Shown here: in pieces, positions 1 through 64,000 of the stretch | How positions within the stretch are numbered: position 1 is the stretch's first letter | Layout of the letters: the number at the start of each line of letters is the position of its first letter | Source of the DNA: Bacteroidota bacterium | GTDB lineage: Bacteria > Bacteroidota > Ignavibacteria > SZUA-365 | NCBI GenBank assembly: GCA_049663345.1 | Contig: JBATDG010000087.1 | Span: 33,695 to 97,694, forward strand | Length of the DNA stretch: 64,000 nucleotides | Direction: 5' to 3' | The notes under the pieces: model-generated | What the model saw: only the letters and a program-made list of their open reading frames with translations | Told to the model about the DNA's origin: nothing | The model's database searches: none | Program-made: the position numbers and the translations under genes

Positions 1-890
1 GCCAAGTTATAGATGCTATGTATTTGGTCGAATTCTTCTACGGCGGTCAAATCGCCTGGATAGATCCGCCAGCGGATTTTTATCTGGCATGGAGAGTTCG
101 TGGTCCGGCAGGCGACTATGCTCGTATCCTCATGATGAAGCCCGCATTGGAACCTTTGCGCTCCGTTATTATCAATGCGAACAATACAACGACGCTTGCA
201 ACGGATTTTATGAGGTCGCAGCTGCAGCTGGGTTCAACAGATTCCGTGGATTTCAAAGCCACGGTTCATGCCTGCTGGCCTTATGGGGTTCCTGTTGAAC
301 TTACAGCATTCACGGCACGCTATGCAGACAACGCTGCATTGTTGGAGTGGCACACTGCCACAGAGGAAAATAATCGCGGGTTTATCATTGAACGCCTGGC
401 CGCTACTTCGGACATTGGAATGATGAATCTATGGCAGCGAATCGGTTTCGTAGAGGGGAATGGGACTACGAATCTTCCTCAATCATATTTCTTCGTAGAT
501 CCGTATCCTACGGACGCGATTGACAAGAACGGAGTTGCACACTACCGGCTGCGTCAGATGGACTACAATGGCCGCTTCGATGTATCTCCAGCAGTAGAAC
601 TAGCCATACCGCATGATTACAGCTTTGCTCTTGAACAGACATATCCGAACCCGGCGAACCTATCCGCAGCCAGCGCAACGGTCTCGTTCACTCTCCCTGA
701 AGAGCAATCTGCAAGACTAGAACTCTTTGATGCACTTGGCCGGTCTGTTCGCATCATCGCTGAGCAAGATTATACAGCCGGCATCCACCGGACTGATATC
801 TCGCTCAACGGTCTTCACTCCGGCGTGTATTTTTATCGTCTCACGTCCGGCGGAGCTATGTTAACCCGCCGTATGACGGTGATCGACTAA
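1..890 (+). CDS. Secreted protein with a T9SS (Por) C-terminal sorting domain. It is 5'-partial, because the reading frame is open to the window edge. It carries the conserved pre-CTD module (LEWHTATEENNRGFIIER...YRLRQMDYNG) also present at 32476..34263 and 35524..36891
   Basis: The C-terminus reads YPNPANLSAASATVSFTL...GVYFYRL, typical of the Por_Secre_tail. There is no in-frame stop upstream of position 18, and M18 is not followed by a signal peptide. Confidence 0.7.
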   Translation, partial: QVIDAMYLVEFFYGGQIAWIDPPADFYLAWRVRGPAGDYARILMMKPALEPLRSVIINANNTTTLATDFMRSQLQLGSTDSVDFKATVHACWPYGVPVELTAFTARYADNAALLEWHTATEENNRGFIIERLAATSDIGMMNLWQRIGFVEGNGTTNLPQSYFFVDPYPTDAIDKNGVAHYRLRQMDYNGRFDVSPAVELAIPHDYSFALEQTYPNPANLSAASATVSFTLPEEQSARLELFDALGRSVRIIAEQDYTAGIHRTDISLNGLHSGVYFYRLTSGGAMLTRRMTVID

Positions 891-900
891 CAGCACTTTA

Positions 901-2754
901 ATGAAGCGGCAGCCTGCGCATTCGAAAGCGCCTGGCGGTAAGCAGTTGTTCGGCACAGCCAAAATGGATGTGCTTATCCCTGCTGTAATCGCGTTGGCGG
1001 CTATCAGTCTTCGTCTTGCATTCATTTCCTCACTTCGCGAAACACCCTTTTTTCTGCAGCATTTTTCAGACACAAAGCTCTACATGCAGCTTGCGTCGCA
1101 GATTCTGGGCGATGGAATTCCGCAGGCATACTTCATGTCTCCGCTGTATCCATACATGATCGCGCTCATCTGGAAAGCTACCGGGAATCCGGAGTTGTGG
1201 GTCCGAATACTTCAGGCCCTGTTCGGGGGAGGTACAGCGTTGTTGACGTATTTTATTGGGAAAATGTACTTCAGCCGAAGCACCGGGATAGTCGCCGGGG
1301 CGATCGTGGCGTTGTACGCTCCGCTGATTTATTATGACGGCCTCCTTCTGACTGAATCGCTTCAGACATTGCTGTTCACCGGACATCTTCTCATACTTCT
1401 GGCTGCATTGGAGAAAAGGGAGATCAAATACTGGATCGGCGCTGGTGTCTTGCTTGGTCTGTCCGTTATCACTCGCGCGAACATCATTGTATTCCTCCCG
1501 GCCTTTCTGGTTATCTGGATGTTCTTGAAGAAGGAATCGAAACCGTCTCCTCGAAGCCTTCTCGCCTATGCGTTCGCAACGATCATGGTTATTGTGCCAA
1601 TTACTCTGCACAACGCGGCAGCGGAGGGAGTGCTCATCCCGACAACGTCTTCGCTTGGGTACAACCTCTACGCAGGAAACAATTCGGAAGCGACGGGACT
1701 GTACACCATGCCTGACGGAGTAGATCTCTCAGAGGATCTCAACGGCACACATTGGGTAGAAAAACAGACCGGTCGTAACATGAATTCGGCACAGGTTTCC
1801 GACTTCTGGCGCGATCGGGCACTCGGTTGGATGGGAACGCATCCCGGTGACGCGGCAATTCTCTTCGCCCGAAAAATTCTGCTGTTCTTTCATCCCGGCG
1901 AAATTGATCAGCTGGGACTCAGCATGCGGTTTTACACAAACGAATACGGTTGGGTGATCGGCCTTCCTCCCGGTGCCTTCCCGGTGCTGCTGATTCTCTC
2001 CGCAATCGGGCTTCTGCTGGCATTCAGAGATGGAACGGCGACCTGGGTACCGCCGCTCTTCCTTCTCGTTTACGTGCTCTCCACGGCTGTATTCTTTATC
2101 AGTGGTCGCCTGCGTTTGCCTGTTCTGCCTATTCTTATTCTCTACGCGGCGAGCGCATTGGTTGTGCTGGTGCAGCGCAGTAAGGAAGGCCGCTTTGCTT
2201 CTCTGCGCATCCCGGTTGCAGCAGGGGCAGTCGCGGCTCTCGCGTTAATATTTCTGCAGCCGGAAGTGCGCCAGGGTTTTGAACAGGAGTATCTGAAGAT
2301 CGGGCAGGCGTCCTTCAACACAGGCGCGTATCCTGAAGCAGAGCGCCGATTCAGAGCTTCGCTGAATGAGCAGGTTACTGTCGATGCGCTGGTAAATTTG
2401 GGGAATGCGCTTGCGGCGCAGAAACGTGTGGAGGAGGCGGCGGAACAGTATAGGGAAGCACTCAATATGGATTCAACCGCAGCGCTCGCCTGGTTCAACT
2501 ATGGCAATTTGCGCATGCAGACCGGGTCTCCTCAATATGCCTACGGGTACTGGAAGAAGGCCATCGAATGCGATCCTTTTCTTGGGGATGCGAGAAGGAA
2601 TCTAGGCTTACTGCTGATGCAGGCCGGGCGTCTGCCTGAAGCGAGAGAACAGCTGACGAAATATCTTGAACTTGAGCCCGATCCTAAGCGGCGCTCCGAG
2701 ATCAACCGTGATTTGGAGCGCATTCGTCAGATCCTGGAAAAGGATGGACGCTGA
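901..2754 (+). CDS. Polytopic membrane glycosyltransferase-like protein (GT39/ArnT/PMT-like) with C-terminal TPR repeats. The true start may be M22, at about 964
   Basis: The N-terminal half has multiple hydrophobic helices. The C-terminal part shows TPR-like repeats (ALVNLGNALAAQKRVEEAAEQYREAL..., AWFNYGNLRMQTG...). Confidence 0.55.
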   Translation: MKRQPAHSKAPGGKQLFGTAKMDVLIPAVIALAAISLRLAFISSLRETPFFLQHFSDTKLYMQLASQILGDGIPQAYFMSPLYPYMIALIWKATGNPELWVRILQALFGGGTALLTYFIGKMYFSRSTGIVAGAIVALYAPLIYYDGLLLTESLQTLLFTGHLLILLAALEKREIKYWIGAGVLLGLSVITRANIIVFLPAFLVIWMFLKKESKPSPRSLLAYAFATIMVIVPITLHNAAAEGVLIPTTSSLGYNLYAGNNSEATGLYTMPDGVDLSEDLNGTHWVEKQTGRNMNSAQVSDFWRDRALGWMGTHPGDAAILFARKILLFFHPGEIDQLGLSMRFYTNEYGWVIGLPPGAFPVLLILSAIGLLLAFRDGTATWVPPLFLLVYVLSTAVFFISGRLRLPVLPILILYAASALVVLVQRSKEGRFASLRIPVAAGAVAALALIFLQPEVRQGFEQEYLKIGQASFNTGAYPEAERRFRASLNEQVTVDALVNLGNALAAQKRVEEAAEQYREALNMDSTAALAWFNYGNLRMQTGSPQYAYGYWKKAIECDPFLGDARRNLGLLLMQAGRLPEAREQLTKYLELEPDPKRRSEINRDLERIRQILEKDGR

Positions 2755-2761
2755 AAACAAA

Positions 2762-2786
2762 AACGCCCCCTGATTGAGGGGGCGTT
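2762..2786. terminator. Bidirectional rho-independent terminator between the convergent genes
   Basis: The sequence AACGCCCCC-TGATTGA-GGGGGCGTT forms a perfect 9-bp stem. Confidence 0.7.
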
Positions 2787-2789
2787 GAG

Positions 2790-3362
2790 TTATTGTTCGT
2801 CATCTGCAAGAAGATCAGGCTCATCGGAAAGCGGAAATTCTTCCTCCTCCGCCTTGGAAAGCGGGTGTGGAGGCAGATTAAGCACCTCATCGGCGAAATG
2901 CTGCACCAGGTAGGCAATGATATCTTTGACGGAAACAAGTCCCAGAGGCTCGAACGCATCGTTCACGATGGGAATGTGGCGATAGCCGCCGAGATCCATG
3001 AAATTGAGCGCATAGGCGATCGTATCGTCATCGTTAAGCGCCTGGGGATGAATGGTCATCACCTCAGTTATCGGCGACGAACGGAGGTCGAACGATGATC
3101 CGACAATTTTTTTCAGCACATCGCGTTCAGTGAATATGCCGAGCAGTTTCTGATGGCTTGTGACCAGTACGCATCCGATGCGTTTGGTCTGCATCAGGTG
3201 AATCGCGTCACGTATCGGTGTGTCGATGTCAACCGTGATCGCAGGCTTCATGAGACTGCGCAGTGATCGGCGCAAATCTTCCACTTCCAGTGCAGGAATA
3301 TAGGGGTCGGCATCCTGACTGAGGTCTAACTCCGGATCGTCCTTCCTGTTCATCACTACCAC
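2790..3362 (-). CDS. CBS-domain pair protein
   Basis: Two CBS-like motifs are present (ITVDIDTPIRDAIHLMQTKRIGCVLVT..., VMTIHPQALNDDDTIAYALNFMDLGGYRHIPIV). Confidence 0.7.
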   Translation of the reverse strand: MVVMNRKDDPELDLSQDADPYIPALEVEDLRRSLRSLMKPAITVDIDTPIRDAIHLMQTKRIGCVLVTSHQKLLGIFTERDVLKKIVGSSFDLRSSPITEVMTIHPQALNDDDTIAYALNFMDLGGYRHIPIVNDAFEPLGLVSVKDIIAYLVQHFADEVLNLPPHPLSKAEEEEFPLSDEPDLLADDEQ

Positions 3363-3379
3363 TTTCGCTGGTGAAAAAA

Positions 3380-4915
3380 CTATTCAAGATTTCCGATGGT
3401 ACTTTCTACGTTTTCCAAGATAGTATTTTTTTGCACTAGTTCAGCGGTGCGGCGAAGATCTTCAAACATCAAACGGTCTGCATCGAGGTGAGGTACAGAC
3501 TGTCGGATAATGTTATGCGCGACGCGCGTGCCGCGGCCGAGTCCCATTGGCAAATGGAAATCAAGAGCCTGAGCCGCGGTCATAAATTCCACCGCCAGCA
3601 CGTTCTCTACATTGCGCATGATCTGCCAGGCCTTTCGTGCGCCAATGGATCCCATGCTGTTGTGATCCTCCTGATTCGCAGAAGTAGGAATTGAATCCAC
3701 GCTCGCCGGATGCGAGAGAACCTTGTTTTCCGAAACCAGAGAGGCCGCAGTATACTGCGCGATCATAAGGCCGCTGTTGAGTCCTCCCTTTGCGGTGAGA
3801 AAGCGGGGGAGTCCGCTCAGTTTTCCATTCACCATCCGTTCAGTGCGGCGCTCGGAAATACTGGCGAACTCTGACAAGGCTATGCCGAGGAAATCCGCTG
3901 CAAGGGCCACCGGCTGTCCGTGAAAATTCCCACCTTCGACGAGAGATCGGGTCTCCGCGAATATGAGGGGATTATCCGTTGCCGAGTTGATTTCACAGAG
4001 CAATACATTTTCAACGTAACCGATCGCATCGCGCGAGGCCCCGTGAACCTGCGGCATGCAGCGCAAAGAGTACGCATCTTGCACCGCGTCATGTCCGTCC
4101 CGATGCGACTCGCGAATTTCACTCTCATCCAAAAGACGCAGGATATTGCGCGCGACCGCCTGCTGTCCGGGATGCGGCCGCACCGCATGCAGGATCGGGT
4201 TGCAGGCATTTGTGGTGCCGAGCAATCCTTCGAGCGTCATGGATCCCGCGATATCGAACTGCCGCGCAAGCGCTTTTGCCCTTGCGGTCGTCCAGCTCAA
4301 ATATGCCGTCATCATCTGCGTACCGTTGATCAAGGCCAGACCTTCCTTCGCAGCAAGCACCACGGGTTGTAGTCCATGTGCCTGCAGTGCCTCGGCTGCG
4401 GGACGCGGAGTCCCGGTCGCACTCCACACTGTTTCGAGTCCCATCATCCCGCAAACCAGGTGCGCGAGCTGCACCAGATCGCCGCTTGAGCCGACGGATC
4501 CTTGAGAAGGAATCACCGGAATGATATCGGCATTGAGCATCGCAAGCAGCAACTCGACGGTACTCACCCGTATCCCGGAATATCCTTTCGCAAGCGCGTT
4601 GGCGCGCAGCAGCATGAGGATGCGGGTGATATGTTTCGGCATGGGATCGCCGCAGCCGACTGCGTGGCTGATGATAAGGTTGCGCTGCAGCTGCTCGAGC
4701 TGATCGCTTCCGATATGCACATTGCTGAATTCACCAAAGCCCGTAGTGATGCCATACATGACCTTGTTGTCGCGCACCCATTCATCAACCAATGCACGCG
4801 ATGCCTGCATGCGCGGAAGGGCCTCGGCGGATAGCTCCACCGTGCAGTCCCCGGCCGCCGCAATGAGTACATCTTCCAGTGTGAGAGAATTGCCGTCAAT
4901 CGTGAGCGTTTTCAT
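3380..4915 (-). CDS. Aromatic amino-acid ammonia-lyase of the HAL/TAL/PAL family (MIO cofactor type). At 511 aa it is HAL-sized, and its substrate is not resolved
   Basis: Family signature GSVGSSGDLVQLAH (the MIO-forming triad reads Ser-Ser-Gly rather than Ala-Ser-Gly), plus the N-terminal GITTGFGEF motif. Confidence 0.8.
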   Translation of the reverse strand: MKTLTIDGNSLTLEDVLIAAAGDCTVELSAEALPRMQASRALVDEWVRDNKVMYGITTGFGEFSNVHIGSDQLEQLQRNLIISHAVGCGDPMPKHITRILMLLRANALAKGYSGIRVSTVELLLAMLNADIIPVIPSQGSVGSSGDLVQLAHLVCGMMGLETVWSATGTPRPAAEALQAHGLQPVVLAAKEGLALINGTQMMTAYLSWTTARAKALARQFDIAGSMTLEGLLGTTNACNPILHAVRPHPGQQAVARNILRLLDESEIRESHRDGHDAVQDAYSLRCMPQVHGASRDAIGYVENVLLCEINSATDNPLIFAETRSLVEGGNFHGQPVALAADFLGIALSEFASISERRTERMVNGKLSGLPRFLTAKGGLNSGLMIAQYTAASLVSENKVLSHPASVDSIPTSANQEDHNSMGSIGARKAWQIMRNVENVLAVEFMTAAQALDFHLPMGLGRGTRVAHNIIRQSVPHLDADRLMFEDLRRTAELVQKNTILENVESTIGNLE

Positions 4916-5023
4916 AATCCTGTAGTACAGTTGGACTCAAAAAAAGTACATCAACAAAAATACACAGATGGCGCGAGAGGGGAAAGGGCGGAAATCCTCG
5001 GCCCTAACACACAAACTTTGTTT

Positions 5024-5215
5024 CCTGCGTGTGCCTTTTCCTGCGTGTGCCTTTTCCTGCGTGTGCCTTTGCCTCCGTGGGCCGTTGCCTGCGTGTGCCG
5101 TTGCCTGCGTGCGCCGTTACCTGCGTGCGCCGTTACCTGCGTGCGCCGTTACCTGCGTGTGCCGTTGCCTGCGTGCGCCGTTGCCTGCGTGCGCCGTTGC
5201 CTGCGTGCGCCTTTG
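5024..5215. repeat. Tandem direct repeat of 12 x 16 bp (consensus CCTGCGTGYGCCKTTG), located between the divergent lyase gene and the regulator gene
   Basis: The period is read directly from the sequence. The six-frame ORFs 4931..5343 inside it are artefacts of the repeat. Confidence 0.9.
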
Positions 5216-5335
5216 CCGGGCGCGGTGAACGCTCGCCTACGCCGTTTTTCGGCTTTGCCAAGCGCTTGACTTTGAAAGTATTTGCGTTTATGTTGTTCCT
5301 AACGTTTGAAAAATACCAAACATTAAGGCCGCTAC

Positions 5336-5827
5336 ATGGATAGTCGTCCTGCACTGCTCCAGAAGGAATTTGTCGAAGCATTCGGCAATCTGTATGCGGC
5401 CTATGGCTGGAAGCGTCTCGATGGACTGATCATCGGCCTGCTACTCGCGAAGGCCGAGACACTCTCTCTCGATGAAATTTGTACATCGCTTGGCCGGAGC
5501 AAAGGTCCGATCTCCGAAAGCGTTCGTCAGCTCGCTGCACGGGGATTGCTGCGTAAAATGGCGGGCCGTGAGAATCGTCGCGATTACTACGCAATCGAGC
5601 CGGATCTGTTTTTCCACAATCATCAGCTCAACATGCGGGCTGTGCGGAAGAACAGAGCCATTGCGGAGGAGTATCTCGCGCAGGAAGCGGGTTCTGCAGA
5701 ACTCGAAGGCATGCGGAAAAATCTTCGCATCATGCACGCCTTCTATACGTTGATGGAGAGTTTCTATAGTGATTTTTCCATGAGATGGAACGCAGAGAAA
5801 CAGCGGCTCATCGAATTGGAGAAATGA
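5336..5827 (+). CDS. GbsR/MarR-type winged-helix transcriptional regulator
   Basis: N-terminal wHTH region (LSLDEICTSLGRSKGPISESVRQLAARGLLRK) and size typical of the GbsR family. Confidence 0.6.
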   Translation: MDSRPALLQKEFVEAFGNLYAAYGWKRLDGLIIGLLLAKAETLSLDEICTSLGRSKGPISESVRQLAARGLLRKMAGRENRRDYYAIEPDLFFHNHQLNMRAVRKNRAIAEEYLAQEAGSAELEGMRKNLRIMHAFYTLMESFYSDFSMRWNAEKQRLIELEK

Positions 5828-5882
5828 TCGGTCTGCGATGTAGTTTTCTGATCACAGGTACACGCTGCAAAAGGATAGGACT

Positions 5883-6905
5883 ATGAGAACGGCTGTTATC
5901 ACCGGTACCGGACTGTACGCGCCAGGGGAACCGATTCCGAACTCGGTTTTCAACGAGCGGCATCAGCAGGATATCGATAGCTTCCTTCGGGAGAACCGCA
6001 ACATTCTTCAGCGCTATTACATGGCGGAGGACCAGGCTACATCCGATTTGATCGTGCCGGCGGCAAAGGATGCACTCGCTGAGGCGGGAATCACTGCCAA
6101 GGACCTCGATCTGATCATCGTGTCCACAGACACACCAGACTATATTTCTCCCAGCACGGCTGCTGTGGTTCAGTATCGCCTTGGCGCAGGCAACGCGGGG
6201 GTCTTTGATGTGAACACGGCCTGTGCGGGATTCGTGACTGCCCTCGACATTGCCTGGAAGTACATTCGTTCGGATGAACAATACCGGCACATCCTCGTTG
6301 TCGGGGCATACGGGATGAGCAAATATCTGGATCAGGACGATTACAAAATCGCGACGCTTTTCGCGGACGGGGCCGGTGCCGTCGTGCTCTCCGCTGCAGA
6401 CAGCATGCCGGATGCCGCCGGGCGGTCTTCCGTGGGAGTCCTCGCCTCGACGCTGTACGCGGACGGCAGCTTCCATGACTACATGGGAATTTTCAGCGGG
6501 GGGACGCGCATCCCGGCCTCGCACCAGAGTATTGATGCAAAGGATACTTTACTCCGATTTGCGAAGAAAATTCCTCCCGAAACCAATTCGCAGAACTGGC
6601 CGCGGCTGGTACGGACGGTGCTTGACCGCATCGGCAAAACGCCGCAGGATGTGAAGAAGTATTTTTTCACGCAGATCAACATCAACAGCATTCAACAGAC
6701 GCTCGATTTTCTCGATGTGCCGCATGAACGCTCACATAACGTCATGGATAAATTTGCCTATACCGGCAGTGCCTGCATCCCGATGGCCATCGCCGACGCC
6801 GTCGATGCGCATCGGCTGGACAATGGCGACCTGGTCATGCTCGTAGGTTCAGGCGGCGGCATCTCCATGGCGGCCCTCGCGCTCGAATGGTCCTACACCA
6901 CCTGA
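5883..6905 (+). CDS. 3-oxoacyl-ACP synthase III (FabH-like KAS III)
   Basis: Active-site region NTACAGFVTALDIAW with Cys, 340 aa, and a C-terminal GSGGG motif. Confidence 0.8.
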   Translation: MRTAVITGTGLYAPGEPIPNSVFNERHQQDIDSFLRENRNILQRYYMAEDQATSDLIVPAAKDALAEAGITAKDLDLIIVSTDTPDYISPSTAAVVQYRLGAGNAGVFDVNTACAGFVTALDIAWKYIRSDEQYRHILVVGAYGMSKYLDQDDYKIATLFADGAGAVVLSAADSMPDAAGRSSVGVLASTLYADGSFHDYMGIFSGGTRIPASHQSIDAKDTLLRFAKKIPPETNSQNWPRLVRTVLDRIGKTPQDVKKYFFTQININSIQQTLDFLDVPHERSHNVMDKFAYTGSACIPMAIADAVDAHRLDNGDLVMLVGSGGGISMAALALEWSYTT

Positions 6906-6914
6906 GTACTGCAA

Positions 6915-8414
6915 ATGAACAGTGAGACGTATTATTCCTGGATAGCATTTTCGGCCTACGCGATCATCATTGCGGGCATCGCGCTATGGTCGCGAAGCCG
7001 GGCGCGTTCGATGGAATCGTTTTCGGTCGGGACGCGGACCGTCAGTCCGTATTTCGTCGGACTGTCCCTCGCGGCCAACATGGCCAGCGCGGCGACTTTC
7101 GTCATCAATCCCGGTCTGATGTATCTTTACGGCTGGGCGGGAATTCTCGGCTACGCCGTCGCTACGCCGCTTGGGATTTTCCTGGCCCTCATCATCCTCA
7201 GCAAGAAGTTTCGCAGCATCGGAGATCGCACACGTGTGATCACAGTGCCGCAGTGGATTGGCGACCGCTTCGGCGCACGCTTTCTTACAGTGTATTTCTC
7301 GGTTCTCTCGCTTCTGCAGATCACCTTTCTCGTGCTGATCGTTGTGGGGCTCTCGGTCGTTTTGCGCAGTACTCTTGGCATCTCCATCGAGACGGCGCTG
7401 CTCGTGGTCGTGGGCTTCACCTTCGGCTACATCCTGCTTGGCGGAGCGAGCGCGCATATTCTCACGAATACAATTCAGGCGACGATAATGATCGTCGTGG
7501 CTCTGCTCCTTATCACATCGGGATTTGAATATTTCAGCGACGGCATTGGAGGGTTCTTTACCCGCCTCAGCGAAGTGTCGCCAAATTTTGCTTCGGCAAC
7601 GAATCCCGATAGCCAGCTGTTCCGTGACTGGTTTGAAGTGTTCGCCGCGAATTTTATCATCGGCATTGCCATTATTCTCCAGCCGCATATTATTTCGAAG
7701 TCGCTTTATCTGCGCACAGAAGCCGATGTCAACCGATATCTCGCAACGGCCATGATAGTCGCGACGCTGTTCTTTGCCGTACTTCTGACCGGTCTGTTCG
7801 CCAGACTTACCCTCGGCGGCGAATTGCTGAAACCCGACACAGTGATCGCGACCTATATCGTACAGGAGTTCTCTCCGCCCATCCGTGCCATTATCGGACT
7901 CGGTATACTCTCCGCTGGATTCTCCACGCTCGAAGGAATTCTCCTCGCGCTCTCATCGATATTCGCCAACGATTTTCTCAAGGGCGTGCTGCCCCGCCGC
8001 ATGACGGATGGGGATGCATGGAAAAAGCGTTCGCTGCGCTACGCGAAAATATTCCTTATTGCCCTCGCGCCTGTGACGCTTCTGCTCTCGCGGGATCAGC
8101 TTCTCCATCCCTCGCTGTCCGTCGCGCTCTTCGCGCAGAACGGCGTGTATGGACTGTTCGCCGCGACATTTGTCCCTGTGCTCTTCGGCGTGTTCACCCA
8201 GCGGGCGACAAAGGGGATGGTGTTCACTGCCTCGCTCGTCGCACTGGCCGTGCACTTCGGCATGTATTATGGGAAATTGACCGTCTACCACAATAATCCC
8301 GCCGTGACCGCAGCTATTGCGCTTATTGCAAGCGTCGCCATCATGCTTGCAATGATGGCAGTTTCACGCTCCACAGAGACTGCACGCTCGGTAGAAAAGG
8401 AGGCGGTCCGATGA
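6915..8414 (+). CDS. Sodium:solute symporter family (SSF) transporter
   Basis: About 13 TM helices with an SSF-like N-terminal pattern. The start overlaps the previous gene's stop region. Confidence 0.6.
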   Translation: MNSETYYSWIAFSAYAIIIAGIALWSRSRARSMESFSVGTRTVSPYFVGLSLAANMASAATFVINPGLMYLYGWAGILGYAVATPLGIFLALIILSKKFRSIGDRTRVITVPQWIGDRFGARFLTVYFSVLSLLQITFLVLIVVGLSVVLRSTLGISIETALLVVVGFTFGYILLGGASAHILTNTIQATIMIVVALLLITSGFEYFSDGIGGFFTRLSEVSPNFASATNPDSQLFRDWFEVFAANFIIGIAIILQPHIISKSLYLRTEADVNRYLATAMIVATLFFAVLLTGLFARLTLGGELLKPDTVIATYIVQEFSPPIRAIIGLGILSAGFSTLEGILLALSSIFANDFLKGVLPRRMTDGDAWKKRSLRYAKIFLIALAPVTLLLSRDQLLHPSLSVALFAQNGVYGLFAATFVPVLFGVFTQRATKGMVFTASLVALAVHFGMYYGKLTVYHNNPAVTAAIALIASVAIMLAMMAVSRSTETARSVEKEAVR

Positions 8415-9943
8415 ATGGCTCCGAAAGCATCCGCACGGACTGGTTCGATCGATGGGCGCTCTATTCCCCGGATCGACTCGCCCTGACGGACGAAGAATCG
8501 GGACGAACCTTCACCTACGCGCAATGCAGCCGCATCATCAACCGGCTCGCGCTTGTACTTCGCGATGAATATAAGGTGACGCACGGTGATCGGATTGCCG
8601 TCCTGGCCACGAATGAAATCGAGTACGTATTCCTTTTCTTCGCAGCTCAGAAAATCAGCGCGATTCTCGTCCCGATCAACTATCGGCTGGCGCCTCGTGA
8701 AATCGGACATATTCTTTCTGATTGCACGCCGGTGCTCTTTTCCTACCAGCGGCAGTTCACGGCAGAAATTGAAGCGCTGCCGAATGGAGTGGCGGATGGA
8801 ATACAGACAACTTCGTTCGATGGTCCCGACAGTCTGACCGCGCGCATGTTCAATGAAGAGCTGCCAGCGAATACTGTGCAGCAGCAAGCCGATTTCGAGA
8901 CACCGGTCATGGTGCTGTATACTTCCGGAACGACGGGGACTCCAAAGGGTGCTGTGATTACACACGGCATGCTGTTCTGGAATTCGGTCAACACGAGCAT
9001 GCGGCTCAATCTCGTTCAGCAGGACGTCACGCTGACGTTCGCTCCGTTTTTCCATACCGGTGGATGGAATGTGCTGACCACCCCGTTTCTGCATCGTGGT
9101 GCGCATATCATTCTTCTGAAGAAATTCGATCCCGAACAGGTGCTGCATCTTTGCGACAGCGCCGGCGTGTCGATACTTTTCGGCGTGCCGACCATGATGG
9201 ATATGATGCATCGCTGCAGCGCGTTCTCCACCGTGTCGCTCGCGACGGTGCGCTATGCCATTGTTGGCGGAGAGCCGATGCCCGCCGATTTGATACGCGC
9301 GTGGCAGGCAAAGGGCGTGCCTATAAGGCTTGGCTACGGATTGACTGAGTTTGGTCCCAACGTGTTTTCCCTTAATGAAGAGGATGCGATACGGAAAATC
9401 GGTTCCATCGGCTTTCCAAATTTCTATGTAGACACGCGTGTGGTTGACGACAGCGGCGAGGACGCTGCTGATGGTGCGGTTGGTGAACTACTGCTTCGCG
9501 GACCCGTGTGTACGCCCGGATACTGGAACAATCCCGAGGCAACGGCCGCCGCTATTCAGGATGGCTGGCTTCGGACAGGCGACCTTGTACGGCGGGACGA
9601 AGACGGCTATTTTTATGTAGTTGACCGCAAGAAGGATATGTTTATCAGCGGTGCAGAGAATGTGTATCCCGCGGAAATCGAACACTTTCTCCGCACACAT
9701 CCTGCAGTCGAAGCTGTTGCCGTTGTGGGTGTCCCTGATGAGAGGTGGGGTGAAGCAGGGAAAGCCTTCGTGGTGCTGCGCAAGGACGCCGTGACGACAG
9801 CGGAAGATCTGCTCGATTTCTGCAAAGGAAATCTGGCGAAATACAAAATTCCGAAGTATGTTGTCTTATTAGATGCTCTTCCGCTGAGCGACAGTGGAAA
9901 GATTCTCAAAAAGAAACTCAGGGCAATAGAAAATGGAAGGTAA
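8411..9943 (+). CDS. AMP-dependent synthetase/ligase (acyl- or aryl-CoA ligase)
   Basis: AMP-binding motif YTSGTTGTPKGAVITH, a GYGLTE motif and a C-terminal KYKIPKYV lysine. The start overlaps the upstream stop by 4 nt. Confidence 0.85.
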   Translation: MNGSESIRTDWFDRWALYSPDRLALTDEESGRTFTYAQCSRIINRLALVLRDEYKVTHGDRIAVLATNEIEYVFLFFAAQKISAILVPINYRLAPREIGHILSDCTPVLFSYQRQFTAEIEALPNGVADGIQTTSFDGPDSLTARMFNEELPANTVQQQADFETPVMVLYTSGTTGTPKGAVITHGMLFWNSVNTSMRLNLVQQDVTLTFAPFFHTGGWNVLTTPFLHRGAHIILLKKFDPEQVLHLCDSAGVSILFGVPTMMDMMHRCSAFSTVSLATVRYAIVGGEPMPADLIRAWQAKGVPIRLGYGLTEFGPNVFSLNEEDAIRKIGSIGFPNFYVDTRVVDDSGEDAADGAVGELLLRGPVCTPGYWNNPEATAAAIQDGWLRTGDLVRRDEDGYFYVVDRKKDMFISGAENVYPAEIEHFLRTHPAVEAVAVVGVPDERWGEAGKAFVVLRKDAVTTAEDLLDFCKGNLAKYKIPKYVVLLDALPLSDSGKILKKKLRAIENGR

Positions 9944-10352
9944 GCGAATGCAGGACATGCAGGTGGGCGACCGCGCGTCGTTTGCCAAAACGGTGAGCGA
10001 ATCTGATGTGTACGGATTCGCCGGCATCACCGGTGACTTTAATCCGGTGCATGTCAACGCGGTGTACGCGGCGGAAAGCATGTTCGAACGCCGCATCGCG
10101 CACGGGATGCTTTATGCCAGCTTTATTTCGACCGTGCTCGGGATGCAGCTGCCCGGTCCGGGTGTGATCTATCTCTCGCAGTCGCTGCGCTTTCTCAAGC
10201 CTGTTTTTATAGGCGATACCGTGACCGCAGAAGTTGAGGTCGCCGAAATGTTTGCGGAGAAAAACCGTGTCCGCTTCCTCACTCGCTGCTTCAACCAGGA
10301 TGCACAGCTCGTGGCGGAAGGGGAATCACTGCTCATGCCCCGAAAAGATTGA
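9933..10352 (+). CDS. MaoC-like (R)-specific enoyl-CoA hydratase/dehydratase (hotdog fold)
   Basis: GITGDFNPVHVNAVYA...RIAHGM motif. The gene overlaps the ligase stop. Confidence 0.8.
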   Translation: MEGKRMQDMQVGDRASFAKTVSESDVYGFAGITGDFNPVHVNAVYAAESMFERRIAHGMLYASFISTVLGMQLPGPGVIYLSQSLRFLKPVFIGDTVTAEVEVAEMFAEKNRVRFLTRCFNQDAQLVAEGESLLMPRKD

Positions 10353-10421
10353 GCGGAATGCCGATGAAATTCTGATCTATACACTGTCATTCACACACCA
10401 CACTCACGAAGGAGTACTGTT

Positions 10422-11201
10422 ATGAAGTTCCGCCTTCTTCCGCTTGTTCTGGCAGCTGCCATGTTCGTTTTCGCCGCATGTTCGAGTGACGACGACGGCA
10501 CGCCTGTAACCCCGAGCAACAAGATCGCCGTGACCAACATCTCGCCGATCGCTGGTCCCATCGGCACCACGGTGACGATCACGGGTACCAATTTCGGCAC
10601 CGATGCTGCCGCACTCACAATTACCTTCGGCGGCGTCGCCGTCACACCGGTAACGCTCACCGATACCAAAATCACCATAACGGTTCCAGGCAGTCTTGAT
10701 GTCGGAGCGACCAGCGTCAAACTGAAGCGCGGTACCGGTGCGGAAGTGACCGTGCCCTTCACAGTGCAGGATCCGATTGTCGGTACCTGGACCTCAGAAG
10801 GCTCCAACGTTGCATTGCTGCTCTACGGAGCTCCCTTCAACGTCCGCAAGATCGTCGCGACGTTCAAGGCCGATGGCTCCTATATCGTCGTGCAGACTGA
10901 TTCGTCCCAGACCAACCTGACACTAACCGGCGTCTATGTCGTAGCTCCGGGCAACGCCGCAGCGCCTAACGACAAGATTCGCACCGTCACCGTGAATCAG
11001 GGACAGCCGACTTCGGTCACAGCCGAGGGCATTTACGAAGTCACCGTCGCCCCGGCCGGAATCACGATGAAGTATGAAATCGCACAGACAGAGCCGCCCC
11101 TCGCAGGCGTGACCAAACCGACTCCCGCACTCGGGTTCGGCAGCACGGCCGGTGGGCTTTTCGGCACGATCAACATCCAGACATACGTCAAGAACAACTA
11201 A
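10422..11201 (+). CDS. Lipoprotein with an IPT/TIG domain
   Basis: Signal peptide plus lipobox (MKFRLLPLVLAAAMFVFAAC). TIG-like segment ITPIAGPIGTTVTITGTNFG...VTPVTLTDTKITITVP. Confidence 0.65.
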   Translation: MKFRLLPLVLAAAMFVFAACSSDDDGTPVTPSNKIAVTNISPIAGPIGTTVTITGTNFGTDAAALTITFGGVAVTPVTLTDTKITITVPGSLDVGATSVKLKRGTGAEVTVPFTVQDPIVGTWTSEGSNVALLLYGAPFNVRKIVATFKADGSYIVVQTDSSQTNLTLTGVYVVAPGNAAAPNDKIRTVTVNQGQPTSVTAEGIYEVTVAPAGITMKYEIAQTEPPLAGVTKPTPALGFGSTAGGLFGTINIQTYVKNN

Positions 11202-11208
11202 TCCCTGC

Positions 11209-11240
11209 GGGGAGGGGCTTCGGCCCCTCCCATCTGTTTT
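11209..11240 (+). terminator. Rho-independent terminator
   Basis: GGGAGGGGC-TTCG-GCCCCTCCC stem followed by a T-rich run. Confidence 0.7.
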
Positions 11241-11262
11241 GTTTATGTACCGAGGTGGAACG

Positions 11263-12822
11263 ATGCTTCGCATTCTCCTGCTCCTGCTGATCGCCGCTCC
11301 CTTATATGCTCAGATGCCGGATTATCCGGTAGAGGATGACCGCGGCCGCGGCGTGCCCGACAAACCTGCACCCGAGCTGCAGTTTATCGGCTACATGTTT
11401 AACCGCTTCACAACAACCAACATTGCACCGACGAACGAACTGCTCCGCGGACAGATCATAGGCCGCCTTTTCGGCGCCAATACGACGACGACCCTGCCGC
11501 AGACTTCGGTGTACGGCGAGACGCGATTCGTGCCGCTGTTCGTTTATCGTCCCTCCATCCTTGACGGTTCCGCTGTATTCCGCGGATTGTTCAAAGTGGA
11601 TATGACTTGGGGCGATGCCAGCTATGGTGTTGGAAACAATACAGGCGGCGCGATCAGCGGCGGAACGGTGAATATTCAAACGCTCATGGCAAACATCGAA
11701 CTGCGGCCCGCAAAGGAATGGAACGTGATAGTCGGCTTGCAGCGCATTTTTGACAACGTGCGCGATCCGAATATCAATACGCTGTGGACGAATCAGACCA
11801 GCGGAAACCGCCTGATGTACTGGGGGACCCAAGGCGTCGGTGTGAGCAGTTATTCACAGCTTTCTCCTGTGACCGATCTCCGACTGGCCTATTATCAGCT
11901 CTACGAAAATCAGATTCAGTACGACGATGACGTTGTGCTCTGGATGGCGGATGCTGAAACGCAGGTTGATCCTCTTCTGGAAGTCGGTGCGAGCGCATGG
12001 TACGTCCGTGATCGCGGCGCCGGCAACGGCGGCGTCTCGGTATTGGGACAGGGTTTTAATTCATCGCTGGTTAATTACAATGGCGGAGCAAGGCTTCAGC
12101 TCGACAATCCCAGGTACACTGCCGATGTGTTCTGGCTGGGCACAAATACTTCGTGGAACCGGGAGTTCATCAACGGACGCTGGTGGGCGAGCGCCATGGC
12201 GATGGCGAATCTGGGCAGCATCGACACCGTCGCCCTCAATGGCAGTACTGGACACCGTGCGGATATTTTCGGTGTCACCGGCCACGGCTCGCTCTACTAC
12301 AAATTCGGCCAGACCCTGAATGATCGCGTCGGCGTGGAAGGACTCTACACGACAGGCGACAAGGATGGAGCTGCTGACGGAACATATTCCGGCGTCGTTA
12401 CGGGTAATACCTGGGGTTCACCGGTAGGCATCTACAGTTCACATCGCGCCTTTCTGCTTTTCCCGGATGCGCAGGTCATCAATCGCTATTACTCTGCTGT
12501 TCACGATATTTCGAACCTCGGCTACGGCACGAGCGCGCTGTTCTTCAACTATTTCAACGACCTGATTCCCAACAAACTGGGCATGAAACTCGGAGCAGCG
12601 GCTGCGCTGGCCAACGAAAAACCCGATCTCGGCGGTAATTTCATGGGCTACGAAGTGAACGCCGAATTCAAGTACAACTACGGGGTCTTCCTGAACTTCG
12701 GGCTGCACATGGCATACATGGTACCCGGCGATTTCTACGATAGTCCGTTTGTTCGCAACACCGAGCAAAAACCCGCCGATCCATGGGTGCTTTTCCTAAG
12801 CATCGCCTGGCTGATGTTCTGA
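11263..12822 (+). CDS. Putative outer-membrane beta-barrel protein (porin-like)
   Basis: Signal peptide MLRILLLLLIAAPLYAQ after a GAGGTGG ribosome-binding site. The sequence has an alternating amphipathic pattern and a C-terminal aromatic ...WLMF. The ORF start was trimmed from 11152. Confidence 0.5.
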   Translation: MLRILLLLLIAAPLYAQMPDYPVEDDRGRGVPDKPAPELQFIGYMFNRFTTTNIAPTNELLRGQIIGRLFGANTTTTLPQTSVYGETRFVPLFVYRPSILDGSAVFRGLFKVDMTWGDASYGVGNNTGGAISGGTVNIQTLMANIELRPAKEWNVIVGLQRIFDNVRDPNINTLWTNQTSGNRLMYWGTQGVGVSSYSQLSPVTDLRLAYYQLYENQIQYDDDVVLWMADAETQVDPLLEVGASAWYVRDRGAGNGGVSVLGQGFNSSLVNYNGGARLQLDNPRYTADVFWLGTNTSWNREFINGRWWASAMAMANLGSIDTVALNGSTGHRADIFGVTGHGSLYYKFGQTLNDRVGVEGLYTTGDKDGAADGTYSGVVTGNTWGSPVGIYSSHRAFLLFPDAQVINRYYSAVHDISNLGYGTSALFFNYFNDLIPNKLGMKLGAAAALANEKPDLGGNFMGYEVNAEFKYNYGVFLNFGLHMAYMVPGDFYDSPFVRNTEQKPADPWVLFLSIAWLMF

Positions 12823-12860
12823 TAATCGCCTTTGGAACTCCATCATCAATGGCACGCGCT

Positions 12861-13820
12861 ATGAAAATTTCCCTGTTCCCCATATTTCTCATCATCCTCA
12901 TGATTACTGGCTGCAGTTCCGCAAAATTCTATTACGATGCACCGCCTCTTGCCTTCGAGGACATCGACTATGGATTCCCCATGACGACGGGAACCATCAA
13001 TGGTGTGCAGATGGCCTGGTATGACAGCGGCGGCAGCGGCGCCGTCGTTGTGCTTGTGCACGGACTCGCGAGCAATGCCGGCTTCTGGCGCTACAATGTT
13101 TCCGCCTTGGTTTCCGCCGGTTTCCGTGTGATCGCCGTCGACCTTCCCGGTTACGGGAAGTCTGCAAAAGCTTACGCTACGCCCTATGGAATGGCCTTCT
13201 ACGCAAAAACGCTCGATGCCCTGCTGCAAAAGCTCTCGATTGAAAAGGCCACAATTGCCGGACATTCGATGGGCGGACAGATCGCCATGACCATGGTCCT
13301 GCAGGGGAGTGCGCGCGCAGAGCGGCTGTTACTGCTGTCGCCAGCGGGGATCGAGCGCTTCAAGGACGGCGAAGGCCGCTGGCTGAAGGACGCCGTGTCT
13401 CCCGCTTTCGTCATCAATACTCCCGAAGACCGCATACGCGCGAATCTCGCATCGAATTTCTATTGCTGGCGCGATGACCTGGAATGGATGGTGGAGGAAC
13501 GCGTGCGAATGGCGAAGGACCCCGCGTTCGAGCGGTTCGCCTACGTCGTCTCGCGCTGCGTCGCCGCTATGGTCGAGGAACCGGTTTGGCAAAGTCTGGA
13601 CAAGCTCAACGTGCCTATTCTCGTGCTCGCCGGTGAAAAGGATAATCTGATCCCTAATCCATATCTGCATGGAGGGACTACGCAGGGAGTGATGGAGAAT
13701 GGCGTCGCGCAGCTGCCTTCGGCACGGCTGCAGATGATTCCCAGTGCAGGACACATGATTCAGATCGAGAAACCCGAGCTGATCAACGAGGCTATGATTG
13801 CTTTTCTCAAGGGATCGTAA
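12861..13820 (+). CDS. Alpha/beta-hydrolase fold lipoprotein
   Basis: Lipoprotein signal MKISLFPIFLIILMITGCSS. Motifs VLVHGLASNAGFW and GHSMGG (nucleophile elbow). Confidence 0.75.
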   Translation: MKISLFPIFLIILMITGCSSAKFYYDAPPLAFEDIDYGFPMTTGTINGVQMAWYDSGGSGAVVVLVHGLASNAGFWRYNVSALVSAGFRVIAVDLPGYGKSAKAYATPYGMAFYAKTLDALLQKLSIEKATIAGHSMGGQIAMTMVLQGSARAERLLLLSPAGIERFKDGEGRWLKDAVSPAFVINTPEDRIRANLASNFYCWRDDLEWMVEERVRMAKDPAFERFAYVVSRCVAAMVEEPVWQSLDKLNVPILVLAGEKDNLIPNPYLHGGTTQGVMENGVAQLPSARLQMIPSAGHMIQIEKPELINEAMIAFLKGS

Positions 13821-13821
13821 T

Positions 13822-13862
13822 CCGGATCAACTCGTAACCCGGATCAACTCGTAACCCGGATC
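13822..13862. repeat. Short tandem repeat, about 2.4 copies of a 17-bp unit (CCGGATCAACTCGTAAC)
   Basis: Read directly from the sequence. Confidence 0.85.
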
Positions 13863-13923
13863 GGGGAGATCAGGCACTACCCGGACATGACTGCAGGTTC
13901 GGCGACAGGCGGCTATGCCTTCG

Positions 13924-14520
13924 TCAGGCTTGCGTAGAAGATTTCCAGCTTTCGGAACAGGGGAGGATGCGGCAGGCTAGCGGGGAGATGAGCAGCAAGG
14001 CGATCGTAGTGAGAATGCCGCATTGAAGCAGAACTATTGGGAGTGGGAGCGTAGAGGCGAACATTCCAAGCGGAGTGAACCAGAGCCAGTTCCAATCCGC
14101 AGGGAGATGACGGAAGGTCGCCGCGAAATACAGCAGATCGCAGGCTCCGCCCATCCAAACAAGATTTCCTGCCAGCATCGCGCGCCAGCCGGCCGCGAAC
14201 AGTACCGCAGCGCTCAGGATGACCTGAAACGTGACCTGCACAATCCGGTATGCGTTGAGGCTGACAGCATAGGCTGATCGCAGCTCAGGATGCTGCGCCA
14301 TACTGTTTGCCGCCGTCGAGTTCGTCATCACAATGAAATCATACCCGAACACGTCGTACAGACTGAACGCGGCTGCAAAAAGCAGCAGGGCGCTGATGCG
14401 TCGATGGAAGGGATTCTTGAGAAACAGCAGGGAAAACAGAGCGAACGCTCCGATGATCACCAATCCGCCTGCAGCGGTCTGTTTGAAAAGAAGGGAGAAT
14501 ATGTGTTCGCTGGAAAGCAA
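13924..14520 (-). CDS. Hypothetical integral membrane protein
   Basis: About 6 hydrophobic helices. No recognisable catalytic motif. Confidence 0.4.
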   Translation of the reverse strand: MLSSEHIFSLLFKQTAAGGLVIIGAFALFSLLFLKNPFHRRISALLLFAAAFSLYDVFGYDFIVMTNSTAANSMAQHPELRSAYAVSLNAYRIVQVTFQVILSAAVLFAAGWRAMLAGNLVWMGGACDLLYFAATFRHLPADWNWLWFTPLGMFASTLPLPIVLLQCGILTTIALLLISPLACRILPCSESWKSSTQA

Positions 14521-14523
14521 CTT

Positions 14524-15114
14524 TCAGCGATCGCGGCGAAATAGCCAGAAAGAGAACGCCCGTGTCATGAGCGGCATGACTGCATAAGTCATGAGAAGAA
14601 CCATAACCGCGGCGACGACCATGATCTGTCCCCACGAGGGAATTGCGCCAAGGAATTGGACGATAATCGGAGGAACTATGATAACGATTGGAAACAACGC
14701 CAGCCAGGTAACGAAGGCCATCTTGTAGCGCGGCGGTGGAGTGATGCCGGGGTGCTCAGGCAGGGTGAACCAGTACTCAAGCCCTGTCATGCGCTGAACA
14801 CTCATTTCTCCCGTAATCAATGGCTGAACGCGCATCACCCAGCCGCGGCGGACATCCGAGGTTTCCCATGCGATAAGATTTTCGTAAGTGTCGAAGCGAA
14901 ATACGATGACGTATTCGGGACGCGACTTGCTCGAAGGACGGATGATTCCAGCTCCGAGGTGTCCCTCGAAAGCCATCGCATCGCGCATGATTCCCTTCAG
15001 CCATTCTTCAAAATCCTGTTCCTTGCCCGGCTTGACCGTACGGCGAACGACAGTTGTGAAAGGGCCTTCTGATTTTTCCGGAGGATTGGCGATCAGGGGA
15101 TCAGTATGCTGCAT
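14524..15114 (-). CDS. ABM (antibiotic biosynthesis monooxygenase-like) domain fused to a C-terminal two-helix membrane anchor
   Basis: N-terminal ferredoxin-like ABM pattern (TTVVRRTVKPGKEQDFEEWL...YVIVFRFDTYENLIAWETS), followed by the hydrophobic segments FVTWLALFPIVIIVPPIIV and IMVVAAVMVLLMTYAVM. Confidence 0.5.
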   Translation of the reverse strand: MQHTDPLIANPPEKSEGPFTTVVRRTVKPGKEQDFEEWLKGIMRDAMAFEGHLGAGIIRPSSKSRPEYVIVFRFDTYENLIAWETSDVRRGWVMRVQPLITGEMSVQRMTGLEYWFTLPEHPGITPPPRYKMAFVTWLALFPIVIIVPPIIVQFLGAIPSWGQIMVVAAVMVLLMTYAVMPLMTRAFSFWLFRRDR

Positions 15115-15273
15115 TCTTCTTCGTCATTTAATGGAGGGCTCATTCTTGAATAACATCGTTCGGGTACGGAACAATTCCAAAACCGGGAGTGAACATCCAT
15201 TCAGCCGGTCGTGGGATAGCTCACCTGTTCCATACCAGAGGGAGAACGTCTATTCAGCCCGCGGCAGGAACGC

Positions 15274-17214
15274 TCATCGGATGACGCTCAGCATCCTTGC
15301 CTGAACTGCCTCAGCTGTGCTCAGCGTCAGAATATACACACCTGCGGGCAGGACACGTCCAGCCGCGTCGCGGCCATCCCAGGCCAGCAGTGCATGATCT
15401 TTTCCCGGTCCCTTATACACGCTGCGCAAGCTCCGGCCGAGAAGGTCGCGCACCTCTACCCGCACATTCTGCACGGGAGAAGCGTCGAACATTATCTGAA
15501 GACTGCTGCCCTGAGTGAAGGGCTGCGGCCACATCGCGGAGATCCGCAGCGCACCGGATTCCGGAGGCAGCTGACTGAGTCCCGTCGTCTCCTCCGTCTC
15601 GAGAATAAGAGCGGAGGGATATTCCGGCGTGTGATATATCTGGTTATGCGCGACAAGCGAATCGCCATCCGCATACATCACCCCGCCGTTGTTCAGATTC
15701 ACATCGAAACGCGGATAATCGGCTCCGCCGACAACGACGCGCACGCTATGTCCTTTGAGAAATGTATGCGCCAGCTCCTGCAGAGTGATTTCGACCTGAT
15801 AGATGGAATCGGGCTGCAGCAGCGCTTCACGATCGGTGCCCTCGTGGAAACGTGCACGGACGATTCCGTCGGTGAGAATCATTGATCGTCCATCCGGAAA
15901 AACGTCACACAGCCGGATACTGAAATCAGTGTCCGGCCTGTCGGAACGAATGAACAGCTGAACCTTCCCTCCGCCTGCGACCACAAGATTGTTCTCAAGA
16001 GGGTCCGTCGTAAAGAGAAGGACATCATCGCGGTTTTCCACGACATCGCGGATGTCAAGAGGTCCGGGAATGACGGTGTTGTCAAAGGGATTGAATCGCG
16101 CACCGCCATATGAAGGACTCGGGTCACGTGGGTCAGCGGAGAAGCTATCCGCAGCAATGCTGCCCCGCTCCACTTCGGTAAGAAGTTTGCCCTGATCGGA
16201 TAAATACAAAGCATGCTCGGTGCTGCCCTTCGCCGGCCAGCTGTCGCAGGATCGCCATTCATTCTCACCCATCTGATAATAGCGCATAACCGGCGTGAGC
16301 GGCCAACCGTTTTTTGCACCGTAGAGGTAGTAATCGAAGAAAGCGAAGGCGGCATCACGCGCAGTATTCACGGCATTGGGAAAGCTGAGTTCGCCCTGAT
16401 CAGCCATGTCCACAGACGAATGCAGCCACGGACCCATGATGAGCCGATGCTGCAGCCGGACTTTCTCATTGCTCTTTTCCCGCAGATCCTGAAATGCGCG
16501 GAGCACATCGTTCGGATAATGATCGAACCAGCCGCTGACCATCAGCAGAGGCACTTCGATTTCCTCGGGATAATCATTCCTGCTGGAGAGGAGCCGCCAG
16601 TAGGCATTCTCCACCGGCTGGGAGGTGACAAGACTGACGGTGATAAACCCGAGCTTCTCGAGGGTTTCGACGTGTTCGCGCCGCAGATCGCCGCCGTAAT
16701 AATAATCGGAGTATTCAGTCTTGTAATCGATGATCATGGGTGCGGCGCAGACAAGATGGGGCGGATGCTGTCTTGCAGTCTGGAATTGAATCAATCCGAG
16801 GGCGGATCCGCCGTAGGTGGCCACCTTCCCGTTGCACCATGACTGCTCAGCGATCCACTCGACGACGTCGTAGCCGTCCAGCCCTCTATCGTATCCCGCG
16901 ATCGCGGCGTCCTTGGATGCATAAAAGCCGCGCCAGTCGACGATGACGTATTGGTACCTGGAGGAATCAAGCGGGAACCCTGTTTCGCGGTACAAGCCGA
17001 AACTCAACCGGTAGAGCGACTTGTTGTACGGGGTTTGCACAAGGATCACCGGCTTGGGCCGGCTGCCGTCATTCACGTACACGTCAGCTTTCAATACATT
17101 GCCGTCGCGCACGGGAATATCGGTTTCTGCGTAGCGCAGCTGTGCGGAAAGCGGTGCTGCAGCAAAGGTGATCAGGAATGCGATCGAGAGAGCACTGTAT
17201 TTCATAGGCGCCAC
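15274..17214 (-). CDS. CocE/NonD-family (S15, X-Pro dipeptidyl-peptidase-like) hydrolase with a T9SS C-terminal sorting domain
   Basis: GGSALG nucleophile region, a long alpha/beta plus jelly-roll architecture, and a C-terminal ...VRVEVRDLLGRSL...GVYILTL Por-tail. Confidence 0.75.
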   Translation of the reverse strand: MAPMKYSALSIAFLITFAAAPLSAQLRYAETDIPVRDGNVLKADVYVNDGSRPKPVILVQTPYNKSLYRLSFGLYRETGFPLDSSRYQYVIVDWRGFYASKDAAIAGYDRGLDGYDVVEWIAEQSWCNGKVATYGGSALGLIQFQTARQHPPHLVCAAPMIIDYKTEYSDYYYGGDLRREHVETLEKLGFITVSLVTSQPVENAYWRLLSSRNDYPEEIEVPLLMVSGWFDHYPNDVLRAFQDLREKSNEKVRLQHRLIMGPWLHSSVDMADQGELSFPNAVNTARDAAFAFFDYYLYGAKNGWPLTPVMRYYQMGENEWRSCDSWPAKGSTEHALYLSDQGKLLTEVERGSIAADSFSADPRDPSPSYGGARFNPFDNTVIPGPLDIRDVVENRDDVLLFTTDPLENNLVVAGGGKVQLFIRSDRPDTDFSIRLCDVFPDGRSMILTDGIVRARFHEGTDREALLQPDSIYQVEITLQELAHTFLKGHSVRVVVGGADYPRFDVNLNNGGVMYADGDSLVAHNQIYHTPEYPSALILETEETTGLSQLPPESGALRISAMWPQPFTQGSSLQIMFDASPVQNVRVEVRDLLGRSLRSVYKGPGKDHALLAWDGRDAAGRVLPAGVYILTLSTAEAVQARMLSVIR

Positions 17215-17242
17215 CAGTATCGTTCATTTTGAGAATGTGATC

Positions 17243-17268
17243 AAAGGCCGAAGCGATTACCGGCCTTT
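17243..17268 (-). terminator. Rho-independent terminator after the lipoprotein gene
   Basis: AAAGGCCG...CGGCCTTT hairpin with flanking A and T runs. Confidence 0.55.
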
Positions 17269-17307
17269 GACAAGAATATACGCAACGAGGTTTATTTCCT
17301 TGGAGTG

Positions 17308-18174
17308 TCAGCTGGGAACAACCCGCAGGCGTCCGCCCTCTCTCAGAAACGGGTAAAAAACATAGGAAGTGCCGAGCGCGCTGATATCGGCGCCCAGGCT
17401 GTTGAGAAGCCCAATCGGAATATTTTGACCCCGGGGAAGCAGATACGGAATGACTTCGTATTCCCCGGCCCGCAGCTTGTATTTGGGAATGTTGAGGATC
17501 ATCGAACGCGTGTACGCAACAGGACCCACCGACACGTAATCGTTAACTTCAACGCCGGTGACAGTCGTGCGATAGATTTCGACTTCCCCGGTGCCGAGAT
17601 TGTGCAGCAGTACCGGACCCTCGATCGAGCCCATCATGCGCGGGTAAAACACTTCCACCGGCGGAATCGACGATCGCAGCGTCACCTCCATTGTAATTAC
17701 CCTTGGTGAGTCAGCCTCAATATTGGTAAGACTGAGACTGGTGTTGATTGAAAACATCTCCTGCAGAAAGAATTCCTCAATCATGTTGCCGGTGACGTCG
17801 ACATCCGTGCTGGGAAAAACGAAGGACCCGTTATGAACGGCCGTCTTGACCGTCTGCATTCGGTAATTGCCGAGGAAGGCATACACGCGAAATACGCCCT
17901 CGTTTCCACCCGGTGTGGTCTGCGCTTCGGGCAATGGAAGCGTCAGCGAAAAATTTCCATCGCTGTGCGAAACCGTACCAAGATTGAAGCCTTCCATCCA
18001 GATATAAGCGCCGCTGTGATCCTGGCGGTCGGACAAACGTACGACACCGTGAATCCGGCGCTTGGTGGATGCGATGGTGGGATCGCTTTCGAAAGGATTA
18101 TCCGTGCATGCTGCTGCGATCAGCAGGACAGAGAATAAGCACAAAGGAAATAGATATCTGTTGGTAGTCTTCAT
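17308..18174 (-). CDS. Hypothetical lipoprotein, co-transcribed with the TonB-dependent receptor gene (1-nt overlap)
   Basis: MKTTNRYLFPLCLFSVLLIAAAC lipobox. Confidence 0.5.
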   Translation of the reverse strand: MKTTNRYLFPLCLFSVLLIAAACTDNPFESDPTIASTKRRIHGVVRLSDRQDHSGAYIWMEGFNLGTVSHSDGNFSLTLPLPEAQTTPGGNEGVFRVYAFLGNYRMQTVKTAVHNGSFVFPSTDVDVTGNMIEEFFLQEMFSINTSLSLTNIEADSPRVITMEVTLRSSIPPVEVFYPRMMGSIEGPVLLHNLGTGEVEIYRTTVTGVEVNDYVSVGPVAYTRSMILNIPKYKLRAGEYEVIPYLLPRGQNIPIGLLNSLGADISALGTSYVFYPFLREGGRLRVVPS

Positions 18175-20438
18175 TAGTACTGTATCCCCACTGTCACATA
18201 ATAGCGCCGATCCCGCAGGGCGAGTCCGGAAAGCAAGACGTTATCCGTTCGCAGCAGATTGCGCAGGCTGAGATTAATGAACAGCTGCAGTTTGCCGATC
18301 GCGAAATACTTACTGGCGTGGATATCGAGGTTGCTGAAGGAAGGGAGTTCGACTTCCGAGTACGTTCCGTCGGGCTGACGCAGCAATCCGATTTGAGAAC
18401 CCTCAGCGAAATGGAAGATCTGCAGCGAATAACCCGCATGATTCAGTACAAAATTGATCGTGCGTTTGCTGTCGGATTTGAAAGGGAAGGCGGACTGTTC
18501 CGAGATATAATAGCGTGATAGTCCGAATTCCACGAGAATTTTTTTCTCCCAGAAGAAAAGCCCCGCTTTGCCTTCCAGTCCGGAAATCTGCGCATTGTCG
18601 ACATTATCATAAAGCGTCAGAGGAATTCCAGGTGTGCTGATGCTGCGGAATTTATTGTCGTAATTATTCTGAAAAAAGCTGCCATGCAGTTCCCACCCGT
18701 TCACCGCGCCTTCTGTCAGGCTTCGGGTGAGAGCGGCTCCGACCTCAACGCTTCGGTTCGTCTCCACCTCAAGCGGCTCGTTGGCGCGGGAGGGATCGAC
18801 CAACGCGGGTGAGTTGACTTGCTGGAACAGGGTGGGATAGCGAACATTGTTGCCGTAGCTGAGAAAAATATCGATCAGAAAATTCTCCTTCATTCCCTTC
18901 AGGTCGATCGCGAACTTGAATATCGGGTGGCTCCAACTGCGCTCGGTGAAAGCCCCTTCTGCGAAGCTCTGTTCCCGAAGGACAACGTTGTCTTGCGCGT
19001 CGTTGACGAAATCCTGCCGCAGGCTGATATCGAAATCGAAATTGCGGAAGAACGAGGACCCGGTCTCTCCGTGCAGCTTCCCTATAGCCACAAACCCATG
19101 CTGCGTCCGCCGCAGCTCGCTCGATGCGATACCCAGCGGCTGCTCACGCTGATTGCGCCGCAGATCCTCCACGTCGAGGCTGGAGTGTGCGAACTGGTAC
19201 GAAAAGAGAAAGTCGAAGAGGCCTGGCTTCCAGCGTTTTTCGATGCTGCCCTGTCCGCCATTTTCGTGAATGCCTCTCGCGATGGAAGCGTCGCTGGATT
19301 GCAGCGTAAGGTCCTGCCGCAGGCCGTTGTATGCGGCTTTGAGCGCGATTTCACCCAACAGAGGAAGGCTGCCGCCGTAGTGAACACCTGCGAATTGATT
19401 CTGATCGTCAAGCTGCTCGCCATCCCGTTCGTTGACGTACTCGAGAGACGTCACCCTCCAATGCAGCGCGAGAGCATCCGGCTTCTGCGATTCGTCTGAA
19501 AGCTGACAGGAGAAACTTCCGCTGTGGTGAATGCTGCTGTTTGTCAGCTTGTCCTCGGGCAGGTCTTCGAATGCCCTGGTCATTCCGCCGTTGCGTACGC
19601 TGTAGCTTCCGGCGAAGCGGCCGAAGCGCTGAAACAGCTGCAGGCCCCAGATTCCCGAATCATACGACCCGATCTGCTGATGCGCGCGGATCGAGTATTC
19701 GCGATCCGTCTTGGGAACGATGTTGATGACTCCGGAAAATGCTTCGGGTCCGTACAACGTGGTGTTGCTGCCCTTAATGATCTCGAAGCGCTGGATGTCT
19801 GAAAGCTCGATCATCGAAAGATCGAACTCGCTGGTGTAGCTGCCGTTGAGTTTGATGCCGTCATAAAGCACGATGACCTCATCCGGATTTCCTCCGCGGA
19901 TGGATACCAGCTTTCTCCCCGTAAATTCCTCGTCGACCTGAATGCTGTGGTCGGTTCGAAGCAGATCGCCGGCATCAACGTAGCCGCGCACCTCGAATTC
20001 CCTGGACTCAATCGTCGAGACAGTCTGCGGTAAGTCCAGGGCAGCGGCTCCTTCGCGGCGGGTCCCTGTGATTTCCGTGGATTCGAAAGGAATAACCCGC
20101 GGTGTCAGATAAATGTCGCCTGAACGCTGCGCCGCCGAAATGCTGAGGATCCGGTTTTCATATGAAATATGACGGAATACGATCTCTGTCTTCTCGTTGG
20201 GATCTGGGATGCGCAAGGAATAGGAACCTGCGGCGCCGGTGGTGCTCCCAAGATTCGTACCGGCAACGGTGATACTGACGTCCTGAAGGGGACGGTACGT
20301 ATTGCCATCTCTAACGGTGCCGGTGATAGTTACCGTCTGTGCTCCGGCACTGAATTGAAGCAGGAAAAAAAACATCAACACCACGATGGCCGGAGATGCG
20401 AGGCTTTGATCTGGTGGCGAATTGGAATGCTGAATCAT
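18174..20438 (-). CDS. TonB-dependent receptor with an N-terminal carboxypeptidase-regulatory-like domain
   Basis: CarbopepD_reg-like segment TVTITGTVRDGNTYRPLQDVSITV, a plug region and a long beta-barrel. The start is either M1 (20453) or M6 (20438). Confidence 0.75.
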   Translation of the reverse strand: MIQHSNSPPDQSLASPAIVVLMFFFLLQFSAGAQTVTITGTVRDGNTYRPLQDVSITVAGTNLGSTTGAAGSYSLRIPDPNEKTEIVFRHISYENRILSISAAQRSGDIYLTPRVIPFESTEITGTRREGAAALDLPQTVSTIESREFEVRGYVDAGDLLRTDHSIQVDEEFTGRKLVSIRGGNPDEVIVLYDGIKLNGSYTSEFDLSMIELSDIQRFEIIKGSNTTLYGPEAFSGVINIVPKTDREYSIRAHQQIGSYDSGIWGLQLFQRFGRFAGSYSVRNGGMTRAFEDLPEDKLTNSSIHHSGSFSCQLSDESQKPDALALHWRVTSLEYVNERDGEQLDDQNQFAGVHYGGSLPLLGEIALKAAYNGLRQDLTLQSSDASIARGIHENGGQGSIEKRWKPGLFDFLFSYQFAHSSLDVEDLRRNQREQPLGIASSELRRTQHGFVAIGKLHGETGSSFFRNFDFDISLRQDFVNDAQDNVVLREQSFAEGAFTERSWSHPIFKFAIDLKGMKENFLIDIFLSYGNNVRYPTLFQQVNSPALVDPSRANEPLEVETNRSVEVGAALTRSLTEGAVNGWELHGSFFQNNYDNKFRSISTPGIPLTLYDNVDNAQISGLEGKAGLFFWEKKILVEFGLSRYYISEQSAFPFKSDSKRTINFVLNHAGYSLQIFHFAEGSQIGLLRQPDGTYSEVELPSFSNLDIHASKYFAIGKLQLFINLSLRNLLRTDNVLLSGLALRDRRYYVTVGIQY

Positions 20439-20499
20439 ATCATCTAGACACATAAGATGATATTCGGTTGCCGGAAATTGCGATTATCTGCGCAGCAGC

Positions 20500-22470
20500 T
20501 CAACGTACGACGCTTATACGAATGGCCTGACGTGTCGAGTTGGCCTCCAGTATGCAGTGGTATGTGCCGCTCAGCTGTTCGTCCGGCTGCCAGATGATAG
20601 TATGCGAACCTGCGTCGAACACCTCGTTTGCCAGATCTGCGACCAACCGCCCCAATGCATCAAACACCCGAAGGCGCACTGGCATGCGTGAAGGAAGGGT
20701 GAATGGAATCGCAGTGACGGAGGAGGTGGGATTCGGATAATTTTTTCCGAGCTGCACAGATGCTGCGAGGGAAGGAAGATCGTCCGCAGCGTTGATCTGA
20801 AGTACGACGACGGTGCGGCGGAGCGTTGTGCTGCAGCTGCCATTGGATACGGTTACCGAAACCGAGAACGTGCCGGAGCTTGCGTAAGTATGCTGCACGC
20901 TTTGATCGACAGCTGTGGAGCCGTCGCCGAAAGACCAGTCCCAAGTCGTCGCACCTGCGGCGATCGCGGAGAACTGCACCGTGGCTCCGTCGCTGAGGTA
21001 CACCGTATCCGCGGAAACGGTAAGCTGGACAGCAGGAGCGGCAATGACGTCGACACTCGCCTGAATCAGCGCTCTGCCGACGAAGTTTTCGTTTAGGAAT
21101 GAATAGGTGATCCTTCCCGCAGAATCCGCCTGAACAAAGGCCGAGGGCCCAACAGCGAGCCACAGGGGATGGGTTTCATCGAGTACTCTGCCCGCATTCA
21201 AAACCGTAGTTGTGTCGCCTTCAAACCAGAACATATTTCCGACCTTCGCGCTGTCCGCTTTCAGCAGGATGCTTCCGCCGACGCATGCTGTGGCCGGAAG
21301 CTTCGCGATCGGCTGCGGAGTCGTGGGCATTTCAGTAATGATAGAACTCTTGGGATCTCCCACTACGATTGCCATCCAGGAGAATGTCGGGTTCGACATG
21401 TAATAGCTTTCAGCGAGATTGTATCCATTGGAGTAGCGGTCTGCAAGCAGGTTGACCCAGGTCAGTGCGACCGTATATGGTTCGAAAACGTAGCCGCTGG
21501 CTCCGGTGCAGCCTTCGGCGATCAGATCAGCAATGCGCGATTGGCCAGCCTCTGCACCGGGAATGAAATTTCTGGCGGATGTAGACACATAGGTCTCGGC
21601 CACAGACCCCGGCAGCCAGTGGTTGTGCGTGCGGGCGTAGCTCGTATACAGATGGTCGTAATGATCGTTCGATCCCCAGCTCCCGTAACCAATAACGTTT
21701 CGCTGATCGGTGATGAACACAGAGTCCTCATTCAGCAGCACATTCCATCCTTCGTTGGCAAGGTAGTGCCCGGCATTGGCAAGATTTGAGTCGTATGGAT
21801 CCAGTTGAATCGGCTTGGGATCGCGGTCAAACACCCACAACGCACTGTCCTTGTTCACAAACGTGAACGGACCAGATCGATCGATAAGCTGGAAGACATC
21901 TTCCTTGGTCAGTCCTGTGAGCCTCGTCGTGAGAAACAGGTCGTATGCTGTCGGCGGGGAAGAGCCCGGTACAATTTTTCTTCGTCGGTATTTTTCGTCC
22001 TTCCCGAAATATGCATGCACACGAACACTGCTCGGGGAGCTGAAAAGAGTATTCTGATGAATGTGGCTTGCGTAAGCCCCGAGTATGAGCATCAGCTCCG
22101 CATCGACAGAGGCGTTTGACCAATCTCCACCGTCGTTGTTGTGCAGTACCCGCAGCGGTACGCCTTTCGTAGTCACGAAGTAGTTCAGCGAGTCCACTAA
22201 CCCGGTTTCGGATGTGAGGTACATTTCGATCTGCAGCCGCATTGCATCGAATTCTTCGGGAGTGATCGTTTCCTTCGCCGGCGCGGTGACGTGTATAACG
22301 TTGCGCTGAGGAATATTTCTTTTCTGAATGAAATAGGACCCAATAGCAACGGAGTTCGTATCGTTGTCGTTGATAATCAGTCCCACGTCGCGGTAATCCG
22401 CTGGCGCTTGCCCACTGGCTGAAAACGCCAGAATTGTGAGAAAGGAAATGACGGTGGCTGCTAACCGCAT
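20500..22470 (-). CDS. Secreted protein with a PKD domain and a T9SS C-terminal sorting domain
   Basis: Signal peptide MRLAATVISFLTILAFSASG. PKD-like WDWSFGDGS...HTYASSGTFSVSVTVSNG. C-terminal YPNPTSSVTAIPFTL...GTYHCIL Por-tail. The start was trimmed from 22617 to M50. Confidence 0.7.
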   Translation of the reverse strand: MRLAATVISFLTILAFSASGQAPADYRDVGLIINDNDTNSVAIGSYFIQKRNIPQRNVIHVTAPAKETITPEEFDAMRLQIEMYLTSETGLVDSLNYFVTTKGVPLRVLHNNDGGDWSNASVDAELMLILGAYASHIHQNTLFSSPSSVRVHAYFGKDEKYRRRKIVPGSSPPTAYDLFLTTRLTGLTKEDVFQLIDRSGPFTFVNKDSALWVFDRDPKPIQLDPYDSNLANAGHYLANEGWNVLLNEDSVFITDQRNVIGYGSWGSNDHYDHLYTSYARTHNHWLPGSVAETYVSTSARNFIPGAEAGQSRIADLIAEGCTGASGYVFEPYTVALTWVNLLADRYSNGYNLAESYYMSNPTFSWMAIVVGDPKSSIITEMPTTPQPIAKLPATACVGGSILLKADSAKVGNMFWFEGDTTTVLNAGRVLDETHPLWLAVGPSAFVQADSAGRITYSFLNENFVGRALIQASVDVIAAPAVQLTVSADTVYLSDGATVQFSAIAAGATTWDWSFGDGSTAVDQSVQHTYASSGTFSVSVTVSNGSCSTTLRRTVVVLQINAADDLPSLAASVQLGKNYPNPTSSVTAIPFTLPSRMPVRLRVFDALGRLVADLANEVFDAGSHTIIWQPDEQLSGTYHCILEANSTRQAIRISVVR

Positions 22471-22678
22471 GGCATACTCCGGAATTCGGGGGGACAGTGA
22501 AGGCGGGACCCGTGTGCCTGAATGGGCTGAACAAAGGATAACGAGGTCCGACAAGGTAGACAACTGGAAATCTATCCAATTTATCTCTATGCAGCAAGAG
22601 TCGGACAGCGTTTTCACCCCTATATTCTCATGAATAATTTGTAACGTAAATGTTGCAATGTTATCCGAAAGGTTGTTT

Positions 22679-23929
22679 ATGCTGCGATATATTCTGTCGA
22701 TTTTTCTCCTGTCGGTTTCCCTGAAGTTGGCTGCTCAGGACCGGACAGCAATCGATTCACCCAACCCGTCACTGCCTGCTCATGCCATACAGGCGGAAGA
22801 TGACCCTTGCGGCTTCCTGCTCCGCAAGCCAGGGGATATACAAGTCTGGGCTTACGGCCGCGATGCACTGCTGTCGGACATGCAGGGCTGGGCGCTGCAC
22901 CCGATGACCGCAATCGATGTCATTGGAAGCTCCGTGCAGGGAAGGCCGCTGTATCACATGGTATTTACGAACCCGGCCTCGCAGCATCCGAAAAAAAGGA
23001 TCTGGATCCATGCCCGCACACATCCAATAGAGTCGGAGTCGTCTTTTGTTGCACGTGCGGTAGTGGAGGAACTTCTCAGCGGTTCCGCACTCGGAAACCT
23101 CTTACTCGATAATGCGATTATTCACGTGCTTCCGATGCTGAACCCGGATGGAGTGGAATTGCAGTGGGCGCGGGAAAATGCGAACGGTGTCGATCTCGAA
23201 AGCAATTGGGGAGCGGCCGCGCCCGAGCCGGAGGTCGAAGCCCTGCGCCGTCACCTTACGGCGCTTATGAATAGCCATTCCCCTGTGGAAGTCGCGCTGA
23301 ATCTGCATTCCGCCTACAACTGTAAGCGCTATTTCGTCTATCATGCCGTCGAAGGCACCTCGGAAGTCTTTTCGCAGCTAGAACAGCGATTTATCAATTA
23401 TGCACGCGCACGCTTCCCCGGAGGAATCGAACCCTACAATTATTTTGTAAGCTGGACTACGGGAACCCCCGACCGGTACCCTGAGAGCTGGTTCTGGCGC
23501 AGCTACGGCCAACAGGTTATGGCGCTGACGTATGAGGACATGAACTGCGCAACGGCGGGCGAATATCAGCGTACTGCACGCGCTTTGCTGGGCGCAGCAG
23601 GGGACTATCTCGGACTAACCGGCGTCGTTTCGGCGCCTCCCCCTGCCGTCGGCAGTGGTCAGGCACTGCTTGCGGATCTCTATCCCAATCCTGTGCAAAC
23701 CGATGGAAGCGTAAGTATCCGCCTGCAATCGCTGAATCCTGCACTGCGCATTCGTGTTGCCTTGTTTGACTATCTGGGACGTCAGGTCGCAGCCATCTAC
23801 GAAGGAAGCGGGTTTGACGCAGGACATACGCTGGTTATCCCGACCGGGTCGCTTCCGTCAGGGACGTATTACCTCCGCGCGTCTGCCGGTGCTATCATGG
23901 AAACCCGCACTCTTCTGATTCTGCGCTGA
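22679..23929 (+). CDS. M14-family zinc carboxypeptidase with a T9SS C-terminal sorting domain
   Basis: M14 motifs (HARTHPIESESS..., MLNPDG) and a C-terminal LYPNPVQTDGSVSIRL...GTYYLRA tail. Confidence 0.75.
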   Translation: MLRYILSIFLLSVSLKLAAQDRTAIDSPNPSLPAHAIQAEDDPCGFLLRKPGDIQVWAYGRDALLSDMQGWALHPMTAIDVIGSSVQGRPLYHMVFTNPASQHPKKRIWIHARTHPIESESSFVARAVVEELLSGSALGNLLLDNAIIHVLPMLNPDGVELQWARENANGVDLESNWGAAAPEPEVEALRRHLTALMNSHSPVEVALNLHSAYNCKRYFVYHAVEGTSEVFSQLEQRFINYARARFPGGIEPYNYFVSWTTGTPDRYPESWFWRSYGQQVMALTYEDMNCATAGEYQRTARALLGAAGDYLGLTGVVSAPPPAVGSGQALLADLYPNPVQTDGSVSIRLQSLNPALRIRVALFDYLGRQVAAIYEGSGFDAGHTLVIPTGSLPSGTYYLRASAGAIMETRTLLILR

Positions 23930-23941
23930 TCCACCGCAACC

Positions 23942-24643
23942 TTACGCGAAGATCGCATCGAGCAGGCGGTCCGTATCTGTAAGATCTGTGAAGAGATGGT
24001 CGGGCCGTGCTTCTGCAAGCGCTTCCTGGCTGTATCCCCCGGTGGCAACACCGATGCTGCGCACGTTGAGGTGGCGTCCGCAGTCGATATCATGCGGGGT
24101 ATCGCCGATAATGACGATGTCTTTTGCCCTGAATGTTGCCCCCGTGCGATCATAAGCACGGGACACGGCGATTTCCGGCAGATCGTGTCGAAACGGTGCA
24201 TCGTTGCCGAACGCCCCGAAAGAAAAATATTCGAGAAGGGCGGGAGGCGTGAGCTTGATGCGGGCGCCCTGCAGCATGTTGCCGGTCAGCAGCGCAAGCG
24301 TCGCGGCCTCCTCCTGACGAAGCGCCTCGAGCAGCTGTCTCACACCAGGGAAAACGGTGACATTTCCTTCGTGAAGCCGCTCTTCCAGTTTTTTGAAAAA
24401 GATAGCGAACACGGCGTTTTGATGCTTCGCGGCCAATGCTTCCGGAATTTTCGAAGCGCTCATTACTTCAGTATAAATCTGCTGATCTGTCTTTCCGGCA
24501 AAATCATGCTCACGCGCAATCGTTGTGCTGCCTACTACCTCCTCAACTGCCTCTGAAAATGCCTCCTTCGCGATGCCGTTGGTCGTCACCAGCGTACCGT
24601 CAATGTCGAATAGAATCAGGCGAAGAAACTGCTTTGTAATCAT
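23942..24643 (-). CDS. HAD-superfamily hydrolase (phosphoglycolate-phosphatase-like)
   Basis: Motif I LILFDIDGTLV plus C-terminal GDTPHDI. Confidence 0.75.
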   Translation of the reverse strand: MITKQFLRLILFDIDGTLVTTNGIAKEAFSEAVEEVVGSTTIAREHDFAGKTDQQIYTEVMSASKIPEALAAKHQNAVFAIFFKKLEERLHEGNVTVFPGVRQLLEALRQEEAATLALLTGNMLQGARIKLTPPALLEYFSFGAFGNDAPFRHDLPEIAVSRAYDRTGATFRAKDIVIIGDTPHDIDCGRHLNVRSIGVATGGYSQEALAEARPDHLFTDLTDTDRLLDAIFA

Positions 24644-25434
24644 GCGTCGTCCGGTCGGGGAACATTGTGAAACAAAAGATAATCAGTAAGACGTGGAAAA
24701 TGATAGCCCACGAAGGCGAACAGCTTGCCCGGAACGCTCACAACCACCTCGCGTCTGCGGAGGCGAATGCACCGATAAATCGCACTCGCGACCAGTTCAG
24801 GTGAATTCGTGGGAATCTCCCGCCTCTTAGTTTGCGGTACCGCGTATGTCATGCTATCGAAGAACGGGGTCGCGGTGCGGGCGGGACAAACAACTCCCAC
24901 GTGCACGCCGTGCGCTTTCAGCTCGAGGCGCAGGGCATCGGCAAAGCCCAGCAGTCCCTGCTTTGTTGCACAATACACCGCATTATACGGGATGGCGCGC
25001 TTGCCGATAGTGGAAGAAATGAGAATCAGGCTTCCGCGTCGCTGCTCTTGCAGAGTCGGGAGCGCCGCGCGAGCCGATGCCATCGCACCTTCGAGATTGG
25101 TCCGCAGTACGCGCTCGATGTCGCCCCATTCGGTTCCAGCGAAAGGACCGTAGAGTCCGATACCTGCATTCACTATCGCGGCAGCGAGTGATTTGCCCGC
25201 CAGGGCTGTCCTGATTTTCTCAAGCAGTCCCTCGCTGTCCTGAACGTCTGCTTGAATCGTCGTGCATTCGATGCCGAAGCGCGTGGAGAGCGAGGAAGCA
25301 AGTTCCTCCAGACGATCCTTCCCGCGTGCGAGCAGAAGGAGGTCGAATCCCTTCGCAGCGAAGAGATTCGCGGTAGCGCGCCCGATGCCTTCAGAGGCCC
25401 CGGTGATGAAAATTATGCCGTCGTTTGGCTTCAT
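24640..25434 (-). CDS. Short-chain dehydrogenase/reductase (SDR)
   Basis: The Rossmann motif TGASEGIG, expected YxxxK region. The start was set at MKPNDGIIF. Confidence 0.75.
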   Translation of the reverse strand: MKPNDGIIFITGASEGIGRATANLFAAKGFDLLLLARGKDRLEELASSLSTRFGIECTTIQADVQDSEGLLEKIRTALAGKSLAAAIVNAGIGLYGPFAGTEWGDIERVLRTNLEGAMASARAALPTLQEQRRGSLILISSTIGKRAIPYNAVYCATKQGLLGFADALRLELKAHGVHVGVVCPARTATPFFDSMTYAVPQTKRREIPTNSPELVASAIYRCIRLRRREVVVSVPGKLFAFVGYHFPRLTDYLLFHNVPRPDDA

Positions 25435-25573
25435 GGAATCATTGAGAAGTTCACGAGAAAACACTATTATACAAAGTCTAAACTTGCAATTCACCATTGA
25501 AATCAATAAACTCGACCGATACGATTGATCAATAATTCACGTTTCTTGAGCTACCATTACAGAGGAACACAAG

Positions 25574-26989
25574 TTGGGAAACCTGTCCGACGCAGGTGAC
25601 ATCCTGATCGTTGACGATGAGGAAATGATGGGCATCGTGCTGTCCGGCGTATTCGAGGATGCCGGGTTTTCAGTGCGAACCGCCACTAATGGCGAGGCGG
25701 CAATCAAGCTTATCGGTGAACGTTTGCCCGATGCGATGCTGCTTGACATCATCATGCCGGGACTGAGCGGCATGGAAGTGCTCAAACGGATCAAATCCGT
25801 TGATGAGAGCATCCCTGTCATTCTTATGACTGCTATGGCTGGCGTCAGCGGGGCTGTTGAAGCGATGCGCGCCGGTGCCTACGATTACATCGCCAAACCA
25901 TTCCACAATGAGGAACTCCTGCGCATCGTATCCGCCGCCGTTCGGCAGCGTCTCTCGCGCAGCGATTTTATTGCCACCCGGGACGGAGATAACGAACAGC
26001 GTGACCCCATACTCTTTAATATGGGCACCAGTGAGGTTATCATGGAATTGTCCGCGCGCACGCGCCGCGTGGCGAAAAGCAATTTCGATGTTCTTATCAC
26101 AGGGGAAACCGGGACCGGGAAAGAACTCATCGCGCGTTCGATACACGAGATGAGCAGCAGGGGCAATAAGCCCTTCATCGCTATCGACACGGGTGCGATA
26201 CCGGAAGCCCTTCTCGAAAGTGATCTGTTTGGTCATGAGGAGGGCGCGTTTACTGATGCGCGGAATCAGAAGAAGGGGAAGTTTGAACTAGCGCAAGGCG
26301 GCACGATTTTCCTCGATGAAGTCCCCAACATGTCCTGGCAATCTCAGGCCAAACTGCTGCGTGCTCTGCAGGATCGGGCGATTTCCCGTGTCGGTGGAAG
26401 CAAGTCTATTAGCATCGATGTCCGCGTTATCGCGGCGAGCAATTCTGATTTTCAGGATATGATTGATGAAAAGCGATTTCGCGCCGATCTGTTTTACCGC
26501 CTGCGCGAATTCTCTATCCACGTTCCTGCACTGCGCGAGCGCAAAGCCGACATCCCGTTCCTTGTTGACAAATTCGTGCGCATGACAAATCAGGAATTGG
26601 GGAAGAATATCGGGGGCTGCAGCGCCTCAGCGATGGACGCCTTGATGATGTATGATTGGCCCGGAAATGTACGGCAGCTTCGTTCGACAGTTCGCAGCGC
26701 AGTGCTTCAGGCAACCCACATCATTGAGATCGAGCAGCTCGAATTCATGGAGATGTCTGCTGTTGACGGACAAGTACGCTCCGGCGGCGAACTCCCCGAA
26801 CTCGAGAACGGCATGCCGCTGAAGGAGCATGTGAAAAAACATATCGCTCAGATCGAACGGCAAATAATCTATGAAACACTGAAGTCAACCAAGTGGAATA
26901 AGGCAAAGACGGCGCGCGTGCTGCAGATTGCCTACAATACGCTGTTGACGAAGATCGGCGAATACGATCTTCAGAATCCTCACGGTTGA
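25574..26989 (+). CDS. Sigma-54-interaction-domain response regulator (NtrC/Fis family: REC-AAA+-HTH). The sigma-54 contact loop reads GAFTDA
   Basis: REC domain with DIIMPG, Walker A GETGTGKE, ESDLFGHEEGAFTDA and a C-terminal Fis-type HTH. Confidence 0.85.
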   Translation: MGNLSDAGDILIVDDEEMMGIVLSGVFEDAGFSVRTATNGEAAIKLIGERLPDAMLLDIIMPGLSGMEVLKRIKSVDESIPVILMTAMAGVSGAVEAMRAGAYDYIAKPFHNEELLRIVSAAVRQRLSRSDFIATRDGDNEQRDPILFNMGTSEVIMELSARTRRVAKSNFDVLITGETGTGKELIARSIHEMSSRGNKPFIAIDTGAIPEALLESDLFGHEEGAFTDARNQKKGKFELAQGGTIFLDEVPNMSWQSQAKLLRALQDRAISRVGGSKSISIDVRVIAASNSDFQDMIDEKRFRADLFYRLREFSIHVPALRERKADIPFLVDKFVRMTNQELGKNIGGCSASAMDALMMYDWPGNVRQLRSTVRSAVLQATHIIEIEQLEFMEMSAVDGQVRSGGELPELENGMPLKEHVKKHIAQIERQIIYETLKSTKWNKAKTARVLQIAYNTLLTKIGEYDLQNPHG

Positions 26990-27047
26990 CCAGGTCCCGG
27001 CGGTTAACTTTTTTTACACCTCCCCAAATGCAGACAGATCCAGCCGC

Positions 27048-30000
27048 ATGATGACTTCGGACGCCCCGCTACATATTTTTCTGATCGAGGATGATCCCGA
27101 ACAGGTTGCGTTTCTGAAAGTGACCTTGCGTACGGAGCAGAATTCAGCGTATTCGTTGACCCATGCCGCGAGTCTGGGTGAGGCCAAAGTACTGCTGGCC
27201 GAATTGAAGCCGGATGTGATTCTTCTTGATCTGCATCTTCCCGACAGTGAGGGGCTTAACACTCCGCGCGAAATTCTCGCCCTCGCTCCGCAAATCCCAA
27301 TCATTATCTATAGCGGCAACACCGATGTAGAGCTCGCGATCGAGGCAGTGCGGCTCGGAGCGCAGGACTACCTCCTCAAGGGCGAGGCGCGCGAACCTCT
27401 GCTGTCCCGCGCCATGCGATATGCGATTGAGCGGAAACACACCGCTCTCGAACTCGAGCAGGCGCACACAATTCTCGAAGAACGCAATGCAGCTTTGGAG
27501 ATTGCGCGCAGCGAACTCCGGTCGGAACGAGACATGTTCGTTTCCGGACCGACAATCCTGTTCAGACGCGATTTCACGACGGGCTTCCCGATCACCTTCG
27601 TTTCGCGCAATGTCTCACAATTCGGTTTTCTGCAGCGCGATCTCATGGTGGAAGGATTCCGATATGATTCGCTGGTATTCAGCGATGATCGCGAGGGGTT
27701 TCGCAATCTGCTCACCGTGCGCCTTAGCGAGGGTATCGAGAATGTCGAACAGGAATACCGGATTCTTGACGCGAGAGGCGAAATCGTCTGGCTTCACGAA
27801 GTGGCGCGGATACAGCGCGGCGCAGACGGAGAGCCCATCGCTCAGCTCGCCTATGTTGTCGACATAACCCGGCGGCGTCAGGCTGAAAAAAGCCTTTCTT
27901 CCACACGAAGGCGCTTCGATACTATCCTCGGCAGTATCAATGAGATTGTCTACGAAATCGATATTCACGGCCGGCTTCTGTATATCAGTCCCGCCATCGA
28001 ACGCATTCTCGGCTGGGAAGCAGATGGATTAATCGGTCAGCCATTTGCGGAACTAGTCGTTGAGGAGCAGCGCGAGGGCTGGGAAGAAAGCTTCGCACGT
28101 ATCGTCAGCGGAACGGTCCTTGCCTGCGAATTCCCATTGAACGCGGCCGACGGTCACGAACATGTGTTCCAGATCTCCGCACGCCGGCAAACCGATGGGA
28201 CTCAGGTCCGCTCTATTGCCGGGGTGCTCACCGATATAACCGACCGCAGGGAAATGGAACATGCCATCCGGAATGTTCGCACTCAGACGCAGCAATATCT
28301 TGACATCGCCGAGGTGGTGTTCCTTTCGCTTGATCTGAGCGGGAGCATCACGCTCATCAATAAAAAGGGTTGTCAGGTTCTGGGCTATAATGAACATGAG
28401 CTCGTGGGGCGGGACTGGTTTGACCTCTGTATTCCTGAGCATATACGGGAGGAGACTCGTGCATTTTTCTTCCGCATCGTCGGTGGGGGTGAGACCCAAA
28501 CAGATGTACACGAAAATGACGTGCGTACCAAATCGGGTGAAGAGCGGCTCCTTCGCTGGCACAATTCGTTGATGCACGATAGCCGCGGCGCTGTGATCGG
28601 GATGCTGAGCAGCGGTGAGGATATTACTGATCGGCGCAGAATCGAACTCGAGGCCAAAGGGTCGCAGGAACTGATCGACCTTGCACTTTGGGGGGCGGAT
28701 CTCGGTGCGTGGGAATGGGATATTCACAACGATAGCATCACACTGAATTCTCGTGCCCTGTCGATGTTGGGCTACGAAGCAGGGCAGCTCCCATTGTTCA
28801 CTCAGCTGCGGGAAGAAACTCTTCCGATAGAAGATGTGAGCCGATTGCAGGAAATGATGAATGCTCATCTCGAAGGGCGTTCACCCTTCTATCAGGCTGA
28901 GACCTGGATAATTTGCCGGAGTGGTGAATGGAAGTGGGTCCTCGAACGCGGGAAAGTCGTGGAATATGATACTGCGGGAGCGCCTCTGAGGGTTGCAGGC
29001 ACCTACCTTGATCTGACCGTGAGAAAATATGCTGAGATCGCACTTGAGGATAGTGAAAAGAAATTCCGTCTTCTTGCGGAAAACTCATCCGATATCATCT
29101 GGACGGTAAATGCCGATTTCGAGCTGACCTTCGTCAGCCCGTCAATCGAATTCGTACTTGGCTTTACGCCTGAAGAAATGATGGATACGGACTTCTTTGA
29201 CGCCATCGATGAAGACTTTTTGAGGGATAAAAAAGAGCAATTTATCACAGCCCTACGGAACTCTGCCGCCCGCCCTCCGCACGATCGTACGCTTCGCATA
29301 GAAGCCCCGTTCGTGAAAAAAGATGGAAGCATCCTTTGGGTCGAGGTCGTTGCAACTCCGATCCTCGACCATGGCGGAAATCTCGTGAGCGTTCACGGCA
29401 ATTCCCGCGACATTCATTATCGCAGAATCGCACAGCAGGGACTTGCCGACAGCGAAGGGAAGTACCGTCTGCTTGTGCAGAACCAGACAGATCTTGTCAT
29501 CAAGATGGATCTTGACGGAAAGTTCCTCTTCGTAAGCCCTTCGTACTGCAGGATGTTTGGCAAGACGGAAAACGAACTCCTGCTGCAGCCGTTTTTCCCG
29601 ATGGTGCATGAGGATGACCGTGCGGCCGCACTCGACGCTATGAAGAAATTGTTCGAGGCGCCTTTCACCAGCTATGTCGAACAGCGTGCCCTGACCCAGG
29701 ATGGCTGGCGATGGCTCGGCTGGCAGGACACTGCTGTCCTGAACGACAATGATGAAGTGGTTGCGATCATTGGAGTAGGGCGCGACGTGACCGAGCGCCG
29801 TATGGCAGAACGAGCGCTTATTGATAGCGAGAAGCGCCTCCGTACAGTAATCTCCAACCTTCCAGTCATCATGTTCACGCTGAATAAGGATGGGAAATTC
29901 ACCATGTCGGAGGGTATGGGACTCGAATCCCTCGGACTGACATCAGGGCAGGTCGTGGGTCTTTCGGCATTTGATGTTTATGCTAATAATCCCGACGTAG

Positions 30001-32021
30001 TCGCGGGTCTCCGCCGTGCCATCGGAGGTGAGGCTTTTGTCGCCGCGGTGGAAGTCGAAGGGAAGTCGTTCGAGACATGGTATTCGCCGGTGTTCGGCGA
30101 CGGCGGGGAGGTCGAACACGTCATTGGTGTCGCTGTCGACATCACAAGCCGGAAGAAGACTGAACAGGAGCTCGCCCAGTACCGCGATCATCTTGAAGAA
30201 TTGGTCGAGGCGCGGACACTGGAACTCGAGCGTGCTAATGAGCGGCTGAAGCGATTCCGCTTTGCACTTGACAGCGCGGCCGACAACATCTACATCATCG
30301 ATCCGGAAACGATGAAGTATGTGGATCTCAACGAAAGCGCCGTCGAGGCTCTTGGATATGAACGTGAAGAATTGCTGACCATGGGTCCGTACGACGTGCA
30401 GGTGCATTCCGAAAAACAGGAGCATATGGAAACCTATGCTAAGGTGCGCGGGGGCACTCTCGAGGTCGGGATTTTTGAGACAGAGCATATGAAGAAAGAC
30501 GGCAGCCGCTTCCCTGTCGAGGTGTTTGTCCGCGCCTTCGAATCCGGTGATGCCCGGCTCCTCATCGCAACTGCTCGCGATGTCTCTCGCCGCCGCGCCG
30601 CTGAGCTGGCGCTGAAGGAATCCGAGGCGAAGTATCGCAACGTGTTGGAAAACGCGAATGAAGCCATCATCGTGCTTCAGGATAATCTGCTGCGTTTCTA
30701 CAATTACAAAGTCCTAGAGCTGACAGGTCTCTCTGATGCCGCTCTCAAGGATCTCCCCATCTTCGAATTTGTGCATCCTGATGATCACGCGCTACTTCGC
30801 CGCCAATATCAGGAGAGAGTCCGCGGCGGACTTCTGCCCGAGAGCTACGACGTAAGGATGTACGACAGCAACGGCACGATCAAGTGGATGGAAGTGCGCG
30901 ATGTGCTCATCACGTGGGACGGCAAGCCCGCGACACTGAATTTCTTCAACGACATCACAGCCAGGAAATATGCGGAGGATTACATCCGCTTCCAGGCTTC
31001 ACTGCTGAGCATCGTTCGCAACTCGGTTGTGGCACTTGACCAATCGGGCCGCGTTACCTATTGGAATTCCTTCGCGGAGACACTTTTCGGGTGGACCGCA
31101 CAGGAAGTCCAGGGCAGGAAGCTGAATGAATTCCCTACCTTCGGTCCCGAGTTCGAAACCGAGCTGCTTCCCTCAGTGAGAGCTCGCGGTCATTGGGAAG
31201 GCGAAGGCGAACTGCAGCGCAGCGATGGCACAATGCTCTCCGTGTATTCGATGTGGACCGTCATTATTCAGGACGATCAGCTGCGCGGCTACGTGGGAAT
31301 CGGTATGGATCTGTCGGAGAGGAAAAAGCTCGAGAAGGAATTGCTGCAATCCCAGAAGCTCGCCTCGCTCGGCATTCTATCCGAAGGCATTGCGCATGAA
31401 TTGAGGAATCCGCTAGGTTATGCCAGTTCCGCCGCCCAGCTCCTGATATCAAAAAAGGATCTGACCGAGGAGCAGCGGAAGAAATACAGCACAGTGATCC
31501 ACACAGGCGTTGACCGGGCGAATAAAATCGTCGAAAACCTGCTTCTCATCGGCAAGCCCAAGGGGCAGCTGATGAAAAAATCGCTCAATCTGATTGACAC
31601 TGTTCGTGAAGCGCTTTCCCTGATCTCCTCGCATCACAACGCCGCTGGCGTTCACATCGAGAAGCAATTCGAAGCAAAGGAACTCCTCGTGCTGGGAAAC
31701 AGGGAGATTCTCATACAACTCTTTTACAACCTGTTCACCAACGCTCTCGATGCCATGGCTGGCAGCGGAACGCTGCGGATTTGCGGTGAGCAGAAGAAAG
31801 GGCATGTCTATATCCGCGTCAGCGATACTGGTCCCGGTGTTCCCGAGCATATCGTAGAAAACATTTTCGATCCCTTCTTTACGACCTCCAAAACCGACAA
31901 AGGCGTCGGGCTTGGCCTCACGCTCTGCTATTTCATCATGGACGACCATGAAGGCCGTATCGAGCTGGATACCACAGCAGAAACAGGTGCAGCGTTCATT
32001 TTAATCTTCCCGGCCGTGTGA
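27048..32021 (+). CDS. Giant hybrid sensor histidine kinase (1657 aa): N-terminal receiver, at least 8 PAS/PAC repeats, HisKA and HATPase_c
   Basis: REC (LLDLHLPD), repeated PAS-like blocks, H-box LASLGILSEGIAHELRNPL, and N/G boxes near the C-terminus. Confidence 0.85.
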   Translation: MMTSDAPLHIFLIEDDPEQVAFLKVTLRTEQNSAYSLTHAASLGEAKVLLAELKPDVILLDLHLPDSEGLNTPREILALAPQIPIIIYSGNTDVELAIEAVRLGAQDYLLKGEAREPLLSRAMRYAIERKHTALELEQAHTILEERNAALEIARSELRSERDMFVSGPTILFRRDFTTGFPITFVSRNVSQFGFLQRDLMVEGFRYDSLVFSDDREGFRNLLTVRLSEGIENVEQEYRILDARGEIVWLHEVARIQRGADGEPIAQLAYVVDITRRRQAEKSLSSTRRRFDTILGSINEIVYEIDIHGRLLYISPAIERILGWEADGLIGQPFAELVVEEQREGWEESFARIVSGTVLACEFPLNAADGHEHVFQISARRQTDGTQVRSIAGVLTDITDRREMEHAIRNVRTQTQQYLDIAEVVFLSLDLSGSITLINKKGCQVLGYNEHELVGRDWFDLCIPEHIREETRAFFFRIVGGGETQTDVHENDVRTKSGEERLLRWHNSLMHDSRGAVIGMLSSGEDITDRRRIELEAKGSQELIDLALWGADLGAWEWDIHNDSITLNSRALSMLGYEAGQLPLFTQLREETLPIEDVSRLQEMMNAHLEGRSPFYQAETWIICRSGEWKWVLERGKVVEYDTAGAPLRVAGTYLDLTVRKYAEIALEDSEKKFRLLAENSSDIIWTVNADFELTFVSPSIEFVLGFTPEEMMDTDFFDAIDEDFLRDKKEQFITALRNSAARPPHDRTLRIEAPFVKKDGSILWVEVVATPILDHGGNLVSVHGNSRDIHYRRIAQQGLADSEGKYRLLVQNQTDLVIKMDLDGKFLFVSPSYCRMFGKTENELLLQPFFPMVHEDDRAAALDAMKKLFEAPFTSYVEQRALTQDGWRWLGWQDTAVLNDNDEVVAIIGVGRDVTERRMAERALIDSEKRLRTVISNLPVIMFTLNKDGKFTMSEGMGLESLGLTSGQVVGLSAFDVYANNPDVVAGLRRAIGGEAFVAAVEVEGKSFETWYSPVFGDGGEVEHVIGVAVDITSRKKTEQELAQYRDHLEELVEARTLELERANERLKRFRFALDSAADNIYIIDPETMKYVDLNESAVEALGYEREELLTMGPYDVQVHSEKQEHMETYAKVRGGTLEVGIFETEHMKKDGSRFPVEVFVRAFESGDARLLIATARDVSRRRAAELALKESEAKYRNVLENANEAIIVLQDNLLRFYNYKVLELTGLSDAALKDLPIFEFVHPDDHALLRRQYQERVRGGLLPESYDVRMYDSNGTIKWMEVRDVLITWDGKPATLNFFNDITARKYAEDYIRFQASLLSIVRNSVVALDQSGRVTYWNSFAETLFGWTAQEVQGRKLNEFPTFGPEFETELLPSVRARGHWEGEGELQRSDGTMLSVYSMWTVIIQDDQLRGYVGIGMDLSERKKLEKELLQSQKLASLGILSEGIAHELRNPLGYASSAAQLLISKKDLTEEQRKKYSTVIHTGVDRANKIVENLLLIGKPKGQLMKKSLNLIDTVREALSLISSHHNAAGVHIEKQFEAKELLVLGNREILIQLFYNLFTNALDAMAGSGTLRICGEQKKGHVYIRVSDTGPGVPEHIVENIFDPFFTTSKTDKGVGLGLTLCYFIMDDHEGRIELDTTAETGAAFILIFPAV

Positions 32022-32087
32022 CCTGCCGTAGTTAAACCGATCTAGCACACATAGCCCCTCCCGCCCCGGTCGGAGTGAGAAACAAGG

Positions 32088-32113
32088 AAAAAGTCCGCAT
32101 TTGCGGGCTTTTT
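32088..32113. terminator. Bidirectional rho-independent terminator (AAAAAG-hairpin-CTTTTT)
   Basis: CCGCA-TT-TGCGG stem flanked by an A-run and a T-run. Confidence 0.6.
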
Positions 32114-32175
32114 CCGTATGCATCGGTAGCAGAGAGACGACCGGGCTAGTCCGAAAGCACTATTCAATTCATTCC

Positions 32176-32195
32176 CTATGCAGATCCCTGCATAG
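32176..32195. promoter_or_regulatory. Perfect 8-bp inverted repeat CTATGCAG-ATCC-CTGCATAG inside a motif (CAATTCATTCCCTATGCAG) shared with the paralogous site at 34788..34835. It is a candidate operator
   Basis: Read directly. The paralogous intergenic region carries an expanded 16-bp palindrome built on the same TGCAG core. Confidence 0.5.
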
Positions 32196-32403
32196 TTTTT
32201 CAGTGCGCTGCATACTGCGAAGATTAACATTTTGTAAGATTCGTGCAGCATCATCATATGGATAACTGCTCCGATTTCCTTTCAGTTTTCAACCGTTGCT
32301 TTAGTGTTCGGCTCCTATCCTGTTGATTGACAACAGATCCGCATCACGGCAAGCAGGTCTAAATCCCCTATTTCAGGGGCAATTCCCCCCACATTGTGAA
32401 TTA

Positions 32404-32419
32404 TGGCACGATTTGTGAA
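32404..32419 (+). promoter_or_regulatory. Sigma-54-like -24/-12 promoter candidate (TGGCACGATTTGTGAA). The -24 box is perfect and the -12 box is degenerate
   Basis: TGGCACG sits about 55 nt upstream of the start codon at 32476. The paralogous position at 35014 has a full consensus. Confidence 0.4.
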
Positions 32420-32475
32420 CAAATAAGGGAGAATCGAAGACTAAGCTCATGATGTTTTATGAGGAAAGTGCTGTG

Positions 32476-34263
32476 ATGAAAAATCAGATACCGATTGGTA
32501 AAACAATTATCCTTGCAATTACACTATGCATGTTCGGATTCGGGACGCAGGCGAGTGCAGCAACACGGACTTGGTCCGCTTTTGCGGCTACCACTTCATG
32601 GGGGACTGCCTCAAATTGGGTTGAGAATGCAGTCCCAGCTTCTGGTGATGACGTTGTTTTCCTTAATTCCGCTACTGTGGTACTCGAGAGTGCGACTCAA
32701 ATCGGTACATTGACACTTTCCGCTGGTGCGGACGTCGGCTTCACCGCGAACGGCCTGCTAACCATCACAGGAACGCTTACCTTGGGTGCGGGATCAGAGA
32801 TCAATCTTGGGAATGGAACAGCCTCCTACCCGCTGCAATTAAATGGAAATATCCTTTTTGCTGATGGCAACAGTGCATCGGATCCTACTAGAATCTACTC
32901 TTCAGTCATCCCTTGGAAGCTTATCAAAATCAGCAGTGCTTCTCACATCTCCATGGGAGGAATTGCGAACGCTTACTTTGGTGATCATACGACGACGTTG
33001 ATCCAGCTAAATGCACAGCCATTCACTTCGGATGTTCGATTTGAGGGTAATCTTCAATTCACTACGACAAACAACATTCTGCTTGGGGCGAATAACTTAT
33101 ATCTGGGCAAGTCTTGCGAACTCACAGTTACTGCGGTATTCCCTAGTGGTGATGGATTTATTGCGACTGACGGTACCGCAGCAACTCCGCAAGGGACTGT
33201 GCGCCGTCAGTTTGATGCTGTAGCCGATTCATTTTATTTCCCTGTTGGCCCTGTCGGTGGACGAATGTCGCCGATCCGCATCAAAATTATTCCACCATCA
33301 ACTAGTGCTATCTTTACATCCGCTTCACCCTGGCCGTATATCTCTGTCCGCTGTTTGTTAAATTCGAGCGGATCGACAGGCGGACATCCGATGAATTTTG
33401 ATAATTCAAGAATCTGGGTGTATTGGCCTGTGAAGGGCGTCGGGATTTCGGAGCCTGCTTATCTTTCAGGCCGAATGTACCTCCATACGAATTATCGTAG
33501 CGGAGATCCTAAAATCTATTCTGCTCGTTGGACTCCGAACTACGAAGACCTCGGTTCGCTTGGAATATGGGATTTGACTGGCTCCTTACCCGGAACGACA
33601 ACAGGGAATACTCGGGAGGTGCCCTTTTCTGGATGCCCGGGTTTCGGAGACTTTAATATTGGAACAGGAATTGCCGGCGATCCTCTTCCCGTCGAACTCA
33701 CTTCCTTCAGCGCCCGCTACATTGATCGTTCGGTGCGGTTGAACTGGAACACAGCGACGGAGCTGAATAACTACGGCTTCTCGATCGAGCGTTCGCAGGA
33801 CAATGAGACATGGGAAGAAGTCGGCTTTGTGGAAGGCTACGGCACTTCGCTTAGTCCTAAGAGCTACACTCATACGGACATGCTGACGGATGACCTCGCG
33901 AAGGTTCCGCAGCTGGCCTATCGTCTGCGTCAGATCGATCGTGACGGCACCACGGATTACTCGAATATCGTGTTTGTGAAGACGGGCACATTGCCCGCGG
34001 GCGTAGAAATGTACGCTGCATATCCGAATCCCTTCAACCCCTCCACGACGCTGAGCTTTACGATTCAGGACCCTGCGACTGTGAATCTGAAGGTGTACAA
34101 TACCTTCGGTCAGGAAGTCGCAACCCTGCTGAGCAGCAGTGCGATGGATGCGGGCCTGCACACGGTCTCCTTTAATGGAGAGCAGCTCCCGAGCGGCGTG
34201 TACATGGCAGTGCTGGAGGCGAACGGTACGCTGCAGCAGCAAAAGTTTGTGCTCAACAAGTGA
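32476..34263 (+). CDS. Adhesin-like secreted protein: signal peptide, beta-helix-like N-terminal repeats, conserved pre-CTD module and a T9SS C-terminal sorting domain
   Basis: Signal peptide MKNQIPIGKTIILAITLCMFGFGTQASA. N-terminal TRTWSAFAATTSWGTASNWVENAVPASGDDVVF (autotransporter-passenger-like repeat). LNWNTATELNNYGFSIERS module. C-terminal YPNPFNPSTTLSFTI...GVYMAVL tail. Confidence 0.75.
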   Translation: MKNQIPIGKTIILAITLCMFGFGTQASAATRTWSAFAATTSWGTASNWVENAVPASGDDVVFLNSATVVLESATQIGTLTLSAGADVGFTANGLLTITGTLTLGAGSEINLGNGTASYPLQLNGNILFADGNSASDPTRIYSSVIPWKLIKISSASHISMGGIANAYFGDHTTTLIQLNAQPFTSDVRFEGNLQFTTTNNILLGANNLYLGKSCELTVTAVFPSGDGFIATDGTAATPQGTVRRQFDAVADSFYFPVGPVGGRMSPIRIKIIPPSTSAIFTSASPWPYISVRCLLNSSGSTGGHPMNFDNSRIWVYWPVKGVGISEPAYLSGRMYLHTNYRSGDPKIYSARWTPNYEDLGSLGIWDLTGSLPGTTTGNTREVPFSGCPGFGDFNIGTGIAGDPLPVELTSFSARYIDRSVRLNWNTATELNNYGFSIERSQDNETWEEVGFVEGYGTSLSPKSYTHTDMLTDDLAKVPQLAYRLRQIDRDGTTDYSNIVFVKTGTLPAGVEMYAAYPNPFNPSTTLSFTIQDPATVNLKVYNTFGQEVATLLSSSAMDAGLHTVSFNGEQLPSGVYMAVLEANGTLQQQKFVLNK

Positions 34264-34302
34264 GAGTGGAAAGAGAGAGAGCACATTAGCCGAAGACGTG
34301 AA

Positions 34303-34326
34303 GGCGGGGTTTTGAGAGGCCCCGCC
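34303..34326 (+). ncRNA. Conserved stem-loop in the cargo 3' region (GGCGGGG-TTTTGAGAGG-CCCCGCC) with no downstream U-tract
   Basis: The paralogous hairpin at 36927..36960 keeps the loop (TTGTGAGAGG) while both stem arms change in a compensatory way. Confidence 0.5.
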
Positions 34327-34376
34327 TCTCACGCATTCTCTGAAGAATTTGGAAGGAAACAGGTTGGAAACAGTGA

Positions 34377-34691
34377 ATGCAAATGGGAATCGATCAGCGG
34401 AGCAGAGTTATAATGGAGATACCGTTTTCGTTTTCGCAGTATGCGTATCCGTTGAACCCAAGTGCGACCGTGAGCTTTACCCTGGAAGAACAACAGGAAG
34501 TCTCCTTGAGGATTTATAACACGTTCGGACAGGTAGTGCACACGCTCTACGAAAACGTTCAGATGAAAGCCGGATACCATGAATTGAGGCTCTACGGCGA
34601 AACCTTCCCCTCAGGTGGATGCTACGCCAGGCTTCATACAAAAAATGGAGTTCAGCAGCGCACATTGGTGCTGAGCACCGACAACAACTGA
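34377..34691 (+). CDS. CTD-only minigene: a free-standing T9SS C-terminal sorting domain (104 aa) with no signal peptide and no cargo domain
   Basis: The whole ORF matches the Por-tail (YAYPLNPSATVSFTL...GGCYARL). It is about 80% identical to the second minigene at 37051..37365, and both ORFs are intact. Alternative start M13 (34413). Confidence 0.55.
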   Translation: MQMGIDQRSRVIMEIPFSFSQYAYPLNPSATVSFTLEEQQEVSLRIYNTFGQVVHTLYENVQMKAGYHELRLYGETFPSGGCYARLHTKNGVQQRTLVLSTDNN

Positions 34692-34736
34692 CCCCTGAGG
34701 CTACAACCAAGGTAGGTTGATAAAGATTGAGAGGAG

Positions 34737-34766
34737 AAAAAAGTCCGCCGCAAGCGGGCTTTTTTC
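34737..34766. terminator. Bidirectional rho-independent terminator
   Basis: A-run, stem AGUCCGC/GCGGGCU with loop CGCAA, then a T-run. Confidence 0.6.
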
Positions 34767-34801
34767 TTGTTACAGGGTGGAGGTATGCAATTCATTCCCT
34801 A

Positions 34802-34835
34802 TGCAGTGGATTGCATATCTATGCAATCCACTGCA
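34802..34835. promoter_or_regulatory. Perfect 16-bp inverted repeat TGCAGTGGATTGCATA-TC-TATGCAATCCACTGCA, preceded by the shared CAATTCATTCCCTATGCAG motif. It is a candidate operator
   Basis: Read directly. Confidence 0.5.
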
Positions 34836-35013
34836 TGCTATTTTCATTAAGATCACATATAAATAATCACGGGTGCGATTTAGGAAAAAGATGCTATATC
34901 TTAAATTACCAGTTGGAGGAAGCTGGCTATCTCGTTGTTTAGCTTTATCTAGCCGCTCATCTCATGAGGGCGTCAATGAGGACAAAGCATATCTTCAATA
35001 GAACGGATACTTT

Positions 35014-35029
35014 TGGCACGTTTTATGCA
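35014..35029 (+). promoter_or_regulatory. Sigma-54 -24/-12 promoter (TGGCACGTTTTATGCA), with the GG and GC dinucleotides at consensus spacing
   Basis: Matches TGGCAC-N5-TTGCA at every position except one. It lies 60 nt upstream of the start at 35090. Confidence 0.6.
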
Positions 35030-35089
35030 TTTGTTAAGATCAAATACGAATAGACGTGATGCATTTCAGTAAGGCAAGAAATACTAACC

Positions 35090-36891
35090 ATGCAGAAATA
35101 TAGACTGTTTGTGAAAATCGGCCTGCTGGCGGCAATCCTTTTCTATATGGGACTCGGATCTGACGCCTTCGCTGTCACCCGGACCTGGGTAGGTGTCGGA
35201 CTTGGCAATTGGAACACTGCTCTCAACTGGAGGCCTAGCAGCGTCTCGGGTATTACCGGAAACACCGGTGATGCCGTGATTATTAACACCGTCTCGACGA
35301 TTACCATGAATGCTTCTTCAAACATCACGATCGCATCATTGCCCATTTCTGCGTCGAGTGTTGGACTCATTTCGGATAAAAAGATAACCACAGGGTCATT
35401 GACGGTTTCAGGTTCACTTGTTCTCAGCTATGTGAGTGCTGGAGGTGCGGCGAACAATATTTTTGATATCACCGGTGCAATGAGCCTTACTGCTCCGGTA
35501 TTATCTCTCGCTCGGGTTCCTGGGTGAGTACGGATGTCAAGATAAATATCGGCAGGAGAGGTACAGGCACAATAACCATGGCGGCGATTGCGAATAATTA
35601 CATCGCCTACCATGTCAACACTAGTATTGCTCGCAAACCTGTCCTGCTTTCCGATGTGAGATTTGAAGGAGACATTAATCTGCCTTCAGGAATTTCTCTT
35701 GGCACTGATGACCTGTATCTAGGGATCAACGCAGACGTGCTTACTCCGAATGCTGAAATCGGTGACCCAGGGAACTGCATCGAAGTTTCCGGCGGGAATA
35801 CAACTCCCTCCGGTGTTGTACGCAAACAGTATACTGCCGTAAATGACGCGTTCACCTTTAATGTGAGTCCCGGTACCGGCCGGTTGTCGCCCATCACGAT
35901 CAAGGTCATCAGCCCGACGCCATCCTCCTCATTTACAAGTGCTGTTCCCTGGCCGCATATCTTTGTCCGCGTCGTTCTCAATAATGGTGGAAACGGCGGA
36001 CACCCCGCGAATCAGCAGTCGCAAAAAGTCGGGGTTCACTGGCCGGTTAAAGGCTACGGAATCAACACTCCGGTATATTTCTCCGGTGTAATGACTTCCC
36101 ATAACAACTACAGGAACGGATCAGCTAACGATCTGTATTCAGCCCGCTACGCTCCAAGCTACGAAGATAACCTTTTTAATAGCGGTTGGGACCTCACCGG
36201 AACACAGCAAGTCACGACTACGAGCGGTGACCTTCGAAGCGTCCCGTTTAACGGCTTCCCCGGCTTTGGTGATTTCACCATCGGTTTTGGAGATCCCTTT
36301 GGCGGCGACCCTGTACCCGTCGAGCTCACTTCCTTCAGCGCACGCTATATCGATGGTTCGGTTCGCTTGAACTGGAATACCGCGACCGAGCTTAATAACT
36401 TCGGCTTCGCCATCGAGCGTTCGCAGGATTCGAAGAACTGGGAAGAAGTCGGCTTCGTGCAGGGCTACGGAACTTCCAGCAGCCCGAAGAGCTATTCGCA
36501 TACCGATGTGCTTACGGACGACCTTGCACGCACTCCGCAGCTCGCTTACCGTCTGCGTCAGATGGATCGCGACGGCACAATTGATTACTCGAACATCGTT
36601 TTTGTCAAAACGGGCGAACTGCCCGCCGGCGTCGAACTTTACGCTGCCTATCCGAATCCCTTCAACCCCGCAACTACGATCAGCTTTACTGTCAAGGAGT
36701 CTGCGAACGTAAACCTGAAGGTGTACAACACCTTCGGTCAGGTAGTCGCGACCCTGCTCAGCAACAGCTCAATGGATGCCGGCCTGCACACGATGTCGTT
36801 CAACGGAAATGACCTTCCGAGCGGCGTGTACATGGCAGTGCTTGAGGCGAGCGGTGAACTGCAGCAGCAGAAGCTTGTGCTCAACAAGTGA
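35090..36891 (+). pseudogene. Paralogue of cargo gene 32476..34263. It is split by a frameshift near 35520 into ORFs 35090..35527 (signal peptide plus N-terminus) and 35524..36891 (beta-helix, pre-CTD module, T9SS CTD)
   Basis: The two ORFs jointly align along the full length of the 604-aa paralogue (145+455 aa). The frame changes from phase 2 to phase 1. This could be a genuine pseudogene, a sequencing error or programmed slippage. Confidence 0.55.
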
Positions 36892-36926
36892 GAGTGGAAG
36901 AGGTGAGTGAGCACAATTAATCGATA

Positions 36927-36960
36927 CGCGAGGCGGAGTTGTGAGAGGCTCCGCCTCGCG
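36927..36960 (+). ncRNA. Conserved stem-loop (CGCGAGGCGGAG-TTGTGAGAGG-CTCCGCCTCGCG), paralogue of 34303..34326
   Basis: Same loop sequence with covarying stems. Confidence 0.5.
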
Positions 36961-37050
36961 TAAGATTTAAAGTGAAAGACGGACTGGGGAATTAGGAATT
37001 ACGAATTAAGAATTACGAATTACGAACTTTGAAGAAGCAGGAAAGAGTTA

Positions 37051-37365
37051 ATGGAGCTGGGAATGGAATCGCGGAACAGAGAAAAGATGGATATTCCGTT
37101 TACATTTTCGCAGTATGCGTATCCGTTGAACCCGAGCGCAACTCTGAGTTTCACCCTTGACGAAGCACAGGAAGTGTCGCTGAAAATTTACAACATGTTC
37201 GGACAGGTGGTGCGTACGCTCTACGAAAGGGTTCAGATGAAAGCCGGGTACCATGAATTGAGGCTCTATGGAGAGACCTTTCCGGCCGGAGGTTGTTACG
37301 CGCGGCTCCACACAACAAAGGGAGTTCAGCAGCGCACGTTGATGCTGAGCACCGAGAATTCCTGA
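37051..37365 (+). CDS. CTD-only minigene 2 (104 aa, free-standing T9SS C-terminal sorting domain)
   Basis: AGGAAAG ribosome-binding site 7 nt upstream of the ATG. The sequence FSQYAYPLNPSATLSFTL...GGCYARL is about 80% identical to 34377..34691. Confidence 0.55.
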   Translation: MELGMESRNREKMDIPFTFSQYAYPLNPSATLSFTLDEAQEVSLKIYNMFGQVVRTLYERVQMKAGYHELRLYGETFPAGGCYARLHTTKGVQQRTLMLSTENS

Positions 37366-37412
37366 CCCTTGATGGTCGGCCGGGTGAGTTGACGAAGAGA
37401 GAGATTGAAGTG

Positions 37413-37456
37413 AAAAAAAGTCCGCCGTACGCAGTTTGCCGTAGGCGGACTTTTTT
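37413..37456. terminator. Bidirectional rho-independent terminator
   Basis: A7-GTCCGCC...GGCGGAC-T6. Confidence 0.7.
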
Positions 37457-37529
37457 CTTACGGTTGCTGATGTGAATTCGGAGTTCCCTATATTATGTAC
37501 GGAGTACCTAACGGAAGCAGCGCCGCAAC

Positions 37530-38912
37530 ATGCCGGAAAAAGAGAAAATTGATGTCCTGATTGTCGATGATGAGGAGCAGATCTGTTTCGTGCTCACTCA
37601 TCTGCTTAAAGTGCATGGCTATGGCTCACGCATAGCGCCCCGCGGAGACCGTGCACTGCGGATGATTGAGGATCAGCGCCCGGATCTCATTATCATGGAT
37701 ATTCGGATGCCGGGAATGAGCGGCTTTGATGTGCTCGAACGTATCCGGGAGTTTGATACAGATGTTCCTGTAATCCTGATGACAGCCCTGCCGGGGGTGC
37801 GTGATGCAGTCCACGCAATGAAGGCGACGGCTTTCGACTACATTGCAAAACCATTCGACAATAACCACATGGTCGGAACAGTTGAACGCGCACTTAGTGT
37901 TGCAGCAGACCTGCGCCGGAATGAAAAATATACAGACCGGTCGCCGGAGCCGCTTCACCCGCTGTTCGCGGCTATGGGCAGCAGCCTGGCCGTACGAAGA
38001 CTTGCGCGTGAAAGCGGACGAATCGCGAATTCTGCTAATCCGGTAATGATCATTGGAGAAATCGGAACAGGCAAGCGCCACCTCGGAAAAATTCTTCATA
38101 CACTCAGTGAACGCCAGGGATCCTTTCTCAACATCGATTGCACAGGCGCTAGCGAATTGATCCTGCGGCAGGAACTGTTCGGTTCCGCTATCGGAACCGG
38201 GCACCGAGGGAAGCTTGAACTGGCGGATCAGGGCACGCTTCTTCTTGATGAGGTTTCAGAGATTCCGTGGACGTTCCAGGAAATCCTCTCCGAAGCCCTG
38301 CATCAAAAGGAATTCTCCGCACCAGCCAGCGAAGAGATGATCCCGATTGCATGCCGACTTCTTTTCGCTTCGAGTATTGCACCGGATAGAGGTATCGATG
38401 GCAACTTCCTGACGCCTCGTTTCCGTGAGCTTTTCGGAGAAGCGATCATCGAAGTGCCGCCGCTCCGGGAACGGCATGAGGACATCCCCATCCTCGCTCT
38501 GGAATTTCTCCAGGATGCGAACAGGGAGCTGGGGCGAAATATGGTAGTGATCTCGGATGCCGCACTCGAAAAGTTGGTTTCCTATCATTGGCCTGGAAAT
38601 GTGCATCAGCTTAAATCCACGATTCGGCGAGCCACTCTGACCTCCAAGGATACTATCGGGATCGATGACATCGATCTCCCGATTTCTCACCACGATGCAA
38701 CGATGGATGACGGTATTGCTGCAAGCGTCGCTGTCGCCGGCGCTCCGCTGAAGGAACAAGTGAAGCGGCATATTGCCGAGGTCGAAAGGCAGCTCGTCTT
38801 TGAAACACTGCGGCAAACTGGCTGGAATAAAGCCCAGGCCTCAAGACTTCTGGGAGTTACGTATAAAACATTATTGAAAAAAGTCAGCGATTATGGCCTC
38901 GAACGACAATAA
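37530..38912 (+). CDS. Sigma-54-interaction-domain response regulator homologue (REC-AAA+-HTH) whose GAFTGA loop is deleted or degenerate
   Basis: REC (DLIIMDIRMPG), Walker A GEIGTGKR and a Fis-type HTH. The segment equivalent to ESELFGHEKGAFTGA reads QELFGSAIGTGHRG. Confidence 0.8.
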   Translation: MPEKEKIDVLIVDDEEQICFVLTHLLKVHGYGSRIAPRGDRALRMIEDQRPDLIIMDIRMPGMSGFDVLERIREFDTDVPVILMTALPGVRDAVHAMKATAFDYIAKPFDNNHMVGTVERALSVAADLRRNEKYTDRSPEPLHPLFAAMGSSLAVRRLARESGRIANSANPVMIIGEIGTGKRHLGKILHTLSERQGSFLNIDCTGASELILRQELFGSAIGTGHRGKLELADQGTLLLDEVSEIPWTFQEILSEALHQKEFSAPASEEMIPIACRLLFASSIAPDRGIDGNFLTPRFRELFGEAIIEVPPLRERHEDIPILALEFLQDANRELGRNMVVISDAALEKLVSYHWPGNVHQLKSTIRRATLTSKDTIGIDDIDLPISHHDATMDDGIAASVAVAGAPLKEQVKRHIAEVERQLVFETLRQTGWNKAQASRLLGVTYKTLLKKVSDYGLERQ

Positions 38913-38948
38913 GCTGCCCTTCCACAGTACTCTGATGGAGGCTTCATT

Positions 38949-40016
38949 GTGAAAAAGAAAATTCCACAAATTCCCGTGCAGCTCGAACAGCTGCTTCAAA
39001 TCCTTCCTGACGCCGCGTACATTCTCGATGGCGCGGGAATTATTCTCTATGCAAATCCAGCCGTCCACAGGCATACCGGATGGGAATCAGCCCAGCTGGT
39101 CGGTCAGTGCGTCGCTGATTCGCTGCTTTTTGCGCTCCCGTTTCGTTCGTCACTCATGGGCAGCCTCCTCGAGCAAGGAGTGTGGGAGGGTGAATCCGAG
39201 CGGATCCGCCCCGATGGCAGTCTCAACACAGTCCAGGCGCTTTGGCAGGGTCTCCCGGATCCGGATGGGGCCGCAAGATTCATCGGCATAGATCGGGACA
39301 TCTCGGAACTCCGCACACAGGAGCTTGAACTACAGCAGTGCCGCAAACTCGCAAAGATCGGCATCCTCTCTGAAGGTATCGCACACGAATTGCGGAATCC
39401 GCTGAGCTACGCGCTTTCCGCCGCACAGCTTCTCAACGAAGATACGCTGCCGGAGGAAGTGCGCCAGAAATGTGTTCAAACCATCACAATGGGTGTAAAA
39501 AAAGCTGGACTGATTGTCGAAAACATGCTTTCGCTCGGTAGGCCACAAACACAGATTACACGGCAGCGAGTCAACATCGTGCTCGTTCTCGCAGAGGCTA
39601 TTGAAGCGGCCTCATCGCATGCGAACTATTCCGCTGTCCGTATTTTTCAGCGTCTTCCCGGCGAAACATTATTCGTCTCTGGTAATCACGATATGCTTGT
39701 TCAGGTTTTTCATAACGTCATCACCAATGCCCTGAATGAAATGCCGAACGGCGGCAGCATTACGGTGAGCGGGGAAAATAGCACTGATAGTATTCGGATA
39801 TCTGTGTCTGATACGGGCCCCGGCATACCTGAGGAGCATATCGACAAGCTCTTCGATCCGTTTTATTCAGCGTCTTCGTCCGGTACAGGCACCGGTCTGG
39901 GACTGACGCTCAGCTACTTTATCATGAAAGAGCATGCGGGAAGTATCGAAGTGGAAGCGCACCCGGGTTCGGGTGCAACATTTGTACTGACTTTCCCCGG
40001 GTTCAACGAATCGTAA
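38949..40016 (+). CDS. Cytoplasmic PAS sensor histidine kinase
   Basis: A PAS-like N-terminus, H-box LAKIGILSEGIAHELRNPL and HATPase_c motifs (DTGPGIPEEHIDKLFDPFY..GTGLGL). Confidence 0.85.
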   Translation: MKKKIPQIPVQLEQLLQILPDAAYILDGAGIILYANPAVHRHTGWESAQLVGQCVADSLLFALPFRSSLMGSLLEQGVWEGESERIRPDGSLNTVQALWQGLPDPDGAARFIGIDRDISELRTQELELQQCRKLAKIGILSEGIAHELRNPLSYALSAAQLLNEDTLPEEVRQKCVQTITMGVKKAGLIVENMLSLGRPQTQITRQRVNIVLVLAEAIEAASSHANYSAVRIFQRLPGETLFVSGNHDMLVQVFHNVITNALNEMPNGGSITVSGENSTDSIRISVSDTGPGIPEEHIDKLFDPFYSASSSGTGTGLGLTLSYFIMKEHAGSIEVEAHPGSGATFVLTFPGFNES

Positions 40017-40174
40017 CCCGGCAGCCTGTCCCGCCTGAGCAAATCAAGAACAGGGCTGATCGATCTGAACCAGATGCTCCGGCAGGTTGTTCTTCCTATA
40101 TTGCATTGTTTGCATGCATTCCTACCTGAAGCGTGCATCGAATTTTTCCGTTCACGAGTTTTTTAGGAGTATTC

Positions 40175-41281
40175 ATGGCAGTCGTCGCCAACTTTAATCA
40201 ACAGGATGTTCTCAATGCCCTGCGCGTTGTGCAGGCTCCCTATATGAGTATCGATGTGGCAGCAGCGGATATGGTCCGCGATATCGTCATTACCGATGCG
40301 GATGTGCGTTTCACCCTTGATATGAAAATTCCTCCCGCCTTCGTCCAGTCGAATCTTGAGGTTCAGCTGCGAAAGGCACTGCAGGACCACCTTCCAGGTC
40401 TGGGAGAAATAACGATCGATCTAACCGTCAGCATCCCTTCGGCGGGTGAAGCGATGAAAAAGAGCGTCGTACCAGGCGTGCGGAACACCATCGCGATATC
40501 GAGCGGAAAGGGCGGGGTAGGAAAGTCTACCGTGGCAGTCAATCTGGCTGTTGCGCTTGCTCAGTCCGGCGCCCGCGTAGGATTGATCGATGCCGATATT
40601 TATGGCCCCAGTATTCCACTGATGATGAACGTGCAAACTCAGCCGCGCGCCTATTCCGAAGGCGGAAAGACACGCATGCTGCCGGTGGAAAGCTATGGCG
40701 TGCAGCTGATGTCGATCGGATTTCTCGTGCGACCTGAGGACGCCCTCATTTGGCGCGGCCCGATGGCCAGCGGTGCACTCAAGCAATTTCTCTCCGATGT
40801 TGACTGGGACGAACTAGACTACCTGCTGTTCGACATGCCGCCGGGAACCGGAGATATTCAGCTTACACTTTCTCAGTCCCTTCCACTCAGCGGAGCAGTC
40901 ATTGTGACGACACCTCAGGACATTGCGCTGGCCGATGCACGAAAGGGCGTAGCGATGTTCGAGAAGGTGTCGGTACCCATACTCGGCCTGATTGAAAACA
41001 TGTCGTACTACATTTGTTCGCATTGCGGAGAACGCGATGAGATTTTTGATTATGGCGGCGGAAGACGTACGGCGGAAGAATTAGGCGCTCCGTTTCTGGG
41101 CGAAATTCCAATCACGACGCGTGTGCGCGTCGGTGGCGACAAGGGTGTGCCCATCGTGGAGATGGAACCGGAGAGCCCTGTCTCACAGAGTTTCCGTGAA
41201 GCGGCGATGCATCTTGCCGGAAGGATCTCTGAAAGCAATATGCGTCAACCGTCCGCACCTGACATCGATATTTCACTCTGA
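40175..41281 (+). CDS. mrp: Mrp/NBP35-family iron-sulfur cluster carrier ATPase (ApbC)
   Basis: N-terminal DUF59-like domain, P-loop SGKGGVGKST and a CxxC motif (CSHCGE). Confidence 0.85.
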   Translation: MAVVANFNQQDVLNALRVVQAPYMSIDVAAADMVRDIVITDADVRFTLDMKIPPAFVQSNLEVQLRKALQDHLPGLGEITIDLTVSIPSAGEAMKKSVVPGVRNTIAISSGKGGVGKSTVAVNLAVALAQSGARVGLIDADIYGPSIPLMMNVQTQPRAYSEGGKTRMLPVESYGVQLMSIGFLVRPEDALIWRGPMASGALKQFLSDVDWDELDYLLFDMPPGTGDIQLTLSQSLPLSGAVIVTTPQDIALADARKGVAMFEKVSVPILGLIENMSYYICSHCGERDEIFDYGGGRRTAEELGAPFLGEIPITTRVRVGGDKGVPIVEMEPESPVSQSFREAAMHLAGRISESNMRQPSAPDIDISL

Positions 41282-41294
41282 GGGAGGCATCCTC

Positions 41295-41543
41295 ATGCAT
41301 TGCGAGAATCTTGTTGAGACACGGAGCATCCTCATCGCGGCCCTTGATACGGTTCGTCCCTTTCTCAAGAAGGATGGCGGCGATGTCGAACTCGTTTCTG
41401 TTTCCCTGGACGGGATTGTAGAAGTGCGCTTTCTTGGAGAATGTGCAACGTGCTCGCTCTCAATTATGACGCTGCGTGCCGGTATCGAACGAACGCTCAT
41501 GCTCGCATGCCCGGGTGTGCGGCGCATCGAAATGGTAGCGTAA
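41295..41543 (+). CDS. NifU-like (Nfu) Fe-S cluster assembly domain protein
   Basis: DGGDVELVSV...GECATCSLS CxxC motif and an AGGGAGG ribosome-binding site. The listed ORF 41121..41543 was trimmed to ATG 41295. Confidence 0.7.
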   Translation: MHCENLVETRSILIAALDTVRPFLKKDGGDVELVSVSLDGIVEVRFLGECATCSLSIMTLRAGIERTLMLACPGVRRIEMVA

Positions 41544-41621
41544 TGCACTTGCCGCGTATGCCGTTTTTTAGGCAAATTTTTCTAATGTACTTTTCCAGGT
41601 TCATTTTCGCCGGTCTGCAGC

Positions 41622-42545
41622 ATGTCATCTCCAACCCCTGAAAATGTGATTTTCGGAATATTCGGAAATATCGAAAAGCCGGCGGCGCTTGAGGCCGTGC
41701 GTCTGACGCTCGAGTTCATGGAGAAACGCGGCATCAGCTTCATTGTTGAAAAAGAAGTTGCGGATCTTTTCGAGACTCCCGGAGGAGCCGAACGTGACCG
41801 GGCGTCGCGTTCGGAAATTGCCCGACGCGCTGATGTGGTCATTGTCTTTGGCGGTGACGGCACATTGCTTGCCGGAATCCAGCATACGCTATCGCACAGC
41901 ACGCCCCTGTTGGGCGTCAATCTCGGAAAACTCGGCTTCCTCGCGGATGTCGGCGTGGATGAAGTGTTTTGGGCGATCGATGAAATTCTTGCCTCCCGGT
42001 ATACTGTCGAGGAGCGTATGACGCTCTCCGGCCGCAGAGCAGGTGAGGAACACATGTATTCCGCGCTCAATGACATCGTGCTCGCCAAAAGCGGCAAGGC
42101 CAAGGTGATCAGCATTGATGCTTATGTGGACGATGAATTTCTTGCATCGTTTCATGCGGATGGCATCATCATTTCCACTCCCACCGGTTCGACTGCGTAC
42201 TCTCTCGCGACCGGCGGACCTGTAGTCGTGCCGTCCAGCAATGTGATCGTGATAAGTCCGATCAGTGCGCATACCTTGACCGCCCGTCCGGTCATTGTGG
42301 ACGGAGACAGTGTCATCACCGTTTGTGCCAGTACGGAAGAAGGATCGGTCATGGCGATGGCTGATGGTGTGACGATATTGCAGGATCAGACTAGCATTGA
42401 AATTGAGATCTCGCGTGGAATCCACAACGTGGTGCTGGTCAAGGGGCTTGGTCCAAAATACTTTGAAACACTTCGCACGAAGCTCAGCTGGGCACAGGAT
42501 AACCGATTTCGTGCAGAAACCCAGACTCCGCGGAGAACCTACTAA
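41622..42545 (+). CDS. nadK: NAD+ kinase
   Basis: GGDGTLL and NDIV motifs. Confidence 0.85.
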   Translation: MSSPTPENVIFGIFGNIEKPAALEAVRLTLEFMEKRGISFIVEKEVADLFETPGGAERDRASRSEIARRADVVIVFGGDGTLLAGIQHTLSHSTPLLGVNLGKLGFLADVGVDEVFWAIDEILASRYTVEERMTLSGRRAGEEHMYSALNDIVLAKSGKAKVISIDAYVDDEFLASFHADGIIISTPTGSTAYSLATGGPVVVPSSNVIVISPISAHTLTARPVIVDGDSVITVCASTEEGSVMAMADGVTILQDQTSIEIEISRGIHNVVLVKGLGPKYFETLRTKLSWAQDNRFRAETQTPRRTY

Positions 42546-42575
42546 CCGGATATTTTTCCATTCGAGGATACAGTC

Positions 42576-43217
42576 ATGAAAAAGTTTTTAACCATCACTG
42601 CAGTTCTTTTGCTTGCTTCCGCGTCATCGCTGCGCGCGCAGGAGGAAAAAATACTTACAGGTCCCGTTACCGTTGCCGACCTGATTGATCTTCCCGGATG
42701 GTTCGGTGAAGACTATCTCGGATACAAACCGGTGAGCCATTACATAGACCGGATCCCTGATTTGATTAAAGACGTCGACATCGTTTGCGTGCTCGGCACC
42801 TGGTGCTCGGATAGCAAGCGTGATGTCCCTCGAATGATCAGAATATTTCAGACCAAGAATATTCCACCAGAGAAGCTGCAGATGATCGGCGTCGATCGGG
42901 ACAAACGCAGTCCTAACGGCGAGGCCTCGCAATACAACGTGGACCGCGTCCCTACTTTTATTTTCATTCGCAACGGAAGAGAAATCGGCCGCATTGTCGA
43001 AGCTCCGCTTGCGTCACTTGAGAAGGATATGCTCGGAATCATTGACCCGGAAGCAGGGAAAGCGGAAGCAGCGCCTGTCCCTGCCGCCACAAGCGATGAT
43101 GGCTCACAAGTGCTCGACGGCTCTGATCGCGATCCTGAAGAGGTGCGTATGCAGGACGAGAAGAAGCGTCTTGAGCAGGAACGCCAACGGCATGAAGCAG
43201 AGATGCAGAAGAAATAG
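42576..43217 (+). CDS. Secreted thioredoxin-fold protein (monothiol CxxS) with a charged, coiled C-terminal tail
   Basis: Signal peptide, then WCSDS in place of WCxxC, and a C-terminal EEVRMQDEKKRLEQERQRHEAEMQKK. Confidence 0.5.
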   Translation: MKKFLTITAVLLLASASSLRAQEEKILTGPVTVADLIDLPGWFGEDYLGYKPVSHYIDRIPDLIKDVDIVCVLGTWCSDSKRDVPRMIRIFQTKNIPPEKLQMIGVDRDKRSPNGEASQYNVDRVPTFIFIRNGREIGRIVEAPLASLEKDMLGIIDPEAGKAEAAPVPAATSDDGSQVLDGSDRDPEEVRMQDEKKRLEQERQRHEAEMQKK

Positions 43218-43416
43218 TGAAAATGGAAAAGTAACAGTGCATCGGCACGTGTGACAAGAAGAGCGACTTCCCGGTCGCTCTTCTTGTGTTTGTAGGCCTT
43301 CCGCCGTAACTTTCACACTTGCGTCTGGCAAGCAGACAACAATCCTCATCAGAGCCCTTACAAGATTATTCCTATCGTTTTTACATCATCAACGTTTCTT
43401 TACTCAGGAGAATTGT

Positions 43417-45504
43417 ATGGCTGAGACGAAACATGTTCCGTTCGTCCCTGCGGACTCGGATATGAAGGAGTTCACGCTTCGCGCGTTGCTCATCGGTCTC
43501 GTTCTCGCTGTCGTGCTTGGTGCGGCGAATGCATACCTTGGCCTCAAGGCCGGTATGACTATCGCTGCGACCTATCCGGCCGCGGTTATCGGCATGGCCT
43601 TGCTCAAGGCCTTGAAGGGAACGATTCTGGAAGAGAACATGGCGCGAACCGTCGGCTCCATCGGCGAATCCGTCGCAGCAGGCGCGATTTTTACGCTGCC
43701 CGCATTCTTCGTCGCCGGCATCTGGCCGGAGTTCTTTACGACGTCGAATTACATCACCTCAACATTGATCCTGATTTCCGGCGGTGTGCTGGGAATCATG
43801 TTCGTCGCACTTCTGCGGCGAGTGATGGTTGAGGATCCGGAACTCCCGTATCCGGAATCCGTTGCAGCAGCGGAAATTCATAAGGCCGGTCGCGGCGGCG
43901 GCGGCGGATCAAAGTACCTTTTTGGTGCGATGCTCGGCGGCGCCCTCGTCAAAGCACTTGGAGAATTCAATGTTTTCCTTCCGCTGTGGGAACGCTTTAT
44001 TACGTTCTCAAAGACGACGATCACCGGCTTGGAAAAAATTCCTCTGGCTTCGGGCGGCGAAGGTGTCGCAGGAACCGGCGGTATGGTGCTGACCTCTTTC
44101 AAGATCAGTCCTGCCTATGTCGGCGTCGGCTACATTATCGGCCCGAAACTCGCGTCGCTGAACTTCTCCGGCGGTATTATCGCCTGGGGACTTCTCACGC
44201 CCATCATTCTTTATTTCATCGCTCCGTATTTGAACATCGACGGGATGGTGGCTGCCATCATGGCAGCGGATCCTGGCACCACGCTGACCGGTGCGACGGA
44301 GAAGGCATGGATTGACTCCGCGTATGCAGTCTGGAAATTTATCGTACGGCCGATTGCAATCGGTGGTATGCTCGTCGGCGCATCGTTCACGCTGTTCCGT
44401 ATGCGAAACAGTCTTACGGCGGGTATCGCGCGTTCGATCAGCGATGTGAAGAAAGCCGCCTCAGGCAACGCAGCCGATATTGATCGCACGGAGAAGGATA
44501 TCCCCTTCACCTGGACGCTGACCGGTATCTTCGGTGTTGCCGTAGCGACCTTCCTGATCACATTCTACCTTTTCAACACGACGTTCCTGGTCGCCTTTGT
44601 TGCCTCGACGGTAATGATTATCCTGGCGTTTTTCTTCGCTGCGGTATCCGGCTACCTCGTTGGAATCATGGGCTCGAGCAACAACCCGATCAGCGGACTG
44701 ACACTGACCGCCCTGGTCGTAACGGCCCTTATCATGGTGGTGCTCGGTGTTGAAGAAACACAGGGAGTCGCAGCGGTTCTCGGCGTTGCAGCAATTGTAT
44801 GCGTTGCTGCGGCTGTCGCAGGCGAAATGCTGCAGGATCTGAAGGCCGGACATATCCTCGGCGGTACGCCATGGAAAATGGAAATCGGCGACATCATTGG
44901 CGTCGTCCTTGCCGGCATCGTCATGTTTATGGTGCTGGTCTTCCTGAATGACGGTGATATCGCCGCCGGTAAAGTTGCAGGCTATGTCGGCGGTTTCGGC
45001 AGCCGCGAGCTTCCGGCACCGCAGGCGAGTCTCATGGCCATCCTCTCGCGCGGCATCGTCGAACAGCAGATGGCCTGGCCTCTGATTATCGTTGGTATGC
45101 TCATGGGTGCATCGTTCATCTTTATGCAGGTCAAGAGCCCGATGCTCGTCAGCGTCGGTATGTACCTGCCGCTGGAGACAACCTTTGCCATCTTCATCGG
45201 TGGCCTGATGAAAGGCGCAGTTGATATGTACAAGGCAAAGCGCAAGGTTAATGCTGCGCAGGATGCAAGAATCGAGAACACCGGTGTTTTACTTGCCTCC
45301 GGTCTTATTGCCGGAGAGGCGCTTGTGGGGCTTGTATTCGCGGGCTTTGCCGCGTTTGAGATGTTCCCTGGCAAGGTGTTCGAGAATCCGTCCTTCATCG
45401 TCAGTCTTGCCGTTATGGCAGTTATCGGCTGGGTGCTCATCCGCCTTCCGATGAACAATGCCGGCAGTCCCGACGAACCCGCACCGCCCACCGCGGCGCA
45501 CTAA
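43417..45504 (+). CDS. OPT-family oligopeptide transporter
   Basis: 695 aa with about 16 TM helices and a GGGGGS loop. The architecture is typical of the OPT family. Confidence 0.65.
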   Translation: MAETKHVPFVPADSDMKEFTLRALLIGLVLAVVLGAANAYLGLKAGMTIAATYPAAVIGMALLKALKGTILEENMARTVGSIGESVAAGAIFTLPAFFVAGIWPEFFTTSNYITSTLILISGGVLGIMFVALLRRVMVEDPELPYPESVAAAEIHKAGRGGGGGSKYLFGAMLGGALVKALGEFNVFLPLWERFITFSKTTITGLEKIPLASGGEGVAGTGGMVLTSFKISPAYVGVGYIIGPKLASLNFSGGIIAWGLLTPIILYFIAPYLNIDGMVAAIMAADPGTTLTGATEKAWIDSAYAVWKFIVRPIAIGGMLVGASFTLFRMRNSLTAGIARSISDVKKAASGNAADIDRTEKDIPFTWTLTGIFGVAVATFLITFYLFNTTFLVAFVASTVMIILAFFFAAVSGYLVGIMGSSNNPISGLTLTALVVTALIMVVLGVEETQGVAAVLGVAAIVCVAAAVAGEMLQDLKAGHILGGTPWKMEIGDIIGVVLAGIVMFMVLVFLNDGDIAAGKVAGYVGGFGSRELPAPQASLMAILSRGIVEQQMAWPLIIVGMLMGASFIFMQVKSPMLVSVGMYLPLETTFAIFIGGLMKGAVDMYKAKRKVNAAQDARIENTGVLLASGLIAGEALVGLVFAGFAAFEMFPGKVFENPSFIVSLAVMAVIGWVLIRLPMNNAGSPDEPAPPTAAH

Positions 45505-45633
45505 GGTTCACCAACAGTAGTTCACGAAGAATCTCCCGGATGTCCGGGAGATTCTTCGTTTTATCCCGCTCGATCAGTAGATTTCAGAGAAATCCTCCTT
45601 CACCTAGCAAATTACAACGGCATCAGGAAAGTC

Positions 45634-46017
45634 ATGTTCGGTAAAAAGAAAGCAGAAGAAGAAGCACTCAACCTTCTTGAATTGGTGCCTCGCCGCAAGC
45701 GGGAGTTTGAAGTAGACGAAAACAATGTCGTTACGGTCATGATGCCGCGCTTTGAGAACCCCTGGATGCTGAAGAGCTTTGTCCCACGGTGGAAAAGTCC
45801 CTATGTGCGAACGAAACTCGATGACGTCGGCTCGTTTGTCTGGCTGCAATGCGATGGGGAGACGCCCGTCGAAATTATTGCCGAGCGCATGCGCGAACAT
45901 TTCGGTGAAAAAATTGAACCGGCGCATGAACGGCTGAAATTCTTCTTCCAGATGCTCACGCGCCGCACCTGGCTGACGCTGCATCACGCCGACGGCACCG
46001 AGATTTTCAAATCCTGA
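45634..46017 (+). CDS. Standalone PqqD-like (RiPP recognition element, RRE) family protein
   Basis: LDDVGSFVWLQCDGETPVEIIAERMREHFG...RLKFFFQML matches the PqqD winged-helix pattern. Confidence 0.55.
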   Translation: MFGKKKAEEEALNLLELVPRRKREFEVDENNVVTVMMPRFENPWMLKSFVPRWKSPYVRTKLDDVGSFVWLQCDGETPVEIIAERMREHFGEKIEPAHERLKFFFQMLTRRTWLTLHHADGTEIFKS

Positions 46018-46020
46018 TAA

Positions 46021-46162
46021 GATTTTACCGCAGAGGCGCATGAGGCGCACAGAGGATTTTTTAGACGGTCACATCTCGGATGGCTATCATCTAGACCCAT
46101 CACGAGCTCGAAGTGACTATTAAAAACTCTCTGTGCGCCTCAGCGCGCCTCTGCGGTAAAAT
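46021..46162. repeat. Long imperfect inverted repeat (about 34-nt arms, 73-nt spacer) between convergent genes. Each arm also carries the direct repeat GAGGCGC
   Basis: Arm GATTTTACCGCAGAGGCGCATGAGGCGCACAGAG. Its partner is the reverse complement with a 1-nt indel. Confidence 0.8.
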
Positions 46163-46187
46163 CCTCTCCTGCGCCTCTCTTCTCCTC

Positions 46188-47516
46188 TCAGGCGACTCCG
46201 GTTTTTGTCGTTATCGTCTCGAGTCCGTGTCCGTTGGGTCCAAGTTCGCGGCGGCGCAGCCTCCAGGCAACGAGGAACCCGATAAAGCCGAGGATGCTGA
46301 AAATCCACATACCCAGCGTATAGCCGTCGGGATTAGCGGCGCTGGCTCCGGAATAATCGTTCGCCCAACCGATGGCAATATTGAAACCGGCGAGTCCGAT
46401 ATTCTGGATCATCGTCATCAGGCCATACGCAGTTCCCAGCCGTGAACCGTCCACCAGATACGTTACGGAAGGCCACATAACGGCGGGAACCAGCGAGAAG
46501 GCAATTCCCATCATCGCCATGGGGATATAGAGGGAGATATCGAGGTAGGCCATCATGAGATAGACCGGAATGATGAGCACGGAACCGAACATCATCATTA
46601 ATGAGCGCTTGCCGACTTTGTCAGCCAGAAGTCCGAATAACGGAGTAGCAATCATTGCGAACAGCGTCAGCATGCTGGAAAGGAAGCCGCCTGTCTCACG
46701 CGATACACCATGTGTGTGCTGGAAAAACTTGATTGCAAAAGTCTGGAACGGGAACATGGCGGAATAGAAAGTGATGCAGAGTGCGACGACCAACCAGTAG
46801 GAGGTACTGAATTTGAAAATGTCTTTCAGCGCTACCTTGTCGGTATCTCCGGTACTCCCGAGGTTGTAGCGCTTTGTGGCATAATTGTCCTGCGCAAAAT
46901 ACAGCAGCGCTGCAGCGACGCAGATGACGCCCGCACCCACGGAAAGCAGCAGCGGTGATTGCCAATCTGCATACATCGGTTTCGCCCAGGAGGGAGAATT
47001 CAATGCGGCGAAAGATCCAAGTCTGGCAATGGTGAGATTCAATCCAAAAGCAAAACTGAGCTCCTTGCCTTTAAACCAACGAGCAAGCGAAGTCGTCACG
47101 GCGACAATCAGAGATTCAGCTCCCAATCCGAAAATCAGTCGACCAGCAGCCATCATCGTCAGCTCTCCCGAGGAAGCGGTCACTGCCGCGCCGACGAAAC
47201 AGAGCACGGCGAATATGAGAATCGATTTTTTCGTGCCGATTCTGTCAATGATGATGCCGCCGATCAGTACCATGAGAATATTCGGAATACTGTAAATGGC
47301 ATTCAGCATGCCGATGTTTGAATCGGAGAAGCCGAGCTGCGTCGAGAGGACATCAGCGAGCGGGCTGATGCTGTCGTAGATATAGTAATTGCCGAACATC
47401 GCCAGACTGATCACCACCAGCACCATCCAACGGAACGCAGGAGGAGGTGCAGGCAGCGTTGACGAACTGTTTGCAGGAATTTGGCTCATCGTTGTGTTTC
47501 TCCTTGTTGCGGTCAA
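46188..47516 (-). CDS. MFS transporter
   Basis: 12 TM helices and MFS-type loop motifs. Confidence 0.7.
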   Translation of the reverse strand: MTATRRNTTMSQIPANSSSTLPAPPPAFRWMVLVVISLAMFGNYYIYDSISPLADVLSTQLGFSDSNIGMLNAIYSIPNILMVLIGGIIIDRIGTKKSILIFAVLCFVGAAVTASSGELTMMAAGRLIFGLGAESLIVAVTTSLARWFKGKELSFAFGLNLTIARLGSFAALNSPSWAKPMYADWQSPLLLSVGAGVICVAAALLYFAQDNYATKRYNLGSTGDTDKVALKDIFKFSTSYWLVVALCITFYSAMFPFQTFAIKFFQHTHGVSRETGGFLSSMLTLFAMIATPLFGLLADKVGKRSLMMMFGSVLIIPVYLMMAYLDISLYIPMAMMGIAFSLVPAVMWPSVTYLVDGSRLGTAYGLMTMIQNIGLAGFNIAIGWANDYSGASAANPDGYTLGMWIFSILGFIGFLVAWRLRRRELGPNGHGLETITTKTGVA

Positions 47517-47612
47517 TAGACGTACGCTACTATTGCGGCTGCGTACATTTCATATCAGTCCGGGGAATGGATTCCTGCGCACAAGCGCGCAAGATGGGCG
47601 TCAATGGAGTGG

Positions 47613-49373
47613 TCAGGAACAGCGCCGGACGATCAGCATCGTGATGTCATCCGACTGATTCGCACCCACTGTAAATGCTACGATTTCATCGCGAATATAC
47701 TTGAGGAGAGCATCTGCCGAGAGATCTCTCTGATCGGTAAGGAGCTGCTGCAGACGTTCATCACTGAATTCCTCCATCTCCTCCGACATGGCCTCATTTA
47801 CACCGTCGGTGTAGCAGACAATCATATCATCCGGCGCCAGCTGCACAGTCTCGAGACTGTAGGGGGGCGTATCCTTCATAATGCCGAGTATCAGACCTCC
47901 GGCATCAAGTGCGCGCATACTGCCGTCGGCATGCAGCAAGTAGGGAGGGTTGTGTCCGGCGTTTACATACGAAAATGTGTTATCCTGTGTGTTCAGGATT
48001 CCCCAGAAAAAGGTGATGAACTTGTCGGCGGAAGTATTGCCATGAATGATGGTGTTGATTCGGGCCGTGGCATCGGGCATGGGAAGACGGAGGGGAGCGA
48101 TGGTCCGCAAGGCGGCCTGCACGTTTGCCATAAGCAATGAAGCCGGCACTCCCTTCCCTGCAACATCTCCAATGGCGAGCACAAACTCGTGGTCGGAAAG
48201 TGAAATCACGTCGTAGTAATCGCCGCCCACCTGCTGCGACGAATCGTTTATCGCAGCGATCTCGTAGCCATTCAGCGATGGAATTGATTTCGGAAGAAGA
48301 CCCTTTTGTATTGTTTTCGCGACGCTCAGTTCCTGTTCCATCCGCTGCTTATCGATAGTCTCAATTACCAGTCGCGCATTCTCGAGTGCGGAAATAGTAA
48401 TGTTGGCAAGCGCGTGGAGGTATTCGAGCTCCGTGCGATCGAAGTTTGCTCCGCCGACTCGCTGACCCAGGCAGAGCATGCCGCGCACACGATGCTGCGA
48501 CATCATAGGGATCAATGTCGTGATGCCCATATCGAAAAGCCACTGTTCGTGCGGGTGCTCCGGTTGGCGCTGCGCGGAAAAAAGCACGGTCTCGTGCAGA
48601 TTTTCAAGCGCTTGCTGATGTCCTGCATCTGCTTCGAATTCGGGAAGCTTCACCGCTACAGGCTGCAAATTGCTTCCGTCATGCGTGAACACGGCATAAC
48701 GGAGAACGCGCAGCTGTCCCATAAGCGCATAGCTCAGAATTCGAAGAATGTCATCGGGTGCGAACGTCGTATTCATTTCCCGGCTGATCTCAAATAGGGT
48801 GTTCATCTCCTGAATCTTGGTATCAAGCCGTCGATTTACCTGGCGGAGATTTTCAATGGCCAACGCGTTCTTCACTGCCGTGGCTGCTACGGCGGCAACC
48901 GATTCCAGAAATGTCAGATCCGCCGTCTCGAAGGGCTTGCCGGTGATCTTTCGTCCCAGACCGATTATGCCGACCATGTGATCCTTAAGCAGCATCGGAA
49001 CAATTATTTCCAGGCCGCATTCGAGGGAACACGCCCCAAATTGCTTCAGCGACGGATCCTCGGTTTCGTTGAGGGAGGCGACAGAAATGACATGATCCCA
49101 ACCAATGGGAATGGTGAAATCGGAATCAATATTCTCAAGGGAAAACCCCTTTACCGAGCGGACCCGATAAGTTTGATCGCCCCTTTCCAGAAGTACAACT
49201 CCCCGCGTAACCATCAACTTTCCCATCGAGGAAAGCAGAATATTTCCCAGAATGAAATCGAAGTCCGTAGAGGCATTCAGCACGTTGCTTAGCTCCAACA
49301 GCGCGGCGCTGTCGGAAATGATGTCATACGCGGAATGAGAATAATCTGCCGGCATTTCTGAGAATAAGTTCAA
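47613..49373 (-). CDS. GAF-domain PP2C (SpoIIE/RsbU-type) serine phosphatase
   Basis: GDVAGKGVPASLLMA and YTDGVNEA PP2C motifs, with GAF-like domains N-terminal. Confidence 0.8.
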   Translation of the reverse strand: MNLFSEMPADYSHSAYDIISDSAALLELSNVLNASTDFDFILGNILLSSMGKLMVTRGVVLLERGDQTYRVRSVKGFSLENIDSDFTIPIGWDHVISVASLNETEDPSLKQFGACSLECGLEIIVPMLLKDHMVGIIGLGRKITGKPFETADLTFLESVAAVAATAVKNALAIENLRQVNRRLDTKIQEMNTLFEISREMNTTFAPDDILRILSYALMGQLRVLRYAVFTHDGSNLQPVAVKLPEFEADAGHQQALENLHETVLFSAQRQPEHPHEQWLFDMGITTLIPMMSQHRVRGMLCLGQRVGGANFDRTELEYLHALANITISALENARLVIETIDKQRMEQELSVAKTIQKGLLPKSIPSLNGYEIAAINDSSQQVGGDYYDVISLSDHEFVLAIGDVAGKGVPASLLMANVQAALRTIAPLRLPMPDATARINTIIHGNTSADKFITFFWGILNTQDNTFSYVNAGHNPPYLLHADGSMRALDAGGLILGIMKDTPPYSLETVQLAPDDMIVCYTDGVNEAMSEEMEEFSDERLQQLLTDQRDLSADALLKYIRDEIVAFTVGANQSDDITMLIVRRCS

Positions 49374-49443
49374 ATTGATTGACGTGAATCGTAAAATATA
49401 CGCATTCGTCAGGTGGGGAGAAAGGTTGTGTTTTATTGCACAC

Positions 49444-49660
49444 GGAGGAGGTGGAAAGGTTAAAAGGTTAAAAAGTTAAAAGGTTAAAAAGTTAAAAGGT
49501 TAAAAGGTTAAAAGGTCAAAGGGTGAAGAGGGAAATAAGGGGAATGAGGGAAATAAGGGAAATGAGGGAAATAAGGGGAATGAGGGGAAGAGGGGGAAGA
49601 TGGGGAAGAGGAGGAAGAGGAGGGAGAGGAGAAGAGGGGAAGGGGAGGTAAAAGGATAGT
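49444..49660. repeat. A ~215-bp homopurine tract with essentially no cytosine (pyrimidine-rich on the coding strand) inside the partner-switching operon. It is built from nested microsatellites
   Basis: One C in about 215 nt on the + strand. Three sub-arrays: GGTTAAAA(A) x ~8, GGGAAATAAGGGGAATGAG x 3 and GGAAGAGG-like x ~8. Flanked by the RsbW-like gene end (49660) and the PP2C gene start (49373). Confidence 0.9.
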
Positions 49661-50112
49661 CAGGCCGGAAGGTATTTGATCATGCGAATGGTGTTGCGGT
49701 CGCTGACGGAGGGGCCGTATTCGACTTCGTCCATGAGTTTTTTCATCAACACGATGCCGAGGCCGCCGTGGCGGAGTTTCTTGAAGTACTCAGTCATGTC
49801 GGGGGCAGTGTATTTGCTGCTATCAAAGGAGACTCCGCTGTCCAGAATCTCGACAATGAATTTCCTGGTTTTCTCGCTTCCCTGCTGAACACTAAGGCGG
49901 ATTTCGATGATGCCGTCGGGATTATATCGGTAGGCGTGCTTGATAATGTTGGTGCAGGCTTCGTCGATTGCGAGTTCGATTTTCCCAACATCACCTTCGC
50001 CGAACCCAAATTGCCGCGCTGCGTCTGAAACGAAGGTCCTCATGTCAGCCAGAAGTTCGGTTTTACTCTGGATCTGCAGGGTCTGGATGGTATGTTTATT
50101 CTGACTTGTCAA
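49660..50112 (-). CDS. Anti-sigma regulatory factor (RsbW/SpoIIAB-like serine kinase, HATPase_c)
   Basis: ELAIDEACTNIIKHAY and GGLGIVLMKKLMDEV motifs. Confidence 0.8.
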   Translation of the reverse strand: MTSQNKHTIQTLQIQSKTELLADMRTFVSDAARQFGFGEGDVGKIELAIDEACTNIIKHAYRYNPDGIIEIRLSVQQGSEKTRKFIVEILDSGVSFDSSKYTAPDMTEYFKKLRHGGLGIVLMKKLMDEVEYGPSVSDRNTIRMIKYLPA

Positions 50113-50152
50113 GGGTGATTGCAGTATCGGTACTGAAATACCTACGGCTTGT

Positions 50153-50518
50153 TTACGAAGGATTTTCGGATTTGTTCAGGAATTTGTTCACTGCTTCCGC
50201 TTCATCCTTGAAAATCTCGTACAGCATCGGGAAACCGAGCAAATCAAAGACGTTGTACACCCTGGTGGACATGTTGCTTAATTTGATGTCCCCCTCATTA
50301 TTACGGACATCCTCAATGAATTGCATCAGTACTCCAAGTCCTGCACTGCTGATGTAGGAGAGGTCGCTGAAGTTGACAACAATATTATACCTGGCCTCGC
50401 TCAGATGCTTCTGAAAGGCTCTTTCCAGTTCAGGCGCTGTATGGGCATCTAAATAGCCCTTCAACTCAAGAATGGAAACGGTATCCTGTTGTCGGATACC
50501 TACCGAAAATTCACTCAT
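50153..50518 (-). CDS. STAS-domain anti-sigma-factor antagonist (RsbV/SpoIIAA-like)
   Basis: The phosphorylatable-serine motif DLSYISSAGLGVL. 121 aa. Confidence 0.8.
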   Translation of the reverse strand: MSEFSVGIRQQDTVSILELKGYLDAHTAPELERAFQKHLSEARYNIVVNFSDLSYISSAGLGVLMQFIEDVRNNEGDIKLSNMSTRVYNVFDLLGFPMLYEIFKDEAEAVNKFLNKSENPS

Positions 50519-50577
50519 ACCTGACTCCTCAGTTCCGGATTACTTCGCAGTTCAAATTAATCGATTCTTGGTGACAA

Positions 50578-52701
50578 TCAAACTACTCCATTCCAGCGCA
50601 GTACCAGAACGGTGATGTCATCTTCCGCTTCTGCACGTTCACTGTAGATTTTTACGTTGTGCAGAATGGCATTCAGAATATTCTCCGACGGTTCCGCTAC
50701 AGCACTGGCCACTGTTTCACCAAGGCGCGAGTATTGGAATTCTTCGTCCTGCGGGTTCCTCGCTTCGGTAACGCCATCGGTGTACATCACAATTATGTCG
50801 TCCGCTTCAAGCACCAGCGACTCCTCACGCAGTGAATTCGCAAATCGCTCGGTTCCGTCCAGCCCAAGCGCCATGCCTTCCGGCTGAAGGAAGTTGCTCA
50901 CGCCCCGGCGCACATGCAGCAGCGGACAATGCCCGGCGCGTGAAAAAGATAAGGTACCTGTCTCAATATTCAGCACGGCATAGAGCAGGCTGATGAAGGA
51001 TTTTCGCTCCATGCTGTGGCATAGCGGCGTGTTCATGCGGATCAGGATGTCGCGGGTAGAAGCGCCATTCCCGCTCAGCGATTGGAAAATTCCCTTCACC
51101 TGTGCCATGTACAACGCGGCTGACACGCCTTTGCCGGATACGTCGCCGACTACGAATCCGATATGAGCGGCATCGAGCGGCAGCACGTCATAATAGTCAC
51201 CGCCCACCTCGTAAGCAGGAATGGATCGCGCGGCGATTTCAAAAAATGGAGAGGCGGGGAGTACCTGCGGCAGCAGGCTGCGCTGCATCTGCTGGGCAAC
51301 AAGCAGTTCCTGCTCCATGCGTTCTTTAACGATGGACTCCCTGATGAGCGTGCTGTTTTCGATTGCGACTGACACCATATCAGCGAACGCCGCGAGGACA
51401 TTGACAACATCCTTATCGAAGGCGTATGATTCACGCTTCGTCACAGACAGCAATCCGATAATTTCACCATGACTACTGAGTGGAACCATCACCAGCGTGC
51501 CGATTTCTCCGATGCTGCGCGTCGCATTATCAAGTCGACGGTCTGAAGTGAAATCCTGAATCAGAACCGGCCCGGCAGAGTGGAATGCCAGCTGCTGCAG
51601 TGCCTGACCGTCCATGGTCCGCATATTCTCGATACGGCTAATGCTGATATTCTTCACCGAATTCTGCACAATTGCGATATCTTCGGGATTGCGGTCTCCG
51701 CGCTTCGTTTTTCCGTTATCGGGAATCAGCTCCAGCCAGGCGGCATGCCCTTCGCTTACTTCCAGGGCGAGATGCGTCGTTGTTGCGATGAGTTCATCGA
51801 AATCAAATACCTGGGTGATCAGCCGGCTCATATTCTGCAGCGTCGAGATCTCCATTTTTTTTCGGTCGAATTCCTTCGCCGTCGGCAGATGCAGGAGAGT
51901 ACTGGCGAAGCCGATGCCCATGTAGGCAGTGCCGAAATGGAAGGCGAGTGTCATGAAGGCGTATAGCATCGGGTGATATGCCCGCAGTGCATTCTGGAGA
52001 ACCTCCCCTCCGCTCGCATGGATGGAGAGGATGAAGAAAAACGCAAAACCGAAAAGTGAGAGCAGTAGATTCACCATTTTCTCTCGCCGGGTGAGAACCA
52101 GGATCCATGAGAAATGGAATGCGTTGACGAGGATTCCGACGAAAGTAAGTCCGTATGCAATGGCGGTGAAGACTTCAAGCGATTTTAACCCAAAACCGTT
52201 CGGACCCGTGAGGTATTCGAGCAGAATGAAGCAGCCACCCGTCCCCACGAAAAAGATGTAGTTGCGGCGGGTGTTTTTTCTCCGCTTAATGAAAACAAGG
52301 CGGGAGAGGGAAGTGAAGACCACGATGGCACTGATCCCGCCCAGCGCTGCGATGAGGATAGTCGTTACGAGCGTAGAGAAGGATGCCGCAGCGATGAGCC
52401 CGCCCTTGTCCACATATCTGGTAGTGACCGAGAGTTGAATGATTCCGATGAGAAGCAGGTAGATGGTCGAAAAAATGACCGTGCGCCCGATAAGCTGTAT
52501 CGGCGGCTGATCGTTGTCCATCGTGCTGCGGAAATAGTAAAGTCCGCCGCCTCCGAATGCGATGAGGACAAGGAGGGTATGAAACAAATCGCCCTCAAGT
52601 GCTCCGGATGTCGTCAATGCACGTTGAATGAACACGTACACGAAGTCCAGCACGAGTGCAGCGACAGCGGCTATGAGAAGTATTCGTTTGCGAAGATTCA
52701 T
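50578..52701 (-). CDS. Membrane-anchored sensor with a GAF domain and a PP2C (SpoIIE-type) phosphatase domain
   Basis: About 8 N-terminal TM helices. PP2C motifs VGDVSGKGVSAALYMA and YTDGVTEA. The start was set at MNLRKRILLIAAV (M35). Confidence 0.75.
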   Translation of the reverse strand: MNLRKRILLIAAVAALVLDFVYVFIQRALTTSGALEGDLFHTLLVLIAFGGGGLYYFRSTMDNDQPPIQLIGRTVIFSTIYLLLIGIIQLSVTTRYVDKGGLIAAASFSTLVTTILIAALGGISAIVVFTSLSRLVFIKRRKNTRRNYIFFVGTGGCFILLEYLTGPNGFGLKSLEVFTAIAYGLTFVGILVNAFHFSWILVLTRREKMVNLLLSLFGFAFFFILSIHASGGEVLQNALRAYHPMLYAFMTLAFHFGTAYMGIGFASTLLHLPTAKEFDRKKMEISTLQNMSRLITQVFDFDELIATTTHLALEVSEGHAAWLELIPDNGKTKRGDRNPEDIAIVQNSVKNISISRIENMRTMDGQALQQLAFHSAGPVLIQDFTSDRRLDNATRSIGEIGTLVMVPLSSHGEIIGLLSVTKRESYAFDKDVVNVLAAFADMVSVAIENSTLIRESIVKERMEQELLVAQQMQRSLLPQVLPASPFFEIAARSIPAYEVGGDYYDVLPLDAAHIGFVVGDVSGKGVSAALYMAQVKGIFQSLSGNGASTRDILIRMNTPLCHSMERKSFISLLYAVLNIETGTLSFSRAGHCPLLHVRRGVSNFLQPEGMALGLDGTERFANSLREESLVLEADDIIVMYTDGVTEARNPQDEEFQYSRLGETVASAVAEPSENILNAILHNVKIYSERAEAEDDITVLVLRWNGVV

Positions 52702-52845
52702 AGTTAATGGATTACCGGGAACCTGGCACAAGCCGGCAACAGGCACATTATCCGATATACGGGATGAATAGGCGCGGGTTGCACCGATAATATAGACAAT
52801 CACCGGCTGTTTACGAAGGAGGGAGTTGCCTGCGCAACCGGATGT

Positions 52846-53922
52846 TTGCTATTTTACCTGATTAGAAAAAACGGGCTTCCAGTGACAAGCGCTCTTCTCG
52901 AAGTCGAAAATCTCAAGAAATGGTTCCCGGTCCGCACCGGGCTGCTGCGGGGCACGCGCCATCTTGTTCGTGCCGTCGACGGAGTCAGTTTCAAAATCAA
53001 CAAGGGCGAGGTGCTCGGTCTTGTTGGCGAGTCCGGATGCGGCAAAAGTACGCTCGGACGCGTACTGCTTCAGCTCCTCCCCCCGACTGATGGCCGGGTC
53101 TATTTTCAGCAGCAGGATATCACGCGCATCAGCAAACAGGAAATGCGGATACTGCGAAAGAAAATGCAGATCGTGTTTCAGGATCCGTATTCATCGCTGA
53201 ACCCACGCATGACGGTAGGTTCCGCGCTTCATGAAGTACTGCATGTGCATAAACTGCTGCCTCCCGCGGAGGAGGCAGAGAGGATCAGCAGCTTGCTGAA
53301 CATGGTGGGGCTCAATGATTTCCACGCCCGACGTTATCCGCATGAATTCAGCAGCGGGCAGAGGCAGCGCATCGGCATTGCAAGAGCATTGGCGGTGGAG
53401 CCGTTGTTCTTGGTCTGCGATGAGCCGGTATCTGCACTCGATGTCTCCATTCAGGCGCAGATTCTGAATCTTCTCGCGGATATTCGCGAAGCGCTGGACC
53501 TGACCTATCTATTCATTTCGCATGACCTCTCGGTTGTACGCCATATTTCCGATCGGATCGCGGTCATGTATCTGGGACGATTGGTAGAGCTCGGTCCGGT
53601 TGAGGATGTGGTCGCTTCGCCTATGCATCCGTACTCAAAAGCGCTGATGGCTTCTGCTCCGGTTGCCGACCCGGATTTTGTGCGCAACAGACCGCCTTTG
53701 AACTCCGATGTCCCCAGCCCGGTGAATATTCCCGATGGCTGCGCTTTCCACACGAGATGCTCTGAGGCATTCGCAGATTGCCGGCATGTGATTCCGCGCA
53801 TGGCTTCTGACGCCAACGGCCATCAGGTAAGTTGCCTGAAATATGACGCGTCATGGCCGCCCGAGACTTCACGGCCGATTTCTCACAGATCCTTCCCATA
53901 TACAGAGAGTGGAGATGAGTGA
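52846..53922 (+). CDS. ABC transporter ATP-binding protein, oligopeptide/dipeptide (OppF/DppF) type
   Basis: Walker A GESGCGKST, signature LSGGQRQRIGIARAL and a C-terminal extension typical of Opp/Dpp ATPases. The start is uncertain. Confidence 0.8.
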   Translation: MLFYLIRKNGLPVTSALLEVENLKKWFPVRTGLLRGTRHLVRAVDGVSFKINKGEVLGLVGESGCGKSTLGRVLLQLLPPTDGRVYFQQQDITRISKQEMRILRKKMQIVFQDPYSSLNPRMTVGSALHEVLHVHKLLPPAEEAERISSLLNMVGLNDFHARRYPHEFSSGQRQRIGIARALAVEPLFLVCDEPVSALDVSIQAQILNLLADIREALDLTYLFISHDLSVVRHISDRIAVMYLGRLVELGPVEDVVASPMHPYSKALMASAPVADPDFVRNRPPLNSDVPSPVNIPDGCAFHTRCSEAFADCRHVIPRMASDANGHQVSCLKYDASWPPETSRPISHRSFPYTESGDE

Positions 53923-55162
53923 ATTGTTTGATACGATGACCGAGGCGATTCCTACCCTCCGGCCGGATCTGGAACTCCTTCCGATCAGGGAAGACGGCGA
54001 AGATCTGCTCCTGCTCCGGGATCCTTCCGGATATTCGGATGAGATGCTCGTGTTCAGGCCCGCAGCGATGGCGCTGCTGCAGCTGTTCGACGGCAAGAGG
54101 AGTGTGAACGCACTGCTGGACGAAATTCAGTCAGGCACCGGGGTTCGTATTGACGGCGAACAGATTCTTGGAATCGTTCAATCGCTCGACCGCTTCTATT
54201 TTCTGCACAACCAGCGCAGCAGGGACAAACAGGAGGAGATGGATGCGGTCTGGATTGCACAGGATTATCGTCCCGCGGCGCACGCGGGAAATTCCTACCC
54301 GGATGATCCAGAGGAACTGAAGGATTTTCTGCAGGAGCTCTTTGATGCGGACGGAACCGCCATCGAAAGCGGTGAGCTGCTCGGCATCCTGACGCCGCAC
54401 ATCGATTTGCAGATCGGACCGCAGGTGTACGTTCCGGCATTTCGCCAGCTTTTGGACACCGATGTCGATACGGTGGTGATTCTCGGGACGAGCCATTATT
54501 CGTACGAGGATCTTTTCATCCTCACTGAAAAGGATTTCGCGACCCCGCTCGGTACGCTCCAGACGGACAAGGAGTTTGTGCGAATGCTGCGTGAGGAAAG
54601 CGGGGACCTCTTCACCCATCGGGATGTTGCCCACAAGCAGGAGCATTCCATCGAGTTCCCTGTCGTTTTTCTTCAGCATCTTTATGGAAACGAGCGTGTG
54701 CGTATTGTCCCCATTCTGTGCACATCGTTCGAGGAATTTCTCGTTGAGGGTTCCCGTGCGCTGGCGGATGAAAAATACGCGGCGTTCCTTCGAGCATTCA
54801 AAGCAACAGTCGATAAGTTGGGACGCAAAGTGCGCTTTGTGCTGAGCGTCGACTGGTCGCATGTCGGCAGGAAATTCGGTGACGATTTTGATGCCGCGGA
54901 TGTTCTTGAGACCGTTCGCGAATCCGATCACGCCCAATTCGCGGCACTCGAGGCCTGTGACTATGAGCGATTCTACGACTTGCTGCGTGATTCCAGGAAT
55001 GCATCCAAAATCGATGGCTTCGCCTGCATCACCACATTCTTTGACCTCACGCATCCGCAGCGCGGCGTGCTTCTCGATTATCAGCAATGGCATGAAGAGG
55101 AGCGGGCTTCCGCTGTGACCTTCGCCGGTATGGCTTTCTTTGGAGGCGAGGCGAACCCTTGA
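53915..55162 (+). CDS. Fusion protein: an N-terminal PqqD-like (RRE) domain joined to a Memo/AmmeMemoRadiSam-protein-B-like domain
   Basis: The N-terminal ~110 aa (FRPAAMALLQLFDGKRSVNALLDEIQ...ILGIVQSLDRFYFL) match the PqqD pattern. Memo hallmark: PAAHAGNSYP followed by ILGTSH. GAGAGTGGAG ribosome-binding site before ATG 53915. Confidence 0.6.
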   Translation: MSELFDTMTEAIPTLRPDLELLPIREDGEDLLLLRDPSGYSDEMLVFRPAAMALLQLFDGKRSVNALLDEIQSGTGVRIDGEQILGIVQSLDRFYFLHNQRSRDKQEEMDAVWIAQDYRPAAHAGNSYPDDPEELKDFLQELFDADGTAIESGELLGILTPHIDLQIGPQVYVPAFRQLLDTDVDTVVILGTSHYSYEDLFILTEKDFATPLGTLQTDKEFVRMLREESGDLFTHRDVAHKQEHSIEFPVVFLQHLYGNERVRIVPILCTSFEEFLVEGSRALADEKYAAFLRAFKATVDKLGRKVRFVLSVDWSHVGRKFGDDFDAADVLETVRESDHAQFAALEACDYERFYDLLRDSRNASKIDGFACITTFFDLTHPQRGVLLDYQQWHEEERASAVTFAGMAFFGGEANP

Positions 55163-55965
55163 GCATGCAAATGAATGAATTCATTGACACGCATTGTCAT
55201 TTGTATTGGGACGACTTCCGCCAGGATCTCCCGCAGGTCCTCGCAGCGGCACGGGCCGTCGGAGTAACGCGGATGATAATTCCAGCGACAGATTTTTCTT
55301 CGTTCCACCAGGCCTGCAGCATTGCTGATGCATTCGAGGATATCTTCATCGCTGTGGGCATTCATCCGCATGATGCAGGGAAGGCGCCGCAGGACTTTGC
55401 CGATGAATTGCGTCGGCTTGCCCGGCATCCGAAGGTTGTCGCGATTGGGGAAATCGGACTCGACTATTATTATGATTTCTGTACTCCCGCCGTGCAGCAT
55501 CGTATACTGCATTCGCAGCTGGAAGCCGCCCGTGAACTCGGTCTCCCGGTGATTCTTCATAATCGGGAGTCGGACGACGATCTCGTCGCCATAGTGAAAG
55601 AGCATCAGGATGGCAGCCTTCGCGGTCAGTTCCACTGCTTCAGCTCGGATACGCGCTACGCCCGGCGTGTGCTGGACGCTGGATTCCATATTTCTTTCAC
55701 GGGCAATGTCAGCTTCAAGAAAAGCACGCTCGATCCGGTGCTCTCGTATGTGCCTGATGACCGATTGCTGATTGAAACGGATTCCCCTTTCATGACTCCA
55801 GTGCCGTATCGCGGAAAGCGGAACGAACCCGCTTTTATCCCGCTTATAGCACAGCGCTTCGCGGCGACGCGGCATCAGTCAGTTTCGCATATCTCCCGTA
55901 TTACGACGCGCAATGCGGAGGAGCTTTTTCATCTCGAAAGGAAACACAGTAATGAACGCAGTTGA
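55159..55965 (+). CDS. tatD: TatD-family metal-dependent hydrolase
   Basis: Motifs DTHCHL..., GEIGLD and HNRES. Confidence 0.8.
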   Translation: MSMQMNEFIDTHCHLYWDDFRQDLPQVLAAARAVGVTRMIIPATDFSSFHQACSIADAFEDIFIAVGIHPHDAGKAPQDFADELRRLARHPKVVAIGEIGLDYYYDFCTPAVQHRILHSQLEAARELGLPVILHNRESDDDLVAIVKEHQDGSLRGQFHCFSSDTRYARRVLDAGFHISFTGNVSFKKSTLDPVLSYVPDDRLLIETDSPFMTPVPYRGKRNEPAFIPLIAQRFAATRHQSVSHISRITTRNAEELFHLERKHSNERS

Positions 55966-56755
55966 CCTCCCAAATTCGACGGAAGCACCGGAGCTGATTT
56001 CGTCGCTCGAGATGCATCAAGGCAGCCGCACGCTTCGTACGGAACTGCTGAAGAAAAAATATAAAAAGCGCTTTGTAGTAAAAGGCGCCACGGTCTCGGT
56101 TCGGCAGGGTGAAATCGTCGGGCTGCTCGGACCCAACGGCGCCGGTAAGACCACGACGTTTTACATGATCACCGGGATGATCCGTCCTACATCAGGCCGC
56201 GTGTACATTGATGACCGCGATATTACCCGGATGCCCATGTACAAACGCTCACGTCTGGGTATCGGTTATCTGCCTCAGGAGGCATCGGTATTCCGCCAAC
56301 TGACGGTTGAAGAGAATCTGCTCGCCACGCTCGAAGTCGTCGGCATGAACAGGAAGGATCGGAAAGCGAAAGCGGAAGAACTGCTGAATGATTTCAATAT
56401 TGCACACATCCGCGGAAGCAAAGGATACATGCTTTCGGGCGGCGAGCGTCGGCGGACGGAAATTGCGCGGGCAATGACGACGAACCCCAGCTTCATCCTT
56501 CTTGACGAGCCGTTTGCCGGCGTTGATCCCATCGCTGTGGAGGACATCATGCGCATCGTAATAAAGCTGAAGGAGCGCAATATCGGCGTCCTCATCACCG
56601 ATCATAACGTGCATGAAACACTTTCCATCGTGGACCGGGCGTATCTGCTGTTCGATGGCAGCATATTAATGGAAGGGGACAAGGAAAAGCTTGCCAACGA
56701 CGAGGAGGCGCGCAAAATGTACCTGGGTGAGAGCTTCCGCCTCGATCGATACTGA
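55952..56755 (+). CDS. lptB: LPS export ABC transporter ATP-binding protein LptB
   Basis: Walker A GPNGAGKTT, signature LSGGERRRTEIARAM, and about 240 aa. The start is 55952 or 56012. Confidence 0.7.
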   Translation: MNAVDLPNSTEAPELISSLEMHQGSRTLRTELLKKKYKKRFVVKGATVSVRQGEIVGLLGPNGAGKTTTFYMITGMIRPTSGRVYIDDRDITRMPMYKRSRLGIGYLPQEASVFRQLTVEENLLATLEVVGMNRKDRKAKAEELLNDFNIAHIRGSKGYMLSGGERRRTEIARAMTTNPSFILLDEPFAGVDPIAVEDIMRIVIKLKERNIGVLITDHNVHETLSIVDRAYLLFDGSILMEGDKEKLANDEEARKMYLGESFRLDRY

Positions 56756-56863
56756 CAATGCTGCGTTCGTAAGCCGGAGTATTTTCCGCGTGAGCTGGAG
56801 AACCAATCCCGCACGGTTCGTGTTGCTATGCTGTAACCATCTCATAACGTTTAATACTCCAGC

Positions 56864-57250
56864 ATGATGCTTGCCTATACAAAAACCACTGAGGGTCTTA
56901 CCGTCACCGTCCAGAGCTACTTTCTGGAAGAGCGGTCTGACGTGATGAAAAGCAGCTTCTTTTTCGTGTATTTCATCAGCATTCAAAACAACGGCACAGG
57001 CCCCTTGAAATTGCTCCGACGTCATTGGTTCATCCATGACGCATCGGCGCAGGATTATGAGGTAGAGGGAGAAGGTGTGGTCGGTGAGCAGCCCATGGTA
57101 AAACCGGGAATGACATACCACTACAACAGCTTTTGCGTGCTCAAATCCTTCGAAGGGTCGATGACCGGCAGCTACACGATGCAGCGGGAAGACGGCAGTT
57201 CCTTCGAGGCGGAAATCCCACGCTTTTATCTCAAGGCCCGTCTGAACTAG
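56864..57250 (+). CDS. apaG: ApaG-domain protein
   Basis: Conserved ApaG/DUF525 motifs (...GEQPMVKPGMTYHYNSFCVL...). Confidence 0.7.
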   Translation: MMLAYTKTTEGLTVTVQSYFLEERSDVMKSSFFFVYFISIQNNGTGPLKLLRRHWFIHDASAQDYEVEGEGVVGEQPMVKPGMTYHYNSFCVLKSFEGSMTGSYTMQREDGSSFEAEIPRFYLKARLN

Positions 57251-57279
57251 ATTTCGAGTTACATCTCGGCAAAAAAAAA

Positions 57280-57305
57280 GTGGCAGAATCGTCTGCCACT
57301 TTTTT
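57280..57305. terminator. Bidirectional rho-independent terminator between apaG and clpC
   Basis: A9-GTGGCAGA-ATCG-TCTGCCAC-T6. Confidence 0.8.
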
Positions 57306-57326
57306 CATATCAATCGGACAAAGTTT

Positions 57327-59882
57327 TTAGATAATATCTTCGCCTTTGTCCACAATCGTGTGCTCTTCCGTCGAATCCTTGTCGCCGGATGCTGCAGTAT
57401 CGGAGGAAGGTTCAAAGTCGAACCCATCTTTGTCTTCATTGAGGGAGACTACAATGCGGCTGCCTTCAGGGAAACGCCCCTTCAGGATTTCTTCCGCAAG
57501 CGGATCCTCAACATGATTCTGAAGCGCGCGGCGCAGCGGTCGTGCTCCGAAATTGGGGTCAAAGCCCTTGTCGGCAAGGAAATCTTTGGCGCCTTCGGAG
57601 AATTCCATCGTGAGGCCCATGTGGCCGAGACGACCGAAGAGCTTTTTTGTTGAAATATCGATAATTCTCTTGATGTCCTCTTTCGTGAGCGCATGGAAGA
57701 CGATGCTTTCATCGATACGGTTCAGGAATTCAGGATTGAACAGCTTTTTCAGCGACTCATCCAGAATTTTCTTCATATCGCGATATGCGTGTTTTTCCAG
57801 AGGCTCTTCACCGAATCCAAAGACGCCATCCCGCTTGATATCACGCGCACCGATGTTTGATGTCATGATCAGAATGGTGTTTTTGAAATCCACACGTCGA
57901 CCGAGTCCATCCGTGATAATACCATCGTCCAGAACCTGGAGGAGGATATTAAACACATCCGGGTGTGCTTTCTCGATTTCATCGAGCAGGACGACGGAAT
58001 ACGGTTTGCGGCGGATCTTTTCGGTCAGCTGGCCGCCCTCTTCGTAGCCAACGTAGCCCGGAGGCGCTCCGACAAGGCGGGAGACGGAAAATTTCTCCAT
58101 GTACTCGCTCATATCGATGCGTACCAAGGCGTCTTCGGAATCGAAGAGATACCTGGCGAGCACTTTTGCGAGTTCGGTTTTACCTACACCGGTGGGACCC
58201 AGGAAAATGAACGAACCGATGGGACGAGTGGGATCCTTGAGTCCGGCGCGGGTCCGGCGGATGGCGCGAACCAGTTTCTCAATGGCTTCGTCCTGTCCGA
58301 TGATTTCTTCTTTCAGTTCATCGCCCATCTTGAGAAGCTTTTGCGACTCGGATTGCGCGATGCGATTGACAGGAATTCCGGTCATCATGGAGACGACATC
58401 GGAAATCACATCGTCGTTGACCTCATGCACGATTGACTGTGCTTCGGTTTCCCACTGACGTTTCGCTTCGTCGAGCTCGTGCAGCAGTTTTTTCTCGATG
58501 TCGCGGAGCCTTGCGGCTTCCTCGAAATTCTGATTGCGCACGACCTGGTTTTTCTCGCTTTTGATCTTCTCGATATCCTCTTCCAGCGCCACAATGTTTT
58601 TCGGCACCACAATATTCTCAAGGTGCACGCGGGCTCCGGACTCATCGAGCACGTCGATGGCTTTGTCGGGAAGGAAGCGGTCAGTGATATAGCGGTCACT
58701 CAGACGAACGCATTCCTGAATCGCCTTGTCGGTGTAGCGTACGTTGTGATGCTCTTCGTACTTCTGCTTGATGTTGTCGAGAATTTGAATGGTTTCATCC
58801 ACGCTGGTTGGATCCACCATGATCTTCTGAAATCGGCGATCGAGCGCACCGTCTTTTTCGATGTGCTGCCGATATTCATCGAGCGTGGTAGCGCCAATGC
58901 ATTGGATGTCGCCGCGAGCGAGTGCGGGCTTGAACATGTTGGAGGCATCGAGAGAACCCGAGGCGCCGCCTGCACCCACTATCGTGTGCAATTCGTCGAT
59001 AAACAGAATGATGTCGAGCGCTTTCTCCAGTTCGTTCATCACCGCTTTCATGCGTTCTTCGAACTGTCCGCGGTACTTGGTTCCTGCAACCAAAGCAGCC
59101 AGATCAAGCGTAACGACGCGCTTGTTGTGCAGCACGCGCGAGACCTTTTTCTGAATAATGCGGAGCGCGAGTCCTTCGGCGATTGCGGTTTTACCCACGC
59201 CGGGTTCACCGATCAGCACCGGATTGTTTTTCTTTCGGCGGGAGAGCACTTGAGCGACACGCTCAATTTCCTTTTCACGACCTACAATCGGATCGAGCTT
59301 GTCTTCCATCGCCATTTTTGTGAGATCGCGTCCGAAGTTGTCGAGCACCGGCGTTTTGATCCGTTCGCTGCGCTTGTCTGCGGCAGCGCTGGCTTCACTG
59401 CGCTCAGGTCCGCGTCCCGCTTCGTTCGCCGTGGGATTAGAAGGCTTACCGCTGATGATGTTGTCGAGTTCGTTGCGCACGAGATCGTACTGCACGTTGA
59501 ACTGGTTGAGTATCTGCGCGGCGATGTTGTCGTCGTCGCGAAGAAGTGAAAGCAGAAGATGTTCCGTACCGATGACCTCGGATTTATACAGCTTTGCTTC
59601 GAGGTAGGTGATTTTCAGCACTTTCTCCGCCTGTTTGGTCAGGGGAATATTGCCAATGGTGATCGTACCTCCCGAAGAGCGGACGGTGTCTTCGATGCTT
59701 TTTTTCACCTGGTACAGATCGCAGCCGAGGTTGCGCAGGATCTTGACAGCGATCCCTTCGCCCTCGCGGATGATACCAAGGAGTAAATGCTCAGTGCCGA
59801 TGTAGTCATGGCCCAGCCGAAGAGCTTCTTCGCGGCTCAGGCGAATAACTTCCTGCACTCTGTTAGAAAAGTTGCCTTCCAT
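57327..59882 (-). CDS. clpC: ATP-dependent Clp protease ATP-binding subunit, ClpC type (Clp_N repeats, two AAA+ modules, short UVR-like linker)
   Basis: Two Walker A motifs ([16 protein letters not shown]), an N-terminal Clp_N repeat and a short middle region rather than the long ClpB coiled coil. Confidence 0.8.
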
Positions 59883-60066
59883 TGTATTTCCAGGTTGTAT
59901 CTGTCATGATTCAGACGCCTTTCGGCATTCTGTGTGTCCTGATTGGCACACATTCTAATACTACACTACAAAATTCCGCTTTGCAGCGTTCCCCTAAGAT
60001 ACCGACATGTGATTCAGCGATCAAGGCGAAGAGTAGTCCCTACAGCGAGATCCCCGATGCGAAACT

Positions 60067-60837
60067 CTAGAAAATGATGAGCCAGAGTGCATAGTCAAGA
60101 ATCAGGATCATTGCGGAGGAGAGTACGAAGGAGCGTATTGTGGAAAGCCCGACGCCTTCAGCACCGCCGCTGGTTTTGAAGCCGATATGGCAGCCGAGAA
60201 TTGATGTGACTCCCCCGAACGCGATCGATTTGATTATGCCTGAAAAGATGTCCTTACTCTGAAAAAACCGCTCAACACTGCCGAAAAACACCTGTGAGGT
60301 CAGCCCGAGAAAGAAATTCGAAACCAGGTATGCCCCGATAAGTGCGACGCTGTTGGCGAAAATCACGAGTACCGGCATCATTATTACTGCCCCGAGAAAA
60401 CGCGGCATGGCGAGGTAGCGTACCGGATCGATGGCCATGCTTTCGAGTGCGTCGATCTGTTCGGTGACCTTCATCGTGCCGAGCTCGGCTGCAATCGAGG
60501 CGCCGACGCGTCCGGCAATGACAATGGCAGTGAGCACGGGTCCCAACTCAATAAAAATTGCGCGGCTGACTGCGCCGCCGATTAGTGAAAAACTGATCAT
60601 TCCCTGAAATTGATAGGCTGCCTGCCACGCAGAGACCATGCCGGTGAATAATCCGATGATGAGCACGAGCGGCAGTGACCCGACACCGATATGTGCCATT
60701 TGCGCTATTACAAGACGTCGATCGCGGATCAGGCGATGCATGCTGCGAAACACCTTGACCTGCAGCAGAGCCACCTGACCGATCTCTGTGAAAAAGCGTA
60801 TCGTCCGGCGTCCGATAATGTCAATTCCGAATGTCAT
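60067..60837 (-). CDS. mlaE: MlaE/Ttg2B-family ABC transporter permease
   Basis: 256 aa, 5-6 TM helices and a conserved MlaE N-terminus (...QVALLQVKVF...). Confidence 0.65.
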   Translation of the reverse strand: MTFGIDIIGRRTIRFFTEIGQVALLQVKVFRSMHRLIRDRRLVIAQMAHIGVGSLPLVLIIGLFTGMVSAWQAAYQFQGMISFSLIGGAVSRAIFIELGPVLTAIVIAGRVGASIAAELGTMKVTEQIDALESMAIDPVRYLAMPRFLGAVIMMPVLVIFANSVALIGAYLVSNFFLGLTSQVFFGSVERFFQSKDIFSGIIKSIAFGGVTSILGCHIGFKTSGGAEGVGLSTIRSFVLSSAMILILDYALWLIIF

Positions 60838-60898
60838 GGGGTCAATCTACAGATAATTGTCGGGAAAACATTGGGGGCGAAAGAACGTCAGGGCGGCA

Positions 60899-61912
60899 TC
60901 ACCGGTAAATGCGGAGACCTTCCGTGCAGTTGCGGCAAATGGGAATATCGCGGCGGCCGTTGAGTACGCGGTTGCGGAAGTCATGGTATTTCTCGGATTG
61001 CCACACTTCATCGAAGCTGTTTTCCTCGAGGGAGCCCAGAGGATACTCCGCATTTTTGTCAAAACAGCAGGGCACGACAACGCCGTCCCAGGTGATGACG
61101 CTGCGCTCCCAGAGTCGGACGCAGCGATTGTGCAGGCCGCTTTTGGGCTGCAGCTCTCCGTCGACGATTCGATAACGGCTGTAGCGCTCGTCGCGCGGGA
61201 GAAAGCGCTCGGCACTTTCGATAGAATACACCTGCATGGTTTTGAGCGCGACATCGGCATCGTGCGTCTGCGCCAGCGACCGCAGCTGTGGGAGCTGCGC
61301 TTCGTTCTGTCGGGTGACAAGAAGCTGCAGCGTGAGTTCCGTGGTGGCGCTGCGGCCAAGTACGCGTCGGACGGCATCCACATGCGCGAGCGCATCATGC
61401 ACTTTCTGCAAGGAACCGCCCACGCGATATTCTTCATAGACTTCCTGTGTGAGTCCGTCGATGGATACGATAAGGCGATCGAGTCCGGCGCGCAGAAGCG
61501 CATCAACAATTTCGCGGCGGAGAAAATGCGCGTTGGTGCTGATCGATACGAAAATCCGTTTCGAACGGGCATAGGCGATCATGTCCACCAACTGGTTGTT
61601 GATGAACGGCTCTCCCTGAAAGAAAAGTTGAAGGTAGAAAACGTCCCTGGAAATTTCGTCCACAATTTGGCGGAAGTGTTCGAGGTCCATCATGCCGAGG
61701 GGACGCACCATTTCGCCGTTGCCAGAGGGACACTCCGGACATTTCAAATTGCAGCGATTCGTGGGTTCGATAGTGAGGGTGTAGGGCCGTCCCCAGACAA
61801 CGCTCCGGCCGCGGCGGACCGAAAGTTGATAGGAAAGACCGACGAGCAGCAGGTTCCAAGCGCGGCGAAAACTGAAGCAGCGTGTGAGATTGCGGAGAGT
61901 CCGCAGTGTCAT
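60899..61912 (-). CDS. Radical SAM enzyme with a C-terminal SPASM/twitch-like auxiliary-cluster domain
   Basis: CNLKCPEC (Cx3Cx2C) in the N-terminal third. C-terminal GVVVPCCFD...CRNC cysteine cluster. Confidence 0.75.
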   Translation of the reverse strand: MTLRTLRNLTRCFSFRRAWNLLLVGLSYQLSVRRGRSVVWGRPYTLTIEPTNRCNLKCPECPSGNGEMVRPLGMMDLEHFRQIVDEISRDVFYLQLFFQGEPFINNQLVDMIAYARSKRIFVSISTNAHFLRREIVDALLRAGLDRLIVSIDGLTQEVYEEYRVGGSLQKVHDALAHVDAVRRVLGRSATTELTLQLLVTRQNEAQLPQLRSLAQTHDADVALKTMQVYSIESAERFLPRDERYSRYRIVDGELQPKSGLHNRCVRLWERSVITWDGVVVPCCFDKNAEYPLGSLEENSFDEVWQSEKYHDFRNRVLNGRRDIPICRNCTEGLRIYR

Positions 61913-62772
61913 CAGTTATCCTTTCTGCAGATCAGATACCAGGTCGGATTGAACCAGGTGTTGAAGAGTCCGGGCTCATCGCTCACGAGCCGGAGGACGA
62001 AATTTTTCAGGCCGCTGCTCTTCAGCAGCGATACCATTCGGAGGTGTCCTGTACTCCAAACCAGAGCTTCCGGACGAACAAAAAGCATTTGCGCCATCTG
62101 GCGGTTGATAAACGAGGCGTGGAGGCCGCTGTGCTTCAGCAGTCCGGTGAGTTCCGGGAAGCTGAACAGCTGCGCCAGATCTTCACGATCGGCATCGGCA
62201 GGACGCTTTTTCCTGAGCAGCGGACGCAATTTCTCACGCGTCTTCAGGCTGGCAAACGGCAGTCCGAAATGCGGATCGGAAACAATGTTGGAAAGGGCTT
62301 TCCGGTTCGGCGTGCTGAGGTAGAGCAGTCCTTCCGGCGTCAGTACTCGCGTGATTTCCTCAAGCACGCGCGATGGATCAACGACATGCTCGAGCACATC
62401 CTGCAGCACGATGGCATCGAAAGACGCATCCGGATACGGCAGTTCATCCAGAGCCGTCAGATCGGTTTCGATGTCCGGCAGACTTTCATTCAGTGCAGCG
62501 ATGCGGTCGGGATCGCAATCCACGGCTATGACATCCGCGCCGCGGGCGTAGAGCGCCGCGCTGGTCCCGCCGACGCCGCATCCGGCGTCCAGCACAACAG
62601 CGCCGTCGATGGTCATGAATTCGGAGAGGGCTCCGCATACCGCATCGCCCCGAAGCCGGGCATGATCGATGGCACGCTGCCAACGATCATAGTTCGGATG
62701 CGTGTTGTCGAGAGTGTATGTCGATTCGAATGTCGTTTCTATCACGGGATTACCAACGCGGCGGTTTGACAA
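61912..62772 (-). CDS. Class I SAM-dependent methyltransferase
   Basis: Motif I VLDAGCGVGG. Its stop overlaps the radical-SAM start by 1 nt. Confidence 0.75.
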   Translation of the reverse strand: MSNRRVGNPVIETTFESTYTLDNTHPNYDRWQRAIDHARLRGDAVCGALSEFMTIDGAVVLDAGCGVGGTSAALYARGADVIAVDCDPDRIAALNESLPDIETDLTALDELPYPDASFDAIVLQDVLEHVVDPSRVLEEITRVLTPEGLLYLSTPNRKALSNIVSDPHFGLPFASLKTREKLRPLLRKKRPADADREDLAQLFSFPELTGLLKHSGLHASFINRQMAQMLFVRPEALVWSTGHLRMVSLLKSSGLKNFVLRLVSDEPGLFNTWFNPTWYLICRKDN

Positions 62773-63859
62773 AAGACGTGAAACCGGTCAATGTTGAAAA
62801 GAAAATATGGAATCCTTCCCAAAACGCAAGACGAAATCTGCCGGCCTTGCTTTCATTCCAACGAAATGCATGCTGCAGAAAGCCCACATCATACCACAAT
62901 TTCCAAAACCACAAGATGAGTGGGATCACCCGTTCCGGCCCCTGGATGAAGATAGTGAGGGCGATTACTGCGAGGGGGGTGAGTCCTTCGCTGATGACGA
63001 ACAACGCGAGCAGAATAGCGGCACGGCCTCGATAGGCGGCGGATACGCGATAGTGGCGGAGCTTCTGCCTGAAAAGATCTCTCCAGGTTTCCAGTGCTGG
63101 TGAAACAACTATGGCGTCCTGCTGCACACAGACTCCAACGCTTGCGCCATGCCGCAGCATCTGCTGCAGCAGTAAATCATCATCGCCGCCGAGGTGAGCG
63201 TAGATCGAAGGGAGGCCTCCGCATTTTTCGTACATCGTGCGCGAAAATGCCCAGCTGCGGCCGCTCGCCATATACGGAAAACCGGAAGCAGCAGCGGCGA
63301 CGGCAAGCGTGGCTGTGCGCCGTGATTCGAATGCCGCATACGCCGAGGCGCCGCCTTTTCCGGCGGAGAGCGGTGCGAGTCCAATCACAGCATCAATGCC
63401 TTCCGCAAATGCGGATACCATGCCGCGGATCCACGATGAACGGGGAATGCAATCTGCATCGGTGAATAGCAGGAGTTCATGCGACGCGGCCATGATCCCG
63501 GCATGGAGCGCATGCTTCTTGGGTGAAACTCCATCGGGTACCGCATCGATACGGAGAATGCTCAAGGGCAGAGACTCGCTATATCGGAGTGTAGAGTCCG
63601 CTGTTCCGTCATTGGAGCGATCATCCACGATGATGATTTCGAGCAGCTCGCGCGGATAGTCCTGCGCCTCGAGTGCATCGAGCAGTTTCGGCAGCGTCCC
63701 GCATTCATTGTGCGCGGCGACGATGACCGAGACCGGCCTGAGCTCAATGCGTACGGGCGGCTTTCTCAATGCCCGCATCCATCCCCGATACGTGAAGACG
63801 AAGAAGGCTGAACTGAGCACGGCGCATAATACGGCGATTATCTGGAGGACGATGATCAT
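62750..63859 (-). CDS. Family-2 glycosyltransferase (GT2) with C-terminal TM helices
   Basis: An N-terminal TM helix, the motif IIVDDRSNDGT, and DxD-like DAD. It overlaps the methyltransferase start by 23 nt. Confidence 0.75.
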   Translation of the reverse strand: MIIVLQIIAVLCAVLSSAFFVFTYRGWMRALRKPPVRIELRPVSVIVAAHNECGTLPKLLDALEAQDYPRELLEIIIVDDRSNDGTADSTLRYSESLPLSILRIDAVPDGVSPKKHALHAGIMAASHELLLFTDADCIPRSSWIRGMVSAFAEGIDAVIGLAPLSAGKGGASAYAAFESRRTATLAVAAAASGFPYMASGRSWAFSRTMYEKCGGLPSIYAHLGGDDDLLLQQMLRHGASVGVCVQQDAIVVSPALETWRDLFRQKLRHYRVSAAYRGRAAILLALFVISEGLTPLAVIALTIFIQGPERVIPLILWFWKLWYDVGFLQHAFRWNESKAGRFRLAFWEGFHIFFSTLTGFTSFVKPPRW

Positions 63860-64000
63860 GACGGAATCTCTTTCGCATCGCGGACGGCGCGCAGCATCGG
63901 CGGGGTCAGCCAGGCATTGGCGACCAGGCGTCCCGTCACGAGCGCGATGGCGGCAGCGACGGCTCCGACCGCATCGAAAACCATGATGGCGATCGCGAGC
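63856..64000 (-). CDS. 3' end of a further minus-strand membrane-protein gene in the same operon (partial)
   Basis: The minus-strand frame is open from the window edge to the TGA at 63856..63858. The protein ends ...LVANAWLTPPMLRAVRDAKEIPS. Confidence 0.35.
   Translation of the reverse strand, partial: LAIAIMVFDAVGAVAAAIALVTGRLVANAWLTPPMLRAVRDAKEIPS

What the first reader, a model, noticed from the sequence alone, without database searches (positions are those of the whole stretch)
34788..35029. A palindromic operator motif plus a consensus sigma-54 promoter upstream of cargo gene 2
A 19-nt motif CAATTCATTCCCTATGCAG is shared with the cargo-1 leader. Here it runs into a perfect 16-bp inverted repeat (TGCAGTGGATTGCATA-TC-TATGCAATCCACTGCA, 34802..34835). 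This lies about 180 nt upstream of TGGCACGTTTTATGCA (35014..35029), which matches the -24/-12 sigma-54 consensus at 15 of 16 positions and sits 60 nt before the ATG. A distant palindrome plus a sigma-54 promoter is the classic arrangement for a bacterial enhancer-binding protein. The flanking NtrC-type regulators are the obvious candidates.
Basis: partly seen in the sequence, partly recalled or inferred. Interest (0 to 1): 0.6.

Follow-up and report, generated by a model that had tools for sequence, protein, structure and literature searches.

The report
Sigma-54 promoter with upstream enhancer
This is a conserved sigma-54 promoter with a far-upstream array of activator-binding sites that most likely switches on genes for secreted surface proteins in an uncultured bacterium, which is a textbook arrangement newly documented in this lineage.

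Summary
The sigma-54 match alone is at chance level in 64 kb. Comparison with relatives makes it convincing. Twenty leaders of the homologous T9SS cargo genes, from the window and 13 related metagenome-assembled loci, carry the same ~54-bp upstream element. In 18 of the 19 where the downstream DNA is held, the best -24/-12 match lies 190-239 bp downstream, 49-96 nt before the ATG.

The conserved element reads cTATKCAAYYCAYTCCC-TATKCA-N6-TGCATA-nn-nnTGCA-N6-TGCATA. The 19-nt shared motif is the most conserved part of the element.

The sites closely match the experimentally verified E. coli AtoC enhancer. The upstream regulator RR1 is NtrC/AtoC-like, carries a GAFTDA loop, and sits next to a 1657-aa PAS kinase. 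This pair precedes the cargo array in all 11 loci where the upstream DNA is visible, so RR1 is the likely activator. RR2 lacks the GAFTGA loop and cannot activate sigma-54.

A rival reading, ARG-box-like sites, is unlikely but not excluded. No binding or transcription data exist, and rpoN itself was not seen.

Verdict: a real, ordinary enhancer-dependent promoter, a new member of a known kind.

The parts
34784..34801 (+). Leader 2, 'site 0': TATGCAATTCATTCCCTA.
   Evidence: TATKCA and TCCC are invariant in 20 leaders. Part of that invariance is imposed by the search pattern used for the leaders found.
34800..34817 (+).
   Evidence: 27.1 bits. Position 7 is a purine in 20/20 leaders and position 12 a pyrimidine in 19/20.
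34820..34837 (+). Leader 2, site 2: TATGCA-ATCCAC-TGCATG, the right arm of the palindrome. Its centre lies 20 bp from the centre of site 1.
   Evidence: (23.4 bits).
34928..34937 (+). Leader 2, mid-element TATCTCGTTG, 86 nt upstream of TGGCAC. It is a candidate site for an architectural (IHF-like) protein. That role is inferred.
   Evidence: the same motif lies at a fixed 86-88 nt in 8 leaders, with background 5e-5 per nt; on the minus strand it shows 2 mismatches to the IHF consensus.
35014..35029 (+). Leader 2, sigma-54 -24/-12 promoter TGGCACGTTTTATGCA. The predicted start is near 35040 (inferred).
35090..36891 (+). Cargo gene 2. The protein has a T9SS C-terminal sorting domain. The gene is split by a frameshift near 35491 and has no clear Shine-Dalgarno sequence.
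37051..37365 (+). Small ORF 2 (104 aa), a CTD-like orphan. It is probably co-transcribed with cargo 2 and is followed by a terminator at about 37415-37459.
   Evidence: (D2, D18).
32161..32214 (+). Leader 1 enhancer. Site 0 is at 32161-32178, site 1 at 32177-32194 (TATGCAGATCCCTGCATA) and site 2 at 32197-32214 (TTTTCAGTGCGCTGCATA).
32316..32325 (+). Leader 1 mid-element TATCCTGTTG, 88 nt upstream of TGGCAC. Read on the minus strand with three flanking bases (32316-32328) it is AATCAACAGGATA.
   Evidence: 1 mismatch to WATCAANNNNTTR.
32404..32419 (+). Leader 1 sigma-54-type promoter TGGCACGATTTGTGAA. The -12 element is TGA rather than TGC.
32476..34263 (+). Cargo gene 1 (595 aa from the ATG that follows GAGGAAA). 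The protein has a signal peptide, a beta-helix, an FN3-like domain and a T9SS CTD.
   Evidence: (P0001, 595 aa).
34377..34691 (+). Small ORF 1 (104 aa), a CTD-like orphan. The terminator at 34742-34768 closes unit 1.
25574..26989 (+). RR1, an NtrC/AtoC-like response regulator (REC, AAA+ with GAFTDA, Fis-type HTH). It is the proposed activator.
27048..32021 (+). HK1, a 1657-aa hybrid histidine kinase with REC, about 8 PAS domains, HisKA and HATPase. It is the proposed sensor partner of RR1.
   Evidence: Synteny.
37530..38912 (+). RR2, an EBP-like response regulator that lacks the GAFTGA loop. It is not a sigma-54 activator, but it may be a second DNA-binding input.
38949..40016 (+). HK2, a PAS histidine kinase and the probable partner of RR2.

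Best explanation
Each cargo gene in this locus has its own enhancer-dependent sigma-54 promoter.

Proposed mechanism. RNA polymerase carrying sigma-54 binds TGGCACG-N4-aTGCa (35014-35029 for cargo 2; 32404-32419 for cargo 1) as a closed complex that cannot open on its own. About 215-230 bp upstream lies an array of 18-bp sites: TATKCA-N6-TGCATA twice, 20 bp centre to centre, preceded by a conserved TATKCAAYYCAYTCCC extension. This array is the docking platform for RR1, the NtrC/AtoC-like response regulator encoded upstream. The adjacent 1657-aa multi-PAS hybrid kinase phosphorylates RR1. RR1 then oligomerises on the array, reaches the promoter by DNA looping, and uses ATP hydrolysis and its GAFTDA loop to remodel sigma-54. 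The AT-rich intervening DNA and a conserved mid-element about 87 nt upstream of the promoter may assist the looping. Transcription starts near 35040. The transcript covers a secreted beta-helix / FN3 / T9SS-CTD protein plus a small CTD-like ORF and ends at a strong terminator.

Shown here: the sequences, their conservation, their positions, the domain content of the regulators, and the similarity to the AtoC enhancer.

Inferred: which protein binds, looping, the transcription start, dependence on sigma-54, and the signal.
For: - Enhancer conservation. Seventeen cargo leaders from the window and seven protein-retrieved loci were examined. Fourteen show the same ~54-bp element (site 0 plus sites 1 and 2). 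The other three show only partial or degraded site matches (anchors corrected). The cargo proteins are 36-60% identical.
- Promoter conservation. All 17 leaders have their best TGGCAYG-N4-nTG[C/T] match 49-96 nt before the ATG. The remaining leader DNA is unconserved, with 40% mean column identity.
- Genome-wide specificity of the element. A pattern for site 0 plus site 1 found only 10 places among 185,579 species genomes. Eight are this same locus type.
- Local specificity of the sites. PWM hits of at least 15 bits occur only in cargo leaders across about 200 kb.
- Specificity of the promoter motif. Thirteen of 16 TGGCAYG-N5-TG matches in ~400 kb (both strands) are in cargo leaders.
- Linkage to the regulator. 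RR1-HK1 lies directly upstream of the first cargo leader in all 11 loci where that DNA is visible.
- RR1 is a full EBP. It has REC, an intact AAA+ domain and an HTH_8 domain. GAFTDA is conserved in all six orthologues, and this natural variant is accepted as functional (PMC4641369).
- Experimental precedent. The verified AtoC enhancer of E. coli is TATGCA-GAAATT-TGCACA g TGCGCA-ATTTTC-TGCATA, upstream of TGGCAC-N5-TTGCT (PMC3118216; sequence read). This is the same half-sites, the same 10-bp core spacing, a mirrored pair, and the same purine/pyrimidine at positions 7 and 12. AtoC is also the best NCBIfam match of RR1.
Against: - No experiment of any kind supports this.
- rpoN was not found in any sequence held, so the presence of sigma-54 in this organism is assumed.
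- The sigma-54 match is at chance level within the window alone.
- The -12 element of leader 1 is TGA, not TGC.
- The enhancer lies farther upstream (190-239 bp to the -24 element) than in the E. coli ato promoter (121 bp), and the distance is not cleanly phased.
- The RR1 recognition helix (AYNTLLTKI) differs from that of AtoC (SRRALMYKL), so the motif similarity may be family-level or coincidental.
- The same 18+2+18 pattern serves as ArgR boxes in another lineage.
- Cargo 2 itself is frameshifted.
Confidence: 0.78

Rival explanations
1. The array is bound by RR2, either instead of RR1 or in competition with it. RR2 is the GAFTGA-less paralogue encoded downstream. It would act as an anti-activator or a second signal input at the same enhancer. 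This is not exclusive of the main explanation.
For: - RR2 keeps its REC and HTH_8 domains. Its DNA-binding region is the part most similar to RR1 (YKTLLKKV against YNTLLTKI).
- It flanks the cargo array in the window, L001, L002, L003, L006 and L009.
- The array has three parts, more than one dimer pair needs.
Against: - L005, L007 and L008 keep the array and the promoters without an adjacent RR2.
- A sigma-54 promoter still needs a GAFTGA-type activator, which RR2 cannot be.
- The N-to-K change sits at a position corresponding to a base-contacting residue of NtrC (from my own knowledge of NtrC), which suggests a different specificity.
Confidence: 0.12
2. The two 18-bp palindromes are ARG-box-like operators for an ArgR-type hexamer or another non-EBP factor. 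That factor would modulate the promoter, and the real activator would bind elsewhere or act from solution.
For: - The geometry, two 18-bp imperfect palindromes 2 bp apart, is that of ARG operators (PMC3293853).
- A metagenome scan with the site 1 + site 2 pattern returned about 50 copies of an argC/argR intergenic operator that matches it exactly. ArgR and ArgC were confirmed by Pfam.
- ArgR is an activator at the E. coli ast operon.
Against: - Positions 7 and 12 are purine and pyrimidine as in AtoC sites, not T and A as in canonical ARG boxes. The centres are not A/T-rich.
- There are no arginine-related genes in the window or the related loci.
- The element is strictly linked to RR1-HK1.
- The site 0 extension has no ARG-box counterpart.
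- No other palindromic element is available in the leaders for the EBP to bind.
Confidence: 0.06
3. The palindrome acts as a nucleic-acid hairpin, either a back-up intrinsic terminator or attenuator after the upstream operon, or a cruciform, and is not a protein-binding site.
For: - The terminator scan flags 34800-34837 plus CTATTTTCAT, and 32176-32195 plus TTTTT.
- The RNA fold is -28.5 kcal/mol with z = -6.4.
Against: - A strong canonical terminator already lies 33 nt upstream (34742-34768).
- In relatives the half-sites are conserved in sequence rather than covarying. The long stem is absent (whole-site mirror 10-15 of 18), and no T-run follows.
- Rfam finds nothing.
Confidence: 0.02
4. The transcription start comes from a sigma-70/sigma-A-type promoter, and the TGGCAC match is fortuitous.
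For: One sigma-70-like match (TTGGCA-16-TAAGAT, 9 of 12) overlaps the site at 35013-35040.
Against: - That is fewer matches than in shuffles (1 against 3.8).
- The -10-like hexamer is not conserved in other leaders, whereas TGG...TG is invariant across the 15 aligned leaders.
Confidence: 0.02

Closest known systems
E. coli AtoS/AtoC - atoDAEB enhancer and sigma-54 promoter
   Same: - Two mirrored sites of the form TATGCA-R-N4-Y-TGCRCA placed side by side. TGCA cores lie 10 bp apart within a site.
- The sites sit upstream of a TGGCAC-N5-TTGC promoter.
- The regulator is an REC-AAA+-HTH_8 response regulator encoded next to its kinase and its target.
- AtoC is the best NCBIfam match of RR1.
   Different: - RR1 is not an AtoC equivalog: 408 bits against a cut-off of 714, 40% identity, and a different recognition helix.
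- The gap between sites is 2 bp rather than 1.
- There is an extra conserved site 0 / TCCC extension.
- The enhancer is 190-239 bp rather than 121 bp from the -24 element.
- The loop is GAFTDA rather than GAFTGA.
- The targets are T9SS-secreted beta-helix proteins, not fatty-acid catabolism genes.
NtrC - glnAp2 (enteric bacteria), the archetypal enhancer-dependent promoter
   Same: - Two adjacent dyad sites with TGCA-containing half-sites far upstream of a -24/-12 promoter.
- A phosphorylation-driven oligomer acts by DNA looping (established knowledge).
- The recognition helix of RR1 (YNTLLTKI) resembles that of NtrC (RNTLTRKL). This comparison is from memory and was not tested.
   Different: The half-site sequence and spacing, the sensor (a giant multi-PAS hybrid kinase), the regulon and the lineage are all different.
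ARG operators (ArgR/AhrC)
   Same: Two 18-bp imperfect palindromes 2-3 bp apart. A soil-lineage argC/argR operator matches the site 1 + site 2 pattern exactly.
   Different: The position is far upstream of a sigma-54 promoter rather than overlapping a promoter. Positions 7-12 do not fit T-wwww-A. There are no arg genes nearby.
GAFTGA-less EBP descendants (V. cholerae VpsR, R. capsulatus NtrC): comparison for RR2 only
   Same: An EBP architecture with a small deletion that removes the sigma-54-contacting loop. PMC3162934 describes such activators as having become sigma-54-independent.
   Different: RR2 sits next to an active paralogue and beside sigma-54 promoters. Its targets are unknown.

Membership tests
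Sigma-54 (-24/-12) promoter | GG and GC doublets exactly one helical turn apart within TGGCAC-N5-TTGCW | tested here: met
   Leader 2: TGGCACGTTTTATGCA matches 11 of 12 specified positions. Leader 1 has GG but TGA at -12.
Sigma-54 (-24/-12) promoter | Correct strand and distance in front of a gene, conserved in relatives | tested here: met
   The match lies 49-96 nt before the ATG in all 17 leaders of the window and seven protein-retrieved loci, and also in L009, L011, L014, L018 and L072. TGG and TG are invariant in the 15-leader alignment. Thirteen of 16 motif matches are in cargo leaders.
Sigma-54 (-24/-12) promoter | The organism encodes sigma-54 (rpoN) | not tested
   There is no rpoN in the window or in the 140 held sequences (the window and 139 fetched loci, ~0.74 Mb; RpoN-box search). 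The only indirect support is an intact EBP.
Sigma-54 (-24/-12) promoter | Transcription start about 12 nt after the GC, dependent on rpoN and on an EBP | not testable with these tools
   This needs 5'-RACE or dRNA-seq and genetics.
Bacterial enhancer (UAS) for an EBP | Dyad-symmetric sites about 80-250 bp upstream of the -24/-12 element, usually in pairs | tested here: met
   There are three 18-bp sites, and site 1 starts 190-239 bp upstream of TGGCAC.
Bacterial enhancer (UAS) for an EBP | A cognate EBP with an AAA+ domain, a GAFTGA-type loop and a DNA-binding domain | tested here: met
   RR1 matches Sigma54_activat at 2e-66 and has HTH_8 and GAFTDA. It is adjacent in 11 of 11 loci. RR2 does not meet this feature because the loop is deleted.
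Bacterial enhancer (UAS) for an EBP | Physical binding of the EBP to the sites | not testable with these tools
   This needs EMSA, footprinting or ChIP.
AtoC (NCBIfam NF008469 equivalog) | Score above the curated cut-off | tested here: not met
   The score is 408.4 bits against a cut-off of 714, and identity to E. coli AtoC is 40%. RR1 works like AtoC but is not AtoC.
ARG box operator | An 18-bp palindrome wnTGAAT-wwww-ATTCAnw (or the TGCAT variant) in tandem pairs 2-3 bp apart | tested here: inconclusive
   The geometry and the outer positions fit. Positions 7 and 12 and the A/T-rich centre do not fit.
ARG box operator | Association with arginine genes or argR | tested here: not met
   None is present in the window or the related loci.
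Intrinsic terminator | A G+C-rich hairpin followed by a T-run, conserved as a structure | tested here: not met
   The scan flags it in the window, but in relatives neither the stem nor the T-run is kept.

The most novel reading that the evidence does not exclude
The cargo array would be controlled by a matched pair of paralogous response regulators acting on one three-part enhancer. RR1 (GAFTDA, active AAA+) would be the sigma-54 activator. RR2 (GAFTGA loop deleted, degenerate AAA+, similar HTH) would be a competing or co-binding anti-activator fed by a second kinase. The invariant TCCC / site 0 extension would be what distinguishes the two. Together with the orphan CTD-like ORF after every cargo gene, this would define a previously undescribed regulatory module for T9SS surface proteins in an uncultured Ignavibacteria-like lineage.
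Probability: 0.12. Interest if true: 0.5.

Novelty: new member of a known kind. Interest (0 to 1): 0.3.

Why it matters
This gives a clean, comparatively validated example of sigma-54/EBP control of type IX-secreted surface proteins in an uncultured Bacteroidota/Ignavibacteria-like lineage. It fits the idea that sigma-54 governs the cell exterior (PMC3162934).

It also yields a usable binding-site model: TATKCA-R-N4-Y-TGCATA in pairs 20 bp apart, plus a TCCC-containing extension. The promoter model is TGGCAYG-N4-nTG[C/T]. Both could be used to define the regulon in these genomes.

The finding is useful for annotating these genomes, not a conceptual advance. Two side observations are more curious than the promoter itself. 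One is a GAFTGA-less paralogue beside an active EBP. The other is an orphan CTD-like ORF after every cargo gene.

Tried and rejected
1. My first genome-wide pattern had one N too many and matched nothing, not even the fetched loci. I corrected it and repeated the scan.
It returned mostly 10-bp satellites, because the pattern is 10-bp periodic, plus argC/argR operators. Only one true family member (L072) appeared. The scan therefore said nothing about a wider regulon, but it produced the ArgR rival.
3. Two genome hits, L013 (labelled Sulfuricurvum) and L016, have no RR1, cargo or sigma-54 motif. I treated them as unrelated.
4. The third exact TGGCACG-N5-TG, at 12850, abuts the ATG of an alpha/beta-hydrolase lipoprotein. 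I dismissed it as chance.
5. Rfam found nothing beyond terminator look-alikes.
6. The sigma-70 scan was below shuffle level.
7. The TTCCCTAT upstream of RR2 looked like a relic of site 0. Relatives show instead a conserved TATATT -10-like box.
8. The IHF consensus gives only a partial match to the mid-element.
9. The search for rpoN in all held sequence was negative, and a literature search on Ignavibacterium plus rpoN was empty.
11. There is no clean helical phasing between the enhancer and the promoter, so I make no phasing claim.

Full report
**What is there**

- The 19-mer CAATTCATTCCCTATGCAG occurs twice, at 32165 and 34788, against 0.01 matches expected from shuffles.
- At 34801-34817 / 34820-34836 there is a perfect 17+17-nt inverted repeat with a 2-nt gap.
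- TGGCACGTTTTATGCA lies at 35014-35029, 60 nt before the ATG at 35090.
- The sigma-54 match is not significant within the window alone. At <=1 mismatch 2.12 matches are expected, and 82 of 100 shuffles have at least one. The case therefore rests on context and conservation.

**Context**

The surrounding genes, in order on the + strand, are:

| Gene | Coordinates | Description |
|---|---|---|
| RR1 | 25574-26989 | REC, sigma-54-interaction AAA+, HTH_8 |
| HK1 | 27048-32021 | 1657-aa hybrid kinase with about 8 PAS domains |
| cargo 1 | 32476-34263 | carries a T9SS C-terminal sorting domain |
| small ORF 1 | 34377-34691 | 104 aa |
| cargo 2 | 35090-36891 | carries a T9SS C-terminal sorting domain |
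| small ORF 2 | 37051-37365 | 104 aa |
| RR2 | 37530-38912 | EBP-like response regulator |
| HK2 | 38949-40016 | PAS histidine kinase |

The cargo-plus-small-ORF units are a ~2.62-kb tandem duplication that includes the leaders (families D1, D2, D6). A strong terminator closes each unit (34742-34768). The palindrome therefore lies in untranscribed spacer DNA, 33 nt past a terminator.

**Re-reading the palindrome**

Aligning the two leaders shows the repeated unit to be TATGCA-N6-TGCATA.

- Leader 2 has two copies, at 34800-34817 and 34820-34837.
- Leader 1 has a perfect copy at 32177-32194 and a degenerate one at 32197-32214.
- In both leaders the copies are 20 bp apart centre to centre.
- Leader 1 has TGGCACGATTTGTGAA at 32404, 56 nt before its ATG.

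**Comparative test**

Full-length homologues of the cargo protein (36-60% identity) exist in metagenome-assembled genomes labelled Bacteroidota or Ignavibacteria. They often occur two or three per contig.

I retrieved seven loci by protein identity, independently of the DNA motif. They show the same synteny: a short-chain dehydrogenase gene, RR1, HK1, and then two or three cargo-plus-small-ORF units. RR2-HK2 follows in some loci but not in L005, L007 or L008.

Seventeen cargo leaders from the window and these seven loci were examined.

- Fourteen share a ~54-bp element, cTATKCAAYYCAYTCCC-TATKCA-N6-TGCATA-nn-nnTGCA-N6-TGCATA. The other three show only partial or degraded site matches (anchors corrected).
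- All 17 have their best TGGCAYG-N4-nTG[C/T] match 49-96 nt before the ATG.

The DNA between the two elements is otherwise unconserved. In the alignment of 15 leaders, mean column identity is 40%, and the invariant columns cluster in the element and at TGG...TG.

A pattern for the left part of the element was scanned over one genome for each of 185,579 species and found only 10 places. Eight are this same locus type, and two have no RR1, cargo or promoter. Six further leaders came from these two scans (L009, L011, L014, L017 and L018; L072), giving 20 in all. In these six, some invariance is imposed by the search pattern.

Other specificity measures:

- PWM hits of at least 15 bits occur only in cargo leaders across about 200 kb.
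- Thirteen of 16 TGGCAYG-N5-TG matches in ~400 kb (both strands) are in cargo leaders.
- RR1-HK1 directly precedes the first cargo leader in all 11 loci where that DNA is visible.

The 19-mer is not just a duplication scar. It is the most conserved stretch of the enhancer: a left half-site, the invariant TCCC, and the start of site 1.

The perfect long palindrome is specific to this copy. Sites 1 and 2 carry mirror-image spacers here (GTGGAT and ATCCAC, 6 of 6). Across 20 leaders the spacers mirror each other at only 3.15 of 6 positions on average, against 1.5 for random sequence. Whole-site mirror identity is 10-15 of 18 elsewhere. The half-sites are conserved in sequence rather than by covariation. 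This argues for protein recognition and against a hairpin.

**The regulators**

RR1 and its five orthologues are 72-80% identical. All carry GAFTDA in place of GAFTGA, with intact Walker motifs. GAFTDA is a known natural variant that is considered competent, for example DVU2106 of Desulfovibrio vulgaris (PMC4641369). For VfmH its effect is called unknown (PMC10714721).

RR2 and its four orthologues lack the loop altogether through a 6-residue deletion, and they have a degenerate arginine-finger region. RR2 therefore cannot be the sigma-54 activator. It keeps REC and a similar HTH, and it has its own TATATT -10-like box. Such deletion derivatives are known to be sigma-54-independent (PMC3162934).

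**Closest known system**

The verified AtoC enhancer of E. coli is an inverted 40-bp palindrome of two 20-bp sites upstream of the sigma-54-dependent atoDAEB promoter (PMC3118216). I read it from an E. coli genome.

- The enhancer sequence is GC-TATGCA-GAAATT-TGCACA-G-TGCGCA-ATTTTC-TGCATA-GC.
- TGGCACTCCCCTTGCT lies 121 bp downstream of the first TATGCA.
- atoD starts 45 nt after the promoter.

The half-sites, the 10-bp core spacing, the mirrored pair and the purine/pyrimidine at positions 7 and 12 are the same as here. In the present family, position 7 of site 1 is a purine in 20 of 20 leaders and position 12 a pyrimidine in 19 of 20.

AtoC is also the top NCBIfam match of RR1, but well below the equivalog cut-off (408 against 714 bits). 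Identity is 40%, and the recognition helices differ. RR1 therefore works like AtoC but is not AtoC.

**Rivals**

- **ARG-box-like sites.** A metagenome scan for sites 1 + 2 alone returned many copies of an argC/argR intergenic operator that matches the pattern exactly. ARG operators are two 18-bp palindromes 2-3 bp apart (PMC3293853). Several points argue against this reading: positions 7-12 do not fit, no arg genes are nearby, the element is strictly linked to RR1-HK1, and the leaders offer no other candidate site for an EBP.
- **Hairpin or terminator.** The window sequence suggests this, but relatives do not conserve the stem or the T-run, and Rfam finds nothing.
- **Overlapping sigma-70-like promoter.** The match is below shuffle expectation and is not conserved.

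**Other anatomy**

A mid-element, TATCYCNTTG, sits at a fixed 86-88 nt upstream of TGGCAC in 8 leaders of the window's sub-lineage. Close variants occur in leader 1 and L002. The background rate of the motif is 5e-5 per nt. On the minus strand it partly matches the IHF consensus, with 1 mismatch in leader 1 and 2 in leader 2. The spacer DNA is AT-rich: 62% in leader 2 and 56% in leader 1, against 46% for the window. Both features suit a looping aid, but that role is inferred.

**What is regulated**

A model of cargo 1 (mean pLDDT 87.6) shows three parts:

- an FN3-like domain;
- the T9SS sorting domain.

The product is therefore probably a surface adhesin or a glycan-binding protein.

Cargo 2 in this window is interrupted by a frameshift near 35491 and lacks the GAGGAG ribosome-binding site of its orthologues. 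The best-looking enhancer and promoter may thus drive a decaying gene. Alternatively, the assembly has an error.

**Limits**

- No rpoN was found in the window or in any fetched locus.
- The genome scans were exhausted.
- Binding, looping, the transcription start and the signal are all inferred.

**Verdict**

This is a real and well-conserved enhancer-dependent sigma-54 promoter of an ordinary kind, newly documented for T9SS cargo genes in this lineage.

Noticed in passing
window 35470-35530 and 35060-35090: Cargo gene 2 changes reading frame near 35491; orthologues align in frame 1 up to there and in frame 3 afterwards. It also lacks the GAGGAG Shine-Dalgarno sequence present in all orthologues. 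It is either a pseudogene or an assembly error, yet it has the best-scoring enhancer and promoter.
   Followed up: partly
window 34377-34691 and 37051-37365; also L001-L008: Every cargo gene is followed by a 92-130-aa ORF. It has no signal peptide and only weak similarity to the T9SS C-terminal sorting domain (TIGR04183, E ~4e-3), making it an orphan CTD-like protein of unknown role. It is conserved in all related loci.
   Followed up: partly
window 37530-38912 (RR2) and orthologues in L001, L002, L003, L006: RR2 is an EBP-like response regulator whose GAFTGA loop is deleted and whose arginine-finger region is degenerate. One orthologue also has a broken Walker B motif (LLLGNV). It sits beside an active paralogue and next to sigma-54 promoters.
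   Followed up: partly
window 25574-26989 (RR1), residues about 224-229: The sigma-54-contacting loop reads GAFTDA, not GAFTGA, in RR1 and all five orthologues examined.
   Followed up: yes
window 34928-34937 and 32316-32325: A conserved mid-element, TATCYCNTTG, lies at a fixed 86-89 nt upstream of the -24 element. It is tied to the promoter rather than to the enhancer and only partly resembles an IHF site.
   Followed up: partly
L020, L025-L027, L029, L047 and about 45 further metagenome loci: In a soil lineage, the intergenic region between divergent argC and argR carries TATTCA-N6-TGCATA-tt-TATGCA-N6-TGCATA. These are tandem ARG boxes that match the enhancer pattern of this finding exactly.
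   Followed up: partly
window 12850-12863: A third exact TGGCACG-N5-TG match directly abuts the ATG (12862) of an alpha/beta-hydrolase with a lipoprotein signal peptide. This leaves no room for a leader, so it is a chance match.
   Followed up: yes
window 37470-37500; L006 about 12385-12420: Upstream of RR2 there is a conserved ...TTCCCTATATTATG... / ...TTTTCTATATTTAG... box. It looks like a -10 element (TATATT) of a housekeeping-type promoter, not like a relic of the enhancer.
   Followed up: partly
L002 12242-12400: A ~21-bp tandem repeat (ccgccgaaggctgatccgc...) fills the spacer between the second small ORF and RR2 in one relative.
   Followed up: no
L007 9118-9211 (minus strand): Two further TGGCACGGGCTGTG[T/C] motifs lie 79 nt apart on the minus strand. 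They are inside a 1.7-kb stretch between HK1 and the first cargo leader that has no convincing ORF and contains short repeats.
   Followed up: no
window 47613-49373 and 50578-52803 (minus strand): There are two neighbouring GAF-SpoIIE (PP2C-type) phosphatase genes, suggesting partner-switching signalling elsewhere in the window.
   Followed up: no

Follow-up and report, generated by a model that had tools for sequence, protein, structure and literature searches.

A small leaderless gene, apparently derived from a T9SS C-terminal domain, under purifying selection inside a sigma-54 two-component island

The C-terminal domains (CTDs) of T9SS substrates are treated as secretion signals, which are cut off and discarded; not until 2025 was one of them, the CTD of PorA, found to act also as the ligand of a kinase. 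What, then, is the nature of a gene that encodes such a domain alone, with no passenger and no leader? The question is raised by a short frame, here called minigene 2, in a stretch of 64,000 nucleotides from a genome labelled Bacteroidota bacterium, the whole of which is referred to below as the window. A preliminary description, made from the letters of the window, had regarded this frame as a second, independently retained CTD-only gene, next to a paralogue (minigene 1). The selection tests given here agree with that view, and the start, the CTD score and the family membership of the gene are refined. The features of the locus are listed in Table 1.

Table 1. Features of the minigene locus, in window positions
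Feature	Position	Strand	Remarks
Hybrid histidine kinase	27048..32021	+	1657 aa; REC and multi-PAS; no hydrophobic segment; upstream of the cassette array
Dyad element, cassette 1	32165-32216		Upstream of cargo 1
Weaker sigma-54-like motif, cassette 1	32404-32419		Upstream of cargo 1
Cargo gene 1	32449..34263	+	604 aa; T9SS type A CTD above threshold
Minigene 1 (paralogue)	34377..34691	+	104 aa; own terminator at ~34734-34768
Dyad element, cassette 2	34788..34837	+	CAATTCATTCCCTATGCA-N6-TGCATA..TATGCA-N6-TGCAT; two dyads
Sigma-54-type promoter-like motif	35014..35029	+	TGGCACGTTTTATGCA; ~60 nt upstream of the cargo 2 ATG
Cargo gene 2	35090..36891	+	Signal peptide, variable N-terminal region, conserved C-terminal ~200 aa, T9SS type A CTD
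GA-rich element	36892..36915	+	GAGTGGAAGAG..GAGCACA; directly 3' of the cargo stop codon
GC-rich hairpin	36925..36962	+	Between the cargo 2 stop and minigene 2; no U-tract
Tandem heptamer (GAATTAC) x 5.4	36989..37026	+	In the leader of minigene 2
Minigene 2	37051..37365	+	Maximal ORF; 104 aa; ATG start; intact; span includes the stop codon
Conserved coding unit, minigene 2	37087..37365	+	92 aa; begins MDIPFTF; best-supported start
Intrinsic terminator, cassette 2	37410..37461	+	A-tract, GC stem at ~37420-37450, TTTTTT
Sigma-54-dependent response regulator	37530..38912	+	REC, AAA+ Sigma54_activat and HTH_8; directly downstream of minigene 2
Soluble PAS histidine kinase	38949..40016	+	No hydrophobic segment

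An intact frame of 104 aa, matched by a paralogue of the same length and about 80% identical, had been described, and both parts of the claim hold: the two products align without gaps, with 81/104 identities (78%) and 95/104 positives. Three in-frame ATGs occur in minigene 2, at 37051, 37063 and 37087, and a 100-aa NCBI entry from a metagenome-assembled genome (P0001) begins at the second. The third appears to be the likelier start, ahead of ATG 37051. An ATG stands at the equivalent position in 21 of the 33 family copies, four of which have no upstream in-frame ATG inside the open frame and two more none nearby; some orthologues carry in-frame stops within the region that matches the first 12 codons, and many database members of the family are 92 aa long. 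The purine-rich AGGAAAG that had been put forward as a ribosome-binding site is present (37039-37045), its distance from ATG 37051 being 5 nt and not the 7 nt first given. The strong terminator that had also been claimed is confirmed by its folding energy (dG -26.6 kcal/mol, z = -4.4 relative to shuffles). No promoter of the minigene's own was identified, and an Rfam scan of positions 32000-37600 returned terminator-like matches only, all of them sub-threshold. The heptamer array in the leader is common to the orthologue at locus L025 and missing from copy 1.

Selection on the frame can be read from several comparisons. The codon-wise alignment of the two minigenes, proposed at the outset as a check, yields 34 synonymous and 28 non-synonymous differences (dN/dS 0.149, dS 0.84), distributed as 11, 11 and 40 over codon positions one, two and three. 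An intact positional orthologue of 104 aa (L025:4585-4899) gives a dN/dS of 0.093 against minigene 2, and across all cross-comparisons dN/dS lies between 0.05 and 0.18 at dS of 0.5-1.5. Family-wide, pN/pS is 0.28 over 33 non-redundant copies, which come from loci of about ten species-representative genomes and from other assemblies. Neither an excess of non-synonymous change nor a disrupted frame in orthologues, the two observations named beforehand as contrary to the idea, is seen, the sense frame being open in 33/33 copies. The constraint is unevenly spread: between minigenes 1 and 2, dN/dS is ~1.1 over about the first 12-13 codons and 0.10 over codons 14-104. As the first 12 codons are thus approximately neutral, the equal length of 104 codons is not itself selected, and the conserved unit is the one of 92 aa. 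In mean identity the minigene family reaches 66% and the cargo CTDs 61%, so that the family is conserved about as well as functional cargo CTDs, or slightly more. On these grounds minigene 2 is almost certainly a real gene under purifying selection. Separately, an antisense gene was considered and rejected, the best antisense frame being open in 14/33 copies.

The gene has many relatives. Small proteins of this kind form 65 database clusters at 90% identity; they are 56-100% identical and 62-153 aa long, most of them 92-114 aa, and the source of every cluster is an uncultured genome labelled Bacteroidota or Ignavibacteria. The family was defined by a length of 92-111 aa, a score above 115 bits on the family profile and the signature EIPFxF / PLNPSAT / GYHELxLYG / GGCYARL; minigene 2 belongs to it with 180.7 bits. 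Scores on that profile are bimodal, the minigenes falling at 117-187 bits and the cargo CTDs at 37-66 bits, and the family-specific signature residues are invariant. His55 and Cys82 are near-invariant and family-specific; that they might form a metal site together with His68, a residue also found in cargo CTDs, is an idea only. PADLOC and PHROGs gave no match for minigene or cargo, and in the literature searched neither CTD proteins that lack a leader or stand alone nor a control of T9SS cargo by sigma-54 is the subject of a paper. The family is apparently lineage-restricted and previously undescribed, and it is not peculiar to the window.

How far, then, does the label CTD apply? By BLASTP, minigene 2 and the CTD of cargo 2 share 41% identity over 82 aa (E = 9e-21). 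A search with the family profile has 15,492 matches; of the listed ones, those that form a single stretch are mostly located at the extreme C-terminus of a protein, and the matches inspected (P0092, P0103 and P0109) belong to the cognate cargo family. Yet minigene 2 remains below the curated CTD cut-offs (15.5 versus 27 bits for PF18962 and 17.0 versus 23 bits for TIGR04183), both of which are exceeded by the scores of the neighbouring cargo genes (32.9-41 and 38-40.3 bits, respectively); Pfam and NCBIfam scans of the minigene return Por_Secre_tail, FlgD_ig and CHU_C, all sub-threshold. An AF2 model of the 92-aa core has seven strands in a beta-sandwich (pLDDT 78), a predicted fold of the CTD type, the latter being an Ig-like beta-sandwich of ~80 aa and 5-8 strands. 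Structural searches recovered generic Ig-like sandwiches only, and a sequence search of solved structures gave none for cargo 1 and a chance match only (E = 0.62) for the family profile.

Compared with the T9SS type A CTD (PF18962, TIGR04183), the minigene product is alike in size (~80-90 aa) and in its predicted seven-strand Ig-like beta-sandwich, and it retains the motifs N-P-(S/A)-T, G-x-H, G-x-Y-x-x-L and Q-Q. It differs in that the type A CTD is the C-terminal part of a passenger whereas the minigene product is the domain alone, in that Y-P-N-P-F has become Y-A-Y-P-L, and in its end: cargo CTDs finish in ..VLNK-stop, whereas in the minigene products the conserved last strand (V-Q-Q-R-T-L-V-L), with Arg for the cargo's Lys, is followed by a variable tail of 4-10 residues. 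The minigene product is homologous to T9SS CTDs and derived from them, and the family would have originated from the 3' end of a family of ~600-aa T9SS cargo genes and then diverged to become distinct and tightly conserved. The CTD label is upheld as a statement of homology, not as one of curated score or, since the signal peptide is lacking, of secretion.

The stop-to-stop frame of minigene 2 comprises 110 codons, a stop being located 6 codons upstream of the first ATG. A hydrophobic N-terminus was looked for in 28 family members and found in none, the maximal N-terminal hydropathy being at most 1.47 in these members versus 2.5-2.9 in the cargo signal peptides. The upstream stop and the non-hydrophobic N-terminus close the Sec pathway to the minigene product, which therefore would not be a T9SS substrate; its location is very probably cytoplasmic.

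The minigene is the last gene of a cassette, in which a dyad element, a sigma-54-like promoter, a ~600-aa T9SS cargo gene, a GC hairpin, the minigene and a terminator follow one another. The dyad element, which a scan of the + strand located in 18/24 sequences, ~50-300 nt upstream of the next cargo frame, is a candidate enhancer-binding-protein site for cassette 2. The motif TGGCACGTTTTATGCA recurs at equal distance in L007 (twice), L013, L014 and L018, and a strict sigma-54-like motif lies upstream of only 7/20 complete cargo genes. In the window, the frame of cargo 2 is broken near 35527 (145 aa + 455 aa), the orthologue being intact with 613 aa; the break is without independent confirmation, for the sole other assembly that carries it is 100% identical over 12.3 kb. 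The last ~200 aa of the cargo are roughly 85% identical between cassettes, compared with 78% for the minigenes. The GA-rich element behind the cargo stop is largely invariant in seven aligned loci and present in most cassettes; its exact 24 nt were sought elsewhere in the window and found nowhere, since the two copies differ by indels.

The hairpin of cassette 2 (dG -31.9, z -7.1) has counterparts at the equivalent place in nearly all cassettes, the stem sequences differing, and is probably a leaky terminator or a stabiliser of the mRNA 3' end. In 29 of the 33 cases, the minigene lies 69-256 nt downstream of a same-strand cargo CTD frame, with the hairpin in between and a mixed frame relation. 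Minigene and cargo gene may be co-transcribed; this is made uncertain by the T-run that follows the hairpin in some loci, where the hairpin would be a full terminator. Read-through into, or fusion with, the minigene was considered as a further product of the cargo gene and rejected: the two frames stand in relation 0, 1 or 2, and the 69-256-nt spacer contains stops and the hairpin or terminator.

One to four such cassettes are found between the hybrid kinase and the pair formed by the sigma-54 response regulator and the PAS kinase. In 15 loci the sigma-54 response regulator stands after the last minigene, and the PAS kinase and an Mrp gene come next wherever the locus reaches far enough. At the other end, the window and 5 loci have the hybrid kinase ahead of the first cassette; the gene order of the window is the same as in at least 15 other loci. 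The Pfam domains of the regulator were read on locus L024, 100% identical to the window; kinases and regulator alike have no transmembrane segment. In a few places the cargo is missing or damaged: in L011 the cargo body is deleted and the minigene intact, in L022 the minigene stands directly behind the dyad element and the sigma-54-like promoter with no cargo gene, in L028 a divergent member follows a hybrid-kinase-like gene after 220 nt, and in the window minigene 2 is intact beside the frame-broken cargo 2. These cases hint that the minigene is tied to the regulon and not to one particular cargo; coming from metagenome assemblies, the cargo-less ones could be recent lesions or assembly artefacts.

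What could such a gene be for? The best explanation, which I consider on balance probable, is that of a selected, CTD-derived cytoplasmic binding protein that serves the cassette, a regulatory function being the one favoured. The CTD fold would have been re-used as a cytoplasmic protein-binding module. The amount of product would follow the transcription of the cassette, being probably reduced by the hairpin, and the product would act back on the cytoplasmic two-component proteins of the sigma-54 system encoded on either side, with possible titration by unexported cargo CTD. Such a regulatory feedback is the preferred version of the role, and is advanced tentatively. Its most explicit form is rather doubtful: a leaderless CTD mimic that binds the neighbouring PAS kinase or sigma-54 activator, or is titrated by unexported CTDs, such that the cell gauges the production or export of cargo and tunes cassette transcription. 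The presence of one minigene per cargo, together with selection on both window copies, suits a role towards the cognate cargo at least equally; the reading based on a shared regulator is weakened by it, as a single copy would suffice for feedback.

Among the alternatives, the most serious is a cargo-specific cytoplasmic chaperone or holdase, which would pair with the CTD or the last ~200 aa of the cargo and keep it export-competent before Sec, as dedicated chaperones of other secretion substrates do. The near one-to-one pairing of cargo and minigene (29/33), the duplication of the cassette as a unit, the purifying selection on both window copies since their duplication and the similar conservation of minigene and cargo C-terminus all accord with it, and strand-swapped dimers are reported for T9SS CTDs (de Diego et al. 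2016). Against it, there are intact minigenes that have no cargo (L011, L022) or, in the window, the broken cargo 2 next to them, and, Sec substrates being exported unfolded, a partner for a folded domain has no obvious role. A chaperone seems rather unlikely.

Far less plausible is an exported product, be it the smallest form of a T9SS substrate or a ligand that works, like PorA, in the periplasm. The CTD homology, and the example of PorA as a small CTD protein that signals to PorY, would favour it. However, no signal peptide is possible, the neighbouring kinases are without a periplasmic domain, and the altered PNPF motif, the variable tail in place of the canonical C-terminal end and the scores below the CTD cut-offs would also speak against it.

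It is hardly credible that the minigene is without function and in decay, left over from a partial tandem duplication that took in the cargo 3' end. Its derivation from the cargo CTD is clear, and a true decaying CTD remnant of ~40 codons does exist in L011, evidence that fragments of this sort can arise here. Nonetheless, the low dN/dS at substantial dS, the frame open in every copy and the invariance of the signature residues set the minigene apart from such debris, and these selection tests effectively refute the remnant.

That there is no separate gene at all, only an alternative cargo C-terminus (by read-through, frameshifting or recombination), an antisense ORF or an RNA element, has next to no probability: cargo 2 and minigene 2 happen to share a frame, an 87-aa antisense ORF (37048..37311) overlaps the gene and one antisense frame has a similarly low dN/dS, owing to wobble positions that coincide with those of the sense frame, but the sense product has clear protein homology, Rfam gives no match, and the two copies lie in direct orientation with no recombinase among the neighbouring genes listed.

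To return to the cytoplasmic binding protein, its position adjoining the cargo, in a sigma-54 two-component island and under strong selection, suggests that at least one FCB lineage has taken over the CTD fold for a task other than secretion, probably one inside the cell. The PorA finding would be extended by an entire conserved family of CTD-like proteins that stand alone and lack a leader. With its dyad element, sigma-54-like promoter, internal hairpin and minigene, the locus also offers a handle on the regulation of surface-protein cassettes with variable N-termini in uncultured Ignavibacteria-like bacteria. As for annotation, such small ORFs should be called genes and not be dismissed as fragments.

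Three known systems may be set beside the minigene. In PspA-PspF and HrpV-HrpS, a small protein encoded in or beside a sigma-54 unit binds to the activator and thereby adjusts the regulon to which it belongs; the likeness is one of concept only, with no relation in sequence or fold. In Flavobacterium johnsoniae, SprB-SprF joins a type B CTD cargo to an adjacent PorP/SprF-like gene. Pairs of this type resemble the cassettes, in that a small partner gene dedicated to the secreted cargo stands behind the cargo gene and both are duplicated together, but the PorP/SprF-like partners carry signal peptides, form beta-barrels in the outer membrane and have no sequence relation to the minigene product, and their cargo has a type B CTD, whereas the cargo genes here are of type A. 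T9SS shuttle proteins are also reported (PMC12618676).

The closest precedent is PorA (PGN_0123) of Porphyromonas gingivalis, a small protein whose T9SS CTD is used for two-component signalling (PMC12152298, PMC7712824): by binding to the sensor kinase PorY, the PorA CTD switches on PorXY-SigP (PMC12152298). The minigene is similar in being a CTD-only protein genomically tied to two-component regulators. PorA, however, is made with a signal peptide, carries a FimH-like N-terminal domain and is secreted and periplasmic, while the minigene product is leaderless; the target of PorA is a membrane kinase in an ECF sigma pathway, while the neighbours of the minigene are soluble PAS kinases and a sigma-54 activator. 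Because PorA acts in the periplasm and the setting of the minigene would all be cytoplasmic, the precedent is a conceptual one only; on the signalling reading, the minigene product would do inside the cell, as a partner switch, what the PorA-PorY circuit does in the periplasm.

The minigene studied here closes a repeated cassette in a two-component island; its product is a small protein under selection that has no leader and derives from a CTD, the C-terminal sorting domain of T9SS cargo. The observation on the second copy (minigene 2) is confirmed: it aligns without gaps to its upstream paralogue (minigene 1) with 81/104 identities (78%) and 95/104 positives, in agreement with the roughly 80% identity and shared 104-aa architecture of the preliminary description. 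The purine-rich AGGAAAG upstream of minigene 2 is present as well, but it ends 5 nt before the ATG and not 7 nt; the strong terminator reported after the gene is recovered, with a GC stem between an A-tract and a T-tract (dG -26.6 kcal/mol, z -4.4). The two copies belong to a longer DNA duplication (window 33671-34750 vs 36299-37427, 76% identity) that takes in the 3' third of the large gene upstream and continues through spacer and minigene to include the terminator.

The codon-wise count (Nei-Gojobori) earlier proposed as a check yields 34 synonymous and 28 non-synonymous differences between the two minigenes, distributed over codon positions 1/2/3 as 11/11/40, with dS 0.84, dN 0.12 and dN/dS 0.149, and so without any non-synonymous excess. 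Ratios in the remaining sense frames are >1.5; one antisense frame also has a low ratio, an effect due solely to its sharing wobble positions with the sense frame. In a related species (loci L025 and L026, 80-84% nucleotide identity) both cassettes occur in unchanged order; minigene 2 has an intact positional orthologue there (104 aa, dN/dS 0.093), and all cross-comparisons fall at dN/dS 0.05-0.18. Frame disruption in orthologues, named beforehand as evidence against retention, is not seen, the sense frame being open in 33/33 copies. Low dN/dS, a family of 65 clusters and open sense frames together lead to the rejection of a decaying fragment and bear out the claim of a retained gene.

Antisense ORFs overlap both minigenes (37048-37311 (-), 87 aa; 34329-34580 (-), 83 aa). 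Since no more than 14/33 family copies have the best antisense frame open, these ORFs look like a side effect of the codon pattern on the sense strand. The silent distance of minigene 2 to all its relatives (dS 1.2-1.5) is much higher than that among minigene 1 and the two L025 copies (about 0.5), despite the flanking heptamer repeat that marks minigene 2 as the positional orthologue of L025 copy 2, which suggests that either the other copies have undergone gene conversion or silent sites change faster in minigene 2.

Length was also said to have been kept after duplication; both copies do have 104 codons, but that length is itself not conserved. Between the two minigenes, codons 1-13 are neutral (dN/dS about 1.1), as against 0.10 for codons 14-104, and the codon aligned with 37087 is ATG (M-E/D-I-P-F) in 21/33 copies, most of which have GGAG (often as GCGGAGCA) 4-12 nt 5' of it. 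Four of these 21 (L012, the second copy in L011, L015 and L019) have no in-frame ATG upstream in the open frame, L012 reading ...AGA TAA ATA ATG, and in the second copies of L016 and L010 none is close by. Taken together, these features make a 92-aa product starting at ATG 37087 the best-supported prediction for minigene 2. A second sub-clade, without the aligned ATG, begins M-F-(D/T/N) 16 codons upstream; for the 100-aa NCBI MAG entry P0001 the start is 37063.

The 65 clusters (identity 56-100%) come from a word-indexed search of 5.8 billion proteins; all are of small proteins (62-153 aa, mostly 92-114) and all from uncultured genomes labelled Bacteroidota or Ignavibacteria; at 50% identity the family amounts to about 6-8 clusters. 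It is a narrow family: the 13 loci fetched come from some ten genomes among 185,579 species representatives. Database entries call its members "hypothetical", with no Pfam domain given. A profile built from 28 members and run on the reading frames of the window and 23 loci scores in a cleanly bimodal fashion, with 33 non-redundant minigenes at 117-187 bits and 30 cargo CTDs at 37-66 bits.

Against curated models minigene 2 remains below threshold (PF18962, 15.5 bits, cut-off 27; TIGR04183, 17.0, cut-off 23; FlgD_ig, 17.7), and it is 41% identical to the CTD of the adjacent upstream cargo gene (E = 9e-21); its homology to T9SS CTDs is firm. An exhaustive family-profile search of 1.84 billion representatives gave 15,492 matches; among the matches listed, most single-stretch ones fall at the very C-terminal end of a larger protein; several top-scoring ones of this kind are 603-678 aa long, and the three inspected (P0092, P0103, P0109) belong to the cognate cargo family. 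The AlphaFold2 model is a seven-strand beta-sandwich (pLDDT 78, core above 90). Unlike cargo CTDs, the minigene family has Y-A-Y-P-L in place of Y-P-N-P-F and a variable 4-10-residue tail after the last strand, where cargo genes end ..V-L-N-K-stop. It has also gained near-invariant His55 and Cys82 (motif G-G-C-Y-A-R-L; minigene 2 numbering), positions occupied by Ala and Val in cargo CTDs; with the invariant His68 and Glu41, these might form a candidate metal or redox site. On sequence grounds a signal peptide is impossible, because a stop lies 6 codons ahead of ATG 37051 (directly ahead of the ATG in copy 1) and 28 members all lack a hydrophobic N-terminus (10-residue hydropathy peaking at <=1.47, versus 2.5-2.9 in cargo signal peptides), and the CTD-derived protein cannot be a T9SS substrate.

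Each minigene closes a cassette composed of dyad element, sigma-54-type motif, cargo gene, hairpin, leader, minigene and terminator.

Features of the two cassettes in window coordinates
Feature	Position	Strand	Description
Dyad element	32165-32216; 34788-34837	+	CAATTCATTCCCTATGCA-N6-TGCATA(G)-N3-4-TGCA-N6-TGCATA; two dyads, strongly conserved
Sigma-54-type motif, weaker version	32404-32419	+	TGGCACGATTTGTGAA, before cargo 1
Cargo 1	32449-34263		T9SS cargo gene upstream of minigene 1
GA-rich element	34264-34286; 36892-36915	+	GAGTGGAAGAGAGAGAGCACA, directly 3' of cargo stop codon
Minigene 1	34377-34691	+	ORF, 104 aa
Sigma-54-type -24/-12 promoter-like motif	35014-35029	+	TGGCACGTTTTATGCA, before cargo 2
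Cargo 2	35090-36891		T9SS cargo gene upstream of minigene 2
GC-rich hairpin	36925-36962	+	After GA-rich element; dG -31.9, z -7.1
Leader repeat, copy 2	36989-37026	+	(GAATTAC) x 5.4
Minigene 2	37051-37365	+	ORF, 104 aa

The dyad element, found in 18/24 sequences scanned and on the + strand only, mostly precedes the next cargo reading frame by about 140-300 nt (about 50 nt in L004); it looks like an enhancer-binding-protein site, its candidate binder being, plausibly, the adjacent sigma-54 response regulator. The sigma-54-type motif, TGGCA(C/T)G-N4-(A/G)TGCA, lies 60-75 nt ahead of the cargo ATG; its strict pattern occurs ahead of 7/20 complete cargo genes, including the window site at 35014, with identical spacing in L007 (twice), L013, L014 and L018, and L011 has a TGGCGCGCTTTTTGCTG variant. 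The cargo genes code for about 600 aa, with a signal peptide and a type A CTD above curated thresholds. Invariant in many loci and more strongly conserved than the neighbouring coding sequence, the GA-rich element has no Rfam match; a 3'-UTR RNA element and a protein-binding site are both possibilities. The stem of the hairpin varies in sequence between loci with pairing preserved, and a T-run makes it a full terminator in some loci; the window has no such T-run. The leader that follows, roughly 100 nt, is prone to tandem repeats, which may tune translation or promoter spacing: the GAATTAC heptamer recurs in the copy 2 orthologue (L025 about 4500-4540). The L025 orthologue of copy 1 has a ~150-nt insertion with GGAAAC/GGAAG-containing repeats (1700-1850), and several GGA motifs lie just 5' of the start. 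In all, 29/33 minigenes lie 69-256 nt downstream of a same-strand cargo CTD reading frame; a read-through cargo-minigene fusion is excluded by the mixed frame relation across cassettes.

Identity between cargo 1 and cargo 2 rises from 32% in the N-terminal ~110 aa to 63% across the last 444 residues and roughly 85% across the last 200, a gradient that would fit a surface-exposed N-terminal region diversifying while stalk and CTD stay conserved. In cargo 2 the reading frame breaks near 35527 (35520-35530): the N-terminal ORF (145 aa) contains the signal peptide, the C-terminal one (455 aa) lies in a different frame, and minigene 2 is intact. The orthologue in L025/L026 is a single intact gene (613 aa); the sole other assembly with the break is 100% identical over 12.3 kb and therefore no independent check. 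The break may reflect true pseudogenisation, misassembly or a programmed shift. In L011 the second cargo body is deleted: at 5405-6320, the dyad element and sigma-54-like promoter are joined to the last ~40 cargo CTD codons, followed by an intact minigene. In contrast to the minigenes, these ~40 codons are a true decaying remnant, and the locus offers a live case both of CTD-only fragment origin and of a minigene outliving its cargo gene. In L022 the dyad element and a sigma-54-like motif stand directly ahead of a minigene, the cargo gene being absent; in L028 a divergent family member lies 220 nt downstream of a hybrid-kinase-like gene.

The window gene order, namely a 1657-aa REC and multi-PAS hybrid kinase, two cassettes, a sigma-54 response regulator, a soluble PAS kinase and the Mrp/ApbC, NifU and NAD kinase genes, recurs across the loci retrieved. 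In 15 loci the regulator comes after the last minigene, with the PAS kinase and Mrp gene next in every locus extending far enough; a hybrid kinase ahead of the first cassette is present in 5 loci and in the window. Arrays comprise 1 to 4 cassettes, and in three genomes they are divided into a locus with hybrid kinase and cassettes and another with cassette, regulator and PAS kinase. Transmembrane segments are absent from all three signalling proteins.

I infer that the minigene product acts by protein binding in the cytoplasm, not as a secretion signal. A regulatory role is tentatively favoured because linkage to the regulators is invariant, minigenes survive without a cargo gene, and PorA offers a precedent: its CTD binds the kinase PorY and activates PorXY-SigP (PMC12152298; PMC7712824). 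The amount of product would follow transcription of the cassette, with the hairpin damping it, and the product would feed back on the soluble kinase or the activator, while unexported cargo CTDs might titrate it. The main rival, a chaperone of the cognate cargo, is only slightly less likely than this regulatory role, both being of low probability; the one-to-one pairing of cargo and minigene and the retention of both paralogues speak for it.

To sum up, the earlier interpretation of minigene 2 stands with three refinements, concerning the start codon, a CTD score that stays below threshold and the lack of an export signal. The finding is solid and somewhat surprising for T9SS biology, but the proposed function is inferred and the lineage uncultured; a search of the accessible literature returned no description of leaderless stand-alone CTD proteins or of sigma-54-controlled T9SS cargo genes. 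Among known systems, PorP/SprF-type cargo partners are unrelated to the minigene product, and PorA resembles it in concept only. To type A T9SS CTDs the protein is homologous, yet it differs from them in three defining respects: its score against curated models, the C-terminal position on a passenger and the signal peptide.

Follow-up and report, generated by a model that had tools for sequence, protein, structure and literature searches.

The question raised by this locus is what a homologue of the enhancer-binding proteins (EBPs) that lacks the GAFTGA motif, the motif of sigma-54 contact, might do directly downstream of a cargo gene with a sigma-54 promoter. The regulator, RR2, lies in a stretch of 64,000 nucleotides (the window) and was picked out in a first-pass annotation, which held that such a variant cannot remodel the sigma-54 holoenzyme and that its kind usually act as repressors or as sigma-70 activators.

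Domains and lost residues of RR2

RR2 is encoded by an ORF that begins with ATG and stays open for 460 aa, and a protein of an NCBI MAG (P0001) is a 100% match to it. The features of the gene are:

37530..38912, + strand: RR2, a 460-aa NtrC-type response regulator homologue (ORF, Pfam)
37554..37883, + strand: receiver domain (REC), aa 9-118, with D13, D14, D57, T85 and K107 (Pfam, family alignment)
38055..38078, + strand: Walker A, GEIGTGKR, aa 176-183 (alignment)
38172..38210, + strand: residual L1 loop, ELFGSAIGTGHRG, aa 215-227 (alignments, regex)
38247..38252, + strand: Walker B, D240-E241 (alignment)
38313..38447, + strand: degenerate catalytic half, aa 262-306 (MAFFT alignment with PspF)
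38595..38612, + strand: sensor II motif, GNVHQL, aa 356-361 (alignment)
38772..38891, + strand: Fis-type HTH, aa 415-454 (Pfam, alignment)

The layout is thus REC, degenerate AAA+ domain, lid and Fis-type HTH, with Pfam placing Response_reg at aa 9-118 (102 bits), AAA_lid_14 at aa 313-389 and HTH_8 at aa 415-454. Sigma54_activat (PF00158) is recognised at aa 150-289 with 85.4 bits (cut-off 20.2), compared with 223 bits for the paralogue RR1, and the match ends at position 149 of the 168 in the profile. The AlphaFold2 model of RR2 is confident (pLDDT 84), and its predicted AAA+ fold appears nearest to NtrC1 and the atypical NtrX.

Walker A, REC and HTH are intact, as the annotation had it. G176, G179, G181 and K182 of Walker A (G176-EIGTGK-182) are invariant in the RR2 family, as are D13, D14, D57, T85 and K107 of the receiver across its 37 members, and the residue that follows the Walker A Lys is Arg in RR2 and Glu in canonical EBPs. 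The whole HTH is nearly invariant across the family and its recognition helix, TYKTLLKK, fully so, the RR1 equivalent being AYNTLL(T/S)K. With a complete phospho-acceptor pocket and an adjoining histidine kinase, HK2, RR2 has the make-up of a two-component regulator.

The segment around L1 reads L212-RQELFGSAIGTGHRGKLELA-232, and the loop is 6 residues shorter than in canonical activators. BLASTP against RR1, HMMER against NtrC4 and LuxO, and MAFFT against PspF agree on a 6-residue gap at the position of GAFTGA; alignment to EBP AAA+ domains was the check that the annotation had proposed, and its missing loop is borne out, the size of the deletion being 6 residues and not "about 5". That no GAFT is present also holds, as a regex search of the whole RR2 protein found no GAFTGA-like hexamer nor any [FYW][TS]G, which rules out an equivalent loop displaced elsewhere in the protein.

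Beyond L1 the AAA+ domain is not intact either. In the alignment with PspF, whose reference sequence was verified prior to residue mapping, L2 has changed from RVGG to APAS, the T/N of sensor I is S281-S282, so that the sensor I Asn is gone, and the arginine-finger positions R162 and R168 of PspF correspond to L294 and E300, with no conserved Arg in this segment across the alignment of the RR2 family. The sensor II Arg (PspF R227, in GN[IV]REL) is His359 in RR2 and His in 90% or more of the family, RR1 orthologues having kept GNVRQL. Walker B reads LLLDE in RR2 (D240, E241), and GN, SG, TE, DG or EE stand at the acidic pair in several orthologues, a pattern that speaks for a Walker B without family-wide constraint.

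Set beside a canonical sigma-54 activator, RR2 has the AAA+ homology and Walker A and lacks GAFTGA, the arginine fingers and the sensor II Arg, and is by its residues a catalytically degenerate copy of such an activator. The claim that it would be unable to remodel the sigma-54 holoenzyme is strengthened by the loss of fingers, sensor II, sensor I and L2 and by the variable Walker B. Since Walker A and Walker B are both kept, RR2 may have some intrinsic (cis) ATP turnover.

The cargo promoters and the paralogue RR1

The features surrounding RR2 are:

25574..26989, + strand: RR1, the canonical paralogue with GAFTDA (BLASTP, Pfam, alignment)
27048..32021, + strand: HK1, the partner of RR1, a 1657-aa hybrid histidine kinase with REC and multiple PAS domains
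32161..32419, + strand: control region of cargo1, with a three-dyad enhancer at 32161..32214 and the promoter-like TGGCACGATTTGTGAA at 32404..32419
34784..34837, + strand: predicted enhancer (UAS) of cargo2, three 20-bp-phased dyads
35014..35029, + strand: -24/-12 sigma-54 promoter, TGGCACGTTTTATGCA (pattern and conserved position)
35090..36891, + strand: cargo2, a T9SS-sorted secreted protein, as two ORFs (35090..35527 and 35524..36891)
37051..37365, + strand: 104-aa ORF, 3' of cargo2, similar to a T9SS C-terminal sorting domain that stands by itself
37433..37494, + strand: terminator hairpin (37433..37451) and T tract, then TTCGGAGTT-N3-TATATT (37477..37494)
38949..40016, + strand: HK2, a cytoplasmic PAS-HisKA-HATPase kinase (ORF, Pfam; adjacent to RR2 in all loci)

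The near-consensus sigma-54 promoter reported beside the cargo gene was found 61 nt 5' of the cargo2 ATG at 35090, and an equivalent element lies upstream of cargo genes in 8 other loci. Counts of the sigma-54 pattern within the window show no excess over chance by themselves; the promoter is accepted because its position is conserved in related loci, and by that comparison it is real. The enhancer has the dyads TATGCA-N6-TCCCTA, TATGCA-N6-TGCATA and TATGCA-N6-TGCATG, one unit, TATTCAAT..TTCCCTA, being asymmetric, and its start lies 214-230 bp 5' of the -24 TGG. Every cargo gene examined has this promoter and enhancer, and the pair is conserved at 13 cargo genes; within the window the same arrangement precedes cargo1 (32449..34263).

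The 104-aa ORF has a counterpart 3' of every cargo gene at all loci examined. The order cargo, small ORF, RR2, HK2 is kept in 8 loci whose identity goes as low as 45%, and a block of Mrp (Mrp/ApbC), NifU and NAD kinase genes follows RR2-HK2, also with its gene order kept. The cargo2 gene of the window is broken into its two ORFs by an apparent frameshift. HK2 starts 36 nt 3' of RR2, has HisKA and HATPase_c domains, shares 41% identity with the HK1 C-terminus and is presumed to be the cognate kinase of RR2.

RR1 was noted at the outset for a Gly-to-Asp change in the same loop, and the alignments do show ELFGHEEGAFTDA, which contains GAFTDA. As a defect this was rejected, because GAFTDA or GSFTDA is carried by 32/32 RR1 relatives checked and, in DVU2106, GAFTDA has been documented as a variant that functions (PMC4641369). 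The DE of Walker B, the two arginine fingers and the Arg of sensor II are also kept in RR1. It is present in 6/6 genomes checked (that of the window, those of four matched contigs, and GCA_027493955.1). At three loci (L004, L089 and L090) RR1-HK1 is not upstream of RR2, none of the RR1 hits had the length of the 5.2-Mb contig concerned, and a clade without RR1, in which RR2 fires the sigma-54 promoter alone, was considered; a search with HK1 refuted this by finding, in that genome, RR1 (GAFTDA), HK1 and two cargo units some 480 kb away from RR2.

A GAFTGA-less RR2 beside a sigma-54 promoter is therefore explained by the canonical RR1 in each genome checked and by the same enhancer at all the cargo genes examined. 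On these comparisons RR1 is most likely the protein that fires the cargo sigma-54 promoters, and RR2 is unlikely to be the one that fires its neighbour. Sigma-54 promoters still seem to be driven by DVUA0100 (GVATGV) of Desulfovibrio, an EBP whose motif is greatly changed (PMC4641369). RR2 adjoins a sigma-54 promoter that is conserved and has an enhancer for three dimers, the layout typical of EBPs, and the window protein has both Walker motifs. That RR2 likewise still activates sigma-54 transcription through an unconventional contact is nevertheless very improbable, as its L1 is deleted and not just substituted, the arginine fingers, sensor II Arg and L2 are absent, several orthologues no longer have Walker B and a canonical paralogue is at hand in each genome checked.

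The RR2 family and its relatives

The RR2 family consists of 37 protein clusters with 45-100% identity, from Bacteroidota/Ignavibacteria-like MAGs. GAFTGA is absent in 37/37, a distant subclade having a vestigial GSATGP in which the Phe is missing, and all 37 have an intact reading frame. A profile search of contigs with the family alignment was unspecific, and of its hits only L005, L006 and L051 truly belong to the family. The mean REC identity to the window protein is 71% in the RR2 family and 82% in RR1 orthologues, with corresponding identities of 54% and 87% for the N-terminal half of the AAA+ domain, 34% and 86% (means) for its C-terminal half past Walker B, and 72% and 88% for the HTH. 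The region past Walker B diverges at a linker-like rate, and RR2 evolves at about twice the rate of RR1.

This rate, the low AAA+ score (85 bits) and the frameshift in the neighbouring cargo2 could be read as signs of a non-functional duplication relic heading for loss, a reading that is scarcely credible given a frame kept open down to 45% identity, an invariant P-loop, a nearly invariant HTH and a conserved kinase partner. A decaying pseudogene is contradicted by the conservation of the family, with its invariant phospho-acceptor residues and kept gene order.

Outside its own family the database matches nearest to RR2 are RR1 orthologues, though exclusive sisterhood of RR1 and RR2 has no robust support (a simple NJ tree gives it 23/100 bootstraps). 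Overall, RR2 matches NtrC4 and NtrC1 best in PDB and AtoC best in NCBIfam, and is not a member of the orthogroups of NtrX (NF051870, 230.7 bits, cut-off 600), NtrC (TIGR01818, 253.7 bits, cut-off 558.6) or AtoC (NF008469, 273.7 bits, cut-off 714). Activators of the NtrC1, NtrC4 and AtoC type, RR1 included, share the three-domain architecture and the long helix linking REC and AAA+, but RR2 is without their GAFTGA, L2 RVGG, sensor I Asn, arginine fingers and sensor II Arg.

Arginine fingers act in trans, therefore an AAA+ subunit without them, such as RR2, would inactivate its neighbour. It might thus be supposed that RR2 forms mixed rings or dimers with RR1 and, as a dominant-negative partner in the hexamer of RR1, poisons or tunes it, which would be in keeping with a predicted AAA+ fold that is retained, with RR1 orthologues as the nearest relatives outside the family, and with a common architecture, the two proteins being 40% identical over their length and 48% identical in REC. 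This is unlikely, however, since the AAA+ core of RR2 is only 32-39% identical to that of RR1, the ring-interface region past Walker B is hypervariable in the family, which argues against a conserved heteromeric interface, and the conserved HTH points to DNA binding as the selected function.

EBPs without GAFTGA that act independently of sigma-54 have precedents (PMC3162934, PMC6158489, bioRxiv 10.1101/2023.06.06.543975), and the repressor or sigma-70-activator role first proposed for such variants agrees with this literature. NtrX (Brucella abortus, PDB 5M7N/5M7O/5M7P; NtrY/NtrX of Alphaproteobacteria) has, like RR2, REC, AAA+ and HTH with a short L1 and no GAFTGA, ranks with the best matches in sequence and in fold, has just a 2-residue gap at the RR2 loop, and has been reported to repress from its own promoter (PMC6158489). 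RR2 is not its orthologue by score, the phylum differs, and the comparison covered sequence score, loop and fold, the nearest relatives of RR2 being Bacteroidota-type RR1 proteins. VpsR of Vibrio cholerae (PDB 7V2B), a fold match, is an atypical EBP that has no GAFTGA and a non-consensus Walker B and works with sigma-70 RNA polymerase (PMC6158489); it needs c-di-GMP and is phosphorylation-independent, whereas RR2 keeps its full phospho-acceptor pocket and an adjacent kinase.

The NtrC proteins of Rhodobacter capsulatus and Caulobacter crescentus are, like RR2, NtrC-type regulators with L1 deleted; both depend on phosphorylation and act at sigma-70 promoters, and that of R. capsulatus requires ATP binding and not hydrolysis (bioRxiv 10.1101/2023.06.06.543975). 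They are NtrC orthologues in nitrogen control, which RR2 is not by its score, and unlike theirs the RR2 locus has sigma-54-driven T9SS cargo genes and a canonical paralogue. TyrR, PhhR, HupR, DhaR and HsfA have a central domain homologous to Sigma54_activat but no working GAFTGA and are independent of sigma-54 (PMC3162934, PMC6158489), but differ from RR2 in their sensory domains (ACT-PAS, GAF, others) or phosphorylation logic, and none is close to it by NCBIfam profiles.

Possible roles of RR2 at the locus

With an EBP-homologous AAA+ domain from which GAFTGA is deleted, RR2 is on balance, and with modest confidence, an atypical EBP, a diverged relative of RR1 that acts as a DNA-binding modulator for a second signal without opening sigma-54 promoters. 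HK1 would phosphorylate RR1, which would assemble on the three-dyad enhancer and open the sigma-54 cargo promoters. HK2 would phosphorylate RR2, in which neither the loop that contacts sigma-54 nor the apparatus for hydrolysing ATP in trans is left; what it retains is a receiver that can be phosphorylated, a P-loop for nucleotide binding, the AAA+ fold and an HTH for binding DNA. RR2~P could then not open sigma-54 promoters, and most probably RR2 would repress or antagonise activation at the cargo enhancers, or do so at its own promoter in the manner of NtrX. For such an effect occupancy or ATP-bound oligomerisation would suffice, with ATP hydrolysis unneeded. RR2, together with HK2, would thus probably modulate or repress.

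Where RR2 binds bears on two further readings. A tentative one is that RR2 is a catalytically dead "pseudo-activator" that shares the three-dyad enhancer of RR1, or units overlapping with it, so that a second kinase gates sigma-54 transcription of the T9SS cargo. Covariation of HTH and enhancer was sought in order to assign the binder and gave no signal, both helices and the dyad core being invariant. The target sites of RR1 and RR2 may differ, given the helices YNTLLTK and YKTLLKK.

The other, possible if rather doubtful, is that RR2 is unrelated to the cargo promoters and controls other genes in a sigma-A-dependent way, as an activator or as a repressor, with the RR2-HK2 operon itself or the downstream Mrp/ApbC-NifU-NAD kinase block as examples of its targets. 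It would then work much as R. capsulatus NtrC, TyrR, VpsR and Caulobacter NtrC do, and sigma-70 promoters are where most characterised atypical EBPs act (PMC6158489). Apart from a recognition helix unlike that of RR1 and the conserved order with Mrp, NifU and NAD kinase, this reading is favoured by the terminator that divides RR2-HK2 from the cargo unit and by TTCGGAGTT-N3-TATATT, an element that occurs once in the window, is conserved in 9 loci, is not of the -24/-12 type and is likely the operon's own promoter or operator. Against it, RR2-HK2 is still directly 3' of cargo and small ORF where RR1-HK1 is ~480 kb off, and no HTH_8-like dyad was found upstream of the genes 3' of RR2-HK2.

These findings have implications for annotation. 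The automatic label "sigma-54 dependent transcriptional regulator" is almost certainly wrong as a function for it, and regulon prediction should assign RR1, not the adjacent RR2, as activator of the cargo promoters. The characterised atypical EBPs named in the literature cited are all from Proteobacteria or Myxococcus, and the RR2 family would be a Bacteroidota/Ignavibacteria-like addition to this short list. If RR2 does share the enhancer, the two regulators would form a conserved two-input pair of activator and anti-activator from duplicated EBPs, of which the EBP literature cited here holds no example, no dedicated search having been made. With two kinase-regulator pairs, a delimited three-dyad enhancer and sigma-54 promoters at T9SS cargo genes, the locus offers a compact and testable regulon that could reveal how a dead paralogue serves beside its active sibling.

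The AAA+ domain of RR2

RR2, an NtrC-type response regulator homologue adjoining the kinase HK2, was placed by the first-pass annotation among the proteins that lack GAFTGA and are hence unable to remodel the sigma-54 holoenzyme. Its canonical paralogue in the window is RR1 (25574..26989, + strand), and the domains of RR2 itself are as follows.

Features of RR2
37530..38912, + strand: RR2, open frame of 460 aa
aa 9-118: receiver domain (Pfam)
aa 150-289: Sigma54_activat AAA+ domain (Pfam, 85 bits vs 223 bits for RR1)
aa 313-389: AAA+ lid (Pfam)
aa 415-454: Fis-type HTH (Pfam)

The segment in dispute, aa 215-232, reads ELFGSAIGTGHRGKLELA, and three independent alignments (BLASTP against RR1, HMMER against the solved NtrC4 and LuxO chains, MAFFT against PspF) concur in placing a 6-residue gap precisely at the canonical GAFTGA position. 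The one objection foreseen by the annotation, a GAFTGA-equivalent loop that has shifted, found no support in a pattern search of the whole protein, which returned neither a GAFTGA-like hexamer nor an aromatic-Thr/Ser-Gly triplet. Walker A (G176-EIGTGK-182) and the receiver (D13, D14, D57, T85 and K107 all there) are intact, as had been claimed, and the window RR2 also retains Walker B D240-E241.

The AAA+ domain is nevertheless more degenerate than the annotation had said. When RR2 was mapped onto PspF, using a sequence 100% identical to PDB 2VII, the RVGG of L2 (pre-sensor I) was found to be replaced by APAS, sensor I T148-N149 by S281-S282, the arginine fingers R162 and R168 by L294 and E300, and the sensor II arginine R227 by His359 (motif GNVHQL), with the canonical Glu that follows the Walker A Lys replaced by Arg. 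Judged by sequence, RR2 thus lacks both its sigma-54 contacts and the residues needed to hydrolyse ATP in trans, which supports the earlier interpretation; that it still activates sigma-54 in some unconventional way is improbable. Receiver, P-loop, fold and HTH are retained. AlphaFold2, run on the family alignment, gives a confident model (pLDDT 84) in which the AAA+ fold persists and the L1 hairpin is short; its top structural matches are NtrC1, the atypical NtrX, NtrC4, LuxO and VpsR.

Conservation within the RR2 family

Among 5.8 billion proteins searched, 37 clusters (45-100% identity, 393-1023 bits) make up an RR2 family, below which there is a steep fall to 327 bits, where the canonical EBPs (enhancer-binding proteins) start with the RR1 orthologues first among them. 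Some homologues carry the label Ignavibacteria. GAFTGA is absent from all 37 members; a distant subclade has GGSATGP in its place, apparently the vestige of a motif that has lost the critical Phe. Walker B is swapped for GN, SG, TE, DG or EE in several members, and the receiver catalytic residues, the P-loop glycines and lysine, His359 and the HTH (GWNKAxASRLLGVTYKTLLKKV) are invariant or nearly so.

Mean identity (%) by domain, each group compared with its own window protein
Domain; RR2 family; RR1 orthologues
REC; 71; 82
AAA+ N-terminal half; 54; 87
AAA+ C-terminal half; 34; 86
Lid; 58; 77
HTH; 72; 88

Between the window proteins and their counterparts on four matched contigs, identity is 73-88% for RR1 and only 45-58% for RR2, and a neighbour-joining tree gives RR2 a branch about double the length of RR1's. 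Together with the domain identities, it therefore follows that the catalytic half of the ATPase evolves in RR2 like a linker, with the signal reception and DNA-binding parts remaining constrained. RR2 is under purifying selection, and the suggestion that it is a relic without function is contradicted by these conservation data.

EBP homologues without GAFTGA are a recognised class, the atypical EBPs, which include TyrR, PhhR, DhaR, HupR, HsfA, NtrX, VpsR and the NtrC of Rhodobacter capsulatus and Caulobacter (PMC3162934, PMC6158489, bioRxiv 10.1101/2023.06.06.543975). RR2 belongs to this class, resembling its members in what has been lost (VpsR too has a degenerate Walker B), but is an orthologue of none. 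It scores 231 bits with the NCBIfam NtrX model (cut-off 600), 254 with NtrC (cut-off 559) and 274 with AtoC (cut-off 714), and its nearest relatives outside the family are RR1 proteins of Bacteroidota type.

RR1 and the cargo control regions

The factual statements of the annotation all proved right, that of a sigma-54 promoter beside a cargo gene included; cargo1 and cargo2 are genes for T9SS-sorted secreted proteins.

Control elements in the window
35014..35029: sigma-54 promoter TGGCACGTTTTATGCA, 61 nt upstream of the cargo2 ATG
32161..32214 and 34784..34837: three-dyad enhancers
32313..32325 and 34927..34938: conserved box CTATCtCcTTG, ~90-105 bp upstream of the sigma-54 promoters
12850..12865: TGGCACGCGCTATGAA, the cargo promoter pattern with one mismatch
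37477..37494: TTCGGAGTT-N3-TATATT, immediately upstream of RR2

A sigma-54 promoter beside RR2 ceases to be a paradox, since the canonical paralogue is available in each genome checked. RR1 was confirmed to read GAFTDA in L1, as do 31 of the 32 relatives checked (GSFTDA in the remaining one), and the RR1 orthologues and relatives (72-94% identical) all keep Walker B and the sensor II Arg; GAFTDA is therefore a fixed variant of the lineage and no lesion. DVU2106 of Desulfovibrio, a functional activator, has this motif too (PMC4641369). One clade was suspected of lacking RR1 because RR1 and its partner kinase HK1 do not precede its RR2 module; a search with HK1 refuted this by finding an orthologue in the clade's 5.2-Mb genome, ~480 kb from the RR2 module and accompanied by RR1 (GAFTDA) and by two cargo units that have the three-dyad enhancer.

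In the 13 control regions examined every cargo gene is preceded by a -24/-12 element (consensus TGGCACG-N4-xTGCA) 60-75 nt from the ATG, with dyad 2 of a 20-bp-phased enhancer (TATtCAAT.C.TTCCCTATgCA-N5-TTGCATA..T.TGCA-N6-TG.ATA) starting 210-239 bp further upstream. These are the only conserved islands at three loci with otherwise diverged intergenic DNA, and the dyad motif occurs seven times in the window against 1.8 expected, five of them within the two cargo control regions. Three dyads on the same helix face are consistent with three dimers assembling into a hexamer. The recognition helices are unlike (YKTLLKK in RR2, YNTLL(T/S)K in RR1), and covariation between HTH and enhancer gave no signal pointing to either protein as the binder because neither the two helices nor the dyad core vary.

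Despite its asymmetry, the first enhancer unit (TATTCAAT..TTCCCTA) is strongly conserved; a protein other than the one reading the two TATGCA-N6-TGCATA units may recognise it. The CTATCtCcTTG box, found in the closer clade (the window, L005, L085, L088), could be the site of a bending protein or second regulator. TGGCACGCGCTATGAA sits at the start of an alpha/beta-hydrolase ORF (12783..13820), the true start of which may be further downstream.

Gene order and the role of RR2

The window order is RR1, HK1, cargo1, small ORF, cargo2, small ORF, RR2 and HK2, followed by Mrp/ApbC, NifU, NAD kinase, an unassigned ORF, OPT and PqqD. From cargo through HK2 and beyond, this order is kept in eight loci, with RR2 identity as low as 45%.

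HK1 (27048..32021), a hybrid kinase of 1657 aa that begins with a receiver and has ~10 PAS domains, is conserved at 55-83% identity, and HK2 resembles a copy of its last PAS and kinase core only (41% identical). In one clade (L004 and L091, GCA_027493955.1) the RR1-HK1-cargo and cargo-RR2-HK2 modules are ~480 kb apart; at least one cargo unit stands beside each kinase-regulator pair, and WD40 and TPR/CHAT genes precede the RR2 module. Cargo1 (32449..34263) is one 604-aa ORF, and its paralogue cargo2 is two (35090..35527 and 35524..36891, GTGA overlap), a split also present in the NCBI record and so due either to a genuine frameshift or to an error in assembly. The ~100-aa ORFs behind them (34377..34691; 37051..37365), without signal peptide, look like a stand-alone T9SS C-terminal sorting domain; the copy searched, 34377..34691, had no Pfam match. 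In all the related loci examined, each cargo gene has such an ORF behind it.

RR2-HK2 is preceded by a terminator and by TTCGGAGTT-N3-TATATT, which occurs once in the window, is conserved in nine loci, is of a type other than -24/-12 and is likely the promoter or operator of the operon. In the loci compared RR2 is always accompanied by HK2 and always adjoins a cargo unit. The proposed scheme is that RR1~P would activate the cargo promoters and RR2~P would be a DNA-binding modulator bringing in a second signal, most likely repressing or antagonising activation at the cargo enhancers, or acting at its own promoter as the reported repressor NtrX does, for which occupancy or ATP-bound oligomerisation would be enough. 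Less likely alternatives are that RR2 acts at sigma-A promoters without relation to the cargo genes, or that it poisons RR1 rings by way of mixed oligomers.

RR2 stands apart by its phylum, by how far its catalytic machinery has decayed and by its fixed place, beside a working paralogue, within a sigma-54 regulon made up of cargo genes for type IX secretion. The finding would gain interest if RR2 were a dedicated anti-activator sharing the enhancer with RR1.
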